DNA from: Dictyostelium discoideum | Lineage: Eukaryota | Reading direction: 5' to 3' | DNA: 64,000 nucleotides | Assembly (NCBI GenBank): GCA_000004695.1 | Contig: CM000151.3 | Location: 416,001 to 480,000, forward strand | In this document: piece after piece, positions 1 to 64,000 of the stretch | Layout: every line of letters starts with the position of its first letter | How positions within the stretch are numbered: position 1 is the stretch's first letter | Notes under the pieces: model-generated | Told to the model about the DNA's origin: nothing | The model's input: only the letters and a program-made list of their open reading frames with translations | The model's database searches: none | Translations under genes and position numbers: made by a program

Positions 1-1927
1 TAAAATTTTTTTGAAATCCCAAATTAACTTTGATTTCTTTCAAATTTATGTTGATATTTGTTGGTTTTTGTTGTTGCGTTTGAATTATAATATTATTTAT
101 TAAATTATCATATTCATTTTTAAAATCATTAATTGGTATTTTAGTATTTTTGATATATAATACTATTGAATATAATTGTAAATTAAAAATATTATTTAAA
201 ATTAATTTAAATATTGATTTTAATTCATCTAATTCTTTAATTTTACTTTTATAATGTCTAATTGATGTTAATGGTGAAGAAAATATATTTTCAAATAAAT
301 ATTGATTAATTGAAATTCGTTCGTAATGAAATTCATCATTATTTAAATAAGTATTAAACGTATTTTTTTTCGTTGGTATTGGTGGCGGTGGTTGATATTG
401 TTTATTATAAGAATAAAAAATAAAATCACTATCAGTTAAAATTAAATATTTAAGTGATTTATTTTTTAATAAATTCGAAAATGTATTGATATTAAATAAA
501 CCATGACAGTCTAATTTTATTCTTTCAATTGATGTATTTAATTCTGAAAATAGTGGTTTAAAATAATTTGAAAACATTTCTTTACTTTGATTTATGGTTT
601 TAATTAAATTTTTATTTTTTTCATCATTATAGTAATCATATGAACCACTATCACCATGCTGTCTATAATAATGGAATTTAATTATATCTTCAATATTTTC
701 ATTACATAATGTTATATTTAAAAATTTTAAAGATTTACTTGAAATTAATGAATTAACCATTTCTTTTAAATTGGAGTTTACATTTTCTGAATGATATTCA
801 AAATTAAATGAATTAGTTCCAATTTCATTAAATATATCTGATAATATTGAAACTGGTTTAATTGGTATTTTGATTGTATGTAAATTTTGAAATTCACCCA
901 CTTTTATTAAATTACGAGGTTCAACGAAATCAATATCACCACTATATACTTTAATTGATTCAACTTGTTGGCCTGAATAAACTGGATTGAATAATGTTGA
1001 ATAATTGACATGTGTTTCTAAACTACAATTAATAAAATTTATATTTTTAAATTTGAAATAATTTAATACCTCGAATGAATCCTCATCATAATCATTTTCA
1101 CTTCTAGGTCCATTAATAACTATATTATTAAAACTTAATTCTGTTTGATGATTATTATAGCTTTTATTTATAATATTTTTAATACCATTAATGGTATCTT
1201 CAAGAAGCTCATTTCTAATTTCCATCTCTCTAATATTTAATTCTAAAATTTCAAATAACTTGTATAGTTTATCTTTTTGTTCTTTCGTCATTGTTGATAC
1301 ATATTTAAATATTTCAAATAAAATATCTTGTTTTTTGTCCCCATTTTCATCATAATCTAATACTTCGAAATTAACTAAAATTCTATTATAAATTAATTGA
1401 CCATTTTCAAACTGATTATGAATCGCCTTAAAATCATCAATTGTAATATTATGAAAAAATAAATTCAAACTAAAATAATCATTAATTATCGATTCTTTAA
1501 TTTTAATTATTGAAAATTCATTATTATAATTAATTTTATATAATTTCCTTCTACCATCTTCAAATGTTGAATTAAATATATTATTTTTATTATACTGATT
1601 TTCTTCTTTATTATATATAATATCATTTTTATTAAGGAATGATTCTTTAAAATAATTAATTTTTAACCAATGTTTAAATGATTTATTATTAATAATATTA
1701 TTTGAAATTATTAATGATATAAAATTAAACCATTTTTTTGAAACTAATATATAATTTAATAATTCGTTTCTATTTTTAAAAAATTTAATAAATTTAAATT
1801 GGTTATTATTTTTATTTTTATTACTTTTTAATAAATAATCAATAATTAATTTTAAAATTTCAAAATCAATTATATCTTGAAATATTTTAAAATTATTATC
1901 AACTTTAATTTTTTCAATTGATGACAT
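1..1927 (-). CDS. Hypothetical protein, 5' part only. The frame opens at an ATG at 1927..1925 and stays open for about 640 codons to window position 1, so the gene continues beyond the left edge. Asn/Ile/Lys-rich, no recognised domain.
   Basis: Manual reverse-complement translation from ATG (revcomp of 'cat' 1925-1927) showed no stop over ~1.9 kb in AT-rich DNA, where TAA/TAG normally occur every few codons. The sequence is protein-like: ...NINFINCSLETHVNYSTLFNPVYSGQQVESIKVYSGDIDFVEP... It is absent from the ORF track, presumably because it has no in-window stop. Confidence 0.55.
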   Translation of the reverse strand, partial: MSSIEKIKVDNNFKIFQDIIDFEILKLIIDYLLKSNKNKNNNQFKFIKFFKNRNELLNYILVSKKWFNFISLIISNNIINNKSFKHWLKINYFKESFLNKNDIIYNKEENQYNKNNIFNSTFEDGRRKLYKINYNNEFSIIKIKESIINDYFSLNLFFHNITIDDFKAIHNQFENGQLIYNRILVNFEVLDYDENGDKKQDILFEIFKYVSTMTKEQKDKLYKLFEILELNIREMEIRNELLEDTINGIKNIINKSYNNHQTELSFNNIVINGPRSENDYDEDSFEVLNYFKFKNINFINCSLETHVNYSTLFNPVYSGQQVESIKVYSGDIDFVEPRNLIKVGEFQNLHTIKIPIKPVSILSDIFNEIGTNSFNFEYHSENVNSNLKEMVNSLISSKSLKFLNITLCNENIEDIIKFHYYRQHGDSGSYDYYNDEKNKNLIKTINQSKEMFSNYFKPLFSELNTSIERIKLDCHGLFNINTFSNLLKNKSLKYLILTDSDFIFYSYNKQYQPPPPIPTKKNTFNTYLNNDEFHYERISINQYLFENIFSSPLTSIRHYKSKIKELDELKSIFKLILNNIFNLQLYSIVLYIKNTKIPINDFKNEYDNLINNIIIQTQQQKPTNININLKEIKVNLGFQKNF

Positions 1928-2579
1928 TGTGTATTGATTAAAAAAAAAAAAAAAAATGAAAAAAAAAAAAAAAAAAAAAATTGGTTTTGGTGGTTTGCAA
2001 TTTTTTCAAAAAAATAAAAAAAAAATAAAAAAAATGAAAAAAAAATAAAAAAAAAATAAAAAAATTAAAATCGATTAATTTTATCACTATATTATATATA
2101 TATTCAAAAAATAATATAGTGATAAATTAATTAAAAATAAAAAAAAAATTTAATAACCATACCAGGTGAACAATAAAATCAAAATTATTCTTTCAAATAA
2201 AAATAAAAAATAAAAAATCATGTAATTCAGTTTTTATTAAAAAAAAAAAAAAAATAAAAAAAATAAAAAAAAATCTAATCGAACCAATTAATTGAAATTA
2301 CGAAATAATCTCCACTATCTGGGAACTCTTATCCCAAATTACATTTTTTGTGGTTTTATAAAAAAAAAAATGAAAAAAAAAAAAAGGAAAAAAATAAAAA
2401 AATCTTTTTTTTTTCACAAAATCTTAACAAATCAAAAAAAGTTTTATTTATTTTTTTTAAAATAAAATTTATTTTCATCAGAAAAAAAAAAAAAAAAAGT
2501 TTATTTTTATTTTTTTATTTATTTTTTTTTTTTTTTTTCTGATCAAACATTTTTTCTCAAAATAAAAAAAAAAATAAAA

Positions 2580-5500
2580 ATGAAAGTAATAAATATAATT
2601 TTATTAATAATTTTATTTATTATTAATTGTGAAAATGTAAAATCGATTGATTGTTCATACAAACCAGAAATGATTAAAATTAATTCTTGTAGTCTTCAAG
2701 CAAGTTTGGAAGTACAAGATCAATATTATTCATTTGAAAATGTATATATTGAACCATTTTTACTACCAATTAATAGTGAAAATTCTTTTTATTATAATTT
2801 AAATAATGGTATTGAATATACTTTAAATATTCAAAACAAGGGTTGTAATAATAATGTAACAGAAAAATTTAAACCAACTGGAATGTACTATGAATTAATT
2901 ACTCAACCAAAATGTATGAATACTTTATTTAAATTTAATCTTTTTTATTATTACCTCAATGGAAGTTCAATTACAATCTCGACAAAACAAGGTAATTTAG
3001 AATATTATAATTATGATAAATCATGTAAGGCTAATTTTGTAATTGTTCCTCAAAGTGTAACAAATGGTGTTGTTCAAAATGGTGCTGTGAAAATAGTTAA
3101 TCCAACATGTGGTTTCAACAATGGTAGTATAACTGTTGACTTGACAAAAGGCTATTCAAATGTCCGTTTATTCCGTTTCAATGAAGGTGAATTAGATGAT
3201 GAAGTTCAACCAAGTAATATACCAGGTTCATTTTTGAATTTACCTTATAATAGTTATGTGATTTCTGTAGAATCTGAAGAATGTGGTAATGAAATTGTAA
3301 ATATTGAACTTATTAATACTTTACCTACATTAAATGTTGAAATTAAAGAAGTTCCAAACTTTTTTGAAGATTCAACTTTTTCATTTTCATTATCATCTGG
3401 AGAACAAGGAATTTTAAATAGTACAAATGCTTTTGTTTTCGTTAATGAAAATGACGATGAGCCTATAAGTAATTGGACAGATTATACTGCCCGTTTCACA
3501 AGTGGAACTTTAGAATATGGTTATTATTATAATGTTGATTTTTTACCAGGCAATGAAAAATCATGTGAAACATTCGAATATGTAAATGGAGTGATTCCAG
3601 CATCCGTATTAAAGTATACAATTACAAAACATGGTGATAGTTGTTTAAATGACCTCCTATTGACAGTTTATCAATTTTCCAATAACCCAATTTCTTTGTA
3701 TGATTTCAATGCTGATAGTATGATGACATTTGGGGATGGTGGTAATACAACAGTTATACCATATAATAGAGATTTTTCATTACAAGAGAAATATGCAGGC
3801 CCAACCCAATACTTTTCAACCGTATATAAAGTTCCAACTTATTCACTTGTTGAAACGACAAAAGGAGGTTTAACTGGATGTTGGAGAACTTTTAATATTA
3901 CAATTAATGACTATGAAAGTTTAGGTGATCTAGAATTAGAATTTAATTACAAAACTGATTCTATTTACTATCCAGTAGATGGTGTTTTTATTGATATTCC
4001 AAGTGGTCCTTATAGAATCTCCTATTTTGTTGGAGATTGTGATACTAAATCATATTTCACTATTTTAAATTCTAAAGAAGATGAATGTAATCAAGATGTT
4101 ATATCCACTTCATATAGAATTCTTCAAAATGCTACATGTTCGGAACCTTATGAAGTTGAATTTACAGCATCAACTCCACTTGGTTTGGTTAGTTATAACT
4201 TGAGTGTTTATTCTCTTTCCCATGTTGATGATAGATATGAATTTCCAAATAGTTTAGCTTATGTTGATGTATTATATTATAATCCAAATACTTTAATTTG
4301 GGATGATAAAGAATTTAATATATCTATTGGACATGATGCAAAATGTTCATTCACATATGGTACAATAGAATTAGAAATACCAAATGATCCATATAATCCA
4401 AATATACAATATAATGTAAAAAACGTTTTTGGTAATGATGGTAAACCACTAAGAAGTGCTGGTCCAGGTTTAAATTATTTAATACCACCTGGTGAGAATA
4501 ATTTAATCGTTCAATATTTTTATGGTGGTAATTATAATAACATATGTTATAAATCAAAATCAGTTAACATTAATGCTGAAATATCAATTAAACCACAATA
4601 TACTTCAAATGCTAATACCGATTGTCAAACACCAAATGGTAAAATCATTATATCAAATTATCAAGCATTTACTAATATTACAATTGAATTATCAGATCAA
4701 CAATCATTCATAATTGCAGTTAATGGTGAATTAACCAATCTTAAAGGTGGTGATTACAATGTTTTCTTTGAATCAGAATCATGTAGTGGTTTTGTTACTA
4801 TCAATGTCCCAACATCTGAAGATAATGTTGAAATTGAAACATCAATACTTCAAAATCCATCATGCCTTGTATATTTCTCTCCAGGTAATTCCGATGGTAA
4901 AATTAAAGTTAATGTTAAAAAAGATGGTGTACAATTAGACAATTTAATAGTTTCAGATTTAGCTGATTCACATTCAGATAATAATGTTTTTATTGGTGGA
5001 AAGGTTGGTTTAAATTCATTAATGATTAAATCAGGTAATTGCACTTGGTATAGAGATGTCAATGTTGAAAAAATTGATGGCCCAATGTTTTCACTTGAAA
5101 CTCTACTCAATGAAAGTTGTGGTTGGCCAAATGTTTATAAATTAAATATTGGAAATCCAAATGTCGTCATTAAACAGACTAGTTATTCCGATAGTAATAA
5201 AAACTTTTATCAAGGTTCCTATTATTTTGTATTGTCAAGTAGTACTTCCTATTCCCTTCTACTTCAATGGAGTACAATTTGTTCAGAAAGTTTTAATATA
5301 CCAGCAAAAAATAATATTCAAGATTATCAAGAATATCCAATTCAATATGAAATTGTAAAAGCTGATAATTGTCATTCATTGAAAATTGATATTATTATTA
5401 AAAATATGAATGAATTTTCAACAATGTCAATTTTTAGTAGAGTACCAGAATCAATTAATTCAACACATGCAATTTTCAGAAATTTACCACCAAATAAATA

Positions 5501-6227
5501 TTACAATGTTGAGTATTTAAAAACTAAACCTTATTGTTATTCTTATCAACAAATTGGTGAATATGAAATTTCAAGTGGTTTAACAAAAGAATCTTTAAAA
5601 ATTAAAAAATCAAATGATATGTGTCATAACGGTATTGGTAAAATTGAAATTCAAACTCCATTGGATACTGATAATTATTATTATTCAATGCAAAAGATTA
5701 ATGGTTTAATGTCAGGTGGTTACGAAACAAATACTCATCTCACTAATGATAATGCTGATCAAGTTTTATCAAATTTACCAAATGGTATCTATTATATTAC
5801 TCGTATTTGTAAATCAATTTTAAATTGTTACATTAGAGAAAAGGTTGAAATTATAAGTGAAAATCCATCAATTCAATCAATTACAATTAATCACTCGTAT
5901 AGTAATAAAAACAATGGTACTGTAGAAATTAAATTAAATTATAATACAACTAAATCTGTAACTTTTGAAATCGTAAATACTCAATTATCAAATAATAATG
6001 GTATTTTCTCAAATTTATCTCCAAACAATTATCAAATTAAAATCACTATCACTGATAGAATGTGTCCTGTAACTTTATATGAAAATTTCAGTATCAATTC
6101 AATTCCAACACCAAAACCTGTAGATCCATCTAAAGATCCATCTGATGAACTTTCAACTTCAACTTTAATTCAAATTAATCATTTATTATTATTATTAATT
6201 ATTTTAATTTTAACAATTATTATTTAA
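2580..6227 (+). CDS. Large secreted/cell-surface glycoprotein, paralogue A (1215 aa). It has an N-terminal signal peptide (MKVINIILLIILFIINCENVKS), many N-x-S/T sequons, a periodic Cys motif (NPTCGFNNGSITV, CQTPNGKIIISNYQAF, NPSCLVYFSPGNSDGKIKV, MCHNGIGKIEIQTP, MCPVTLYENFSI) and a C-terminal hydrophobic tail (LLLLIILILTIII) consistent with a GPI signal or TM anchor.
   Basis: Single long ORF with AAAATG start. Signal peptide and C-terminal hydrophobic segment read directly from the translation. Clear paralogy to 6622..10584. Confidence 0.8.
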   Translation: MKVINIILLIILFIINCENVKSIDCSYKPEMIKINSCSLQASLEVQDQYYSFENVYIEPFLLPINSENSFYYNLNNGIEYTLNIQNKGCNNNVTEKFKPTGMYYELITQPKCMNTLFKFNLFYYYLNGSSITISTKQGNLEYYNYDKSCKANFVIVPQSVTNGVVQNGAVKIVNPTCGFNNGSITVDLTKGYSNVRLFRFNEGELDDEVQPSNIPGSFLNLPYNSYVISVESEECGNEIVNIELINTLPTLNVEIKEVPNFFEDSTFSFSLSSGEQGILNSTNAFVFVNENDDEPISNWTDYTARFTSGTLEYGYYYNVDFLPGNEKSCETFEYVNGVIPASVLKYTITKHGDSCLNDLLLTVYQFSNNPISLYDFNADSMMTFGDGGNTTVIPYNRDFSLQEKYAGPTQYFSTVYKVPTYSLVETTKGGLTGCWRTFNITINDYESLGDLELEFNYKTDSIYYPVDGVFIDIPSGPYRISYFVGDCDTKSYFTILNSKEDECNQDVISTSYRILQNATCSEPYEVEFTASTPLGLVSYNLSVYSLSHVDDRYEFPNSLAYVDVLYYNPNTLIWDDKEFNISIGHDAKCSFTYGTIELEIPNDPYNPNIQYNVKNVFGNDGKPLRSAGPGLNYLIPPGENNLIVQYFYGGNYNNICYKSKSVNINAEISIKPQYTSNANTDCQTPNGKIIISNYQAFTNITIELSDQQSFIIAVNGELTNLKGGDYNVFFESESCSGFVTINVPTSEDNVEIETSILQNPSCLVYFSPGNSDGKIKVNVKKDGVQLDNLIVSDLADSHSDNNVFIGGKVGLNSLMIKSGNCTWYRDVNVEKIDGPMFSLETLLNESCGWPNVYKLNIGNPNVVIKQTSYSDSNKNFYQGSYYFVLSSSTSYSLLLQWSTICSESFNIPAKNNIQDYQEYPIQYEIVKADNCHSLKIDIIIKNMNEFSTMSIFSRVPESINSTHAIFRNLPPNKYYNVEYLKTKPYCYSYQQIGEYEISSGLTKESLKIKKSNDMCHNGIGKIEIQTPLDTDNYYYSMQKINGLMSGGYETNTHLTNDNADQVLSNLPNGIYYITRICKSILNCYIREKVEIISENPSIQSITINHSYSNKNNGTVEIKLNYNTTKSVTFEIVNTQLSNNNGIFSNLSPNNYQIKITITDRMCPVTLYENFSINSIPTPKPVDPSKDPSDELSTSTLIQINHLLLLLIILILTIII

Positions 6228-6621
6228 AAAATAAATAATTAAATAAATTTTTCAATTTTCTATTGAAAAAAAAAAATGTTTATATCTTTTTGTTGAAAAT
6301 CAAAATTAAATAAAAAATTAAAAAATTAAAAAAATCTGAGGTGGGTGATACAACCACTCTTGTCACATCACACCAACACCCTTTAAAAAAAAAAAATAAA
6401 ATAAAAAAAAAAAATAAAAAAAAAAAAAAAAAAAACAAATTAAATTTTTATTAAAATTTAAACCACTAACACAATAACAATAACAACAACAAAAATAAAC
6501 CACTACCACAACAACAAAAAACAAAAAAACTTAAAAAACTAAAAAAATAAAAATTAAATTTTAATTACATGTAATTTAACTTTTTTAATTCAAAAAGATA
6601 TATATAAAAAAAAAAGATATA

Positions 6622-9600
6622 ATGAAATTGTACAAATATATTTTATTTTACATATTTTATATAATTATAAATAGAGAAATAAATGTTGTAAAATCAGTAA
6701 ATCAATGTACATCACCAATACTAGATCTAATAATAAAAGATTCATGTGGTTTAGATAGTTCAAAATTAATTATAAATCAAGATGATTTTTCATTACTTGA
6801 TATTATAAATTTATCACAATTATCACCACCACAACAAAAGCCACTACTACAACCAACTTATAATATAAATAATAAAGCATTTGAATGGAATTTAATTGAT
6901 GGTATAGATTATTTAATTGAATATAGATATAAGGGATGTAATGGTAATGGTTATACTAATAAACAAATTGTGAAATCAAATGGAATGTATTATAAACTTA
7001 AAACTCAACCATTATGTTTATACACTCAATTTAATTTTACAATTTATAATTTTAATTCATATGGTGATTCAAAAGAATTTCAAGCAACACCTTCAAATAT
7101 AAAAATTTCAAATCAAGATAATACATGTACACTCAATTTCTTCATTACTCCAATTAGTATAACAAAAGGTGCACTTCAAAATAACATTATATCATACACC
7201 CATCCAACATGTGGTTTTAAAAATGGTACAATTTCAATCACAATTCCCAAATCATCATCATTTTCAAATTATCATTTATTTTTTAAAAATGATTTAAATT
7301 TACAAAATGAAATTAAATCTATATCACCTTCAACCACAGATACAGAAACAGAAACAGAAACAGAAATGGAAACAACTATAAAATATATAAATTTAGATTC
7401 AGATGAATATTTAGTTTTTATAGATTCAGATGAATGTGGAAGAGAGAAAATTAAAATTAAACTTGATAATGTTTATCCACAAATTAATTTAGAATTAAAT
7501 CATTTTTCAAATAGTTTTTATAATAATTCAATAATGTCATTCAATGATAATCAATCATCAATTAATTTTAATAAATCAAATTTAGTATTATTTTATGGTT
7601 CACAAAATTCAAAATTTATAAAAAAAGTACAACAACAACAATTGAAAAATGATAATTTTCAAGATGTTTTTTATAAGGATTTAACTTTTGGTTATTATTA
7701 TAATAAAGATTTATCAATTAATCCAACTAACCAATTATTACCATCAATTTGTATATTTCAACAATATAGTAGTAATACAAGATCATTACCACAAATTAAT
7801 TATACAATAATAAATGGAGGTGATGAAAATAATAGTTGTTTAAATATGATTAAAATTGAAATTAACTCATTATATGGAGAAAATGATGAAATTATATTAA
7901 CGTCAATTACTGATAATTTAATTTACAAAATTGAAAAATTAAATATTAGTAATAATAATAATAATTATTATTATTATTATCAATCATATATTCCATACAA
8001 TAATGAATTTAAAATTACTTCTTTAATTGGTAAAGGTGATATTTATTTTTCAACAATTTATAAAAAACTAACTTATAAAATAATTGAAACTTCATCAATT
8101 GAACAAATTGGGTGTTGGAAAACATTTAATATTACAATTTATGATTTTCAAGATTATAAAGATTTAAAATTAATTGGTTCAAATGAAGTACTAATTTATC
8201 CATCAGTTGAAGGTGTATTTATAAATGTACCTTCAAATCAATTAACATTATCCTATTATTACGGTGACTGTATTACAGAGTCAAGAATTAATATTGCTAT
8301 AAATGATAATGATCATTCAAATTTTGGTTTACATTCAGATTATAATCCATTAGATAATGTTAAAATTGATTATTCAATAATTAAAAACTCAACTTGTTTT
8401 ACACCAGCCATTATCCAATATTCAGTAAATTCACCACTTGGCATTTTAAATGGTACTTTTGAAACTGACGATGAATATGAAAATTTTATAAAATTTCCAA
8501 ATTCACTTTGTTTTATACCATTATCATATTCAACACCAAATACAACACCAACTACATCACCAACTACAACAACATCAATACCTATTGATTTTAGTTATAA
8601 AGTAATTAAAACCCCATCTTGTTCAATTGATCAGTCAGGTTTAATTTCAATAAGATTAAATGATAGAAACTTTGTTAATTCAAATTTAATTTATAAAATT
8701 GAAAGTAATGGTGAAATTTTAATTCAACATCCATCAAACCATAATAATTATTTCATTAAATCTGGTGAAAATAAAATTAAAATTACTTTAAAAATTGGTA
8801 ATAAATTTTGTGTATCATCAATACAAAAATCAATTAATATTCCAAAGATAAATTCAATTAATCCAAAAGTTTTAATTACACCAATTACAAATTGTGAAAA
8901 TTCAAATGGTAAAATTGAAATTTTAAATTATCAAGAATTTACAACAATTGAATTATATTCAATAATTAATAATAAACTTTTAAATTCAATCAATAATGGT
9001 AGTACATTTTATAATCTTGAATCTTCAAACTATATATTAAATTTTAAATCACTAATTTGTTCAGGTTCAATAATAGTTAATGTACCATCATCATCTTCAT
9101 CAAATGATAAAAATAGTAAATATAAAATTACACCAACTATAATTCGTAATCCAACTTGTAGTAATGGTAATAGTTATTCAGATGGTAGAATTGGTATATC
9201 ATTGATTAAAGATGGTAATAAAATTAATAATTTTACAATTTCAAATATTAATGATAATCATAATTATTATTTTACAAATGGTATTTATGAAATTGCAACA
9301 GTTGGTTTAAATCAGTTAATAATTAAATATGGTTCATGTAAGTGGTATGAAAATATTACATTAGAATTTGATGATCCTAAATTCAAAATTCAAAATTTAT
9401 TTAATCAAACATGTGGTTTCAATTATAATTTATATAAAATCATTTCAAATAATTCAAATGTTCAAATTAATAAAATTACCTATGTCACTGCTACTGATTA
9501 TACAAATTATCAAAATGAACATTTTATTTCAAATCCTTTTAGATTCCCATTAATTTATACAATTCGTTGGAATGATTTATGTGAAAATACATTCACACAA

Positions 9601-10584
9601 TATTATGATATTAATAATAATAATGATATAAATAATCAACAAATTAATGTAAAATATGAAATTGTTTATCCAAATGATTGTTTATCAAGTTCATCATCAT
9701 CACCATCATTCAAATTTGATATTATTATTAAAAATATGAATTCATTTAAATCATTACTTTTATATGGTAGAGTTCCAACAATATCAATAAATTCAACTCA
9801 TTCAATTTTTAAAAATGTTGTACCTTCAGAAACATATGAATTCACTTATACTTCATTGTATGGTTGTGATGGTATTTTTTATATTTATAAAGACGATTTA
9901 CCAAAAACAAATGTTAATCAAAAATTAGATATTAAAATTACAAATGATATTTGTCATTCTGGTCTTGGTTCAATTCAATTTTCAAATTTTGATAATGATA
10001 ATTATTATTATTATTTAAGATCATTGAAATTAAACTATAAAGAAAATGATAATGATGTCGATCATTCATATAGTATACCAATTTATAATGCCAATAATAA
10101 TAATAATTATAATAATAATATTAGTAATAATAATAATAATTACACATTCAATTTAAAAGTTGGAACTTATAATATTTATCGTGGTTGTAAATCAATGATT
10201 AATTGTATAATTGATGAAAAAATAACAATTGGTAATGATGATCCAGTAATTGAATCAATCAATCTTTTAGATTCTTTTAATAGTTCAAAAAATGGTTCTG
10301 TCGAGGTTAAATTAAATTTCAATTCATCATTTCCAATTGTTTATGAAATCGTTGGAACAAAATTTTCAAATTTAAATGATGGTAAATTTTTAAATTTACC
10401 ACCAAATTCATATGAATTAAAAATAATTATCACTGATAAAATGTGTCCAATCGTCTTGACAAAGAACTTCACCATTAATTTAATTCCAACCGAGAAAACA
10501 AATAGACAACCTTCAAATTCAACTATTCTAAAATTTAATTACTTATTATTTTTAATTGGATTTTTAATTATAATTATTTTTTAA
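6622..10584 (+). CDS. Large secreted/cell-surface glycoprotein, paralogue B (1320 aa). Same architecture as 2580..6227. Shared blocks include YTHPTCGFKNGTISI, DSDECGREKIKIKL, GCWKTFNITIYDF, CENSNGKIEILNYQEF, NPTCSNGNSYSDGRIGISLIKDG, DIIIKNMN and MCPIVLTKNFTINLIPTEK, with a C-terminal hydrophobic anchor. Contains an in-frame (ACAGAA)n repeat coding (TE)n and a poly-Thr/Pro stalk.
   Basis: Single long ORF. Colinear motif-by-motif similarity to the upstream gene, so this is a tandem duplicate in the same orientation. Confidence 0.8.
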   Translation: MKLYKYILFYIFYIIINREINVVKSVNQCTSPILDLIIKDSCGLDSSKLIINQDDFSLLDIINLSQLSPPQQKPLLQPTYNINNKAFEWNLIDGIDYLIEYRYKGCNGNGYTNKQIVKSNGMYYKLKTQPLCLYTQFNFTIYNFNSYGDSKEFQATPSNIKISNQDNTCTLNFFITPISITKGALQNNIISYTHPTCGFKNGTISITIPKSSSFSNYHLFFKNDLNLQNEIKSISPSTTDTETETETEMETTIKYINLDSDEYLVFIDSDECGREKIKIKLDNVYPQINLELNHFSNSFYNNSIMSFNDNQSSINFNKSNLVLFYGSQNSKFIKKVQQQQLKNDNFQDVFYKDLTFGYYYNKDLSINPTNQLLPSICIFQQYSSNTRSLPQINYTIINGGDENNSCLNMIKIEINSLYGENDEIILTSITDNLIYKIEKLNISNNNNNYYYYYQSYIPYNNEFKITSLIGKGDIYFSTIYKKLTYKIIETSSIEQIGCWKTFNITIYDFQDYKDLKLIGSNEVLIYPSVEGVFINVPSNQLTLSYYYGDCITESRINIAINDNDHSNFGLHSDYNPLDNVKIDYSIIKNSTCFTPAIIQYSVNSPLGILNGTFETDDEYENFIKFPNSLCFIPLSYSTPNTTPTTSPTTTTSIPIDFSYKVIKTPSCSIDQSGLISIRLNDRNFVNSNLIYKIESNGEILIQHPSNHNNYFIKSGENKIKITLKIGNKFCVSSIQKSINIPKINSINPKVLITPITNCENSNGKIEILNYQEFTTIELYSIINNKLLNSINNGSTFYNLESSNYILNFKSLICSGSIIVNVPSSSSSNDKNSKYKITPTIIRNPTCSNGNSYSDGRIGISLIKDGNKINNFTISNINDNHNYYFTNGIYEIATVGLNQLIIKYGSCKWYENITLEFDDPKFKIQNLFNQTCGFNYNLYKIISNNSNVQINKITYVTATDYTNYQNEHFISNPFRFPLIYTIRWNDLCENTFTQYYDINNNNDINNQQINVKYEIVYPNDCLSSSSSSPSFKFDIIIKNMNSFKSLLLYGRVPTISINSTHSIFKNVVPSETYEFTYTSLYGCDGIFYIYKDDLPKTNVNQKLDIKITNDICHSGLGSIQFSNFDNDNYYYYLRSLKLNYKENDNDVDHSYSIPIYNANNNNNYNNNISNNNNNYTFNLKVGTYNIYRGCKSMINCIIDEKITIGNDDPVIESINLLDSFNSSKNGSVEVKLNFNSSFPIVYEIVGTKFSNLNDGKFLNLPPNSYELKIIITDKMCPIVLTKNFTINLIPTEKTNRQPSNSTILKFNYLLFLIGFLIIIIF

Positions 10585-11491
10585 ATATTTAAAAAAAAAA
10601 AAAAAAAATAAGATATATAAAATAAATAATATAAATACATAAACAAAAAAAAAAAAAAATCCCATAGTTTTGTAAAATAAAAAAAAAAAAAAAAAAAAAT
10701 CAATATTCAAAACAGATAAAATTTAAAATAATATATAATTATTAAGAGCTATTTGTATTAAATTATAAAAAATTAAAAAGTTTAAAAAAGTTTTTTTAAT
10801 TTTGAATTAATGATAACTAAATTTAAATTACTATAGTAAATTGGGAATTAAAAAAAAAAAAAAAATTTATTTAGTTTGACTAAATAAAAAAATATTCTTT
10901 TATTAAAAAAAACCAATCAACAATCTGTTTAATAAAAGGAAGAATATTAAAAGTCTAAAAAAAGAGTTTTTTTTTTTTAATTATTATTAAATTATAATAA
11001 ATTTCAATTATTTTAAGATTACCAAATAAAAAAAACCATCCAAAAAATCTTAAACTCTGGACAATACAGCCCAAATGGCTTTTAAAAAAAATAATAAAAT
11101 TATTTATTTAAAAAAAAAAAATAATTCTTTTTTTTTATATTATTTTTTTTTTTTTTTATTCTTTGTAATAAAAACAGATAATTGATAAGATACGCTGAAA
11201 CTCTTTTTTTTTTATTCTTTTTTATTCTTTGTAATATTCTTTTGTTATATTAAAATCAAAAAACCGAATCTGTTTCGAAATAAACAATACGATATGTATA
11301 AAAAAAGTTTTTTTTTTTTTTTTTTCTATTCATTTTTTTATTCTTTTTTTTTTTTTTTTCTATTCATTTTTTTCTAATTATTTTATTCTTTGTAATATTC
11401 TTTTTTCCTTTTAAAAAAAAAATATCTAAAAAAAAAAAAAAAAAAAGTAGATTTTACCCAAGACCCACAGATTTCGAAAAACAGTTATTTG

Positions 11492-11526
<35 letters not shown>

Positions 11527-11654
11527 AAACTTTAAAAATAAGAAACGAAAAAAAAAATGACATTTTTGATTTGATATCTTTTTTTTCGTAAAAATAAGAA
11601 AAATAAAACAAATCAAAAAAAAAAAAAAAAAAATTTTTATTATCAATTATTTCA

Positions 11655-11689
<35 letters not shown>

Positions 11690-11692
<3 letters not shown>

Positions 11693-11831
11693 AAAAAAGA
11701 AAATGGAAACTGTGATACTGAACCTATTCCCTTATCAATAATATTATCTAATGATAATGAAAATACAAACGAAACCATCATAGAAACCAATAATAAAAGT
11801 GATACCAGCGGTAATGATAATAATAATAATG

Positions 11832-11866
<35 letters not shown>

Positions 11867-13366
11867 GAGAATAAAGAAAAAGAGCATCACCATCATAAAG
11901 TACCTATTTTTGCCTATGTAATATTAGGATTTGCATTATTAGCAATGTCAAGTAGTGGTGTTGCATTAAAATCAATTGAAGCACCGCCACTTCTTAAAGC
12001 AAGTTGGAGACTTCAATCAACATCAATATTATTATTTTTTGGATTAATCTATGAAGTTACAATGATTTATAACTTTCATAAAAAGATTATACAAAAGTTA
12101 CCAAAATCTTTAATTTTATTATTACCAAATAAAATTTCAATTATTTATAATAATTTTGATAAATTAAAAGAAGAAGAAGAACAAGAACAAGAACAAAATG
12201 AAGATGAACAAAATGAAACAAATTACAATAATCAAAAAAAAGAAATTGAAAAAGAAAAAAATAAAGAAGAAATTAAAATTAAATTATTTCAAAGGAAAAC
12301 TATTTTAATTTTACTTGGTACAGGGATAATCCTTGGATTTCATTTTTCATTTTGGATTGTAAGTGCGATTTTTTAATTTTTCATTTTAGGTCGTAGATGC
12401 GATTTTTTAATTTTTTAATTTAATTAATTTATTATAATATAAAGATATCTTTAGATAAAACCACTTTAGCTCACAGTTTATTATTTGTAACTTCATCACC
12501 AATTATGATAGTTTTGGTAATGATAATAAGAAGAGCACCAATTTCAAAAGGTGAAATTATAGGTTGCATTTTAGGTTTTATTGGATTAATAATTACATTA
12601 TTCGATTCTTTATTTTTTAATAATAATAATAATAATAACAATAATGATGATAGTATTGGTAGTGGTAGTGGTAGTAGTAGTATTGGTAGTGGTAAATCTA
12701 ATCAAAATCCAACAGTATATGGTGACTTTTTAGCATTAATGGGTGCAGTATGTATTGTTTTTTATTTATTTGCAGGTTCATTACTTAGAAAATGGATGCC
12801 ATTATTTTGTTATGCATTTCCTGTAACTTTTATAGCTTCAATATTCTGTTCAATTGCATCATTAATTTTTGAAGAAACAGATTTATTCATATTTGGTTGG
12901 GTTTCAAAATCTTTTATATTATTAACTTGTTATTTAGCTGGTAAGTTTTGATTTTTTATTTTATTTTCTTATCATTTTAAAATTAATTTAATTAACTTTT
13001 TTTTTTTTAAAAAAAATACAAATAAATTTAAAATAGTTTTCCCTGGATTTATTGGGCATACGGGAATGAACGCGATTATTAAATATATTGAACCTGTTGT
13101 TGTAAGAATTTTATTTTATTTTTAATTTTAGTTTTCTTTTTTTTTTCTTTTTTTTTATTTTTTTTTTTTTATTAATAATAAAACAATTTTTAAAAATTTA
13201 TAAATCTATAGATTAGTGTTACATTATTATTAGAACCTCCAATTGGATCATTAATGGGATACGTAGTTGGTGTTGAAGGTTTACCAACATTTTTTACATT
13301 CATTGGTGGTCCTTTCATTATTGGTGGTTGTTTATTAGTAACAATTTCATCACATCTCAGAAATAA

Positions 13367-13452
<86 letters not shown>

Positions 13453-13466
13453 CACAACAAAACTAA
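11690..13466 (+). CDS. DMT-superfamily (EamA-like) multi-pass membrane transporter with a C-terminal poly-Gln tail. Four exons: 11690..12358, 12445..12940, 13037..13101, 13212..13466.
   Basis: Three ORF-track pieces (11690, 12505, 13254) joined by GTAAGT donors at 12359 and 12941, GTAAGA at 13102, and acceptors aaag|12445, atag|13037, atag|13212. Phases are consistent (0,1,0). Translation gives about 10 hydrophobic helices with EamA-like GDFLALMGA and PIFAYVILGFALLAMS segments. Exons 2/3 read ...YLAG|VFPGFIGHTGMNAIIKYIEPVV|ISVTLLLEPPIGS. Confidence 0.7.
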
Positions 13467-13592
13467 ATATTAATAATAATAATAGTATAATGAATATTAA
13501 TAATAGAATAAAGAACAACACTAATTAATTTTACGATGTTGTCAAATTTCAATCTATTCATATGAAATTTTCTTCCAAAAAAGGTTTTATTC

Positions 13593-13642
<50 letters not shown>

Positions 13643-14035
13643 GAATTTTAAATAATTGATAAAAAAAAAAAAAAAAAAAAAACCAAATAAAAGTAGTATA
13701 AACCATTTCTTTTCTCAAACCTTTTAAAATCCTAAAAGCCTATCTTAATTAGGAAATAGCTATTTCCATATGGAAAGAAAAAAAAAAAATTAAAAAAATT
13801 AAAAAAAAAAATTAAAAAAATTAAAAAAAAAAAAATTTCGAAAAAGTTTCTAAAAATGGTAAAAAGAAAAAAAAAAAAAAATTTAGAAATTAATAATAAA
13901 ATGTATTTTTTTTTTTTTTCCTCTGTAATTATTTTCAAAAACAATAAATAATAAATAATAGATAAAAAAAATATCTAAACAAATTAAAATTTTTCAAATT
14001 TCAAATAAAGAAATAAAAATAAACCTAAAGAAAAA

Positions 14036-14353
14036 ATGAGAAGAAGAGGACCAATGAGAAGAGGACCAGTTATAGTTGCACCAAGAAGGGGTGTAGGTTT
14101 AGGTACATTAGCAGCTGGTGTTGGTGTTGGTATGTTAGCATCAAGTGCTTCACGTCCCCATTATGCACCTCCACCACCACCACCACCACAACAAGTAATT
14201 CATACATATCAACAACTACCTCCACAAGTAATTGTTCAACAACCAGGAGTTCAACCTCAAATGATATTCGATCCAGCAACAGGACAATACTATCAAGTTG
14301 CTCAACCACCTATTGTTCAAACTACAACTGTCCAAAATCCTTATGGATATTAA
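14036..14353 (+). CDS. Small (105 aa) Gly/Ala-hydrophobic then Pro/Gln-rich protein: MRRRGPMRRGPVIVAPRRGVGLGTLAAGVGVGMLASSA...PPPPPPPQQ...NPYGY.
   Basis: Isolated ORF that is not low-complexity-only. Local GC is well above the intergenic background. A 3'UTR-like AT-rich tail follows. No homology recognised. Confidence 0.45.
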   Translation: MRRRGPMRRGPVIVAPRRGVGLGTLAAGVGVGMLASSASRPHYAPPPPPPPQQVIHTYQQLPPQVIVQQPGVQPQMIFDPATGQYYQVAQPPIVQTTTVQNPYGY

Positions 14354-14598
14354 ACAAATTTGAACAAAACTAAATAATAATAATAATAATAATAGTAATA
14401 AAAAAAAAAAATTAAAAAAATTAAAAATTAAAAATTAAATCAAAATCTGCAAATTAATAAATAAATAAATAATAAATATTTTTAAAAAATTAAAATTTAT
14501 ATATATTTATATTTTTTTTTTTGTTTTAATACTTAAAAAATAAAAGAAAAAAATATATAATTTATTATTATTATCTAAGTTTTTTTTTTTTTTTTTTT

Positions 14599-16413
14599 TT
14601 ATGAATCTTCGCCAGTTAAATATTTGAGAGAAAGTTTTGCATTTTTAACAGCAGAAGGAACATCATCGAATTGAAGTGAACTGATTACCCATTTAGAATA
14701 TTTCTCAGCACTTGCTTTATCGGTATCAGATGGTGTATGATTTAAGTTCATTGACATATTGCCACCTCCACCGCCACCGCTCATTAATTGTTTTTGTTGT
14801 TGTTGAATTTGTTTTTGAAGTAGTTGGATTTGTTGTTGTTGTTGTTGAAGTTGTTGTTGTTGAAGTTGAATTTGTTGTTGTTTTTGTTCCACCTCATCTT
14901 GTAACATTTGATTTTGATGTTTTTGTTTTTGAATAGTTAAATTTTGTTGAGCAACTTGTTGTTGATATTTAATTAAAGCTTCATTATCATGACTATTGTG
15001 ATGTTGTTGTGGTGGTGACTGTTTATGTTGTTGTGGTGGTGATTGTTTAAATTCGTATGCTGGTGGTGGTGGTTGATTATATTCATTATTGTGACTATTT
15101 GAAGGGAATTTTGGGAATGAAGATGAAGTTGATTTTTGTTGTTGTTTTTCACTATAATCTTCCACTTCTTCTTGCTCTTCTTCTTCATCACTTTCAAATA
15201 CTTGTCTCTTTTGATTTGTAGAATTTGGAAATGTTGGGAATGATGGTTGTTGACTATTATTATTATTATTATTACTATTGGTTGGTGATGTGAAAGATGG
15301 GAAAGAAGGGAATGATGGTTGTTGACTATTATTACTACTACTATTGGTTGGTGAAGGTGTTGATGGAAATTTAGGGAAAGAAGGTGCGCTATCAGAATTG
15401 GTTGTTGTTGGTGGTGATGGGAATGATGGAAATGATGGAAATGCTGGTTTATTATTATTACTATTATTATCTGAATTAGTTGGTGATGGGAATGATGGGA
15501 ATGAAGGGAATGATGGTGTAGTATTATTATTATTATTATTATTATTTGGAATTGAAGGGAAAGATGGGAAAGAAAGTGATGATGACATACCTTCACTAAC
15601 ACTATTAGTTGTAATTATGGTTGATGATGACATATTATTATTATTATTATTATCTTGTTGTAAAGTTGCTTTTGCTAAATTTAATTCCATTTCTAATTGT
15701 TTCAATTGTGCATCCTCTTCAGTTTCTCCACTTGCTCCACCTTCTTCATTTTGGTCAATTGATGGTGGTGGTGATGGTGCAACACCGTTTTTAATTGCTG
15801 TATTGATATCAACAGATCTCCAACTTGCATACTTTTTCTTTAATTTAACTTCTTCACTAACTTCACCCATATGTTCTAAAACATTAAAAAATAAAAATGC
15901 TGAATAAAATGTTGTTGATGTTGCTCTAATAATTTAAATTTAAAAAAAAATATTAATAAATTTACTATTCATTTACTTTTTTTTACTTTTTTTACTTTTT
16001 TTTTTCTACATACTTATTTGCTTTACCGGCACGATCTTGAGTATCAGCAAATGAAAATGCTTTCATAGCAAATGCTTCTACATATTTTGCTTCATCTTCT
16101 TCATCTAATCTTGATCCTAATTTTGCTTTATCCTATATAAATTTTTTTTTATTAAAATTTATTTAAATTATTTTTTAAAAAAAAAATAAATAAATAAAAA
16201 ACTTACAGCATCACCTTGATCTAAAATTTTAACAATTGGTATACTAAGGAATGAACCTGATGCACCCATTTTTTGTTTTATATCCATTGCCATTTGTATT
16301 GCATGAACTCTACAATAATATGCCATAAGTAAATCATGTTTTTCTAATTGTTGTGATTGTTTTAAGTATGGTATAATTGGTTTTAATGCTGGTGGTAAAC
16401 TTGCTAAATCCAT
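14599..16413 (-). CDS. vta1: Vta1 (Vps4 cofactor, ESCRT-III/MVB pathway). Three exons: 16413..16207, 16132..16014, 15924..14599. N-terminal MIT-like region, long Q-rich and PSFPSFPSP-repeat linker, C-terminal VSL helix pair.
   Basis: Exon 1 (MDLASLPPALKPIIPYLKQSQQLEKHDLLMAYYCRVHAIQMAMDIKQKMG...) matches the Vta1 N-terminus (...AYYCRLYAMQ...). Exon 2 is DKAKLGSRLDEEDEAKYVEAFAMKAFSFADTQDRAGKAN (compare human ...MFLYADNEDRAGRFHKN). The exon 3 C-terminus ...AEKYSKWVISSLQFDDVPSAVKNAKLSLKYLTGEDS matches the human VTA1 C-terminus AQKYCKYAGSALQYEDVSTAVQNLQKALKLLTTGRE. Donors are gtaagt at 16206 and gtatgt at 16013; acceptors are tatatag and ttattag; phases 0/2. The true start is probably the second ATG (16413), not the poly-A-derived MQKKKKN extension at 16434. 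Confidence 0.8.
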
Positions 16414-16757
16414 ATTTTTTTTTTTTTTTTGCAAATAAATAAAGTTTGAAAGGGAAAATTAAAGTTATATATATATATAAATATATATAAATATTATATA
16501 TATAAATATATTAAAATAAAAGAATAAGAAAAAGAAAAAAAAAAATTGAAAAAAAAAAAAAAAAAAATTGATATTTGTAAAAAAAATTTAAATTAAATTT
16601 AAAAAAAAAAAATTAAATAAAAAAAAAAAAAAAAATAAAAATTAAAAAAGTGAGTAAAAACAAAACTCATTTTTTTGGGAGATTTAATATTTAGAAATAA
16701 AATATTTATTCTTTTTTATTATAATTGTATATATATATATATAAATAGTTTTTGAAT

Positions 16758-16788
<31 letters not shown>

Positions 16789-16795
<7 letters not shown>

Positions 16796-17745
16796 GTTGG
16801 TGTTAAAGTTAACATAATACAACCATGTGGTGGAATTAAAGAATCACTTTCATAAGATTCAGTAAAAGTTCCAAGATTTGTTTGAGTCCATAAATTTCTA
16901 ATTGATAATTGTTGAGATGGCTCCATCCAAATATTGCCCCATAATAATTCAATAGTGGCTGGATTAGTATCGGTATTGAATAAAACTACAGCTCTAGCAC
17001 CATTTGATAAAGGTTTAGCCCAAATTTGTTGTAAACCACCATTATATGATTTAACCAATGATCCTTGTACACCTAATGGATCTTGATTAATTGCAATGAC
17101 TTCAGAGGCTGTTAAAATTGATAATGTCTCTTGATCAATATCAATCAAGTCACATCCTGCAATGAGTGGGGCATTCAATAAGGACCATAAGGAAAAGTGT
17201 GACACGTACTCTGTGTTGGACATACCACCATTGCCAACCATCATCATGTCAGGGTCGTTGAAACCACCGATACCCGAGAAGGAGGTGATTGGTGCTTGTG
17301 CCATAAGGTTGGAGAGCATGCTGTCCCAATTGTCTTTAATATCTGGTGTAGTTCTCCAAGAGTTGCCGACACTCATACCAAAAGTCCAAGGATTCTCATA
17401 ACCCCAATCACAGAGTGAAAAGAACATTGGTCTACCAGTTGCATTTAATGCTTGTGACATAATTTGATAACGTTGTTGTGGATTCTCCAATGTAGCATAA
17501 CACCAATCTTCCTTAACATAATCAATACCCCATTCTGCGTAAGTTTGTGCGTCATTAGCTTCATATCCATAACTACCAACTCTCTTTTGACATGTTTCAG
17601 TACCAGCATCAGTATAAATACCAATCTTTAATCCTAAAGAATGTATATAATCTGCAACATATTTAATACCATTTGGGAAATTAGTTGGATCACTTAAAAA
17701 AAAAAAAAAAAAAAAAAATTAGGATATTTTTTTTTTGGGAATTTG

Positions 17746-17780
<35 letters not shown>

Positions 17781-18039
17781 CTTACGCATAAACAGTACCA
17801 TTTGGATATCTACCACCAGCCCAACAATCATCAATGTTAACATATGTATAACCAGCGTCAGCCATACCATTTGATACCATTGCTTTGGCAGTGTTCATGA
17901 TAACGGATTCATTGATATTACATGCATAGAAATTCCAACTACTCCAACCCATTTGTGGTGTTAAAGCTAAACCATTATCCAAAGCATTTACTGTTGCTAA
18001 TGCAATTGTTGCTAATAAAGTTGCAGCAATTTTCATCAT
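16789..18039 (-). CDS. Glycoside hydrolase family 27 alpha-galactosidase / alpha-N-acetylgalactosaminidase with signal peptide. Two exons: 18039..17786 and 17692..16789.
   Basis: Exon 1 [42 protein letters not shown]...YVNIDDCWA is the canonical GH27 N-terminus (LDNGLARTPPMGWNSW...DDCW). Exon 2 has [34 protein letters not shown]...[11 protein letters not shown]...[11 protein letters not shown]...[13 protein letters not shown]...AINQDPLG. Donor gtaagt at 17785 (phase 2), acceptor ttttaag|17692. Confidence 0.9.
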
Positions 18040-18641
18040 TTTTTTTTTTTATTTTATTTCTTTAAAAAAATTTAGAATGAATAAAAAATAATAAAAAAAA
18101 AAAAAAATGAAAAAAAAAAAAAAATAAAAAAAAATTCAATTTTAACTTTTTTTTTATAAAATTGATTGAAAATATCTAAATTTTATTTTTTTATTTTTTT
18201 TTTTTTAAATTTCAATTTTATTCACAAGCATGGTATCCCAATCAAAAATACTGGTGGGAAAAATGAAAAAAACCAAAAGATATTACAAACAAATCGGTCA
18301 AGCTTGAAGAAAAAAAAAAAAAAAAAAAAAAAATGAAAAAATGAAAAATAAATAAATCACTAAAAAAAATAAAAAAAAAATTTAGTAACAAAAGATATTT
18401 TGATAACAATTGTTGGAAACGTCTTAAAGTCGAACTTAATTTTTTTTTATTTTGTTATTTGAAAATGATGATGATGGCATTATTTTTATTTTATTTTTTT
18501 TTATTTTTTTTTAATTTTTTTTTTTTGACACTTTTAAAATTTTCAAGACGTCCAAAAAATTATTTTTTTATTTACGAATTTTTTTTTTTTTTCCTCTAAA
18601 GTTAATCATTACACTGTTATAATATTTACTTCTTATTTAGA

Positions 18642-18675
<34 letters not shown>

Positions 18676-18922
18676 AAATAAAAAATGATAATAAAAATAA
18701 AAAGATAAAAGTATAAAAAATAAAAAAAGATAATATTATTAATTATAATAATAATAATAACCAGGCGAAAAATAATAAAATTAAAATAAAATAATAGTCA
18801 AAATGAAAAAATAGGTTATTTTCAAACAGAATTCCTAAAAAAAAAATAAAAAAAAAAAATAAAATAAAAAAATAAAAATATATTAGGGGAAAATAGTAAA
18901 CACACAATTTTGGTGAAATTAT

Positions 18923-18957
<35 letters not shown>

Positions 18958-19144
18958 GGTTTATTAAGCTATAATTCACCTGATTAAGGTGGGCATCACC
19001 GCGGCTTTATCACTATTTTGTGTGTGAAAGCATGCTTTGAATATTTCAGCCAACATTCAAAATTTTTTTTTTTAAAAAAAAAAATTTTAAAAAAAAATAA
19101 AATAAAAATAAAAATAAAAAAACAATAAATAAAAAAATATATTT

Positions 19145-19191
<47 letters not shown>

Positions 19192-19996
19192 GTTAATTTT
19201 ATTTTTATTTTTTTAATTTATTTTTTTTTTTTTTTTTTTTCATTACATTTAATTCTGTTCTATTCCTTTCTCAACAATACTTTTTTGTTCATTTTTCCCA
19301 AAAAAAAAGAACAACAACCTTTTTTTTCATATTTTTTTTTATAGTTCGCCGATTTCCCAACCTTGTTTTTTTTTTTATTTTATTTTATTTTTTTTTTTTG
19401 TTCATTTTTCCTTTTTCTATTTTTTTCAATATTTGCTCTTGTGTTTAAAAAAAAAAAATAAAATAAAATAAAAACACTCACAAAAAGTATACCACACACA
19501 CCCACTCAAACAGTATCAATCATTATTATAATTTAAAAAATTAATTTTATTTAAATTAAAATAATAAAAATAATAAAAATAATAATAATAACAAAAACAC
19601 AAAAAAAAAAAAAAAAAAACAAAAAAATAAAAAATAAAAAAAAAAAAAAATTTATTATAATTGTCAATAATAAATTTGTTACTACTATACTCAGCAACAT
19701 ATATATTAAATGTTAATTTAAGTGTGATTTTTTAATTTTTATTTATTTTATTATTTTAATTTATTTTTTTTTTTTTTATAAAAAAAAAAAATAATTTAAT
19801 TTTTTTTTTAAGTACAAATTACATTTATAAAAAACACTCTACACTATCAAGTTTTTATTTTTATTTATTTTTAGTAGTTACACCATTATATATATTTTAA
19901 TATATGTATAAAAAAAAAAAAAAAAAAAAAACAATAATAACAAAATAATAAAATAATAAAATAAACAATATATATTTAAATAATAAATAATCAAAA

Positions 19997-22658
19997 ATGT
20001 TTAGGAATAATAATAACGATAATAATAATAATGATAATGGCTTTGATGATGAAAATAAAGGTATTTTCTTAGATAGTAAGATAGAGATTAGTGATGAAAC
20101 GTCATTAATTCATAAACCTTATCATGATGATTACGACGAAAATGGATTAATCAATAATAATAATAATAGTCATAATAATAATAATGGTGGTAACAATAAC
20201 AACCATGGTCCATCAAAAGTTACTCATAGAAGAGGTAAACATACATTCACAGAAGCAGATAAATTAAAAATGACAAAATTTGAAGTAAGTAAATAATTAT
20301 AATAATTATAATTATATTATAAAATTTTAATAATTTATTTATTTATTTATTAAGAGTTTAGATTTTCCAATTATTGATAATCAAATTTATAGAGAATATA
20401 TAAGAAGGACATCAAAATTAAATCATATGTTAAAAACATTTGGTAAATGGATAATTTGTTTTATGATTGGTGTATTAGTTGGTATAACGGCATATTTGGT
20501 TAAACAAAGTGTTGAATTTGTAAATGAATTCAAATTTGATCAATCAGGAAAATATTTAGAAGATGAAAGAAAGTTTATAGCATTTTTAGTTTATTATTCA
20601 ATCAATATATTATTTGGTGTTAGTGCATCATTGGTTATTATACCAGTGGGTCAAATCGCATCGGGTTCAGGTATACCAGAGGTAAAGGGTTATTTGAATG
20701 GTATACGTATTCCTCAATCGATGAATGTGAAAACATTGGTTGGTAAATTGGTGTCATTAATACTCGCCTACTCTAGCGGACTAATATTGGGACCTGAGGG
20801 ACCGATGATTCACATTGGAAGTATGTTGGGTGGAGCAATTGGCCAAGTTAAATCAAAAACATTGAAATGGTATCCCAAGGTGCTTTGGAAGTACCATAAC
20901 GACCGTGACAGAAGAGACTTCATATCAACTGGTGCTGCTGCTGGTGTCGCCGCTGCTTTTGGTGCACCCATTGGCGGTGTTTTGTTTGGCTTTGAAGAGG
21001 CTTCATCATTTTGGTCACGTCAATTAACTTGGAGAACTTTCTTTGCTTGTTTAATCGCCACATTCACCACCAATATCATTCTACAGGGTTTCGATATGCA
21101 ACTTCATGACTATGGTGTATTGAAATTTGGTCTCTCCAATAAATATCTTTACAAATATTCAGAGTTAATTCCATTCGCATTGATAGGTGTTGCAGGTGGT
21201 TTATTCGGTGCATTATTTGTCAATTTAAATGCACATTTATCTCAATGGAGAAGTAAATTCTTTGCAAATAAAAAGATTTATTTACGTGTTTTAGAGGTTT
21301 TCATTTTAATTACAATTACATCAACCATTTTATATTGTTGTGCAGCTTTTACACCATGTCGTTCAAAAACTCAGGCAAATGGTTCACAAACAAATTCTTT
21401 AGATACCTCATCCTCCTCAATTTTATCATCATCAGGTGATAATTCAAAAAATTCAACAAAACTTTTTAAATTATTAAATAATGCAAGTGGTGAAGATAAA
21501 CAAGAAGATAAATTCATTGCATTCTTTTGTGAACAAGGTGAATATAATCAAATGGCAGGTTTATCATTTAATAGTTTAGATGCAGCATTACGTTTATTAT
21601 TTAGTACAAGTACCGATATTTTCACAATACCAACTTTAGCAGTATTTTCCTTGATTTCATTCATTTTAACTACAATCACTAGTGGTTTAATGTTGGCAAG
21701 TGGTTTATTCATTCCAATGATGTTAGTTGGTGCTACCTTTGGTAGATTGGTTGGTCAAGTGATTGCATTATTCGTATCTGTGGATCCATGTATCTATGCT
21801 TTGGTTGGTGCTTCAGCTATGATGGCAGGTTTTTCACGTATGACCATTTCCTTGGCAATTATTATGGTGGAATTAACAGAGGGTACACAATATATGCTTC
21901 CTGTGATCTTATCAGTTATGATTGCCAAATGGGTTGGTGATTTCTTTAATGAATCCATTTATGAACATTTAATTGAACAGAAATGTTATCCATTCCTTCA
22001 ATCACAACCTCCAAAATCAATGATCAAATTGGGTGTAGTCGATATTATGAAGACTGAAGTCGTGACATTGCATGAGGTGGAGCGTGTTAGCAAGGTTATT
22101 GAAGTATTGAAGTCAGAACAACATTTCCACAATGGCTTCCCAGTTATTGAACGTCCAAGACCACTCGATCCAAATAGGAAGGATGCTTATGGCAATTTAG
22201 AATACTATGAAGATGAAACCACCTATAGTGGTTTAATATTACGTAATCAATTGATTTGTTTACTCTATTATAGAATCTTTTGTCATGAACAACCATTACC
22301 TCAAAATCCACGTTTACTTGGAGGCAATTCAAATAGACGTTACAATCAACGTCGTTTTGGTCGTCCAACCGAATATGGCTACGCTCCTGCTGATCCAAGA
22401 ATGACCTATGAACTAATGACTCAATCATTGGCAAGACATTTCCCACCAATCGATAAAATGAACCTTAAAAAAGAAGAGATCGAAACAATGTATATCGATC
22501 TTAGACCCTATATGAATCTAAGTACAATCGTTGCAAATGAAACTTATTCCTACTCGGAAACTTATTCAATTTTTAGAACTATTGGTCTTAGACATTTACC
22601 TGTTGTAAATAAAAAGAATGAAGTTGTTGGTATTGTAACAAGAAAAGATCTTTTATAA
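19997..22658 (+). CDS. CLC-family voltage-gated chloride channel / Cl-/H+ antiporter with two C-terminal CBS domains. Two exons: 19997..20284 and 20355..22658.
   Basis: Diagnostic CLC motifs GSGIPEVKGYLNG and GPEGPMIHIGSMLGG, plus GAPIGGVLFGFEE. The CBS pair lies in the last ~200 aa (...GFPVIERP...LRHLPVVNKKNEVVGIVTRKDLL). Poly-Asn N-terminal exon. Donor GTAAGT at 20285, acceptor ttaag|20355, in frame. Confidence 0.9.
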
Positions 22659-22889
22659 AAATTAAAAAATAAAAAAAAAAAGAAATATAAAAAAATAAAA
22701 TAAAACAATTAAAAAATAATAATAATAATAAATAATAAAAATAAAAAGATATTTTAGTTAAAAGTAATTTAAAATTGTAAAGTGTTTTTTATTTATTTTA
22801 AAAAGGTAAGATTGATTGATCACCTTATTTTTTTTTTTTAAAAAAAAATAAAAAAAAGTTTAAAAACAACATGAGTTACAAAATTGTTA

Positions 22890-23270
22890 AAAAAAGATGA
22901 TGAACAAATATGACTCTAACGACTTGTGTGAAACTACCTTGGAAAGTGACATAAAATGCTTTTTCATCCTTTTATTAGTTCAATCATAATTACTATGGGA
23001 ATTAATGGTATTTTTTTTTTTCTTTTTTAAAAATTAAAATTTGGAATGTTGGTACCGTTTGGCTCACTATTTAAATTGAAAAAAATAGTGATTCTTTTAT
23101 AGTACTCGGGATCTCGGTATGTTTTGGCGAAAATATCACATCGCGAAATTGCTAGTAACTTATCGATGGCAAAAACAATCCTTGCTTTTTGATCTACCTT
23201 TTTAATTTTTTAAAGCATTGTTTTAATATTATCTTTTGAAAACTTAATGTTATGGGTCAAATATTCGTTT
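22890..23270. other. GC-elevated (~35-40% GC vs ~12% flanks) non-repetitive island without an ORF longer than 26 codons, between the CLC 3' end and the next gene. Candidate ncRNA, UTR exon or conserved regulatory block.
   Basis: Composition shift is evident by eye (…ggtaccgtttggctcac…actcgggatctcggtatgttttggcgaaaatatcacatcgcgaaattgctagtaacttatcgatggc…). No tRNA/snRNA consensus recognised. Confidence 0.3.
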
Positions 23271-24349
23271 TTTTATTTTCGTTTTTTTAAAAAAAACATT
23301 TATTTTTATTTTTTTTTTTTTTTTTTTTTTCAATTTTTCAATTTTTTTTAAGTTGTTTAAAAAATAAAATTCCCTTTATGGTCGTCACATTTTATTTTTT
23401 ATCATTTATAATATTTTATTATAATTTTTATTATTTTTTTCTTTTTTTTTTTTTTTTTTCTTTTTTGATTTCTTTTTTTGAGATATTTTGGGCTCGTCGG
23501 AATTTTAAAAATTATAAAAAAAAAAAAGAAAAAAAAAAAAAGAAAAAAAATTCAAAGGTTATAAAAAATTTAAAGTCTGAATTTTAATAATTAAATAATA
23601 TATATATATATATATATACTCTTTCTTATATTTTCTTTTTTTTTATTTTTTTTTATTAACAATAATAAAGTTAATAAATATATTTTTTTTTTTTTATATT
23701 TTTTTTTTTCAATTTCTTGGTTTAAGCATTTTTGGCCAAACTATAAATAAAAAAAAAAATGGGTTTTTTATTAGTTTCCAAGAAAACAAAGTCGCTTTTC
23801 AAAAAAATAATTTAAGCATCAAAGTCGCTGATCAGGTTTTTTTTTTTTTTTTATTTTCTTTGATTAATCCCCACAGACCGGTATTTTATCAAATTTGCAA
23901 CCAGAAGTTCAAAATATACAAAAAAAAAAAATTCCCATGGCTTTTTTTACTGTTTTTTTTTAAAAAATTTAATTTTTTTTTAATTTTTTTTATTTTTTTT
24001 TTGAATTTTTTAATTTTTTTTATTTTTATTTTTTTTATTTTTAATCATTTTAATGTGTTACTATTTGTGTGTGTAAAAAAAAAAAAAAATAAATAAATAA
24101 TATTTAAAAAAATAAAAAATAAACAGTTTTTTTTTTTTCACACATCAAAATTATTATTATAAAAACAAATTTTTTTTTTTTTTTATTCATTTCATTTATT
24201 CCATCATCAACAACATCATCATCGTCATCATAAATAAAAAAAAAAAAAACCAACAATAACAACAACAAAAACAACAACAATAACAACAAAAACAACTTGT
24301 ATTATTAATATTATTTATTTATTTTATAAATTTTAAAAAATTTTCAAAA

Positions 24350-25973
24350 ATGGGAGGAAATTTATCATCAGAATTAAAATCAACAAAATATAGAAAGAGA
24401 GAGATTGTTGATTTAAGAAAGATGAATATTGATAAATTACCACCAACCATTGGAGCATTACAATGTAAAGAGTTATTATTATCAGAGAATGATTTAATAA
24501 CGATACCAGAGGAGATTGGAAAACTTAGTAAGGTAGAGATCATTGATTTCGCCAAGAATCGTATCAATTATATTCCACCAGAGATTGGATCATTGGCAAC
24601 ATTGAAGCAATTGTTCTTGTCAAATAACAAGTTATTCTACACACCGATCACACCAAACATTGGAGCATTAAAGAATTTGACACGTTTAGATTTATCATCG
24701 AATCAATTGGATGACCTACCAGTGGAGATATCAAATTGCGAAGCGTTAGAGTATTTGGATATCTCTGACAACCAATTGCAATCATTCCCATTGGAATTTG
24801 GAAAGTTATACAACCTTCAAGTATTCAATTGCTCAAAGAACTCGTTGAAATCGTTGCCTTCAGAGATCAGCGGTTGGGTGAAGTTGGAGGAATTGAACGT
24901 GTCCAACAATCAATTGGCATTCTTGCCAAATCAGATCTGTTTGTTGGGTTTGCTCTCGACTTTGAATGTCGGCTTCAACAAGTTGCAGCAATTACCTGAA
25001 GAACTCTCCTCAATGGTGAGCTTGACCAATTTGGACCTCAAAGTGAATCCACCACTTCAATACGTACCACAACTCTCCAACCTTCGTCAATTGAAAATCC
25101 TCTCAATTAGAAACCTTCAAATCACTCATTTACCATTGGGTCTTGGTTTACTCTCAGAGTTGATTGAATTGGATATTAGAGATAACCCACAACTCAAAGA
25201 GATCCCATACGATATCGCCACCCTTATCAATCTTCAAAAATTGGATCTCTTTGGTAACAACATGAGAATCGTTCCAAGAGAAGTTGGTAATCTCATCAAT
25301 CTTCAAACTTTAGATCTTCGTCAAAACAAACTTACCATTGATAATATTCCATCAGAAATTGGTAAACTTGTAAACTTAAAGAAATTATTATTATCAAATA
25401 ATTTATTAATTGCATTACCACCAGAAATTGCATCAATGAAAGCATTAAAAGTAAATATAAATATATATATATATATATACAAATATTATAATTATTAAAT
25501 TTAAACTAACTTTTTTTTTTTTTTTTTTTTTTTTATTATAGGAATTTGAAGCATCAAATAATCAACTTCAAGCAATTCCAACAGAAATTGGTGAATTATC
25601 AGGTTTAACTAAAATTAATTTATCAGGTAATAAATTAACAAGTATTCCAGCATCATTTGGTAATTTATCAGAATTACAAATTTGTGATTTAAAGAGTAAT
25701 GAAATTGCAGAATTACCAACTACATTGGATGGTCTTAAATCTTGTACTAAAATTGATCTTTCACATAATATGTTAACTGAATTACCATGGGAGTTTGGTG
25801 ATTTAATTGGTCTTACCATTCTTGATGTTGGTCATAATCCATTAACAATTCCACCAAATCCAATCGTTATGAAAGGTACTGAATCTATCATTCAATGGTT
25901 AAAGAAGAATGAAAAAGAAGGTCGTAAAGGTAAAGTTAGTGGTTTAGGTATTCAACAAGATAATGAAAAATAA
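24350..25973 (+). CDS. Leucine-rich-repeat protein with ~20 LRRs of the SHOC2/Scribble-LAP type (LxxLxxLxLxxNxLxxLPxxIg) and N-terminal MGGNLSS (N-myristoylation consensus). Two exons: 24350..25450 and 25542..25973.
   Basis: LRR periodicity is evident throughout the translation. Donor gtaaat at 25451, acceptor ttattatag|25542, phase 0. The second exon continues the LRRs and ends ...HNPLTIPPNPIVMKGTESIIQWLKKNEKEG. Confidence 0.85.
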
Positions 25974-26656
25974 ATTTAAATTTTAAATTTTAAATCCTAA
26001 ATCTTAAATCTTAAAAAAAAAAATAAAAATAAAAAAAAAAAAAAAAATAAAAAAAAAAAAAAAAAATAAATAAAAACAAACAATTAACAAATAATAATAA
26101 TAACAACAATAAAAAAAAAAAAAAAAAAAAAAAAAATTAAAAAAAAAACAAAAAACAATGTTTTTTATTTATATTAATCATGTTTTTTTTTTATTTATAA
26201 ATTTGTAAAAAAGTAAAAAAAAAAATAATTATGAAATTTCGTGCCATTGTTCGATTTTTTTTTTTTATTTTCAAATAATTTTTATTTGATTTTTTTTTTT
26301 TTTGATGGAAATTTTTGGCACCCCGAAAAGTTTTTTAGCACCTGGGTATTGTGACAAGTTAAAATTTCGAAAAATTAAAAAAAAAAAATAACAAAAAAAA
26401 AAAAAAATAACAAAAAAAAAAAAAAAAAAAAAAATCACATTAAAAAAAAAAAAACAACAACACACACACAAGAGACTACTATTCTCTTTCATTCAAATAT
26501 ATTTACAAATAATTCGATAAATTTTTTTTATTTTTTTTTTAATATTATATATGTTTATATATATTAGTACACACAATATTTATTTATGAATACATGCATA
26601 ATAGTTAAAAAAGATTATTTATAATAATAATATAATAATATAATAATAGTATAATA

Positions 26657-26698
<42 letters not shown>

Positions 26699-26826
26699 GA
26701 AACTATAGTATTAGTTTAAATAGGATATTAGAGAGGAATTAATCCTTAAAAAAAAAAAAAAAAAAAAAAAAAACAAAAAAAAAAAAAAAAAAAAAATAAT
26801 AAAAGTAATCATTCACTTTACAAAAA

Positions 26827-29598
<2,772 letters not shown>

Positions 29599-30378
29599 AG
29601 AAATAATAAAAAATATTTATTATTATTATTTTTATTATTAAATTAATTAAAATTATTATTTCCTTTTTATTTTTATTTATTTTATTTATTTAAGTGGAAA
29701 AAAGAAATTAATAAATTTTATTATTATAAATTGGGCAATTTCTTTTTTTTTTTAATGCAGTTTCAATTTAAAAATTTATTGAATTAATTAAAAAATTGTA
29801 TAATTTTATTTGAATAAATGGTTAAAATCTTCATGAATTGTATAAAATAAATTACTACTATATTCTAATTCTGATAGTATTGATTGATAACCTAAATTTT
29901 GAAAAAAGAATTCAAATAATTGATGATTGTCTTTTTCTATAGCTTTGGCAACATATCTTTGAAAAGATTCATCTGTTTCTAAGAAACTTTCTTCTGGTAA
30001 TTTACTATTTTTTGGGAAAAGGATATTATCATAATTTTCTAATAAGAATTTAAAAATAATTATATTTCCATCAACTGAAGCTTTAAAAAAACAAAGTGAA
30101 AGTAGACGTTTTTTTTCTTCATTAAATGTTTTTGGTAGTGATTGTTGTGATTTTGTTTCAAAATTATTGAATGTATCTATTAATTTCCCTAATAATTTGT
30201 AATCACTATTTTTACCAATAATTTCAAAAATAATATCTAATTGGAAATATGATTCATTAATTAAATGATTTTCAAATTCTATTAAAAATTGATCAATTTG
30301 ATTTGATAAATAAAGTGCTGATATTAATGATAATCGTGAGGGTATGGGAACTTTATCTTTACATGTTGAGAAAATACA

Positions 30379-32427
30379 TCAGCCAGAATCAATATCAGCT
30401 GCTTTACGATTTGTAAATAACCAATATAAAAATTGTTTATTAATGTATGAAGCTTTTAAAATGAATAAATCATTTTCCGTACTATTAAAAAGATGAATTT
30501 CAGTTTGAACCATTATTGAAAGTGGATTATATTGTTCTGTTGTATGTTCAATAATTAATTTTATACATTCTAATTGATAGTCTAAATTAATTTTTGAATT
30601 TACTTTTAAAACTAAAGATTCTAATAAGAGTTTTTCATCTAAATAGTTTGAGATATTAAAATTTTTACGAGTTTCTTTTAATTTTTTAATCAAGTATGCA
30701 TATGATATTAAACCATACCCTTTTGGTATTGAGGGGGTGGTTATTGAAAAACCAGAGTTTATAATTGTTGGTAAAATTAAATCATTTTCAATATTATATT
30801 TATCATTTAATTGAATTTTTATTAATTGATTGAAAGTTTCAATTAAATCAGTTCTGTCCATTTTCACCCAAGTTGTTAAATTATTTTTAAATTTTGGATG
30901 TAAAATGATTTCGTTGAAATTTGTAAAACAAAATTCTAACATTTCATTTGATCTAATATATCTTTTAATATCAAAATCAAAATTTTCTTTATTATTTAAT
31001 TCTTTTGAAATTAGTTTTAAATAATTATCTTTAAAGAAATTTGAATTTGAATTTGAATTTGAATTTGAATTTGAATTTGAATCAATAGATGTATTGAAAG
31101 ATGAATTTGTTGAAAGTGAAATTAAAAAATCAATTAATTCTATATCATCATATTCAATTAATAAAAATACTAACACTATTGGATTTAAAAGATTTTTTAA
31201 AATTAATTTTGAAATAAATGATATATATCTTGATTTTGAAACATCTGAAGATTTCATAAATCTAAATAAAATTTGAGGATATAGTTTAGTTTCAAATATT
31301 GGCAATGTGCCAAAATCATTTATAGTCTTTTCTAATAATCTTGAATTGCAATATTCTAGTGAAGGTATAGATGGTTGATTTTGATATGCTGTTAGAATAT
31401 TTTCATAAATTTTATTTGCATGAGAATTAATTTCTTCATTACTATCTCCTTCATCATCAAATTTTAAAAATCTAAATGGATTATAATCAATATCAAACCC
31501 TACTGAATCATAATAAAATTTAATTAATTTTTTTAAATTAAAATCATCATATTCTAAATTAATTATATTTGATTTTAAATCTTTTTCTGAATATTTATTT
31601 TTAATTTCATTAATTTCTTCAATTGTTAAAATTGGTGGTGATGATGATGATTTTATATTTTTTAAAAAAGGAATGTTGATAATAATTATACACAAACCAA
31701 TTAAAATTTCCAAATCTATATTTAAAACATCTTTTGGGAATATTGAATCCTTAAAAAATAATAAATCTCTACTTTCTATTAGTGTTATTAACCTTGGAAT
31801 CTTTGATAACATTTTTATAATTGTGGATTTATGAATTTTTTTATTTGATAATAAAATTTTCCACTCCATTGAGCATGGAAAATTATTATTTTCATCATTT
31901 TCATTAAGATATGTCAATATGTCAATTGAGTTATATTTTAATGCTTCATTAAAATAAAATTGATAATTATTGTTAACCAAAATACAATTATTATAATTAA
32001 TATTATTATTATTATTATTATTAATATTAATATTATTAGTTTCATTAAAGGTACTTTTTTCATTGACTAAAACTAAGAAACCAACTAAACAATCATTTTC
32101 TATTGAACATTCTAATAATTTATTAAAATCAACCATTGAGTAGTGTGGAATTAAATTTTTATAAATTTTAATGTTTTCTTCATTTATATTTTTAATTTTT
32201 TTAAAAACACAATCAAAATTATTGTAATTCTTAAAATTTAAAAATTCACCACAATTCAACTTTTCAATTAGTAATGATAGATTATTTGAATTAATAATTT
32301 GTGATATATCATTGAATACTTCATATTTAATTGTTCTAAATCTAATGTTTGTATATGAAATAATGGTGTAAAATAAAAATTTATTTTTTATTACTTTCCA
32401 AAATAAAATTTCTGTATTATCAGACAT
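30379..32427 (-). CDS. Orphan Asn-rich protein, tandem copy A (682 aa as written). It ends at a TGA (30379-30381) where copy B has AGA (Arg). The downstream ~540 nt (to ~29806) remain in frame and are homologous to copy B coding sequence, so this is either a recent nonsense truncation or a read error.
   Basis: ORF MSDNTEILFWKVIKNKFLFY...TNRKAADIDSG*. Nucleotide alignment to 32767..35393: copy A has 'tcagcc' (30377-30382) where copy B has 'tctacc'. Contains an in-frame (GAATTT)n coding (SN)n. Confidence 0.6.
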   Translation of the reverse strand: MSDNTEILFWKVIKNKFLFYTIISYTNIRFRTIKYEVFNDISQIINSNNLSLLIEKLNCGEFLNFKNYNNFDCVFKKIKNINEENIKIYKNLIPHYSMVDFNKLLECSIENDCLVGFLVLVNEKSTFNETNNININNNNNNNINYNNCILVNNNYQFYFNEALKYNSIDILTYLNENDENNNFPCSMEWKILLSNKKIHKSTIIKMLSKIPRLITLIESRDLLFFKDSIFPKDVLNIDLEILIGLCIIIINIPFLKNIKSSSSPPILTIEEINEIKNKYSEKDLKSNIINLEYDDFNLKKLIKFYYDSVGFDIDYNPFRFLKFDDEGDSNEEINSHANKIYENILTAYQNQPSIPSLEYCNSRLLEKTINDFGTLPIFETKLYPQILFRFMKSSDVSKSRYISFISKLILKNLLNPIVLVFLLIEYDDIELIDFLISLSTNSSFNTSIDSNSNSNSNSNSNSNFFKDNYLKLISKELNNKENFDFDIKRYIRSNEMLEFCFTNFNEIILHPKFKNNLTTWVKMDRTDLIETFNQLIKIQLNDKYNIENDLILPTIINSGFSITTPSIPKGYGLISYAYLIKKLKETRKNFNISNYLDEKLLLESLVLKVNSKINLDYQLECIKLIIEHTTEQYNPLSIMVQTEIHLFNSTENDLFILKASYINKQFLYWLFTNRKAADIDSG

Positions 32428-32766
32428 TTTTAAAATATAGAAAATTAAAATAATAAAAAAAAATAAAGAGATGTTTGTTATTTTTTTTTTTTTTTTTTTT
32501 TTTTTTTGATTTTAAAAAATTGTTAAAAAAAATGGGTCATTCAGCGAAATCTGAAAAAATATCTTATTTTTTTTTTTTTTTTTTTTCGATGAATGGGTGC
32601 ACTACAATTAATTTAAATATTTATTTTAAACACCATGTTTTTGAAAATTAATAAAAATAATTATTTGCTTTATTTTTTATTTATTTAAGTGAAAAAAAAG
32701 AAATTTTATTAAATTATAATAATATAAATCAATTTATTTTTTCTTTTTTTTTTTTATTTTTTTATT

Positions 32767-35393
32767 TTATTTGAATAAATGGTTAAAACCATTTTGAATT
32801 GTATGAAATAGATTACTACTTTTTTCTAATTCTGATATTATTGATTGATAACCTAAATTTTGAAAAAAGAATTCAAATAATTGGTGATTTTTTTTTTCAA
32901 TAGCTTTGGCAACATATCTTTTAAAAGATTCATCTCTTACTAAGAAATAATCTTTTGGTAATTTACTATTTTTTGGGAAAAGGATATTATCATAATTTTC
33001 TAATAAGAGTTTAAAAATATTTATATTTCCACCAATTGAGGCATTAAAAAAACAAAGTGAAAGTAGACGTTTTTTTTCTTCATTAAATGTTTTTGGTAGT
33101 GATTGTTGTGATTTTGTTTCAAAATTATTGAATGTATCTATTAATTTCCCTAATAATTTGTAATCACTATTTTTACCAATAATTTCAAAAATAATATCTA
33201 ATTGGAAATATGATTCATTAATTAAATGATTTTCAAATTCTATTAAAAATTGATCAATTTGATTTGATAAATAAAGTGCTGATATTAATGATAATCGTGA
33301 GGGTATGGGAAATTTATCTTTACATGTTGAGAAAATACATCTACCAGAATCAATATCAACTGATTTACGATTTGTAAATAACCAATATAAAAATTGTTTA
33401 TTAATGTATGAAGCTTTTAAAATGAAGAAATCATTTTGAATACTACTAAAGAATTCAATTTCAGTTTGAGCCATTATTGAAAGTGGATTATATTGTTCTG
33501 TTGTATTTTCAATAATTAATTTTATACATTCGAATTGATAGTCTAAATTAATTTTTGAAAAGCCTTTTGAATTTACTTTTAAAAGTAAAGATTCTAATAA
33601 GAGTTTTTCATCTAAATAGTTTGAGATATTAAAATTTTTACGAGTTTCTTTTAATTTTTTAATCAAGTATGCATATGATATTAAACCATACCCTTTTGGT
33701 ACTGAAAGAGTATTATTTGAAAAACGAATGTTTATAAAAGTTGGTAAGATTAAATCATTTTCAATATTATATTTATCATTTAATTTATTTTTTATTAATT
33801 GATTGAAAGTTTCAATTAAATCAGTTCCATCCAATTTCACCCAAGTTGTTATATCAGTTTTAAAATTTGGATGTAAAATGATTTCATTGAAATTTGTAAA
33901 ACAAAATTCTAACATTTCATTTGATCTAATATATCTTTTAATATCAAAATCAAAATTTTCTTTATTATTTAATTCTTTTGAAATTAGTTTTAAATAATTA
34001 TCTTTAAAGAAATTTGAATTTGAATTTGAATTTGAATTTGAATTTGAATTTGAATCAATAGATGTATTGAAAGATGAATTTGTTGAAAGTGAAATTAAAA
34101 AATCAATTAATTCTATATCATCATATTCAATTAATAAAAAATAATAACACTTATTGGATTTAAAAGATTTTTTAAAATTAATTTTGAAATAAATGATTTA
34201 TATCTTGATTTTGAAACATCTGAAGATTTCATAAATCTAAATAAAATTTGAGGATATAGTTTAGTTTCAAATATTGGCAATGTACCAATACCATTTATAG
34301 TCTTTTCTAATAATCTTGAATTGCAATATTCTAGTGAAGGTATAGATGGTTGATTTCGATAATATGATTCTAAAATTTTTTCATGAATTTGATTTGATTG
34401 AGAATTAATTTCTTCATTACTATCTTCATCATCATCATCATCAAATTTTAAAAATCTTAATGGATTATAATCAATATCAAACCCTACTGAATCATAATAA
34501 AATTTAATTAATTTTTTTAAATTAAAATCATCATATTCTAAATTAATTATATTTGATTTTAAATCTTTTTCTGAATATTTATTTTTAATTTCATTAATTT
34601 CTTCAATTGTTAAAATTGGTGGTGATGATGATGATGATTTTTTATTTTTTAAAAAAGGAAGGTTGATAATAATTATACACAAACCAATTAAAATTTCCAA
34701 ATCTGTATTTAAAACATCTTTTGGGAATATTGAATCCTTAAAAAATAAAAAATCTCTTATTTTTATTAGTGATATTAACCTTGGAATCTTTGATAACATT
34801 TTTATAATTAAGGATTTTTGAATTTTATTTGTCAATTTTTTCCACTCCATTGAGCATGGAAAATTATTATTTTCATCATTTTCATTAAGATATGTCAATA
34901 TGTCAATTGAGTTATTTTTTAATGCTTCATTAAAATAAAATTGATAATTATTGTTAACCAAAATACAATTATTATAATTATTATTATTATTATTAATATT
35001 ATTAGTTTCATTAAAGGTACTATTTTCATTGATTAAAACTAGGAAACCAACTAAACAATCATTTTCTATTGAACATTCTAATAATTTATTAAAATCAACC
35101 ATTGAGTAGTGTGGAATTAAATTTTTATAAATTTTAATGTTTTCTTCATTTATATTTTTAATTTTTTTAAAAACACAATCAAAATTATTGTAATTCTTAA
35201 AATTTAAAAATTCACAACGATTCAACTTTTCAATTAGTAAGGATTGATTATTTGAATTAATAATTTGGGATACATCATTGAAATCTTCATATTTAATTGT
35301 TCTAAATCTAATGTTTGAATATGAAATTATAATTTTAAATAAATATTTATTTTTTATTACTTTCCAAAATAAAATTTCTGTATTATCAGACAT
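32767..35393 (-). pseudogene. Orphan Asn-rich protein, tandem copy B. Full-length 3' part, but the frame is broken near 34131-34150 by two extra bases relative to copy A (run of 6 A vs 5, tt vs t), so it is split into ORFs 35393..34131 and 33915..32767.
   Basis: Copy B reads ...LKNLLNPISVIIFY* where copy A reads ...LKNLLNPIVLVFLLIEYDD... The downstream ORF (MLEFCFTNFNEIILHP...) is in another frame. The ORF-track start at 35561 (MMKKKKKK) is a poly-A artefact; the true ATG is at 35393 (MSDNTEILFWKVIKNK). Confidence 0.55.
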
Positions 35394-35801
35394 TTTTAAA
35401 ATACAGAAATTAAAAAAATATAAAAGAAAAAAAAAAAAAAGATGTTCTTTTTTTTTTTTTTTTTTTGGCAAAACAACCTCCCCTCTTTTTTTTTTTTTTT
35501 TTTTTTTGAAATTTTTTTTTTTTTTTGAAATTTTTTTTTTTTTTTTTTTTTTTTTCATCACAATTATTATTTCTTATTTCATTGTTATTATTTTTTGAAA
35601 ATGTATAATTTAATTAATTTTTTTTAATACCACATAAACACAACAAGAAACACCACATCCAAATAATTGATTTTCAAATTTTATTTTTTTTCCTTGAAAA
35701 TTTATATTAAATAAATATTTACACCAACAAAAAAAAAGAAAAAAAAAATAATGTAATATAAAAATATTAAAAAAAAAAAAAAATCCATCTTATTGATGTT
35801 T

Positions 35802-38753
35802 TTATTGAATTAAATAAAAGAGAATTGAAATAATAGTAATTAATATGAATAATGATGATGATGATGATGATGATGATAGTTTTGAGCTATCACTATTATT
35901 TTTATTATTATTATCATCATTTCCTTTATACACATCAATATCAACATCAAATTCAATTAATTTACTATTGAATATCATTTTTAAACCTATTGAATCTTGA
36001 TCAATTATTGCTTTTGAAGTACATAGATAAAAACCAGTACCGTTAGAAATATTAATTTTATTTGTACTTTCCAAGTTAGCAATACATTGTAATTTACATT
36101 TAATAGCTCTTCGAGAACCATTTGGAAGAACTATACTTGCATCCATTGAATCAGTGAAACCAATACCACTAAGTTTAATTGAAAATCCATCTTTATCATT
36201 TTTAACTTGGTTGATTTTTGTGACATTTGGATCTGAATGATTTAAAATTACATTTGAAAGTACTAAATTTGGACCAATATAAACTGATACATTAAATGGA
36301 GTATATGAAATTTGAGGTGATGAAACTAATAAAACGTCATCAGTTGAATTTGCTAATTTTCTAGTTTCTTTATTATTAACTAATACCTTAACTTTATTTT
36401 CATTTAGTTTTGTTATGAATCTATTACCAGAAATTAAAAGTATACCATTACAATCATTATTAATTACTTTTTTAACTATTGGTGGTAGGGTTGAATTAAA
36501 TCCTGAAAGCAAATTATTTTCATCGACAACCATTTCAATTGGACCATTATTAAATGAATCATTATTTCTAATTTGAAATTGATTATTATTTAATAATTGA
36601 ATTTTTGAAGTGATATTAACATCATTATAATATACTTGAATCACTTTTTCAGAATTACCAAAATTATTACCATTGATTGTAATCATATCTTTTTTAGCTG
36701 AAATTGTTAAAAAATTAATAATTGGTTGTGCATATGAAAATTGATTATTTAATACAAGTGAATTATAATTTAATATATAATCTTTATTAATACCAGTACC
36801 AGATGGCATTTGACAAGTTGTTATATATTTATTTTTTGATGATACCGGAATTGAACATTGAATTGATTTTCTGGAACTATTAATAAATATATTTGGAATA
36901 ATTTGTTCATTGAATGGATAAGTAATATAGTAAATTCCAATTTCTAATTTACCATTTTCAGTTGTTGGATTACTAATTGAATTAATTTTTAATGATGGTA
37001 ATGTAGACATTGAAATTGGTATTGAATTACTTAAAATATTATTACGGTTTATTGTGATATTAAATAATTTAAATTTTAATAATGGTAATTCAAATGTTAA
37101 ACTTTTTTCATCATTTGAAACTTCAAACTTATCAATTAAAATCTTTTCATCTATACCAATACCAGTGATTTCAATAATTGAATCATTTGATCCTCTACCA
37201 ATATTAGTACCATTTAATAATACTATACTACCATTTAATAAAATTGCATTATTTAATGATGGTACATTATATGTAAATGTATTATTATTACTAACAGAAT
37301 CACAACCATCAAATGTAATAATAATTGGTAAATTTGAACCACCTTGATTTGCAGGACCCAATATACATTGAATTTCAGTTTGATTTGAGGTAATGTTTTT
37401 ACAAAATAAATCACCAATTTTAACAGTTGGCATAGATGAATATAAAAATGAACCTTTAATTGTAACAATACCACCATCATAATATGTAATTGAATTTACT
37501 GAAGTGATAGATGGAGGATAAAAACAATAAATAAAATTCTTTTCCATTGAAACATCATTTACTTTAATATTAATTGACATTTGACCTGATTCAACTCTTC
37601 TATAATTACTAACAATAATTTGTGTATGATCTCTATTAATTATGAAATTATTTTGTTTAACACCATCAAAATAGATTTCTTGAACTTTAAAAGCATTAAG
37701 ATAGAAATTATAACCATCTATGAATACATCTGAATATTTTTGATTATAACTGACCATTGTAATTATTGGTGGTGCATATGAAAAATTTTGATAATATAAA
37801 TAGTTAAAAGTAATTAATTTTGATGAACCAGAACCTGCTGGAAAACTTACTGTGAGATTACTAACATCAAATAAGGGATCATCGAAATTACCTTTAATAA
37901 TTGCATATGAAAATAGAGAAGGTTGTGGAGGAGCTGTTACTCTAATATAGTTCATTATATTCGGTTTTGGATCACTTACATAATCTTCATATAGAAATCT
38001 TAAATAACTACCAGTGATAATAATCTCATCACCTTGTGTTGAAGGGAGTTTATTAAATTTAAATATTGGTTTTGGAGTTAATTTTGATCCAATATAGAAA
38101 TTATTACAATCTTCCCAAGGTATTGAAAAATGTCTGACACATACTCTGCTTGATGAGCTACCCCATAATCTATTAATTGGTTGTTCAGATTTGAATACAC
38201 AGTATCTAGTTTGATTAATAATTGTATCACAATCGAAATAATTATTTGAATAGTTTGATATTGGTTTATCATTATTGTACATAATAAATCTTGTAAAATA
38301 ACATTCTTCACTAGTAGTATCAAAAGTATAAACTAAAGAAGTTTCATTATAAATTATATCTTTTACTGGTCCAATTCTAAGTTTTTTATCATTTGGAGGT
38401 AAAACAGATGGTGATCCAGTCATTGAAAGATTTTTAACTAATGTATCATTAATAAGCTTAAATGTAACAGTAAATTTTTGATTTACCAATGATGGTGGTA
38501 ATTTAAAAGTCATTTTCATCTCGTTGATTGATCCTTTAAATTCACTGATTTTATAAAATTGTCCATTACTATCATTTAATTCAATAATTGTTTTGTTTTC
38601 ATTTCCAAGATCAAAACCATGTATTTCAACAATACCATTTGGTAAATAAAATCCAGTGTCCAATTGAAGTCCTGAAATTATTGTAAAATGATTAAAAAAA
38701 GATAAAGAAATTAAAAATAATAAAATAATTTTATATTTAGTTTTAGAAAACAT
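35802..38753 (-). CDS. Secreted cell-surface protein (983 aa) with signal peptide, repeated IPT/TIG-like beta-sandwich modules, Ser-rich stalk and C-terminal hydrophobic anchor (SSSSSSSSLFILITIISILFYLIQ). Possibly a Tgr-like adhesion/recognition family member.
   Basis: MFSKTKYKIILLFLISLSFFNHFTIISG signal. Repeats such as PPSITSVNSITYYDGGIVTIKGSFL... and ...SISAKKDMITINGNNFGN... resemble the IPT/TIG 'P.I..i.P..G...GGT.itI.G.nF' consensus. Many N-glycosylation sequons. Confidence 0.7.
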   Translation of the reverse strand: MFSKTKYKIILLFLISLSFFNHFTIISGLQLDTGFYLPNGIVEIHGFDLGNENKTIIELNDSNGQFYKISEFKGSINEMKMTFKLPPSLVNQKFTVTFKLINDTLVKNLSMTGSPSVLPPNDKKLRIGPVKDIIYNETSLVYTFDTTSEECYFTRFIMYNNDKPISNYSNNYFDCDTIINQTRYCVFKSEQPINRLWGSSSSRVCVRHFSIPWEDCNNFYIGSKLTPKPIFKFNKLPSTQGDEIIITGSYLRFLYEDYVSDPKPNIMNYIRVTAPPQPSLFSYAIIKGNFDDPLFDVSNLTVSFPAGSGSSKLITFNYLYYQNFSYAPPIITMVSYNQKYSDVFIDGYNFYLNAFKVQEIYFDGVKQNNFIINRDHTQIIVSNYRRVESGQMSINIKVNDVSMEKNFIYCFYPPSITSVNSITYYDGGIVTIKGSFLYSSMPTVKIGDLFCKNITSNQTEIQCILGPANQGGSNLPIIITFDGCDSVSNNNTFTYNVPSLNNAILLNGSIVLLNGTNIGRGSNDSIIEITGIGIDEKILIDKFEVSNDEKSLTFELPLLKFKLFNITINRNNILSNSIPISMSTLPSLKINSISNPTTENGKLEIGIYYITYPFNEQIIPNIFINSSRKSIQCSIPVSSKNKYITTCQMPSGTGINKDYILNYNSLVLNNQFSYAQPIINFLTISAKKDMITINGNNFGNSEKVIQVYYNDVNITSKIQLLNNNQFQIRNNDSFNNGPIEMVVDENNLLSGFNSTLPPIVKKVINNDCNGILLISGNRFITKLNENKVKVLVNNKETRKLANSTDDVLLVSSPQISYTPFNVSVYIGPNLVLSNVILNHSDPNVTKINQVKNDKDGFSIKLSGIGFTDSMDASIVLPNGSRRAIKCKLQCIANLESTNKINISNGTGFYLCTSKAIIDQDSIGLKMIFNSKLIEFDVDIDVYKGNDDNNNKNNSDSSKLSSSSSSSSLFILITIISILFYLIQ

Positions 38754-39107
38754 TGTTTTTTAAATAATTTATATATAAAATTGAAAAATTATATTTTTAA
38801 AAAATTGAAAATATAATGAAAAAAAATAATTTATATGTAGTAAAATTATAAAAAAAAAAAAATATATTTTATAATAATAATTTTTAACTTTTGTTTATTA
38901 TTTTTTATTTTTAGATTTTGTTTACACCCACTCTGTGTTTTAAAAGTGACATTTTCATTTTTTTTTACGTGTGAAAAATACGGGGTGTTGTTTAAAATAA
39001 TTATAGTTTGACAATTCATTTTTTTATTTTTACATTATTTTTTTAATCTGAAAAAAAACCCAAATATTAAAAAAGCTATATCTTTATATCATTTTCAAAA
39101 AATAATA

Positions 39108-39144
<37 letters not shown>

Positions 39145-39397
39145 TTTATTGACGAAATTTTGGGTTAAAAAAAAAAAAAAAAAAAAAAAAATCAACCTCT
39201 AATTTATTTGTTACATTAACTTCGATCAGACATTATAAAATTAATTTAAATAATCCTTATTTTTTAATAACAGATTTACCCAAAAATCGTATAGTACAAG
39301 TTAAAAAATTAATTCAAATAAATAAAATATCCACTACATATGTGGAAAGTCTGACTTTTTATTTTTTTTTTTTTTATTTTTTATTTTTTTTATTTTT

Positions 39398-42300
39398 TTA
39401 AACATTAATATTATTCCAAGTAAATTTATTTAATTCTTGATTATCTTTTGAACCTAAAACTGTTGTATAATTATTTTGATTATTGAATAAATATTTTGTA
39501 GCGATTTCTTCTAATTTTGGTTTAGTTATTGATAATAAATTATTTCTTCTAGTTTGTTTCATTTCATTTGTGATATCTCTCATCCATTCACCAACACCTT
39601 TATTTGAAGGTGATTCAGGTGAATCGAAATCTGAAAATATTGAAAGTTGAGCATTTTCAATATTTTCTAAAGTGATTTTATTATTTAATGACCATTGAAT
39701 TGATTGATCAAAAGCGTCTAAAGTTTTAATTAAATTTGGATCTCTATAAGAGTAGAATGAGATGACGCCACTATCAACACTTGAACCACCACCATAGGCA
39801 CCACCCTTCTCTCTAATCTCTTTATGAAGGAATTCTGATAAAACTTTAGTTAAAATTTGAATTGGTGCTGAATCAACATGAGTATATGGTACAGCTTGAT
39901 AAGTCTTTGAAATATAATTAACAGTTGCTGGAATTGGGAAAAAGTTTAATCTACTACTATTTGTAATTTCTTCATTAGCATTATCTAATGAATTTACAAT
40001 TATTGGTGTATTTTTATTTGAAAATGGTTTTAAAAAGTTTGATAAATTATTTTCAAGATTTGAAATATTCTCTTTTTCAGTGGTAATTAAACATTTCATT
40101 AAGGAACGATCAAGAATGAATTCATTTATTGCTAAAAGTTTATTAATTAATGAATTGATATCATTTGAGGAGACTATTTCATTGATTAATCTAACTTGTG
40201 ATAAACCACTCCATTGCTCAGATAATTGAGCAGCTCTAGAGAATTTTGAAGAACTTAATATCTTTGCATATGATAAACCACTTGATGGAATACCTTCAAT
40301 TACTGAAGCTTGTTTTTGATTTAATAAATTCTTTAAAAGGTCTGGATTATTCCATTTATTCTCTAATAGAATCTTTTGTAATAATGAAAACATTTTCAAA
40401 AGATTATTATTCAATGCTGCACCTTTAATATAAATTCTCTCTTGAGTATAATCCAAATCACTATGACCCATAGTAATCAATGGTGAAACACTGAATTTAC
40501 CAATATGTAAATTAATTTCAGTATCCAATTGTTTATGATCAAATTCTGCAGCACCCATTTCATCAATTAATGAACAGAATATTGGTACGTATGGTTTCAA
40601 TTTTGGATCCATTGAGGAGATATCAATTGTACTTCTAAAATAACTAATACCATTTGTTGGTAAATCTAAAATACGTAATGGTACACCGTCACCATTGGTC
40701 ATTGATAATTTTGTATCGATATGGTCTATTTTAGATTGCTGTTTTTCAATATCACATATATTAATCTTTGGTAATACTGAAACATCTTGAATTTGATTTT
40801 GTCTAAATTGTAAATCTTTTGCAACTTCTATAATCTCTTTAGTTTGTTCTGGTGTTAATTCTGATTTAATTCTTTCCAATTTCTGCAATTCCTTTTCTTG
40901 TTCCTCTTTTTGAAGATTTTCGTCATTCTCCATTGTGATGTAAAGTCTATGAGGATTGTTTAAAAGTTCTTTAATTTTAGTTTCAAAGAAACCACCTTTT
41001 TCAAGCTCCTTTCTGAGTTTAGCAATTGCCTCATTTAAAAACAATGGATCTACAGGGTCACCACCGTGAATCCAATTCGATGATAATGAACCAACAAGTT
41101 TTAAACCAAATGAAGCTGAAACATCCTTTTGAGCAAATTCATATTGATGTAAAATCGATTCAATCACATCTGAAGCGAACCCATCACGTGATGATTTCTC
41201 CAATGTCTCTATGATTACTTTTTCAACTTTTTCTAAATCCTCTTTTTTAATACCAATACCACCAACACTAAAACTTGATTCTAATAAACCATCATCGAAA
41301 CCTGTATTTGGTGAATAATCTAAAACTAATCCACTCTCTAATAATGCTTGATACATTGGTGTATTTGATCCTCTTAATAATAAATTTGATAACATATGTA
41401 ATGATAATGATTCAAATAAATCTTTATTCTCTTTATGTAAAATTGAAATTGAAAATTTAAATTTCTTTTCAGGATTAACATCCACTTTGATAAAGGTAAA
41501 AAAAAAAAAAAAATATTAATAAATATTAATAAATATATTTATATATATATATATATATATAACTTACTTGCTGATGGTGGACATTTTAAATAAATTCTTT
41601 TAGATTCTGACCAACGTTTAACTTTATTAACAGTTGTATTAATATTATTTGAATTATTTTTAAATTTTGATAATGAATTATCATTTATAAATTTTAAATG
41701 ATTAATTGGATTTAAATCACCATAGGAAAAGAAATAAGAATTTGAAGGATGATAATGATTTGAATGAAAATCTTTTAATTGTTGGTAAGTTAATGATGGG
41801 ATATCGTTTGGTTCGCCACCACTATTGTGGGAATAGGTGGTGCCAGGATAAAGATGTTGTTGTGAGATTTCGGCATAGAATGACGATGGGTCCGATAGGG
41901 CACCTTTCATCTCATTGAATACGATTCCTTTGAATTTCAATGGCGATTGTGGGTTCTCCATTTGCTCGAATTCCAATCTGTGTCCTTCTTGACGGAAATC
42001 TTGTTCACTCAAGTTTGGGAAAAATGTAGCATCTAAATAAACTGATAATAAATTATAATAGTCTTTTGGATCCTGTGTGCCGAATGGGTAGGATGTGTGG
42101 TCTGGTGCTGTCCATGCATTCATATAGGTGTTTAACGAACGTTTTAGCATATTGAAGAATGGGTCCCTAACAGGGTATTTCTTGCTACCACATAATGTAG
42201 TGTGCTCTAAAATATGTGCTACACCTGTTGAATCTTTTGGTATGGTTTTAAATGTCACACTAAAAACATTATTTGTATCTTCACAATCTATATGTAAATA

Positions 42301-42453
42301 TTTTGCACCTGTTTCTATATGTTCAAATTGATATGTTTTAAATTGTCTCTCTGGTACTTCTCTAATTTTTATAACTTTAAATCCATGAATTTCATCACCA
42401 ATTTTTAAATTTAATTTATTTCTATCTGAAAAAAAAAATATATATTATTAATA

Positions 42454-42502
<49 letters not shown>

Positions 42503-42761
42503 CACCTTTTCCTCTTTTTATATCTTTAAAAATATCTTGATTGTCAAAAACATAGGTTTGATTTGGTTTTAATGTTGTATTGGTTTGAGGTGAAGAAATA
42601 AAAGATCTTTTATCTAAATTATTATTATTATTATTATTAAATAATGATGATGAAGATGAAGATGATGATGATGATACTTTTAAACCATGTGATGTCACTC
42701 TATTATTAATTGAATTTACACATGGTTTAATTGTTTTTATATTTTTACACAATCTTATCAT
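39398..42761 (-). CDS. Presequence protease (PreP/pitrilysin-like M16C zinc metallopeptidase), mitochondrial. Three exons: 42761..42506, 42425..41568, 41484..39398.
   Basis: Inverted zinc motif HILEH in ...VAHILEHTTLCGSKKYPVRDPFFNMLKRSLNTYMNAWTAPDHTSYPF. Colinear with human PITRM1 through ...YRDPN...HKEIREKGGAYGGG. Exon 1 looks like a targeting peptide (MIRLCKNIKTIKPC...). Donors: GTGAAA at 42505 (atypical, moderate confidence) and GTAAGT at 41567. Acceptors: ttcag|42425 and tcaaag|41484. The ORF-track 'M' at 41485 is a GTG codon. Confidence 0.85.
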
Positions 42762-43082
42762 TTTTATTGATAATAATGAAATAAAATAAATAAAAAAAAA
42801 AAAAAAAAATTAAAAATTAAAAATTAAAACCTAAAATTTGAAAAAAAAAATAAAAATAAAAAAAAAAATGAAAATAAAATAAAAATGAAAATAAAAAAAA
42901 ATGAAAAAACGAAAAACGAAAAAGGAATAAAATTTCTTTCTTTTTTTTTTTTTTTATAAACAAATATTTAAATATTTATAAAAAAAAAAAGAATTAAAAA
43001 AAGAAATAAAAAAAAAAAAAAAAAGATAAATTTATTGAGAGTTTATTAATTTTTTTTAACTTTTTTTAATCAGCATATTTTA

Positions 43083-44118
43083 AAGTTATATTTTTTGGAA
43101 TTTGGAAAGGAATAATTGTTTGTTTTATTTTTCTTTGAATTATAATTTCAGATACATATTTAGGAATTGAATCAATAGTTAATTGTTGTTTTATATCACA
43201 TATTTCTAAGGTTTTGACACCTTCTGGTATTATACCGCAGGTTAATTTATTGGTTGAAATCCCATTCTAAATAAAATAAAACAATCTTACAAGTTTTGGA
43301 AATTGAATGAAAGGTAAATTCTTGTTTTTATATCACATTAAAAACAAAAAATACAACACCTTCTGGTAATATACCCTGCAGGTTTTTTTTTGATTGAATC
43401 CATTTAATAAATAAACAGCCTTTACAGAGTTGGGAATTGAATCAATAGTTAAATCTTGTTTTATATCACCTAAAAATAAGTTCTGAACACCTTCTGGTAA
43501 TATACCTTCAGATAATTTTTCTTTGAATCCATCTAAAAGCATTACATGACGAGGTATACTTTTTAAACTATTTATTCCTTTACAATTATTTTCTAAATGC
43601 AATACCATTTCTATAATTGTTATAATTTTTTAGAAATGAATGATTCTCTGAATAAATGTAATATTTTCTTGAAAAAACTAAATAATATATATATATATAA
43701 GTTAGCATTTTACAAAGTTATTAAATTAATTGATCGATATGATTATACATACATTTTATAATTAAATCATTTTCCTCCAATTCTATTATAAAATTGCGTT
43801 GGGAAATAACTTTATTCAATCTAACACTAGAATTATTATTTAAAAAATCAATAATATTATTATTACTATTATTATTATTTAATGAATAAATTAGTTTTAA
43901 ATTATCTTTTATATTATTAATTATATGATTATGGAAATCAATGGTCTGATTGTTGTATTCTTTTAACATATTTATAATATCAATACTATTATTATTAATT
44001 ATTTAATAATGTCAACGATTGGTGATATTTAATAATTATTTCAAATGTATTTCCATCTATTGAATAATTTTTAAAATCATTTTTCTTTTTGATAAAATCA
44101 TTTATTTTATCAATAATT

Positions 44119-44198
<80 letters not shown>

Positions 44199-44684
44199 GT
44201 TATTATTAATTATTGGTGATAGTATTTCAATATCATTATTTAATGATGAATTTAAAGTTTCATTTATTAATTGATTATTTTCAAATGTTGGTGTTAATTG
44301 TTTTTTAATATCTAATTCGATTTTTGAGAGTATATCATGAATTTTTTTAAATTCTTTTGTTACTAAATCATTATTATTGTTATATTGTAATTGAATTTTA
44401 TTGAAGGTTTTATTTGATTCATTTAAAATAAATTGATCATTCCCTATTCTATCAATTATTTTTGGATATATATTATCTTTAAAATTATTCATTAATAAAT
44501 TAATTTCTTTTGTTGATGATCCATCGATTTGATTGAATTTATGACCATGATGTTTATTATTTATTGAAATACATTCAATACAACATGGAATAAAATTACA
44601 ATCTAAACATAAAACCATTAAATCCTTTTTTGTATGTATTATACATTTAGTATTATTAAAATTTTCACTCTCTTTTGATATCAT
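43083..44684 (-). pseudogene. B-box zinc-finger + FNIP-repeat gene, tandem copy 1. The B-box/coiled-coil part is intact (44684..43995). There is a 4-bp frame-disrupting difference near 43985-43995 relative to copy 2. The FNIP repeat array is mostly lost or degenerate (43085-43610).
   Basis: MISKESENFNNTKCIIHTKKDLMVLCLDCNFIPCCIECISINNKHHGHKF has the B-box C/H spacing. The 'aataattaataataatag' insertion is the 4-bp difference. FNIP-like units (GILPEGVQNLFLGDIKQDLTIDSIPNSVKAVYLLNGFNQK) are present in only ~2 copies, followed by a decayed repeat. Confidence 0.55.
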
Positions 44685-44719
44685 TTTGTGTTGTAACTGC
44701 TTTGGTTGTAAATCAAAAA

Positions 44720-44751
<32 letters not shown>

Positions 44752-44760
44752 CTCTTTATT

Positions 44761-44810
44761 TTTTAAAAATTTTGAGATTTAACAAGATTTCAAATTTGGT
44801 TTTTTTTTTT
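44761..44810 (-). promoter_or_regulatory. Conserved ~50-bp 5'-proximal element (core TTTGAGATTTAACAAGATTT) upstream of the B-box/FNIP copy 1 start. Paralogous copies at 47901-47950 and 48475-48525.
   Basis: Three near-identical copies, each 20-90 bp 5' of a unit's start (minus-strand genes) and embedded in otherwise unalignable poly-A/T sequence. Confidence 0.5.
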
Positions 44811-45459
44811 TTATTTATTCTTTTTTTTTTTTTTTTATTTTATTTCCAACAACATTTACTATTTATAAAAAAAAAAAAATAAAAAATAAAAAAAAAAAAA
44901 AAGAAATAAAATAAAAAAAAAAAATTTTAAAGAAAGAAAGAAAAAAAAAAAGTTGGTAATAAGTCCCAAAATTACCATAATAATTTCAGCCAGTTATTAG
45001 GCTGTATGGCTGCTGAAAATTACCATATTAATTTTGGCATGTGACAAATAAGATAAAAAAAAAGTATTAGAAAATTATAAATTGAAACAAATACAAAATA
45101 AAATGAAATCATTTAACAAAAAGAAATAAAAAAAAAAAAAGTTAAAAAAAAAAAAACAAGTATTAGAAACAAATGATAAAAATTTAAAACAAAATCAAAT
45201 GAAAAAAAAAAAAAAAATAAGTGTTATTGTCATTTAGATGCCAAGGAAATTAAAAATCTTAATTAAAAATCGAATACCAAAATTTATTTTTAAACAAAAT
45301 TTTATTAATAATTTATTAACTGAATGGTTAATTCTAATGTTGAGTAATATTTATTATTAAAAATGAAAAAATGAAAAAGGAATTTCATTTAATTTGAATT
45401 ATGTGAAAAGGATTTAGAATAAATTTATTTATTGAGAGTTTATTAATTTTTTATACTTT

Positions 45460-47048
45460 TTAATTATCTAAATATTTCAAAGTTATATTTTTTGGAATTT
45501 GAAATGGAATAATTGTTTGTTTTTGTTTCATTGGAATTATAATTTCACATACTGATTTAGGAATTGAATCAATAGTTAATTGTTTTATATCACATATTTC
45601 TAAGATTTTGACACCTTCTGGTATTATACCGGCGGTTAATTTTTGGTTGAATCCATCTAATAAATTAACATACTTTACAGATTTAGGAATTGAATCAATA
45701 GTTAGCTCTTGTTTTATGTCACCTAAAAACAAATTTTCCACACCTTCTGGTAATATACCTGCAGTTAATTTATGCTTGAATCCATCTAATAAATAAACAG
45801 ACTTTACAGATTTAGGAATCGAATCAATAGTTAAATCTTGTTTTATATCATATAAAGACAAATCTTCAATACCTTCTGGCAATATACCTGCAGTTAATTT
45901 TTGCTTGAATCCATCTATTAAATGAACAGAATTCACAGATTTAGGAATTGAATCAATAGTTAAATCTAGTTTTATATCACCTAAACTTAAAAAATTAACA
46001 CCTTCTGGTAATATACCTGCAGTTAATTTTTGGTTGAATCCATCCAATAAATAAACAAACTTTACAGAGCTAGGAATTGAATGAATAGTTAAATCTTGTT
46101 TTATATCACCTAAAAACAAAAATACAACACCTTCTGGTAATATACCTGCAGTTAATTTTCGATTGAATCCATTTAATAAATAAACAAACTCTACAGAGTT
46201 AGGAATTGAATCAATAGCTAAATCTTGTTTTATATCACCTAATAACAAATTTTTAACACCATCTGGTAATATACCTGCAGTTAATTTTTGATTGAATCCA
46301 TCTAATAAATAAACAGACTTTACAGAGCTAGGAATAGAATTAATAGTTAATTCTTGTTTTATATCACCTAAAAATAATCTATGAACACCTTCTGGTAATA
46401 TACCTTCAGATAATTTTTCATTGAACCCATCTAAAAGCATTACATTTAGAGGTATACTTTTTAAACTAGTTATACCTTTACAATTATTTCTAAATGCAAT
46501 ACCATCTTTATCATTGTTATAATTTTTTAGAAATGAGTGATTCTCTGAATAAATGTAATATTTTCTTGAAAGAACTAAATAATATATAAGTAAAGTTATT
46601 TAAATAATTAATCGATATGATCATATACATACATTTAAATATTAAATTATTTTCTTCTGATTCTATTATAAAATTACATTTGAAATTTTTGAAAATAACT
46701 TTATTAACTCCAATAATAAAATTAATAAAATTAATTTCATAATTATTATTATTATCATTATTTAAAAAGTCAGTAATATTATTATTATTATAGTTATTAT
46801 TATTATTATTTTTTAATGAATAAATTAGTTTTAAATTTTCTTTTATATTATTAATTAAATGATTATCGAAATCAATGGTCTGATCGTTGTATTCTTTAAA
46901 CATATTTATAATATCGATACTATTATTATTATTTAATAATGTCAATGATTGTTGATATTTTTTAATAATTTCAAATGTTTTTCCATCTATTGAATAATTT
47001 TCAAAATCATTTTTATTTTTGATAAAATCATTTATTTTATCAATAATT

Positions 47049-47137
<89 letters not shown>

Positions 47138-47289
47138 ATTAATTTGATCATTTTTGAAATCATTATTATCAACGTATATATGATTGTTATCATCAATTGA
47201 TGGATGAAAAAATGATTGAATTTGAAAAAGAACATCTGCTATTGGTCTTTCTTCAAGTTGTGATTTACCAATTGATAAATTATTATTAA

Positions 47290-47349
<60 letters not shown>

Positions 47350-47813
47350 ATAGTATTTCAATATCATTATTTATTGATGAATTTAAAGTTTCATTTATTA
47401 ATTGATTATTTTCAAATGTTGTTGTTAATTGTTTTTTAATATCAAAATCAATGATTGAGAGTATATCGTGAATTTTTTTAAATTCTTTTGTTACTAAAAC
47501 ATTATTATTGTTATATTGTAACTGAATTTTGTTATAAGTTTTATTTGATTCATTTAAAATAACTTCATTATTGCCTATTCTATCAATTATTTTGAAAATA
47601 TATTTCTTTAAAATTATTCATAAATAAAATAATCTCTTTTGGTGGAGAATCATCGATTTGTTTGAATTTATGACCATGATGTTTATTATTTATTGAAATA
47701 CATTCAATACAACATGGAATAAAGTTACAATCTAAACATAAAAGTATTAAATCCTTTTTTGTATGTATTATACATTTAGTATTTTTAAAATTATCATTCT
47801 CTTTTGATATCAT
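45460..47813 (-). pseudogene. B-box zinc-finger + FNIP-repeat gene, tandem copy 2. B-box exon (ATG 47813), poly-Asn coiled-coil middle, then ~14 FNIP repeats (46440..45460). There is a 2-bp difference relative to copy 1 at ~47600-47640, so the B-box ORF stops early (…[11 protein letters not shown]). It is probably a frameshifted pseudogene, unless a homopolymer read error.
   Basis: ORFs 47583..47897, 46517..46945 and 45460..46440 are colinear with copy 1. The FNIP consensus (..GILPEGV.nLfLGDIKQdLtIDSIP.SVk.VyLLDGFNQKLTA) is read from 45460..46440 with a 132-bp DNA periodicity. Confidence 0.55.
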
Positions 47814-47855
47814 TTTGTGTTGTAACTGCTTAAAAAAAAAAAAAAAAAAAAAAAT

Positions 47856-47894
<39 letters not shown>

Positions 47895-48184
47895 CATAAT
47901 CTTTTAAAAATTTTGAGATTTAACAAGATTTAGATTTGGTTTTTTTTTTTTTTTATTTCTTTTTATTTATTTATTTTTTTCCAATAACAATTTTTTTTTG
48001 CAAAAAACAAAAACAAATAATAAAAAGAAAGAAATTAAAAAAAAAAAAAAAAAAAAAATAAATAATAAAAAGAAAAAAAAAAAGTTTTGGAAAATTAATT
48101 GGAAAACACTAAATTTCATTTAATTTGGATTATATAAAAAGGATATAGAATAAAATTTTTTATTGATGGTTAATTAATTTTTTT

Positions 48185-48455
48185 ATCTTTTAATCTAAAC
48201 ATTTTAAAGTAATATTTTTTGGAATTTGGAAAGGAATAATTGTTTGTTTTAGTTTTCTTTGTTCACATACAGATTTTGGAATTGAATCAATTTTTAATTT
48301 TTGTTTTATATCACATATTTCTAAGATTTAAACACCTTCTGGAATTATGCCTTTAGTTAATTTTTGGTTGAATCCATCTTATAAATTAAAATACTTTACA
48401 GATTTTGGAATATAATCAATAGTTAAATCTTGTTTAATGTCACCTAAAAATTCAG
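48185..48455 (-). pseudogene. Truncated third copy of the B-box/FNIP unit. Only the 3' end and ~2 degenerate FNIP repeats remain. They are fused directly to the conserved 5' element (48477-48505). The B-box and middle region are deleted.
   Basis: 48150-48350 aligns with the 3' ends of copies 1 and 2 (…ttttggaatttggaaaggaataattgtttg…atcacatatttctaagatt…caccttctgg). No ORF longer than ~40 codons. Confidence 0.45.
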
Positions 48456-48644
48456 AATTTTGTGACGACAACAAGGTTTGAGATTTAACAAGATTTAACT
48501 TTGATGTGTTTTTTTTTTTTAAATGAATATTATTTTATATATTAAATTCAAATTATAATAATTTTCTTTTTATTTTAAGTTTATTATTCGTTTATTTATT
48601 TATTTTTTTTTAAATTAATTAATTTTGTGGTTTATTTATTTATT

Positions 48645-48681
<37 letters not shown>

Positions 48682-48710
48682 CTTTTTTTGACTTTTTTTT
48701 TTTAAATTAA

Positions 48711-51089
48711 TTAATTTTGTGGTTTATTATAACAAATATGTTGCCATAAAATTTGATCAGGTAAAGGAGAACGAGTATTATTTAAATGTTGTTGCTCATT
48801 ACGGAAAACTATATTGAAACGATGTAAACGTTCATGTTCAATATGACGAGTATTGTATTCTCTACAAATCCATTTTCCAAGACCCATTCTAATTGTTTCA
48901 AAACTTCCACCACTATTTAAATTTTCATAAACTTTAAACCAACGATGATTACCGATACAGTCAGGATAAGGATTTGGTTTTTCACGTGTATAAGGCTCGA
49001 CATTTGGTATCCAAGTGAATAAACCTTGATTATTCCAAAGTTCAACAAGAGTTCCATCATCAAGCTCACCTTCAAAAGTGTACCACCAATGTTGTGCTGG
49101 TGGTCTTGGTGAAAACATTGACCACATTTGATCCATTCTAGTCATAAATACTAACCAATTGATAGATTGTGGTAATGTCACTGGTATACCACAATTCACA
49201 TTATTACAATTCCAACCCAATGCAAATATTATACCCATAACCGCACAAACATTAAATAATAAACCTTTAAACATTCTTTTAACTCTTTTATTTCTAATTA
49301 ATTTACGTTGATAATTACAATTAATTTCATTTTCTTCTTCACTTTTTAATAATGCATATTCATTATTATTTTCTTCACTATTATTATTGTTATTATTATT
49401 ATTATTATCGATGATATCTTCATTACTACTATCTAGTAGAGTACCATTTAAAAGTTCATTACGTTTTTGTAATAGTTGTTGTTGTTTTTGATTTTGAATT
49501 TGTTGAATTTGAGTTTGTTGTTCTTTAGTTAATGATTTTGGCTTTAGTACTAGGATATCATCAGAAATGAAAACAATGATTCTTTCCATCAACTTCAATA
49601 CTTTTTTACCATACAATGTCACCAATGGTAATTCTAAAACTGAAACCAATGGCCAAAGTATTGGTGACACTTTACAAACTGATACCATTGCTTTATAACC
49701 AGTATATTGATTACCTTTAATATCTCTTGTAATTATCCAATTATTTAATTGTTCATTAATATGATCATTTTGATTTGCACCATCATTTATATCATTACCA
49801 TTATTAACATTATTATTATTACCAATTAAACCACTTGGTGAAAAGATATTATGTAATCCATTATTAGTTTGAATGAAACAACATTCTTGATCAGAGAAAA
49901 TTGGAGTTGGTGAAATTTCAACGTCTGGTAATAAGAGAAATGTTGAAACCAATGCTGTTATGTTATACCCATGACGACCATTGTAATAAATTTTGAAATC
50001 TGTTCTTTCACGAGTTCTTAAATAGTTGAATAGTTTATCCCAAAACCAAGTTGGATAAATTATCAATGTACCAGTTGCACAAGTTGGACTGAAAATACCT
50101 AACCTCATGAAAGCACCGAACCCAATATGTAACATTGTGAACCCAAATGCACCCAATGCTCTAATTTGTGCTGTGAAAACTGGTGAAAAGAATAACACCG
50201 ATCCAAATCCTTCATAATACAATACAAGTATAGTCATTAACTTTAAAGCATTTGGAAATTCAATAATATAGTCAACTAAAAATGTACGGAAATAGTCTAA
50301 TTGTAATGCATAATATGATGCAGTATAATCAACTCTCCATTCATCTCCAGTTTTATGTACATATGAAAATACATATAAAAATATAACTTGACAAATTATT
50401 GAAAATGTTACTTTTTTTAAAATATATATATACATTAGTAAGATAATAATAATAAATTAATTAATTATTATATTAAATAATTTACTTACCAAAATTAGTT
50501 AAAACAAATTTCTTTTTTTCTAATCTTAAAACTGGTCTTTTGAAAGCACTATCAATTGAAAAAACAGAACCTAATGGAAGAAAGATACCAAAGAATGAAA
50601 TTACTCTTAGATAAACATCACCACCATGACCAACAACATTATTTCTGGCTTGTAATGAAATTACAAAAAGGTAATGTAAAAACATATTAAGTCTTGAACG
50701 ATACCCAATAGTTAATAAAAAGCAAACTAGTATATTAATTAAAAATAAAATTTGAATACCTTCAATTGATCCAATCATCATATGAAATGAAAACCATGAT
50801 TTATTCCAAAATACTTCTGAAACTGTTGATCTTGGTAAAATTCCTTCATCTAAAAAAAAAAATTAAAAAATTAATATATATTTTTAAATATTTTATATAG
50901 ATATGTTATAACATATTTACCAGAATAATGAGCTTTAATATCAGGCCATCTTTCAATTATATCGTACATTCCGATTAAGCCAATGCATACTCTAAAAGCA
51001 GCCAAAGCTCTTTTATCAACTCCAAACATTGTTTGGAATTTAGAGACTGGCGTAATTGGTTGCTTTTTGTTTACAACCCCTAATCCCAT
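48711..51089 (-). CDS. Lipase maturation factor family protein (LMF1/LMF2, TMEM112-like). Three exons: 51089..50921, 50849..50489, 50410..48711.
   Basis: Exon 1 is MGLGVVNKKQPITPVSKFQTMFGVDKRALAAFRVCIGLIGMYDIIERWPDIKAHYS. Exon 2 is DEGILPRSTVSEVFWNKSWFSF... (compare LMF 'GREGILPA'). The exon 3 C-terminal domain ...WLVFMTRMDQMWSMFSPRPPAQHWWYTFEG...NQGLFTWIPNVEPY resembles the LMF motif '...PRLDWQMWFAALGP...'. Donors gtaaat at 50920 and gtaagt at 50488. Acceptors tttag|50849 and aaaaaag|50410. Phases 1/1. Confidence 0.75.
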
Positions 51090-52084
51090 TTTTAATTCGA
51101 TTATTTTTGTAAAAGTTTTCTTTTTTTTTTTTGAAAAAAAAAAAAAAATTAAAAGATTAAATATAAATTTATAAATATATATAAATATATATAAATAGAT
51201 TTTTTTTTTTTTTTTTTTATCTATGGAATTATTGCAGATAAAAAATTATGTGAATAATTATTGTAATAAAATTAGAAAATTAAAAAAAAAATTAAAAAAA
51301 ACAAAATTATATTATTAAATTTATTTATATTAATTTTTTTTTTTTTTTTTTGAAAAAATGAAATAATTTACAATGGAGAAAAAAAAAATAAAAATAAAAA
51401 TAAAAATAAAAATAAAAATAAAAATAAAAATGTTATGATTATATAATTGTTTTATATTTTTTATTTATTATTAATTTTTTTTTTTTAATTGGTTTTTTTT
51501 TTTTTTTTTTTTTAATATTATTTTTTTTTTTTTTTAAAAATAAATAAAAAAAAAAAAAATGTTTTTGATAGTGGGGGGAAATTCTCACAATGTATAAGTG
51601 TATGAGAAAGAATATTATATACCTAATTAAGATAATTAAAACATTGAAATTTCGTTGTAAAATGTCTCTGTGTGTGAGTGTGTGTGAAATTATTTGTTTT
51701 TTTTTTTTTTTTTTTTTATAGTATGTGCGCAAAAAAAAAAAGCAATTAAAAAAAAGAAACAATCCTTAAAGTTAAATATATTACATTATTAAAAAAAAAA
51801 AAAAAAAAATAAAAAAAAATAAATAAAAAAAAAATTTTAAAAAATTTATAAAAAACAAATTAAATTAAAAAAAGGGGTTGTTTAACTTTGTGATTACAAT
51901 TTTTTTTTTTTTGTATCATTAATAAATGATAGATCGTTATTGGTGGGGTTTTTATTTTTATTTATTTTTTTTTTTTTTTCAACACACTATTTTTAGGATT
52001 AATTAAATTATGAATTTTGAAAGGTCCACTTTTAGAATTATTTACAAAAAAAAATAATTAAAATAATTAAAAAAAAAAAAAAAA

Positions 52085-52123
<39 letters not shown>

Positions 52124-52349
52124 ATATATTTATATTATTGTTATTTGTTTTTCATTTTCTAATTATATCTCTTTTTTTCACAAAAAATAAAAATAATTAA
52201 AAATAAATAAATAAAAATAATTAATTTATTTATATATTTATATTATTTGTTTTTCATTTTCTGATTATATCTCTTTTTTTTTCAAAAAAATAAAAAAATG
52301 AAAATAAAAAAATAAAAATAAATTAATTTATTTATAAATTTAATCAAAA

Positions 52350-52384
<35 letters not shown>

Positions 52385-52499
52385 AAAAAAAATTCGTAAT
52401 TTGACGAATCAGAAAAAAAAAAAGTAGTTTGTGTGATATTTTTTTATTTTTATTTTTAAATTTTTAGAGAGATATAAATAAATTTAGAAAAAAAACAAA

Positions 52500-53346
52500 A
52501 TGTTAAATCCAAATAAAATTATTAAAGAAGGTGACAGAGTTGTTATGTATAATGGAAAAGATAATATGGCAGTATTAACAATGGAATCAAACAATGTATA
52601 TAATAGTAAATTTGGAAGTTATCGTCACAAGAATATAATTGGTAAAGAGTATGGCTCGAAATTAAGCTCTGATAATGGTAATGGATTTTGTCATGTTATA
52701 GCAATGACACCAGAACTTTGGAGTATCACATTAGATCATCGTACACAAATTTTATTCAACCTCGATATCTCTACCATTATCTTCAATTTAGAATTAAAGA
52801 ATGGTTCAAGAGCAGTCGAAAGTGGTACTGGTAGTGGATCACTCTCAAGTTCAATAGCACGTACAATCGCACCAAAGGGTCATTTATTTACATTTGAATT
52901 TCATGAAGAACGTGTTAAATTTGCAAGAAAAGATTTCAAAGATAATGGTTTAGATCAATACATCACAGTCACACATCGTGATGCTTGTGGAAAAGAAGGT
53001 TTCCTTCGTCAAGATATAAATAATGATATTGATGCTGTATTTTTAGATTTACCATCACCATGGGATGCTATTGAAAATGCTATAGCTGTTATGCATGATG
53101 GTTCAATGTTATGTTCATTTTCACCATGTATTGAACAAGTAAGTAAATAAATATATACATATATCATTAAAAATATATATATAAATACTAATTTTTTTTT
53201 TTTTTTTTTTTATTAGGTTCAAAATACATGTTTAAAATTAGCAGATTCTAAATTTCAAGAAATTAAAACTATTGAAGTTTTAATTCGTACATTTGATACA
53301 AGATTACAAGAATATGAAGAATTAAATTTAACAAATCCATATATAG

Positions 53347-53379
<33 letters not shown>

Positions 53380-53517
53380 TTGAAGAAAATAGAGGTAAAT
53401 TTGAAATTGGTGGTATTGAAGGATTAAAAAAAGATAAATTATTATCAAAACCATTCACTGAAGCACGTGGTCATACTGGTTATTTAACATTTGCACGTTA
53501 TTTACCAAATGCTTAAA
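52500..53517 (+). CDS. trm61: tRNA (adenine58-N1)-methyltransferase catalytic subunit TRM61/GCD14. Two exons: 52500..53138 and 53217..53517.
   Basis: IKEGDRVVM...TPELWSITLDHRTQILF..DISTIIFNLELKNGSRAVESGTGSGSLSSSIARTIAPKGHLFTFEFHEERVKFARKDF...DAVFLDLPSPWDAIENA...CSFSPCIEQ|VQNTC...ARGHTGYLTFAR is colinear with human TRMT61A (…ESGTGSGS…ADAVFLDIPSPWEA…CSFSPCIEQVQRTC…VGHTGYLTFA). Donor GTAAGT at 53139, acceptor tattag|53217. Confidence 0.9.
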
Positions 53518-53595
53518 AATAAAAAATAAAAAAAAATAAAAAAAATAAATAAAAAATAAAAAAAGACACATATATTATTTATTATTTTTTTATTT

Positions 53596-53819
53596 TTATT
53601 TTCCAGCTTTAAATACCCAAACTTTACCTTTAGCTTCAGCTAATTCAGTTAAAATTTGAATGAAAATATTTTGAGGTATTTCAACATAATTTGTATCCAT
53701 TTTTTCTCTTAATAAATTTATAATATCATCTTTCTTTAAACCACCACTCTTATTAAATGCTTCTAAAATAATATCACGATACTAAAAAAAAAAAAAAAAA
53801 AAAATGTATTAGTTTTTTT

Positions 53820-53858
<39 letters not shown>

Positions 53859-55672
53859 GTTATTATTAATAAATTAATACTTACTTTATCAACTTTTTGA
53901 TTACCAGTTGTTTTTAAAACATAACTATAACGAACTATTGTTGCCATTTTCTTTAATTGTTCATCAACCATTTTATCATTAACTTGATTTAATAAATTAT
54001 TTTCAGTTTTTAAATCTCTTTGTGATGCTATATATTGTTTAATGAGTTCAATTGAACAAACACCTTGTTGTTTAAAGAAATTGTATAAAAGGAAGAGTAA
54101 TTGATGTTCAACAGTTTTACCTTCACGATAATTACTTGGAATTCTTGGAAATCCAAATATTGAATGTCTATTTGGATTTGTTAATTCTTTAACTTTATCC
54201 AAGAGTTCTTTTCTTGAATTTTCGTCTGTGAATTGTTGATTGAATTTATCGACAGTGTAAGGATTACGATCGATGAAATCATCATCTGCTTGTTTCTTTA
54301 AAAACCATCTACGTGATTTGTTATCTAAATCTGATATTTTAGATAACAATTCTCTAGCATCTTCAAAAGAGATACCAGTATCTTTGCAAAATTCTTTCTT
54401 GTCAATACCATAATCACTATCGAAAAATTGAAGTAAAAGATAGTTTCTACCAATTTCTAAATCAGAGTCTTTAGTGACAAATTCTGACTTTACCACCCAT
54501 CTACCTCTGATTAACACTGCATAGGTTTCAAGATGTTCAATGATTTGATGATCCATTAAACCACGTTTAACAGCTTGACTAACCAATTGATGGATTTTTG
54601 TATATGGTACAACGTGACCATTGGTCATGATGGTTTTAATTTGTAATGCTAATGACATTTTATGTACAGTTTCCAATGAAACAGTCTCGTGAATATAGGC
54701 TGCCTTTGATACCCATTCGTCAGGTACACGTGGACATAACATATCGAAATATTGACTTTCATTCAAATCGTACTTTATATCAGTGTAAATATCTTCACAT
54801 TGAAGTTTTTCAAATTGTTTTATTAATTCACCATCAAATTCATCATCTACTAAATTCACTTTTATCCATTGTTCTTCATTTTCAATTTGTTTTATAATAT
54901 TTGGTTGTTGATTTGCTGCTGATACCTTTGCACCTGCTTTTTTAAATTGCATTGACGCAATTTTATTTAATGGATCAATTGATTGTCCATTACCACCACC
55001 GCCACCACCATTACCACTTTCTTCATCTTGTTCATCATCATCTTTTGTGTCTTGTTTTTTACGTAACTTTTCTTCTTGCCATTTATCATCGAAATAATTG
55101 AATTGTGGACGTAATTGAATGATCGATTGTAATGGTGTTAAATGTAATTCATTACTTTTCATTAACCCGATTGCATAGTTTGTACGATGTGATACAGTGG
55201 TTGATGATAATGTATATTTGGTGGTTTTAGTTTGTGCATCTGGATTATAATTATCTGAATCTGGATCAATTGATAAATCCATTTCAACTTTTTGTTGCTT
55301 TGGTTTAATTCTAAGTTCTTCCAATTTACTCATATCATAAGGTCTCCATGGTTGTCTTAATGGATATTGAAATAAATATAAATAATCTGATAATGATTGT
55401 GATAAATAAACTGGTATTTCATGTATAACATAATCTTCTTCTTCTTCCTCTTCTTCAACTCCATTTATTATTACTTTGGTTTTTGGTGGTGGTGGTATTT
55501 TCTCTTCTTCATATTCATCTAATTCATCCAATTCAATTGTTGCTTTATCTGTATTTGTATTTGTTGTTGTTGTTGTAGTTGTAGTTGTAGTTGTTGTTTT
55601 TTGTGGTGATTTTGTTGTTTCTGTCATATCAATATCTTTTGGTTCATTTATTGTTGTTGACGATGCGTCCAT
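53596..55672 (-). CDS. rpc5: DNA-directed RNA polymerase III subunit RPC5 (POLR3E/Rpc37-like). Two exons: 55672..53885 and 53781..53596.
   Basis: EIPVYLSQSLSDYLYLFQYPLRQPWRPYDMSKLEELRIKPKQQKVEMDLSIDPDSDNYN matches human POLR3E EIDVYLAKSLAEKLYLFQYPVRP...AKIKPKQQKVELEMAIDT. Downstream SNELHLTPLQSIIQLRPQFNY matches QGELHLTPLHGILQLRPSFSY. Terminal exon YRDIILEAFNKSGGLKKDDIINLLREKMDTNYVEIPQNIFIQILTELAEAKGKVWVFKAGK*. Donor gtaagt at 53884, acceptor (T)19AG|53781. The ORF-track tail ...[18 protein letters not shown] is intron read-through. Confidence 0.85.
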
Positions 55673-55755
55673 CTTTAATTAAATAATATCCCACAATTTT
55701 TACAAAAATGAAAATTAATGAAAATGAAAAAAAAAGTTTTATACGAAATTTTTCG

Positions 55756-55789
<34 letters not shown>

Positions 55790-56146
55790 TTTTTTCATTT
55801 TTTTTTATTTTTTTATTTTTTATTTTATTTTTTTTTAACAATCATCATTAATTTTATTTTTAATATGGATTTAGTATAGATAAATAGAGAACTCAAAAGT
55901 AAACAAAATGATATAAAATATAAAAAAAATGAATTTGATCATTCAAATAGATTAATAAAAAAAAAAAAAAAAAAAAAACTTTTTTTATTCAAATATTTAA
56001 AAATCTTTTACTTGGTTATTTTGTTTTTTCCTTTTTAATTTCAAAATTGGCAAATAATGAATGTTTTCTTTTTTATTATTCGATATTTTTTTAAGGTGAT
56101 GGATTAATTGTTTAAAAAAAAAAATGATTTGAAAATTCTAAAAATT

Positions 56147-56330
56147 GAGGAGAGTAATTAAAATTAAAAGAATACAAAACAACTGATGTGGTGGAGGTTT
56201 AATATTAATTGAGTCATTGGTATGTTCTCCAGTGGTTGTACTTATAGTTCCAATTATGGTTGTGTTGAAGTTGTAGTTGATAGGGACCAGGGTACATACA
56301 AATAGCTGCAAGTCTTGACGAACTTCAATT
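56147..56330 (-). pseudogene. Isolated C-terminal fragment (Thr-rich stalk + hydrophobic GPI-signal-like tail ...TTIIGTISTTTGEHTNDSINIKPPPHQLFCILLILITLLNF*) of a paralogue of the adjacent gene 56505..57932.
   Basis: DNA similarity of 56147-56180 (gagtaattaaaattaaaagaatac) to 56519-56552 (gagtaattaaaactaaaagaatac). The translated tail resembles ...SKKSVSLPLLLCILLVLITLLNL*. An upstream in-frame TAA within 60 codons and no acceptor or start. Confidence 0.45.
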
Positions 56331-56504
56331 TATTAATCCATCTGAAAAGCATCAAATAAAAAGAGCAAAAATAGAACACAGGAAATCCGATAAATAAATA
56401 CCTTTTTTTGGTATATTCTCATTATATTATTATATTAAATAATTTAAAAAAAAAAAAAAAAAAAAAAAATTATAAAAAACAGTTTTTATTTTTTTTTTTT
56501 TATT

Positions 56505-57932
56505 CTAAAGATTTAAAAGAGTAATTAAAACTAAAAGAATACATAATAGTAATGGAAGAGAAACAGATTTTTTACTATTAATTGAATTACTGGTGTGCTT
56601 TTTTCCACCACCAGTTGTAGATGTAGATGTAGTAAATGGACTTGTTGTAGATGTTGAGGCAGTGGTGGTGGTGGTAGTACTACCAGATGATGGATATATT
56701 GAACATATTTGATTTCCATTATACATGATATTACAATCAGAACAAATTGGATATTGATTTAAACTATCACCATTATTATTTGTAAAAATGATTTTTGAAT
56801 TTACACATATAATTGAACCTCTAGCATTTGGATAATTAATAGAATTTTCATCAAAATATAAATTTGAGTCACTTGCATCAATTACATTACTATTACCATT
56901 ATTATTATTATTATTAATAATTTTATTTAATTTTAAATTAACATCACCATTTAGTAAATGAATAAATCCATCATTAATATTTGTAAAAGTATTATTTGTA
57001 ATAGTAACTTCATCTGAATTATAGTTAGCATTAATTAAAAATGAATTTGAAATTTTCATATTATTATATTCTGAATTTTTAATTACTAAACTACCATTTT
57101 TATATGTAATTAAAAACTCTTTACCACTATTGATTTTTATTTCATTGAATGTTGATGAATCAATTATTAATGAATTTGTTCCTAAAATATTATTATAAAA
57201 ATAATTACCCAATGTAATTGTTTTAAAATTTGATGAAATAAAATGAACTTTAAAATTTAAAAAATTAAATAATTGTGAAGTGATATTAATATTTTCAAAT
57301 TTTGTATTTATAAAATCAATTGAATTAAATCCATTATTTGATGATGAAGATGGTGCGCCATTTAAGTAAATATTAAAATCTTTATAACAATTTGAAATTT
57401 GACATGAATCAAATGTAATTTTAGTATAGTCATTATTTGGTGCTGGTGATGAAGTACGATAAACAAGAAAACTGCTATTAAAGTTTATAATATTAATATT
57501 TGATAATTTTAAAATTGAGTTATTCAAAGTTGAGTTTAATTTTAAAATTGAGATGAACGTTTTCTCTAAGGTACTGCCATCAATTGTGACTTTATTAGAG
57601 CCAATTGTGTATGTGGATATTGTTATATTCCAACCGTAAAATGAAAAACTATTTAAATCACCTCTATATGTTCCATCAACTAATTTTAAAACTAAATTTG
57701 AATTTATATTTTCAGGTTGATTTTTAATTTTTGAAAAATAAGCTATTGCTTCTTGAATTGAATTACAAGAATTATTTAAAGAATCTCCACATTCACCATT
57801 TGAATTGATTTTATTTGTGTCAACAATTAAATCAAATGTTGGAAAATTTGAATCAGAACTTGAACTTAAATTAATAAAATTAAAAAATAAAATATAAATA
57901 TAAACAAACAAGAGATAATATTTTTTTAACAT
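56505..57932 (-). CDS. Secreted, probably GPI-anchored protein (475 aa). Signal peptide, Asn-rich beta-helix-like repeats (…NNTFTNINDGFIHLLNGDVNLKLNKII…), Thr/Ser-rich stalk and C-terminal hydrophobic tail.
   Basis: MLKKYYLLFVYIYILFFNFINLSSSS signal. C-terminal ...TTTTTTASTSTTSPFTTSTSTTGGGKKHTSNSINSKKSVSLPLLLCILLVLITLLNL*. Right-handed beta-helix assignment is an inference from the repeating N/S/T-x-I/L-x periodicity only. Confidence 0.65.
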   Translation of the reverse strand: MLKKYYLLFVYIYILFFNFINLSSSSDSNFPTFDLIVDTNKINSNGECGDSLNNSCNSIQEAIAYFSKIKNQPENINSNLVLKLVDGTYRGDLNSFSFYGWNITISTYTIGSNKVTIDGSTLEKTFISILKLNSTLNNSILKLSNINIINFNSSFLVYRTSSPAPNNDYTKITFDSCQISNCYKDFNIYLNGAPSSSSNNGFNSIDFINTKFENINITSQLFNFLNFKVHFISSNFKTITLGNYFYNNILGTNSLIIDSSTFNEIKINSGKEFLITYKNGSLVIKNSEYNNMKISNSFLINANYNSDEVTITNNTFTNINDGFIHLLNGDVNLKLNKIINNNNNNGNSNVIDASDSNLYFDENSINYPNARGSIICVNSKIIFTNNNGDSLNQYPICSDCNIMYNGNQICSIYPSSGSTTTTTTASTSTTSPFTTSTSTTGGGKKHTSNSINSKKSVSLPLLLCILLVLITLLNL

Positions 57933-58533
57933 TCTTTTTATTTTTTTCTATATTTTTTTTTTTTTTTTTTATATTATTTTTTTTTTTTTTAATTTATATG
58001 GTTTTTTTTTGGGTGGTTAATTAGTGGGTTTTTTATTTTTTATATGTAAAAAAGAATTTAAAATCGATTTTATATTGTTTTTTTTTTTTTGATTTAATTA
58101 TGAAAATAAAAAAAAAAAAATACCACTATCTAAAAATAGATTCAATTTTTGATACTCTGAGGGTGAATTGTTTTTATTTTTATTTTTAAAAAGGTTTCCT
58201 AAATGAGGAAATGGGTTTATTTATTTTTATTTTTATTTTTAAATATTTTTCTTTTTTTTTTAAATTAATTATTTTTTAATTTCTGGAAAAATGATAATAT
58301 ATTTTCCTAGGAATTAAATTTATTATAATGATGAAAAGGAAAATAATAATAAAATATCTGATTTATTTTATTTGAATTATTTTTTTAAATTTAAGAATGA
58401 AAAAAAAAAAAATGGAAAAAAAAAAAAGGAAAGGAAAGAAAAAAAAAAAGAAAAAAAAATAATTATCTAAAACAAACCAATTTAATGGGTTTTAAACTTT
58501 TTTTTTTTTTTTTTTGTATTTTTTTTTTTTTTT

Positions 58534-62172
<3,639 letters not shown>

Positions 62173-62475
62173 CACGTGATATTACTATTTAAATTTATTT
62201 ATTTATTGATTAATTTATTTGTTTCTTTTATTTTATTTTATTTTATTTTATTTTATTTTAATATATTTTATTTTAATTTATTTTATTTTATTTTTTTTTT
62301 TTATTTTTTTTTTTTTTTTATTATTGAACAAAAAAAAATAAAATAAAAGAAAATAATATAATATAATATAATATAAATATATATATATTAATATATATTA
62401 ATATATATTAATGTATTTTTTTTTTTTTTTTTTTTTAATTGTATGTTTTTGTGTGTGTCAGTTGTTTTAAGTTTG

Positions 62476-62507
<32 letters not shown>

Positions 62508-62652
62508 TTGGGTGAGAGTTTTGTTTTTTTTTTTTTTGTTGTGAATTTTTATTTTTTTTTTTTATTTTTTTTTTTTTTCTCGAGTTATTGTTTTATTTTA
62601 GCCCAAACAAAAAAATCAAAACAATCTTGATGAGTTTTTTGGAATTTTGGAG

Positions 62653-62688
<36 letters not shown>

Positions 62689-62931
62689 AAACTAAAAAAA
62701 AAAAAAAAAAAAATGAATTTGGTATTAGAAATGTTAAAAAAAAAATAATAAAATAAAATGAAAAAATAAATTAAATAAAAAGTATTAATAAAAAGATAAT
62801 TTTTTTTAAATTAAAATTAGATAAGAGAAAATAATGATAATAAAAAAAAAAAATAAATAAAAAAAAAAAAATAAAAAAAAAATAAAAAAAATAAAAAAAA
62901 AATAAAAAAAATAAAAAAAATTTTAAAAAAA

Positions 62932-62971
<40 letters not shown>

Positions 62972-63424
62972 GTGAGATGCATATAAAACTAAATTTTTAA
63001 ATGTAGGTGTTGGTTTATTTTTGGAGTGTGGGTATGTGGTGGTGTATGTTATCATTTGAGGTATTTTATAAGTACATTAAAGTAAATTAAAAATAAAATA
63101 AAATAAAAATTTTAATTTTATATATTTATATTTATATATAAAAAAAATTGATTTAATAATTTTTTTTTTTTTTTTTTTAAAAAATAAAAATTATTTTTAA
63201 AAAAAAAAAAATAAAAATAAAAAAAAATAAAATAAAAAATAAATAAATAAAAAAAACAAATAATAATAAAATAAATAAATATTTAAATTGAAAAACCACA
63301 CCCAAAATAGAACAAAAAAAAAAAACTAGACATTGTTTCTTATTAACTATTGCATTCAATAGGAAGTTGTACAACTATAAAAATAATATTAAAAAAAAAA
63401 ATATAATCATTATAATATATTAAG

Positions 63425-63460
<36 letters not shown>

Positions 63461-64000
63461 TTAACAAATTCTATTTAAATAAATAGTACTACCTACTATT
63501 TTAAATTTTTTTTTTAAATTTTATTTTTTAAATTTTATTTTTTTTTTTTTATTTTTTTTTTAATATAAATTTATATAAATTAATATTAGGATTTAAAAAA
63601 AAAAAAAAAAAAAAAACAAAAATATATTCTTATTATTAAAATTTTTATTTTGTTGTATTTTTAAAACTTAGCTTTTTTTTTTTTTTTAATTTTTTTTTCC
63701 ACAAAATCATAAAAAAAAAAAAATCTCGCAAAACGATCAACGTATATTGGCATTAATGTAATTGGGGACTTATATTTTTAGATTTTAGATTTGCCAACAA
63801 AATAAAAAAAAAAAAAAAGAGTGGTGTTTTTTTTATTTTTTTTATTTTTTTTTATTTTTTTATTTTTAAAAAAATATATTTAGATTTTTTATTTTTTATT
63901 TTTTATTTTTTTTTTTTTTGAGTAGTGAATGTGAAGCATACGTTGAAATTATATTACAATTGATAAAAAAAAAAAAAAAAAATTAATTTCCATTTTAAAA

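Follow-up and report, generated by a model that had tools for sequence, protein, structure and literature searches.

Two neighboring genes of Dictyostelium discoideum AX4 chromosome 2, DDB_G0271480 and DDB_G0271482 (genes 1 and 2 below), both carry the annotation "hypothetical" only, and the question arises as to which kind of protein they encode, where such proteins come from and in which process they could act. The window in which they lie is the whole stretch of 64,000 nucleotides that was analyzed; positions are counted from its first letter, and both genes with their units are on its + strand.

Gene Identity and Tandem Arrangement

Gene 1 (Q55B15) is a single-exon open reading frame (ORF) of 1215 aa at 2580..6227, whose product is identical to that of AX4 DDB_G0271480, placed by the annotation at chr2 418580-422227. 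Gene 2 is likewise a single-exon ORF, of 1320 aa (6622..10584), with a product identical to that of AX4 DDB_G0271482, and the ORF coordinates leave a spacer of 394 bp between the two (6228..6621). The predicted mass of the proteins is about 135 kDa. The first-pass annotation of this DNA had described same-strand paralogous neighbors of ~1200-1300 aa with ~30-35% identity, and this description holds: gene 2 is colinear with gene 1 over its full length, at 32% identity in an end-to-end alignment (E 1e-157), and the two are true full-length paralogs. Several annotated pseudogenes can be found in the chromosome region around them.

Termini and Probable Membrane Anchor

A hydropathy scan of the gene 1 protein finds only two strongly hydrophobic segments, one at the N-terminus and one at the extreme C-terminus. 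The former corresponds to a signal peptide of 21 residues (aa 1-21, MKVINIILLIILFIINCENVKS; 2580..2642) with a putative cleavage site at its end. In the gene 2 protein, the extreme C-terminus is strongly hydrophobic and the N-terminal leader falls below the hydropathy threshold, so the signal peptides claimed earlier for both proteins stand firmly for gene 1 and on a reading of the sequence for gene 2.

The expected C-terminal hydrophobic anchor was recovered in both proteins. In gene 1, hydropathy and sequence point to a GPI-signal-like region (…SDELSTSTLIQINHLLLLLIILILTIII; 6147..6224) in which a stretch of small residues is followed by a short spacer and a 14-residue hydrophobic tail, with zero cytoplasmic residues; gene 2 ends in a similar GPI-signal-like tail (…SNSTILKFNYLLFLIGFLIIIIF; 10510..10581), its hydrophobic segment lying at the extreme C-terminus. 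With an N-terminal leader, small residues suited to an omega site, a spacer and a hydrophobic end, the sequences look like those of GPI-anchored surface proteins, and both proteins are probably attached to the membrane by a GPI anchor.

Modular Architecture of the Ectodomain

The full-length structure model is all-beta with a pLDDT of 60.5, and the PDB entries that it resembles most consist of Ig-like domains in a string. TM-scores are not meaningful here, and the confidence of the model is low, so that it is uncertain where domains begin and end in aa 250-345 and 905-1005. The units themselves are predicted to fold as Ig-like beta-sandwiches of 7-9 strands, and each protein is probably a string of about 14 (12-14) such domains. 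At the distal tip, the N-terminal region of gene 1 (aa 22-168; 2643..3083) contains five conserved Cys and at least one Ig-like beta-sandwich.

Profile-profile comparison establishes mutual homology for seven of the ~12 units that follow, namely U1, U3, U6, U7, U9, U10, and U11. The hub of this internal repeat network is U6 of gene 1 (aa 670-748; 4587..4823; Cys682/Cys735), the most canonical unit of the SprB type discussed below. In hhalign comparisons, U6 is matched by U1 (aa 164-247; 3069..3320; Cys177/Cys235) at 90%, by U3 (aa 422-499; 3843..4076; Cys434/Cys487) at 95.8% with an E of 7e-9, by U9 (aa 918-997; 5331..5570; Cys931/Cys986) at 73%, by U10 (aa 1002-1094; 5583..5861; Cys1015/Cys1077/Cys1083) at 89% and by U11 (aa 1095-1174; 5862..6101; Cys1162) at 90%, while U7 (aa 749-834; 4824..5081; Cys762/Cys821) is tied to U1 at 83%. 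U11 lacks CysA and has a Ser in that position. By alignment with their counterparts in gene 1, the corresponding units of gene 2 are U1 (aa 186-282, HPTCGFKNGTISI…; 7177..7467), U6 (aa 747-828, TNCENSNGKIEI…; 8860..9105), and U11 (aa 1210-1294; 10249..10503). The other five units are beta-rich, but neither profile-profile comparison nor a profile of the bacterial unit relates them significantly to the SprB-type ones.

The SprB-type unit has ~80 aa: its first Cys opens 'C-x3-NG-x-I-x-I', 'nG-x-F-x-nL-x-G-x-Y-x-h-x-h' comes next, and a second Cys follows. This differs from the repeat as first described, a single Cys in an NPTC..NG.I motif recurring every 100-130 aa: CysA-type positions are 69-94 aa apart, which gives a period of about 80-90 aa, a second conserved Cys, set in 'Y-x-h-x-h...C', follows after 53-67 aa, and the literal NP[TS]C-x2-3-NG-x-I has a single match in gene 1 and none in gene 2. 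Looser forms of the CysA motif number 5-7 per protein, a count reached by 222 of 2000 shuffles for gene 1, which is thus not above them, and by 36 of 2000 for gene 2, which is modestly so. Nor are N-glycosylation sequons unusually dense, as had been thought, since the 19 and 26 observed compare with 21.7 +/- 4.0 and 30.1 +/- 4.8 in composition-matched shuffles of the two proteins.

Relationship to Bacterial SprB Repeats

The SprB repeat unit builds giant adhesins of Bacteroidota, gliding soil bacteria among them, which are secreted by the type IX secretion system (T9SS), and SprB has a role in gliding motility. Against the gathering threshold of 28 bits of the Pfam model (SprB, PF13573), gene 1 reaches 19.3 bits over its entire length and U1 on its own 21.1 bits (E 2e-4 to 9e-4 for the two), both sub-threshold; gene 2 has no match to it, and seven other family members have none or one of 16 bits. 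Divergence is so great that the threshold is not reached. Among Pfam and NCBIfam models as a whole, none reaches threshold on gene 1, gene 2 or these seven members, and no PDB chain is matched by sequence, even with the family profile.

The relationship becomes apparent with profiles. Searched exhaustively with a family profile, 1.84 billion representatives gave 237 matches; among the best 147, about 29 are colinear with a eukaryote-like composition, and more than 100 are of a bacterial type matched in multiple stretches. Names were looked up for 22 of the 237. All eukaryotic matches with a species name (11 of 11) are dictyostelid, from T. lacteum, Synstelium, D. purpureum, D. dimigraforme, D. 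discoideum, P. violaceum, and H. album, and two further ones bear no species name. The bacterial ones are named gliding-motility or T9SS proteins, from Flavobacterium, Chryseobacterium, Saprospiraceae, and others; the family profile matches such Bacteroidota adhesin-like proteins at E 4e-53 to 8e-83, and in these Pfam recognizes SprB repeats, at E values as good as 1e-72, as well as T9SS sorting domains. For instance, P0029 (Pfam SprB E 1e-72) is matched by family profiles at E 2e-41 and P0027 at 4e-53; residues 46-80 of P0039 (Pfam SprB 38.8 bits) align to the first half of U11.

Most bacterial matches align at U6 of gene 1. Bacterial matches also run on through U7, and at U10 they span profile positions 1020-1140. 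In the reciprocal search, the profile of the bacterial unit finds U6 with 92% probability over 70 columns, U11 with 92% and U1 with 71%. Residue-level alignments between the family and the bacterial proteins exhibit a common Cys/Gly/Tyr pattern. Homology to bona fide SprB-repeat proteins is therefore found at the profile level and in register with the SprB repeats. The repeat had at first been taken to belong to no named domain; profile homology in both directions identifies it as a divergent SprB-type Ig-like unit, of which each protein, on this evidence, has at least seven copies.

Family Conservation and Selection

Sequences related to the pair form at least about 29 clusters (50% identity) across Dictyostelia, in which the ~14-domain layout, the order of the domains and the Cys framework are kept. 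The Cys of genes 1 and 2 are periodic and nearly all invariant across 16 family members, 13 remain invariant across 22 distant dictyostelid members, and Gly and Tyr framework residues are invariant along with Cys. Family members differ in their anchor, which can be either a GPI-type tail or a transmembrane segment with a cytoplasmic tail. Taken together, this is a real family, dark to Pfam and adhesin-like, and its origin is probably bacterial. From distribution and similarity we infer horizontal transfer from Bacteroidota; the SprB-type module would have entered the dictyostelid lineage from such bacteria, presumably as prey, before the radiation of the group.

The tandem pair is kept in D. 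cf. discoideum and D. citrinum, to which gene 1 has 75 and 60% identity, respectively. Uninterrupted ORFs of 1200-1355 codons can be found in AX4, other D. discoideum assemblies, D. cf. discoideum, D. citrinum, D. firmibasis, and D. dimigraforme. For both genes, omega is 0.31-0.69 and significantly below 1 in all comparisons (z 3.3-8.4), the upper value being that of gene 1. The highest values, 1.0-1.4, occur in N-terminal windows, although these are noisy pairwise windows of 100 codons. Between AX4 and the divergent assembly GCA_054859385.1, which bears the name D. discoideum, dS is 0.07-0.09 and omega 0.31-0.42 for both genes, in a comparison of very few strains, and the unrelated upstream flanking gene gives 0.088 and 0.34. 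As these values are equal, there is no locus-specific excess of polymorphism; the genes evolve fast under purifying selection, much like their neighbor.

Expression

Both genes are close to silent, whether cells grow or develop asexually. Gene 1 reaches 1.5-1.9 TPM in vegetative cells and less than 0.1 TPM in cup, stalk, and spore cells, and on B. subtilis relative to axenic medium it is lowered (log2FC -2.37, adjusted P 7e-6). Gene 2 does not exceed 0.22 TPM anywhere sampled and is represented by 0-4 reads through the 24 h developmental time course, whose read counts cover gene 2 and not gene 1. The paralog DDB_G0271238 is silent in vegetative cells, and neither protein of the pair was found in the life-cycle proteome files. 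With expression this low, the genes may matter little in AX4.

Possible Functions

An adhesion-type molecule is the sensible reading for proteins with a leader for secretion, an ectodomain of all-beta, Ig-like type and a GPI-type end, and the divergent, duplicated extracellular proteins supposed at the outset fit this. The explanation that we favor, with a probability of roughly 0.6, is that an old tandem duplication gave rise to DDB_G0271480 and DDB_G0271482, each encoding a secreted and probably GPI-anchored surface glycoprotein built as a string of ~14 Ig-like domains, at least seven of them of the SprB type. Such proteins would work as extended adhesion or recognition rods braced by putative disulfides, and their fast-evolving, membrane-distal N-terminal domains may contact the ligand. 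Since neither standard growth nor asexual development appears to make use of the genes, they would serve in a condition yet to be sampled, e.g., in the sexual cycle with its macrocysts, or on certain prey or substrates.

The two conditions just named can each be formulated as a specific proposal, and each is unlikely. According to the first, these are gamete or macrocyst adhesion or fusion proteins, that is, surface glycoproteins of the sexual cycle only, comparable to the cell-fusion glycoprotein gp138, which we presume to resemble them in size and anchoring. Silence in growth and asexual development, in spite of purifying selection and of reading frames that stay intact in four or five species at least, would be accounted for in this way, as would fast divergence with omega highest at the distal tip, which is typical of reproductive surface proteins; the predicted mass would also fit. 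By their titles, reports on gp138 deal with a glycoprotein of the cell surface that takes part in sexual cell fusion (Fang et al., 1993; Aiba et al., 1997), but none of the homologs found bears its name and no literature was found linking it to genes 1 and 2.

According to the second, to which we give the same low odds, the rods would be vegetative receptors whose bacterial-type adhesin domains bind ligands on bacteria or soil surfaces during feeding. The domain type derives from bacterial adhesins, vegetative cells are the one place where gene 1 is detectably expressed, and the gene responds to bacteria; however, this expression is very low and falls rather than rises with bacteria, gene 2 and DDB_G0271238 are silent in the same cells, and the proteins are missing from the proteome files. 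Were either proposal confirmed, the family would give new entry points to surface interactions of Dictyostelium that are still little understood. A narrower version, which we hold to be quite unlikely, combines capture of an SprB-type module from Bacteroidota prey by the dictyostelid ancestor, and its remodeling into a fixed 14-domain family, GPI-anchored or transmembrane, in all dictyostelid groups, with a young, fast-evolving pair on chromosome 2 devoted to a life stage other than growth and fruiting, for which gamete recognition or fusion in the macrocyst cycle would be the most plausible role.

It is improbable that the genes are decaying duplicates, i.e., transcriptionally dead members of an expanded family en route to becoming pseudogenes. 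Expression near zero in every sampled condition, the relatively high omega of gene 1 and the annotated pseudogenes nearby on the chromosome would be in keeping with this, but the long ORFs are uninterrupted in D. discoideum and four other species, omega is significantly below 1, and the framework residues are invariant.

The self-recognition half of the initial proposal of an adhesion or self-recognition family, in which polymorphic ectodomains as in TgrB1/TgrC1 would let co-aggregating strains tell each other apart, is highly improbable and finds no support: the genes are adjacent, divergent, extracellular, Ig-like and fast-evolving between species, and a true Tgr gene lies 25 kb off in the same window, but their polymorphism is ordinary in the very few strains compared, omega is below 1 throughout, Tgr domains are absent, the tandem is same-strand rather than a divergently transcribed pair, gene 2 is developmentally silent, cup, stalk, and spore cells show at most 0.22 TPM for either gene, and both are essentially unexpressed in aggregation and later development, when kin recognition operates. 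With the repeat recognized as a divergent domain of the SprB type, the outcome is largely the one named beforehand as speaking against the proposal, a known domain without elevated polymorphism, except that SprB is an adhesin module and not a housekeeping one. An attractive yet unsupported candidate is thereby removed from the search for additional self-recognition loci.

Comparison With Known Systems

Like TgrB1 and TgrC1, genes 1 and 2 encode large, Ig-like surface glycoproteins, adjoin each other and diverge quickly. Tgr proteins, however, carry IPT/TIG and Ig_TgrO1 domains, which Pfam readily detects in the Tgr gene of the window (35802-38753, used as a positive control) at E 6e-22 and 7e-20, whereas both are missing from the pair, as are two further traits that a Tgr pair should have, extreme polymorphism and expression in development.

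Regarding structure, the best match of the full-length model, itself of low confidence, is the T9SS "grappling hook" GhpA from Aureispira (PDB 9flp, 9fly, 9flw, and 9flv; Foldseek E 3e-15), which is also an extracellular string of Ig-like domains from Bacteroidota. Contactin, DSCAM, titin, and other generic Ig strings come close to it in score, and GhpA has no sequence-level match in the search of profiles against PDB.

A close likeness is to the SprB-repeat adhesins of Bacteroidota (PF13573, e.g., SprB from Flavobacterium johnsoniae), a group that includes T9SS-secreted proteins with a "gliding motility-associated C-terminal domain." In both, units that appear to be the same, of ~80 aa, follow one another along an extended extracellular rod, with a probably common motif that starts with 'C-x-G-x2-[ND]G-x-I-x-h' and ends with '…G-x-F-x-x-L-x-x-G-x-Y-x-h-x-h-x-D-x-x-x-C'. 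Unlike these adhesins, the dictyostelid proteins belong to a eukaryotic host and have a signal peptide and a GPI-type tail; no T9SS sorting domain (CHU_C PF13585, Por_Secre_tail PF18962) was found on either, a hydrophobic tail of 13-14 residues standing in its place. In addition, SprB adhesins display tens of near-identical repeats, whereas the dictyostelid proteins display ~12-14 domains in a fixed, position-specific order kept among paralogs. The link to SprB provides a family of hypothetical proteins with a fold, a probable class of function (extended adhesin) and a probable bacterial origin.

A precedent for a dictyostelid extracellular protein made from a bacterial surface-adhesin repeat is Colossin A (colA), which is reported to have hundreds of repeats and to be expressed in slugs and is listed as a candidate for horizontal transfer; SprB-type proteins are absent from the published list of 16 such candidates. 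The domain family of Colossin A, Cna_B, differs from the SprB type, and the family described here would be a further candidate among the few bacterial adhesin modules that social amoebae have put to new use, of which Colossin is the known case.

Gene Identity and Protein Layout

Both genes lie on the plus strand of the AT-rich window (GC ~22%; window base 1 corresponds approximately to chr2:416,001 of AX4), and the annotated products match the translations exactly. Gene 1, DDB_G0271480 (Q55B15), spans 2580-6227 (chr2 418580-422227) and encodes 1215 aa, while gene 2, DDB_G0271482, spans 6622-10584 (chr2 422622-426584) and encodes 1320 aa; each is annotated as a single-exon "hypothetical" gene. 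A full-text search of the accessible literature with the gene and UniProt identifiers found no paper mentioning DDB_G0271480 or DDB_G0271482. The two proteins can be aligned end to end at 32% identity (E 1e-157), which confirms the earlier description of them as divergent duplicated neighbours.

In a hydropathy scan, strongly hydrophobic segments were restricted to the N-terminus of gene 1 and the extreme C-terminus of both proteins, the N-terminal leader of gene 2 being below the threshold and recognized by reading the sequence. In both proteins the C-terminal tail measures 13-14 residues and comes after a stretch of small residues with a short spacer, a layout that would fit a GPI attachment signal.

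Other features can be found in the same window. A 983-aa ORF on the minus strand (35802-38753), 25 kb from the gene pair, is a genuine member of the Tgr kin-recognition family (Ig_TgrO1, E 6e-22; IPT/TIG, E 7e-20). A 3.6-kb stretch at 10635-14266, with ORFs at 11690-12376 and 12505-12951, carries an EamA-like multi-pass transporter gene. The whole stretch is missing from GCA_054859385.1, a divergent assembly labelled D. discoideum (counterpart at ~17986-18105 of its locus L001), whereas D. cf. discoideum and D. citrinum have it. At the right end, a long minus-strand ORF (58534-62175) encodes a poly-Q/poly-N protein from CAA/CAG runs, which account for the extreme GC skew (0.4-0.7) there.

Architecture of the Repeat Unit

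The periodicity of the cysteines is real, nearly all of them being invariant in 16 close family members and 13 being invariant across 22 distant dictyostelid members. The unit itself nevertheless differs from that of the first-pass annotation, which proposed a single Cys every 100-130 aa in an NP[TS]C…NG.I context. The measured distance between first-Cys positions is 69-94 aa, and in every unit another conserved Cys follows 53-67 residues downstream in a "Y-x-h-x-h…C" context. Gene 1 contains a single copy of the literal NP[TS]C…NG.I form and gene 2 none. The "Y-x-h-x-h…C" motif is found nine times in gene 1 and six times in gene 2, vs. ~1.4 in shuffles. As for the supposedly dense N-glycosylation sequons, the 19 and 26 N-x-S/T sites are slightly under the composition-matched expectation, and this feature was discarded as a compositional effect.

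An HMM derived from a MAFFT alignment of eight hand-cut units gave mostly circular matches, that alignment being poor; profile-profile comparison of family sub-alignments was used instead. Among the repeat units of the gene 1 ectodomain (repeat period ~80-90 aa), this comparison interlinked U1, U3, U6, U7, U9, U10, and U11 at 73-96%. Neither the N-terminal region nor the five remaining units are detectably the same repeat as these seven.

Relationship to SprB and Family Distribution

SprB (Pfam PF13573), a repeat of T9SS-secreted adhesins of Bacteroidota, reaches 19.3 bits on gene 1, below the cut-off of 28, and is absent from a Pfam scan of gene 2; an NCBIfam scan gave no match. The pair belongs to an unnamed, Dictyostelia-wide family which matches no Pfam family above threshold. 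When a profile of nine aligned family members was searched without a word index against 1.84 billion representative proteins, 237 matches were obtained at E ≤ 1e-3, falling into two classes, namely colinear matches of ~1000-1400 aa and long bacterial proteins matched in 5-33 separate stretches. Among 20 matches looked up by name, all 11 eukaryotic ones with a species name were dictyostelid, and two more had no species name; the named ones span the group (Tieghemostelium, Synstelium, D. purpureum, D. dimigraforme, D. discoideum, Polysphondylium violaceum, and Heterostelium).

The bacterial matches bear genuine Pfam SprB repeats (e.g., E 1e-72 in nine stretches) together with T9SS sorting domains. 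In a second search, with a broader dictyostelid profile, ~90 proteins named "gliding motility-associated" or "T9SS type A/B sorting domain" were recovered, with E down to 8e-83, from Flavobacterium, Chryseobacterium, Chitinophagales, Saprospiraceae, and others. Residue-level alignment shows a pattern in common, a bacterial segment scoring 38.8 bits with Pfam SprB pairing with the first half of U11, and a small profile of bacterial units matched U6 at 92% (E 6e-7, 70 columns), U11 at 92%, and U1 at 71%. The repeat, first described as unrecognized, is detected by profile comparison as a divergent SprB-type module.

Regarding other amoebozoan proteins, SprB is present in the domain abbreviation list of a dictyostelid/amoebozoan GPCR survey (PMC10445921); as far as that list goes, domain tools have apparently picked up SprB repeats in one or more further proteins of this kind. 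A transmembrane-anchored subfamily also occurs across Dictyostelia (proteins P0031, P0034, P0036, P0042, P0045/P0169, P0046, and P0081), P0045/P0169 being DDB_G0288437, labelled "MRH domain-containing" in UniProt. Its members share a conserved C-terminal motif, F-(T/Q/S)-G-G-(K/R/Q/H)-x3-(L/I)-D-x-F, which may serve in sorting or in adaptor binding.

Evolution and Selection

The tandem pair and its gene order are shared by D. cf. discoideum (1222 and 1339 aa) and D. citrinum (1194 and 1355 aa), with orthologues also in D. firmibasis and D. dimigraforme, indicating that the duplication is old. Additional paralogues, DDB_G0271238 and the gene adjoining it, lie ~60 genes away. Gene 1 has pairwise Nei-Gojobori omega values of 0.57-0.69 and gene 2 values of 0.31-0.47, significantly below 1 in every case (z 3.3-8.4); the unrelated upstream gene DDB_G0271478 gives 0.34-0.74. 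Windowed omega is highest, at 1.0-1.4, over the first 100 codons of each gene, although such pairwise values are noisy.

Elevated intraspecific polymorphism was considered and rejected as a property specific to this locus. Between AX4 and the divergent "D. discoideum" assembly, 7.4% of the gene 1 residues differ (92.6% identity), but each of the three genes at the locus has a dS of 0.07-0.09, and a family member unlinked to them differs by 5.3% (94.7% identity). Since the flanking gene and the unlinked member diverge equally, there is no sign of excess polymorphism at genes 1 and 2, and the assembly represents a divergent lineage.

The assemblies labelled D. discoideum with locus-tag prefixes ACTFIR and ACTFIW show a dS of ~0.08-0.09 from AX4 across the locus (L001 vs. 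window 1-16000), and ~5% of residues differ in an unlinked gene (P0169 vs. P0170). This divergence seems far above the within-species expectation for D. discoideum, and these assemblies may constitute a cryptic lineage. The deposited models of the gene 1 orthologue (L001 10001-13561; P0016 and P0018) begin at an internal Met (MIKINSC…) and are missing the signal peptide; the frame is open upstream of the deposited start, with a tblastn match from 9959.

Expression

In vegetative cells gene 1 reaches 1.5-1.9 TPM, against less than 0.1 in cup, stalk, and spore cells; gene 2 does not exceed 0.22 TPM anywhere (Kin et al., 2018). Both genes are listed a second time in that file, presumably in its "NA_genes" sheet, for genes too low for testing. 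In the developmental time course, 0-4 reads per time point were counted for gene 2, and gene 1 does not appear in the tables examined (Rosengarten et al., 2015). Gene 1 is down ~5-fold upon exposure to B. subtilis (Lamrabet et al., 2020). Neither protein is present in the files examined from a life-cycle proteome.

The upstream neighbour DDB_G0271478 (window 1-1927, minus strand) is near-silent (0 reads, ≤0.02 TPM) and keeps pace with gene 1 in its rate of evolution, and several pseudogenes are listed in the chromosome region around it; the region may therefore be a transcriptionally quiet domain.

Fold and Possible Function

The full-length AlphaFold model is all-beta and of low confidence (pLDDT 60.5). 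Its best structural matches in the PDB are strings of Ig-like domains, among which GhpA ranks first (E 3e-15) and contactin, DSCAM, and the like come next; single-sequence and profile searches of the PDB by sequence matched no chain. In the best-supported reading, the products of both genes are rod-like, adhesin-type surface proteins of Ig-like domains with a putative GPI anchor, part of the string being the divergent SprB-type module.

The most likely function class is adhesion or recognition under a condition not yet sampled, the leading specific options being the sexual cycle and the binding of prey or substrates, both ranked above kin recognition and decay. With regard to the sexual cycle, none of the homologues bears the name of the cell-fusion glycoprotein gp138, which the papers found only cite. 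The self-recognition family put forward in the first-pass annotation is not supported.

The dictyostelid-restricted eukaryotic distribution, as far as checked, together with the strong cross-domain sequence similarity, points to a possible ancient transfer from Bacteroidota to dictyostelids; SprB is not on a published list of transfer candidates. The gene pair is real and modestly interesting; it shows an adhesin repeat already known from bacteria in a new, eukaryotic version. Among known systems, GhpA is the T9SS "grappling hook" of the Bacteroidota genus Aureispira, the likeness being drawn from a low-confidence model, and colossin, built of Cna_B repeats, is likewise a dictyostelid protein with a bacterial repeat, whose case the present family would mirror.

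What the first reader, a model, noticed from the sequence alone, without database searches (positions are those of the whole stretch)
29640..35600. Young 2.97-kb tandem duplication in which both copies of an orphan gene carry different disabling lesions
Copy A (30379..32427) ends at a TGA where copy B has AGA. The ~540 nt downstream of that TGA are still in-frame and homologous to B's coding tail. Copy B is full length at its ends but carries two single-base insertions within 20 bp (~34131-34150) that break the frame. So neither copy encodes the ~870-aa full-length product as written. Possible explanations are recent pseudogenisation of both, programmed or tolerated read-through, or assembly or base-call errors in a duplicated AT-rich region.
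Basis: seen in the sequence. Interest (0 to 1): 0.6.

Follow-up and report, generated by a model that had tools for sequence, protein, structure and literature searches.

The report
Tandem gene pair, one lesion probably artefact
Two neighbouring copies of a fast-evolving, amoeba-specific helical-repeat gene on Dictyostelium discoideum AX4 chromosome 2 both look broken in the reference sequence, but an independent assembly shows one copy is intact (its "frameshift" is most likely a reference error) and only the other carries a real, recent premature stop, so this is ordinary gene-family turnover.

Summary
An independent, near-identical de novo Nanopore+Illumina assembly (GCA_054883475.1, inferred to be AX2-214) lacks exactly those two bases, giving an intact 874-codon copy B, and reproduces copy A's TGA. 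Two neighbouring genes are likewise frame-broken only in the reference, so copy B's lesion is most likely a reference error. All three lesions are derived: eight homologous copies in four other Dictyostelium lineages lack them. The gene is real and under selection. Its ORFs stay open although ~7% of neutral substitutions would create stops, all 38 indels are multiples of three, and D. purpureum has an intact 808-aa homolog. It evolves fast (dN/dS 0.6-0.9). The pair is not young: AX4 and a wild isolate share the junction, and gene conversion keeps the copies similar (P=0.0002). No SECIS, read-through or credible intron rescues copy A. Verdict: one intact copy plus one recent nonsense allele. 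Low interest.

The parts
30382..32427 (-). Copy A, codons 1-682 (ATG at 32427), up to the premature stop
   Evidence: Translation. 100% identical in the independent assembly L005. Groups with copy B and the 'downstream' copies of L001/L004.
30379..30381 (-). Copy A premature TGA (codon 683), a derived AGA>TGA nonsense substitution
   Evidence: All 8 homologous copies in 4 other genomes, plus copy B, read AGA. The TGA is also present in L005. No SECIS or other RNA family in 28500-36500.
29806..30378 (-). Copy A tail: 190 in-frame codons plus TAA, no longer translated if the TGA terminates. Predicted ankyrin-like helical repeat domain.
32767..35393 (-). Copy B, full gene span. As written it is frameshifted; with bases 34152 and 34141 removed it is an intact 874-codon ORF.
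   Evidence: Window copy B minus the two bases is identical to L005 13355-15979, annotated there as 874 aa.
34141..34152 (-). The two extra single bases of copy B (A at 34152, T at 34141). Most likely errors in the AX4 reference sequence.
   Evidence: Absent from L005, from copy A and from all 7 other homologous copies. They lie at the edge of a 254-nt tract that is 100% identical between A and B.
32428..32766 (.). Spacer between the copies (3' flank of B, 5' flank of A), AT-rich with poly(A)/poly(T) runs
   Evidence: Alignment. The colinear 8.5-kb alignment of AX4 to L001 runs through both copies and this spacer.
30083..30350 (-). Longest gene-conversion tract (268 nt, 100% identical to B 33044-33311). 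Others: A 30914-31167 = B 33887-34140 (254 nt); A 31475-31651 = B 34459-34635 (177 nt); A 32077-32249 = B 35043-35215 (173 nt).
   Evidence: Run-length analysis: permutation P = 0.0002 for the longest run, and 0/5000 when restricted to sites that vary among the 8 copies.
30357..30407 (-). 51-nt GTAAAG...AAAG segment containing the TGA. Splicing it out reproduces the 856-aa product annotated for copy A in the L005 assembly. Probably a gene-prediction artefact.
   Evidence: Removing it gives an 856-codon open frame, matching the product length. It is 35% GC, and every other copy reads the same sequence as coding.
35805..38753 (-). Upstream neighbour (context, not part of the duplication): Tgr-family IPT/TIG gene, exact match to XP_645543.1 / Q55B03. 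This match identifies the window as AX4 chromosome 2.
   Evidence: Exact look-up. Pfam Ig_TgrO1/TIG on the orthologs. dN/dS ~0.5.

Best explanation
The locus is a tandem pair of a lineage-restricted Dictyostelium gene encoding an ~870-aa, all-helical, probably ankyrin-like repeat protein of unknown cellular role.

Shown:
- The tandem pair has the same structure in AX4 and in the wild isolate L001 (a colinear alignment runs through both copies and the spacer); L003 and L004 also carry tandem pairs.
- The two copies are kept similar by gene conversion, so their 5.5% divergence understates the age of the duplication.
- The gene is under selection to stay open but evolves fast (dN/dS 0.6-0.9).
- Copy A's AGA>TGA at codon 683 is present in two independent assemblies, is derived and is recent.
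- Copy B's two extra bases are absent from the second assembly, where B is an intact 874-codon ORF.

Inferred:
- The two extra bases in copy B are base-call or assembly errors in the Sanger-era AX4 chromosome 2 reference, not mutations.
- The second assembly is AX2-214, so the TGA dates back to the common NC4 parent of AX2 and AX4.
- Copy A makes at most a 682-aa protein lacking the C-terminal ankyrin-like domain, while copy B supplies the full-length product.

This is ordinary birth-and-death turnover of a tandem duplicate, comparable to the fully decayed upstream copy in isolate L004 and the single-copy state in L002.
For: Identity of the window: the Tgr neighbour is an exact match to XP_645543.1, on a contig of 8,484,197 bp.

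Independent assembly L005: over 22.7 kb aligned, copy A has 0 differences and copy B has only the two 1-nt differences at 34152 and 34141; B is a 2625-nt open ORF there. PRJNA1300491 assemblies are de novo Nanopore+Illumina and include AX2-214 as the only lab strain (PMC12745789).

Direction of error: the L005 state matches all 8 other copies. Two other genes within 14 kb (window ~44700-43100 and ~47870-45420) are frame-broken only in the reference. The nuclear mutation rate of 2.9e-11 per site per generation (PMC3466296) makes dozens of real AX2/AX4 differences in 22.7 kb implausible.

Real gene: all 38 of 38 indels are multiples of 3. About 7% of neutral substitutions would create a stop, and P(ORF stays open after 120 substitutions) was 0/2000 against 97-277 observed differences per pair. 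There is an intact 808-aa D. purpureum homolog, E 1.6e-42.

Rate calibration: the orphan has omega 0.6-0.9, against 0.07-0.12 for PeptM16 at the same dS.

Gene conversion and age: A-B distance per 400-nt segment ranges from 0.000 to 0.08, with identity runs of 268/256/173 nt (P=0.0002). Paralogs cluster by lineage with 95-100% bootstrap. The AX4-L001 alignment is colinear across both copies.

Recency of the TGA: 1 private substitution in the 190 codons after it.
Against: No raw AX4 reads were available, so a real AX3/AX4-lineage double insertion in copy B cannot be excluded. The strain identity of GCA_054883475.1 is inferred, not read from a record. Nanopore assemblies tend to under-call homopolymers, and one of the two sites is a T5/T6 run. 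No expression or protein data exist for either copy. Copy B's own lineage shows 34 nonsynonymous to 8 synonymous private changes (omega ~1), and its ORF staying open through 42 private substitutions is only marginally surprising (expected ~3 stops, P~0.05), so B's functionality is likely but not proven. The fold assignment rests on a predicted model of moderate confidence built from 6 sequences.
Confidence: 0.75

Rival explanations
1. Both lesions are real in AX4. Copy B acquired two nearby 1-nt insertions in the AX3/AX4 laboratory lineage after it separated from AX2, so AX4 truly has no full-length copy.
For: The reference sequence reads that way. The AX4 and L005 strains are not necessarily the same clone. 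The protein database holds no AX4 gene model for either copy, which fits the annotators treating both as pseudogenes.
Against: Two independent insertions 11 nt apart is an unusual mutational event. The same 14-kb neighbourhood has several more frame-breaking single-base extras and garbled patches in two other genes, only in the reference. The measured nuclear mutation rate is extremely low (PMC3466296). Apart from these patches, the coding sequences of the two assemblies are identical.
Confidence: 0.13
2. The second assembly is wrong, not the reference. Nanopore homopolymer under-calling deleted the two bases in L005, so copy B is frameshifted in both lab strains.
For: Almost all indel differences between the window and L005 are bases missing from L005, many in poly-T/poly-A runs. 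Site 34141 is a T5/T6 run.
Against: Site 34152 is an A1/A2 context, not a long homopolymer. The two 'errors' would have to fall exactly where the reference differs from all 8 other copies, and together restore an 874-codon ORF. The assemblies also used Illumina reads. The same direction (L005 intact) holds in two other genes.
Confidence: 0.04
3. Copy A's TGA is bypassed, by selenocysteine insertion, by stop-codon read-through, or by splicing of the 51-nt GTAAAG...AAAG segment (as in the GenBank model of 856 aa), so copy A still makes a near full-length protein.
For: The 190 codons after the TGA are still open. Removing the 51-nt segment restores an 856-codon frame, and a gene predictor chose that model.
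Against: An open tail is expected for a very recent mutation (1 private change). No SECIS or other RNA family was found at E<=10. The homologous residue is Arg in all relatives, none of which has a stop there. The 51-nt segment is 35% GC, and the same sequence is read as coding in the 8 other copies. From my own knowledge, it is shorter and less AT-rich than typical Dictyostelium introns.
Confidence: 0.05
4. The whole family is non-functional DNA decaying neutrally, and the high dN/dS reflects pseudogenes in all lineages.
For: dN/dS is 0.6-0.9 everywhere. There are no Pfam domains. One copy (L004 upstream) is plainly decayed.
Against: Six of nine copies are open over 857-1038 codons despite 97-277 substitutions per pair, when ~7% of neutral substitutions create stops (0/2000 simulations stayed open at d=120). 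All 38 of 38 indels are multiples of three. A full-length 808-aa ORF is conserved in D. purpureum. The real pseudogene shows what decay looks like here: deletions of 2, 100, 11, 13, 166, 95, 68 and 1 nt.
Confidence: 0.02

Closest known systems
D. purpureum DICPUDRAFT_78509 (XP_003287653.1, F0ZJR8) and the ACTFIW_011173/011174, ACTFIY_008711 and ACTFIZ_001898 hypothetical proteins
   Same: Full-length homologs (E 1.6e-42 down to 0; 31-88% identity) with the same length class and all-helical prediction. In the D. discoideum complex they occupy the same slot between a Tgr gene and a ~950-aa gene.
   Different: All are uncharacterised. The D. purpureum gene is single-copy and not next to a tgr gene. 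None carries the AX4 lesions.
Birth-and-death and concerted evolution of tandem gene clusters, as described for the Dictyostelium tgr family (PMC12745789; bioRxiv 10.1101/2025.10.22.684067)
   Same: Copy number varies between lineages (1-2). Pseudogenisation is lineage-specific (L004 upstream copy, AX4 copy A). There are gene-conversion mosaics, and the copies cluster by genome.
   Different: This gene is not a tgr gene (no TIG/IPT domain), and its dS equals the regional background, so it is not hypermutable.
Ankyrin-repeat protein-interaction scaffolds (DARPins, IkB-alpha, TRPA1 ARD, FEM1B)
   Different: Sequence identity is ~10%. No Pfam Ank model reaches its threshold, Foldseek finds nothing significant (best E 0.79), and the rest of the protein is modelled at pLDDT <50.
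False pseudogenes caused by reference-sequence errors in duplicated, AT-rich regions
   Same: Isolated extra bases break an ORF that is intact in an independent assembly and in all homologs. The errors sit in a tract that is identical between paralogs, and neighbouring paralogous genes show the same problem.
   Different: Not yet proven with AX4 reads. The second lesion at this locus (the TGA) is genuine.

Membership tests
Tandem paralogs under concerted evolution (gene conversion) | Identity between paralogs is mosaic: long identical tracts alternate with diverged segments more than chance allows | tested here: met
   Identity runs of 268/256/173 nt with 123 differences in 2598 sites: P=0.0002, and 0/5000 on variable sites only. 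Per-segment distance 0.000-0.08.
Tandem paralogs under concerted evolution (gene conversion) | Paralogs group by genome although the duplication is shared between genomes | tested here: met
   NJ bootstrap 99-100% for (AX4_A, AX4_B) and 95-99.5% for (L001up, L001dn, L004dn). The colinear 8.5-kb AX4-L001 alignment runs through both copies and the spacer. L004up is nearest to L001up. Independent duplications at the same site are not formally excluded for L003.
Pseudogene (disabled copy of a functional gene) | Disabling lesion confirmed in independent sequence data | tested here: met
   Copy A: the TGA is present in both the window and L005. This row applies to copy A only.
Pseudogene (disabled copy of a functional gene) | Disabling lesion confirmed in independent sequence data (copy B) | tested here: not met
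   Both extra bases are absent from L005, where copy B is an intact 874-codon ORF.
Pseudogene (disabled copy of a functional gene) | Loss of constraint after the lesion (further lesions, omega ~1 downstream) | tested here: inconclusive
   Only 1 private substitution in copy A's tail. That is too recent, or too homogenised by conversion, to judge.
Selenoprotein gene (UGA = selenocysteine) | SECIS element in the 3' UTR | tested here: not met
   Rfam scan of 28500-36500 at E<=10 gave no SECIS family.
Selenoprotein gene (UGA = selenocysteine) | Homologs have Cys or Sec at the UGA position | tested here: not met
   All 8 other copies encode Arg (AGA).
Programmed stop-codon read-through | The stop codon is conserved among relatives, with a conserved downstream ORF | tested here: not met
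   The stop is private to the AX4/L005 lineage; all relatives have a sense codon there. Read-through efficiency itself cannot be tested with these tools.
Ankyrin-repeat proteins (Pfam Ank clan: PF00023, PF12796, PF13606) | Sequence match to an Ank profile above the curated threshold | tested here: not met
   No hit for the AX4 protein, P0004 or P0007. P0002 hits Ank_3 at E 0.066, 14.2 bits against a 22.3-bit cut-off.
Ankyrin-repeat proteins (Pfam Ank clan: PF00023, PF12796, PF13606) | Stacked helix-turn-helix repeat fold that superposes on solved ankyrin domains | tested here: inconclusive
Tgr (tiger) allorecognition family | IPT/TIG immunoglobulin-like repeats | tested here: not met
   No TIG or Ig_TgrO1 hit in any copy. 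Only the upstream neighbour is a Tgr gene.

The most novel reading that the evidence does not exclude
The pair is a rapidly diversifying intracellular ankyrin-like adaptor locus whose copy number and integrity vary between strains: intact pair, single copy, decayed copy or truncated copy. In the D. discoideum complex it has become physically linked to a Tgr-family surface receptor, so its turnover (omega 0.7-1.0, truncation of the C-terminal repeat domain in the NC4 lineage) may reflect diversifying or conflict-driven selection tied to self/non-self recognition rather than relaxed constraint.
Probability: 0.06. Interest if true: 0.5.

Novelty: new member of a known kind. Interest (0 to 1): 0.2.

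Why it matters
The practical value is curation. In the AX4 reference, copy B of this pair, and at least two neighbouring B-box/FNIP genes, look like pseudogenes but are probably intact. So 'pseudogene' calls in duplicated, AT-rich parts of chromosome 2 should be rechecked against the new long-read assemblies. Biologically, the locus is a clean small example of a lineage-restricted gene that evolves at dN/dS ~0.7 yet is clearly kept open by selection, with gene conversion masking the age of a duplication and one copy caught immediately after a nonsense mutation. It also shows that dN/dS≈1 between paralogs does not by itself demonstrate decay. None of this challenges current understanding.

Tried and rejected
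- Pfam on the repaired AX4 protein and three homologs: nothing above threshold.
- Rfam at E<=10 over 28500-36500: only chance-level miRNA/snoRNA matches inside the Tgr gene and copy B, and no SECIS.
- tblastn of the protein against the whole window: no third paralog.
- Two word-indexed protein searches (copy A repaired, copy B intact): the same five proteins both times. There was no AX4 gene model and no read-derived fragment that could have served as a third witness for the lesion sites. Even the L005 proteins are missing from that database, so the absence of AX4 models is weak evidence.
- Exact look-ups of the truncated fragments: not in the collection.
- Exhaustive profile search of 1.84 billion representatives: only D. 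purpureum was added.
- PDB profile search: no hit at E<=10.
- Full-length AlphaFold2 model: pLDDT 39, too poor for fold search.
- Foldseek of the tail against PDB: nothing significant. The afdb50 library was unavailable.
- Supplementary tables of PMC12745789, to tie GCA_054883475.1 to a strain: not held. Text searches for polishing tools or AX2/AX4 discrepancy statistics: nothing.
- I considered an intron private to copy B (a 38-nt GT...AG segment that would restore the frame) and rejected it by eye as far too short and absent from copy A.
- I considered that the divergence from L001-L004 meant a hypervariable locus, and rejected it because the housekeeping neighbour PeptM16 has the same dS.
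Full report
**Observation**

The region 29.6-35.6 kb holds a head-to-tail duplication with a unit of ~2.97 kb (start-to-start spacing 2961-2987 nt) and 94.5% identity over ~2.9 kb. Both units carry one long minus-strand reading frame.
- Copy A runs from ATG 32427 through 682 codons to an in-frame TGA (30379-30381). It then continues open for 190 more codons to TAA at 29806-29808.
- Copy B runs from ATG 35393 to TAA at 32767-32769. It changes frame after ~418 codons because of one extra A (34152) and one extra T (34141) relative to copy A.

The tail is 570 nt, not ~540.

**What genome this is**

The window is ~20% G+C with CAA and AAT codon runs. The 983-aa ORF immediately upstream (35805-38753, minus strand) is an exact match to XP_645543.1 / Q55B03, an IPT/TIG (Tgr-family) protein of Dictyostelium discoideum AX4, on a contig of 8,484,197 bp, which is chromosome 2. 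No AX4 protein corresponding to either copy is in the protein collection. That fits the copies being unannotated or treated as pseudogenes in the reference, but the collection also lacks the L005 proteins, so this is weak evidence.

**The decisive comparison**

The same Tgr protein is encoded on a second, independent contig, GCA_054883475.1 (locus L005), where products of 874 and 856 aa are annotated at the positions of copies B and A. A base-by-base alignment of window 48670-25968 to L005 gave these results:
- There is no difference anywhere in copy A, so the TGA is reproduced.
- There are exactly two differences in copy B: the A at 34152 and the T at 34141 are absent from L005.
- Window copy B minus those two bases is identical to the L005 gene, an uninterrupted 874-codon ORF.

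The accession series JBTAPE-JBTAPI, the organism labels and the divergences match the ten-genome set of Holland et al. (PNAS 2025, PMC12745789, PRJNA1300491). Those are de novo Nanopore+Illumina assemblies with AX2-214 as the only laboratory strain, CR116C and OT3A as D. discoideum, and M4B and S6B as possible cryptic species. I infer that L005 is AX2-214; I could not read this from a record.

**Which assembly is wrong at copy B**

Four arguments point to the reference.
1. The L005 state is the state of copy A and of all seven other homologous copies in four further genomes.
2. It restores a long ORF.
3. Two other genes within 14 kb behave the same way. The B-box/FNIP gene at ~44700-43100 has extra single bases at 43998 and 43592 and a garbled repeat patch at 43481-43238 in the window, and reads through in L005. 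In its paralog at ~47870-45420, the window splits L005's 447-codon open stretch into 95 + 366 codons in two different frames.
4. The measured nuclear mutation rate of D. discoideum is 2.9e-11 per site per generation (Saxer et al. 2012, PMC3466296). Dozens of genuine differences between two NC4-derived laboratory strains in 22.7 kb are therefore not credible; most must be errors.

All the affected genes are recent paralogs, and the two extra bases in copy B sit at the edge of a 254-nt tract that is 100% identical between A and B. That is the kind of place where shotgun Sanger assembly is weakest. The counter-argument is that Nanopore under-calls homopolymers. It is weak here: 34152 is an A1/A2 context, the two sites would have to coincide exactly with the reference's private differences, and Illumina reads were also used. 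I put about 0.8 on a reference error, 0.13 on a real AX3/AX4-lineage mutation and 0.04 on an L005 error.

**Copy A's TGA**

The TGA is derived: all eight other copies read AGA. It is shared by both lab-strain assemblies, so it predates their separation if L005 is AX2. It is recent: of copy A's 19 private substitutions, only one lies in the 190 codons after the stop, and there are no further lesions.

The recoding options fail the tests that could be run:
- There is no SECIS or other RNA family at E<=10.
- The homologous residue is Arg, not Cys.
- No relative has a stop at this position.

The 856-aa GenBank model for L005 copy A equals the ORF with a 51-nt GTAAAG...AAAG segment (window 30407-30357) removed. 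That segment is 35% G+C, and the same sequence is read as coding in the eight other copies, so I regard it as a predictor's way around the stop. Only RNA data can exclude it.

**Is this a real gene?**

Yes.
- Homologs of 857-1038 codons are open in four other D. discoideum-complex genomes.
- An exhaustive profile search of 1.84 billion representatives adds one more relative, the 808-aa DICPUDRAFT_78509 of D. purpureum (E 1.6e-42, full-length alignment).
- In this AT-rich frame about 7% of neutral substitutions would create a stop. In simulations an ORF survived 60 substitutions 1.3% of the time and 120 substitutions 0 times in 2000, while pairs of copies differ by 97-277 substitutions.
- All 38 distinct indels among the eight copies are multiples of three.
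- The upstream copy of L004 shows what real decay looks like: deletions of 2, 100, 11, 13, 166, 95, 68 and 1 nt.

**How it evolves**

Nei-Gojobori dN/dS is 0.61-0.83 among copies in different genomes, apart from 0.40 for the near-identical L001dn/L004dn pair, and 0.88 between AX4 A and B. The same code gives 0.07-0.12 for the housekeeping neighbour PeptM16, 0.07-0.22 for the ~950-aa neighbour and ~0.5 for the Tgr gene, at the same dS (0.09-0.19). So the high ratio is real, and dS is at the regional background: the gene is weakly constrained or diversifying, not hypermutable. High dN/dS is a family property and not evidence that the AX4 copies are decaying. The tail and the head have similar omega and similar conservation to D. 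purpureum.

**Age of the duplication**

The A-B distance per 400-nt segment ranges from 0.000 to 0.08. Identity runs of 268, 256 and 173 nt are far longer than expected (P=0.0002, and 0/5000 on variable sites only). In NJ trees the paralogs group by lineage (99-100% for AX4 A+B; 95-99.5% for L001up+L001dn+L004dn). Even so, AX4 and L001 align colinearly through both copies and the spacer (8.5 kb), and L004up is closest to L001up.

The simplest reading is one duplication older than the AX4/CR116C/OT3A split, homogenised by gene conversion, with loss or absence of one copy in L002. Independent duplication in L003 is not excluded. 'Young' is therefore not supported.

**What the protein might be**

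- No Pfam family reaches threshold. There is one sub-threshold Ank_3 hit, E 0.066.
- There is no PDB sequence match.
- AlphaFold2 on the full length is unreliable (pLDDT 39) but all-helical.
- The 190-aa tail alone models at pLDDT 72 / pTM 0.66, as stacked helix pairs.

I therefore describe the protein as a probable ankyrin-like helical-repeat scaffold, which suggests protein-protein interaction. It is not a demonstrated member of the ankyrin family. The TGA removes this best-folded C-terminal module. The adjacency to a Tgr gene holds in the D. discoideum complex but not in D. purpureum, so a functional link is speculation.

**Verdict**

One copy (B) is most likely intact and only looks broken because of reference-sequence errors. 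The other (A) carries a genuine, very recent nonsense allele of the NC4 lineage. The pair is an older tandem duplicate under gene conversion, in a fast-evolving Dictyostelium-restricted gene. This is ordinary birth-and-death dynamics plus a curation issue, so interest is low. The remaining uncertainty can be resolved with AX4 reads or a PCR amplicon.

Noticed in passing
window 43100-44700 (minus strand): A B-box/FNIP-repeat gene is frame-broken in the AX4 reference by extra single bases at 43998 and 43592, and by a garbled patch at 43481-43238 that lacks ~124 nt of FNIP repeats present in L005. L005 reads through in one frame. Probably reference errors or a repeat collapse.
   Followed up: partly
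window 45420-47870 (minus strand): A paralogous 765-aa gene has a cluster of substitutions and two 1-nt indels at 47661-47444. In the reference this splits L005's 447-codon open stretch into 95 + 366 codons in different frames.
   Followed up: partly
window 27185, in ORF 26827-29598 (+): L005 has 201 extra nt of CAA/CAG (polyQ) repeat here, giving a 990-aa product against 923 aa in the window. This is either repeat-length variation or a collapsed repeat in the reference.
   Followed up: no
L005 16317-18938 = window 29806-32427: The GenBank model for copy A in GCA_054883475.1 is 856 aa. That equals the ORF with a 51-nt GTAAAG...AAAG 'intron' (window 30407-30357) that removes the TGA, which is probably a gene-prediction artefact.
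   Followed up: yes
L004 10001-12070; L002 7485-9783: Lineage-specific decay elsewhere at this locus. The upstream orphan copy of L004 has many deletions that are not multiples of three, and the Tgr ortholog of L002 is split into 363-aa and 308-aa pieces. L002 has only one orphan copy.
   Followed up: partly
L001/L004 versus window, PeptM16 gene (window ~39250-42500): Synonymous divergence between AX4 and the two isolates labelled D. discoideum is 0.09-0.10 in a housekeeping gene (0.13-0.19 for the 'cf. discoideum' isolates). That is large for members of one species.
   Followed up: no
window 58000-64000: Strong G-over-C skew (0.4-0.7) and a negative AT skew. blastn shows many matches to CAA/TTG-repeat coding sequence, which suggests a long polyQ-type repeat gene on the minus strand.
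   Followed up: no
window 35854-35921 (+): Weak Rfam matches (mir-598 at E 0.039; SNORD127 and snoR79 at E>1), all far below their gathering scores and inside the 3' end of the Tgr ORF. I treated them as chance.
   Followed up: no

Follow-up and report, generated by a model that had tools for sequence, protein, structure and literature searches.

We consider it likely that the locus analysed here arose by recent tandem duplication of one gene in the Dictyostelium discoideum lineage, giving two probably functional B-box/FNIP-repeat genes and a dead stub. The frame breaks seen in the two full copies in the AX4 reference would then most likely be errors, and the 20-nt element shared by the three units would be upstream DNA copied along with the gene.

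The analysed stretch of 64,000 nucleotides (hereafter the window) belongs to chromosome 2 of D. discoideum AX4, with 100% matches to proteins DDB_G0271510 and DDB_G0295819. The cluster is flanked by the HTTM-like gene DDB_G0271510 and a PreP peptidase gene, and consists of three related units, all on the minus strand, in the order unit 3 (an FNIP stub), unit 2 and unit 1. The original prediction of about 2.5 tandem B-box and FNIP units with a common upstream element thus describes what is present in the sequence.

Architecture of the units

Unit 2 (45460..47813) contains a B-box, a long helix, poly-Asn tracts and 14 FNIP repeats. Exon 1 (46633..47813, minus strand) starts with the ATG at 47813 and encodes the B-box (codons 14-48, 47774-47670), the helix, two poly-Asn tracts and a linker. 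It is followed by a 58-nt phase 1 intron (46575..46632, GTATGT...TTTAG), whose splicing joins both reading frames exactly, and by exon 2 (45460..46574), which encodes about 14 FNIP repeats and the C-terminus, with the stop at 45460. The full architecture predicted for this unit was borne out by the conceptual protein, in which Pfam recognises FNIP with E=3e-60 over seven double-repeat stretches, that is, about 14 repeats. The double unit had been given as 44 aa or 132 bp; its actual period is 129 bp, or 43 aa (22+21), the array found by TRF at 45550-46434 comprising 6.9 copies of it. Unit 1 has the same layout with fewer FNIP repeats: exon 1 (43753..44684, minus strand) encodes B-box, helix, poly-Asn and linker, the intron (43678..43752, GTATGT...TTTAG) has 75 nt, and exon 2 (43066..43677) carries the FNIP repeats. 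The introns of both full units (46632-46575 and 43752-43678), canonical GTATGT...TAG, are absent from the original prediction.

The FNIP assignment is firm, with 200.5 bits for unit 2 against a PF05725 gathering cut-off of 21, in seven stretches, and tandem repeats of about 22 residues bearing the FN...IP/LP signature (LLDGFNQKLTAGILPEGV / LGDIKQDLTIDSIPKSVK). The FGxxFN motif, with its double phenylalanine spine, was not found in these repeats, which read DGFNQ or GDIKQ and have no FG two residues before FN. For the B-box, Pfam scores with PF00643 (21.4 and 20.2 bits) fall under the gathering score of 24.1, and the database had already assigned PF00643 to 11 of the 19 matches, including 9 of the 11 homologs in our alignment. 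The eight zinc ligands (C14, H17, C26, C29, C35, C38, H45 and H48) show B-box2 spacing and are invariant in all 12 family sequences. A structure model gives a B-box fold and a single helix at residues 55-162, with a mean pLDDT of 85 and mostly above 90 in the helix. In the PDB the model comes closest to TRIM B-box2 domains (TM-score 0.70-0.76 when normalised to the target, rmsd about 1.5 Å) and to the KAP1 tripartite motif, Foldseek E-values for the TRIM matches being weak (at least 0.025); the model superposes on the B2 boxes of MuRF1 and TRIM54 at 1.4-1.5 Å. Pfam detected no RING finger, and the B-box starts at residue 14, with only 13 residues before it. A homolog search with the N-terminus freed of poly-Asn returned no match. 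The gene product is a TRIM-like protein without RING: its B-box2 zinc finger is followed by a helix of about 110 residues and by poly-Asn linkers, and an FNIP-type leucine-rich-repeat domain forms the C-terminal part. The helix is probably a coiled coil, and the protein might serve as a dimeric scaffold or sensor.

Unit 3 retains a dead FNIP tail (48190..48450, minus strand) in which some 2.5 final repeats survive together with the C-terminus and the stop codon; Pfam recognises it with 51.8 bits and E=8.7e-14. Translation and Pfam agree with its prediction as an FNIP remnant joined to the 5' element. Its frame is interrupted by TAA codons at 48381-48379 and 48330-48328, and both B-box and start codon are missing. 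The independent D. discoideum assembly GCA_054883475.1 (tag ACTFIT), the one further assembly of this species compared, shows zero differences from AX4 over 47955-48669. Since the two in-frame stops and the lack of start codon and B-box are identical in both assemblies, unit 3 is confirmed as a pseudogene, its lesions being reproducible in independent sequence, and it is the sole confirmed relic of the cluster.

Frame breaks in the AX4 reference

Every unit had been described as damaged. For units 1 and 2 this holds in the window only. The 2-bp frame break placed after the B-box of unit 2 does put the window sequence out of frame by two, as two separate one-base gaps, at 47605 and 47594, which lie in a 68-bp patch with 11 differences from ACTFIT. 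The 4-bp frameshift ascribed to unit 1 is likewise a true loss of frame near 43998, composed of one extra T at 43998 and an extra Asn codon. Exon 2 of unit 1 has further lesions that had escaped the original prediction: one A too many at 43592, garbled sequence with base doublings over 43385-43238, and the lack of one 129-bp double repeat. Introns account for the changes of frame at 46632-46575 and 43752-43678, but as the cause of the breaks near 47600 and 43998 they were discarded; there is no GT...AG there, and the breaks are genuine in the window sequence.

All these lesions of units 1 and 2 are absent from GCA_054883475.1. Its annotation has a 765-aa gene at the position of unit 2 and a gene at that of unit 1, and both, once the single intron of each is removed, translate without interruption into 765 and 552 aa. 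Exon 1 of unit 2 is unbroken there (L001 13252-14434), and exon 2 of unit 1 has 8 clean FNIP repeats. The window and ACTFIT are almost identical over 22 kb save for small mismatch clusters, to which the frame-breaking changes are confined, and isolated changes, the extra bases at 43998 and 43592 among them. The clusters lie at 47661-47444 (13 substitutions and 2 one-base indels), at 43481-43238 (24 substitutions and 10 indels) and, in unrelated intergenic DNA, at 51434-51765 (6 substitutions and 1 indel). Outside the gene cluster, the other ~16 kb hold 2 substitutions, and the 983-aa Tgr-like neighbour is identical in AX4 and ACTFIT. In ACTFIT, unit 1 differs from unit 2 by about 10% and has therefore not been overwritten from it. 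Between these two copies dN/dS is 0.43 and dS 0.13, the former measuring constraint averaged over both copies and not on each separately.

From these sequence comparisons, the damage to units 1 and 2 most likely reflects an error of the AX4 reference, in base calling or in assembly, where the sequence is repetitive and AT-rich; mutations private to AX4 are the less likely cause. The lesions would be real if mutation, unequal crossing-over and/or gene conversion had inactivated both units in AX4/NC4, the cluster decaying in this strain. We regard this as quite unlikely, in spite of several points in its favour. The frame breaks are, after all, present in the window sequence, unit 1 is short by exactly one 129-bp double repeat, as unequal crossing-over would leave it, and unit 3 demonstrates that decay happens at this locus. 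The patch in unit 2 consists mostly of substitutions and not of indels, which is less typical of read-tail errors and could reflect gene conversion from an unseen paralog. Our searches (word-limited, plus exact look-ups) gave no AX4 protein for either unit, and if the ACTFIT strain were a wild isolate the lesions could be both real and private to AX4. However, some 0.5 kb would have to have taken up more than 10 independent changes that break the frame, along with about 37 substitutions, in a 22-kb region that is otherwise near-identical to ACTFIT. A comparable cluster of differences lies in the unrelated intergenic DNA at 51434-51765, and the lesions in AX4 display base doublings adjoining substitutions. 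Moreover, at positions conserved in the family ACTFIT is nearer to the consensus than AX4 (for example, LLMNNFK versus LFMNNFK). A literature search for reference errors at this locus yielded nothing useful.

Reference error thus being the preferred reading, units 2 and 1 would be real, probably functional genes, and the locus serves as a flag on reference quality: the two genes, apparently intact in ACTFIT with 765 and 552 aa, look broken in AX4. Knock-out, proteomic and family-evolution studies based on AX4 would miss units 1 and 2 or count them as pseudogenes, because both are broken in that reference and no AX4 protein was found for them. Caution is called for when gene decay is inferred from a single reference in AT-rich repeats.

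The 20-nt upstream element

The 20-mer TTTGAGATTTAACAAGATTT has exactly three exact copies in the window, at 44771, 47912 and 48477, preserved in all three units as had been noted. The window contains no further site with up to three mismatches; the expected number is 0.25, and three was reached in 1 of 100 shuffles. All copies lie on the minus strand. The start of the first (44771..44790) is 106 nt before the ATG of unit 1, with a poly-T tract (44749-44715) between motif and ATG; that of the second (47912..47931) is 118 nt before the ATG of unit 2, as against 106 nt in ACTFIT, again with a poly-T tract in between, here of 61 nt (47892-47832); the third (48477..48496), which in gene sense reads AAATCTTGTTAAATCTCAAA, has no poly-T tract after it. 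Poly-T tracts of Dictyostelium end about 2 bp before transcription start sites (PMC3371697). As the poly-T lies between motif and ATG, by this rule the motif would be outside the transcript and not in the 5'-UTR, in promoter-region DNA some 80-100 nt upstream of the predicted transcription start.

The non-coding surroundings were thought to have diverged. This is so for unit 3 against units 1 and 2, but not between units 1 and 2, which are 75.5% identical over 300 nt upstream and have in common a conserved stretch of about 45 nt with the motif inside it. That young duplicates agree in sequence does not by itself show a motif to be regulatory. Runs of 20, 18 and 17 nt that are identical in all three units also occur within unit 3's coding tail, which is dead; because these runs are equally long, and dS is 0.13, identity of the motif is as the age of the duplication predicts. 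Perfect conservation would thus be expected without selection at a dS of about 0.13, the element being upstream DNA copied along with the gene, of which unit 3 would have kept about 45 nt with its last 2.5 FNIP repeats.

A functional promoter or 5'-UTR motif had originally been proposed, and enrichment upstream of other family members was looked for. In 600 nt upstream of each of 11 other family genes, including the syntenic gene of D. firmibasis, the motif is absent, and the best matches, with 5-8 mismatches, are at shuffle level. The proposal does not pass the refuting condition that was stated with it. Among the loci scanned (the window and the 11 family genes) the 20-mer therefore appears private to this cluster. 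Confinement to one cluster does not preclude a function, and the 20-mer may be a selected cis-regulatory site whose half-sites, GTTAAATCTT and GTTAAATCTC, spaced 10 bp, bind a factor driving the gene pair; its survival in the stub would be due to function or to a residual promoter. Such a site would be compatible with the gene history proposed here, and we think it rather unlikely. The same -106 offset before both intact ACTFIT genes argues for it, as do the internal direct-repeat structure seen in the 20-mer and its place within the most conserved block of an upstream region otherwise 75.5% identical. A loose composite (TTGTT N3-9 CTYAA N0-2 TTTTTWAA) matches only upstream of B-box/FNIP genes in about 195 kb, but it was written after seeing both sets of sequences and is circular. 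Against the proposal stand the absence of the 20-mer from the 11 other family members, the syntenic D. firmibasis ortholog among them, the equally long identical runs in non-functional sequence, and the copy in unit 3, followed by neither poly-T tract nor start codon. At a dS of 0.13, identity of two copies over 20 nt would have a chance of about 8% per position. In addition, a profile built from the upstream box of the chromosome 5 paralogs fails to find the 20-mer in the window. For this reason we do not claim homology between box and motif, similar as they appear to the eye.

The co-copied DNA could itself have begun as a fragment of an inverted FNIP repeat, a scar left by some old rearrangement in front of the ancestral gene and then copied in each duplication. 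We hold this origin, compatible with the main explanation, to be possible although doubtful. On the plus strand the motif reads E-I-stop-Q-D-L-T against D-I-K-Q-D-L-T in the repeat. The third copy is part of a 28-nt stretch resembling an inverted FNIP repeat, where plus-strand TGAGATTTAACAAGATTTAACT-TTGAT aligns with FNIP sense TGATATAAAACAAGATTTAACTATTGAT with a local alignment score of 33, reached in 0 of 500 dinucleotide shuffles; the margin is small, the top shuffle scoring 31. The 14-mer AACAAGATTTAACT (expected count 0.15 with one mismatch allowed) has a single plus-strand occurrence, at 48487, and its minus-strand occurrences all fall in FNIP repeats; the unit 3 20-mer with its extension forms inverted repeats with the FNIP array, a perfect 14 bp at 48421-48434 / 48487-48500. 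However, the copies of units 1 and 2 resemble the repeat no more than shuffled sequence does (83 and 103 of 500 shuffles score as high), and short AT-rich matches are common in the D. discoideum genome. That such a fragment was kept for a reason, through hairpin transcripts or small RNAs acting on FNIP-repeat genes or as a recombination hotspot driving expansion and contraction of the family, seems to us highly improbable.

A palindromic element with G+C above its surroundings lies between units 2 and 1 (44955..45050), outside the 20-mer, and recurs in the B-box/FNIP cluster of chromosome 5. On the same highly improbable reading, it could play a part like that of the inverted FNIP fragment. 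It was rejected as a mir-7131 precursor (RF03716), scoring 19.8 bits against a gathering score of 74, and a literature search on mir-7131 found nothing. An Rfam scan of the window and the compared loci and a tRNA scan of the window gave nothing at gathering level.

Relatives and known systems

Few dictyostelid gene families are as abundant or as often duplicated as the FNIP-repeat genes. The cluster is an ordinary young B-box/FNIP tandem duplication, one more small cluster of its kind, in which one ancestral gene would have been duplicated in the D. discoideum lineage. In the syntenic interval D. firmibasis has one gene (L007 16269-18227), D. citrinum none (L002) and D. discoideum two and the stub, counts that support the birth-and-death dynamics originally suggested. 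The D. firmibasis gene (627 aa), lying between HTTM-like and PreP genes, resembles the D. discoideum units in neighbours, orientation and architecture. It differs in being single copy and about 60% identical, with its own Asp/Asn-rich N-terminal extension and no 20-mer upstream. The top match to unit 2 (P0001) lies in a chromosome 5-type cluster of D. cf. discoideum and was discarded as an ortholog.

The paralogs on chromosome 5 (DDB_G0289849, DDB_G0290679 and DDB_G0290101 in AX4; ACTFIT_001230 and ACTFIT_001129) share the order B-box, helix, FNIP; identity is 57-62% over the N-terminal 150 residues and about 60% over the FNIP portion. They also form tandem clusters with the 129-bp double repeat. 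Unlike the window copies, they lie on another chromosome and carry their own upstream box (GATTTTGTTTTT..CTTAATTTTTTAAG) in place of the 20-mer. A word-limited search and exact look-ups gave no AX4 protein for the window copies.

Compared with the FNIP/FGxxFN leucine-rich-repeat proteins (PF05725), of which Crov588 and Crov539/537 have crystal structures (PMC9525666), the units share the 22-residue repeat and the FN...(I/L)P signature. Their repeats differ in alternating DGFNQKL..ILPEG (22 aa) with a degenerate GDIKQDL..SIPxS (21 aa), FG being absent. Dictyostelium is reported to have hundreds of FNIP/FGxxFN members, mostly with 'LP' sub-motifs (PMC9525666). Calling the family Dictyostelium-specific, as at first, is too narrow for FNIP repeats, which have also been reported from giant viruses and Entamoeba (PMC9525666; bioRxiv 10.64898/2026.03.01.708701). 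With TRIM/RBCC proteins such as KAP1/TRIM28 and MuRF1, the gene products have in common a B-box2 fold that leads directly into a long helix. They differ from them in having no RING and in ending in a leucine-rich-repeat domain where TRIM proteins have SPRY, NHL or similar domains; as in those proteins, this C-terminal repeat domain could be a substrate- or ligand-binding module.

Structure of the units and comparison with a second assembly

Unit 2 extends on the minus strand from an ATG at 47813 to a stop codon at 45460. Its conceptual protein matches Pfam FNIP with E=3e-60 over seven double-repeat stretches, and scores 21.4 bits against Pfam zf-B_box, for which the cut-off is 24.1 bits. Tandem Repeats Finder resolves the FNIP array (45550-46434) into 6.9 copies with a period of 129 bp; the double unit therefore has 43 residues (22+21) and not the 44 of the original prediction. 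Both full units also contain an intron that had been overlooked, on the minus strand at 46632-46575 in unit 2 (58 nt) and at 43752-43678 in unit 1 (75 nt). Each is canonical (GTATGT...TTTAG) and joins the frames correctly. Introns were considered as the cause of the frame breaks in units 1 and 2, and none can account for them. The lesions of unit 1 in the window had been understated: there is one T too many at 43998 and one A too many at 43592, the sequence at 43385-43238 is garbled, and one 129-bp double repeat is missing. Unit 3 (48450-48190, minus strand) is indeed a 3' FNIP remnant, which retains the final 2.5 repeats with the C-terminus and has two in-frame TAA codons; translation and Pfam found neither a start codon nor a B-box in it. 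Just past the stop codon, all three units share a conserved block (43030-43057, 45420-45447 and 48150-48180; AAAAAATTAATAAACTCTCAATAAA) that includes AATAAA-type polyadenylation signals, and about 60 nt of flank further downstream are common to units 2 and 3 and missing from unit 1.

Further information was obtained from a 22-kb locus of a second, independent D. discoideum assembly (GCA_054883475.1, locus tag ACTFIT), found via the neighbouring HTTM-like protein. Its annotation has a gene of 765 aa at the site of unit 2 and another gene at that of unit 1. When translated, unit 2 is an uninterrupted ORF of 765 aa with one 58-nt intron, and unit 1 an uninterrupted ORF of 552 aa with one 75-nt intron and 8 FNIP repeats. 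Consequently, the frame breaks of units 1 and 2, present in the window sequence, are absent from ACTFIT. The claim that each unit is damaged holds for unit 3, whose sequence is the same in AX4 and ACTFIT, stops included. Unit 3 is the only demonstrated relic.

Over the 22-kb alignment the window and ACTFIT are almost identical. Outside the cluster they differ by 2 substitutions in ~16 kb, plus changes in homopolymer length. Tracts at 47855-47866, 48670-48681 and 42494-42503, among others, differ by 6-12 bases between the assemblies, and one length-variable homopolymer is the poly-T that separates motif and ATG in unit 2. The differences are concentrated in three patches. The patch at 47661-47444 has 13 substitutions and two 1-base gaps, and closing these gaps restores the unit 2 frame; the one at 43481-43238 has 24 substitutions and 10 indels, the missing repeat included; the third, intergenic and upstream of the HTTM-like gene (51434-51765), has 6 substitutions and 1 indel in ~330 bp. 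The lone surplus bases at 43998 and 43592 are among the isolated differences.

We consider a reference artefact to be the most likely source of the damage in units 1 and 2, and do so with considerable confidence. The patch at 51434-51765 has no connection with the repeats, and it suggests that sequence quality is uneven in one of the assemblies. In the garbled AX4 stretch, doubled bases (CC for C, GGG for GG, AAAAA for AAAA) stand beside substitutions, a pattern that, from general experience, resembles the end of a low-quality Sanger read. In ACTFIT the unit 1 repeats differ from unit 2 by ~10%, so they were not copied from it in polishing. The rival explanation, by lesions that are real and private to AX4 or by gene conversion, we regard as unlikely; the doublings and the intergenic patch speak against it. 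A Tgr-like gene nearby (35802-38753; 983 aa, single exon), with Ig_TgrO1 and TIG domains, does not differ between AX4 and ACTFIT, which hints that the two strains are nearly isogenic. The cluster is a probable reference-quality problem.

History of the locus

In a very AT-rich window of AX4 chromosome 2 with poly-Asn coding tracts, units 3, 2 and 1, in order of transcription, lie on the minus strand between an HTTM-like gene and a PreP-type M16 peptidase gene. The HTTM-like ORF (48711-50435, minus strand) encodes a protein with 100% identity to DDB_G0271510 of AX4. The syntenic interval contains one B-box/FNIP gene, adjoining PreP, in D. firmibasis, none in D. citrinum (from the HTTM-like gene to PreP), and two plus one stub in D. 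discoideum. These counts fit the proposed birth-and-death dynamic, with one death and not three, and the locus is a routine expansion of the family. At this position D. citrinum has a secreted-looking protein of 482 aa with repeats rich in Ser/Thr (L002, the D. citrinum locus, 13145-14593), which by eye looked like a right-handed beta-helix protein. The beta-helix gene DDB_G0295819 of AX4 exactly matches another ORF of the window, ~8 kb away (56505-57932).

Between units 2 and 1 there is a palindromic element with G+C above its surroundings (44955-45050; GTCCCA..AAAATTACCATAWTAATTT..TTCAGCAGCCATA), with relatives in the chromosome 5 B-box/FNIP cluster (L003 200-375, 5585-5645 (= L004 12515-12690)). 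The chromosome 5 copies are near-perfect hairpins (-94.8 kcal/mol, z -16), and the window copy folds weakly (z -2.6). In Rfam the element gave only a sub-threshold match to mir-7131 (19.8 bits vs 74). Candidate identities are a MITE-like repeat, a small-RNA precursor and a regulatory module.

The upstream motif

As predicted, exact copies of the 20-mer stand at 44771, 47912 and 48477, one in each unit, and the window has no additional site at up to 3 mismatches. By chance 0.25 copies are expected, and three were reached in 1 of 100 shuffles. In ACTFIT the motif starts 106 nt upstream of the ATG of both unit 1 and unit 2; the window has a poly-T tract 12 T longer in unit 2, which brings the distance there to 118 nt. 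Long sense-strand poly-T tracts separate motif and ATG at 47892-47832 (unit 2) and 44749-44715 (unit 1). As poly-T tracts in Dictyostelium stop ~2 bp before the transcription start (PMC3371697), the motif would lie ~80-100 nt upstream of the predicted start, which argues for promoter-region DNA and against the suggested 5'-UTR location.

A function across the family is not borne out. We compared 11 other B-box/FNIP genes (7 from the ACTFIT chromosome 5 loci, 3 from D. cf. discoideum and the syntenic one of D. firmibasis), and the motif was absent within 600 nt upstream of all of them, the best matches having 5-8 mismatches, as in shuffles. This is, in the sample, the outcome that the original prediction had itself named as refuting it. 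Over the 300 nt upstream, unit 1 has 75.5% identity to unit 2, and ~45 nt surrounding the motif form a well-conserved block. The tails of units 2 and 3 are 84.5% identical, and in the non-functional tail there are stretches of 20, 18 and 17 nt that all three units have in common. By this measure the conservation of the motif is unexceptional; it appears confined to this cluster, and recent common descent accounts for it.

A separate box, GATTTTGTTTTT..CTTAATTTTTTAAG, is common to several chromosome 5 genes. In the form GATTTTGTTTTT(T)nCTTAATTTTTTAAG it is found ~110-160 nt before the ATG in the chromosome 5-type loci L003 (5865-5890), L004 (5896-5925, 8479-8510) and L006 (9846), and by eye it looks like the chromosome 2 motif region. 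A loose pattern spanning both boxes is specific within ~195 kb, but was composed post hoc, and a profile from the chromosome 5 boxes alone fails to recover the motif. Thus, we do not claim homology.

Regarding the origin of the motif, the unit 3 copy and its flank, read on the plus strand, align with a sense FNIP repeat (TGAGATTTAACAAGATTTAACT-TTGAT vs TGATATAAAACAAGATTTAACTATTGAT) with a score of 33, reached by none of 500 shuffles (maximum 31). On the plus strand the 14-mer AACAAGATTTAACT occurs only at this unit 3 site, where it forms a perfect inverted repeat of 14 bp (48421-48434 / 48487-48500, 52 nt between arms) with the adjacent FNIP remnant. For the unit 1 and unit 2 motif copies, similarity to the FNIP repeat is at shuffle level. 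Derivation of the motif from an inverted FNIP repeat is a lead that we offer with modest confidence.

Constraint and the encoded protein

From the ACTFIT alleles of units 1 and 2 we computed dS 0.13, dN 0.055 and dN/dS 0.43 (0.31 for the B-box/helix part, 0.45 for FNIP), values that point to purifying selection since duplication, averaged across the pair and not per copy. Positions C14, H17, C26, C29, C35, C38, H45 and H48 are invariant in 12 family members. FNIP repeats are themselves a class of leucine-rich repeats, one whose structure has been characterised (PMC9525666).

The protein has no RING domain. In the AlphaFold model of residues 1-163 (mean pLDDT 85), a small zinc-finger fold is followed by a single helix (residues 55-162). 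Its best PDB matches are TRIM B-box2 structures (MuRF1, TRIM54; rmsd 1.4-1.5 A, target-normalised TM-score 0.70-0.76), together with the KAP1/TRIM28 tripartite motif, at weak Foldseek E-values of at least 0.025. Most likely, the protein would be a TRIM-like scaffold, dimerising via its helix and binding partners via its LRR solenoid.
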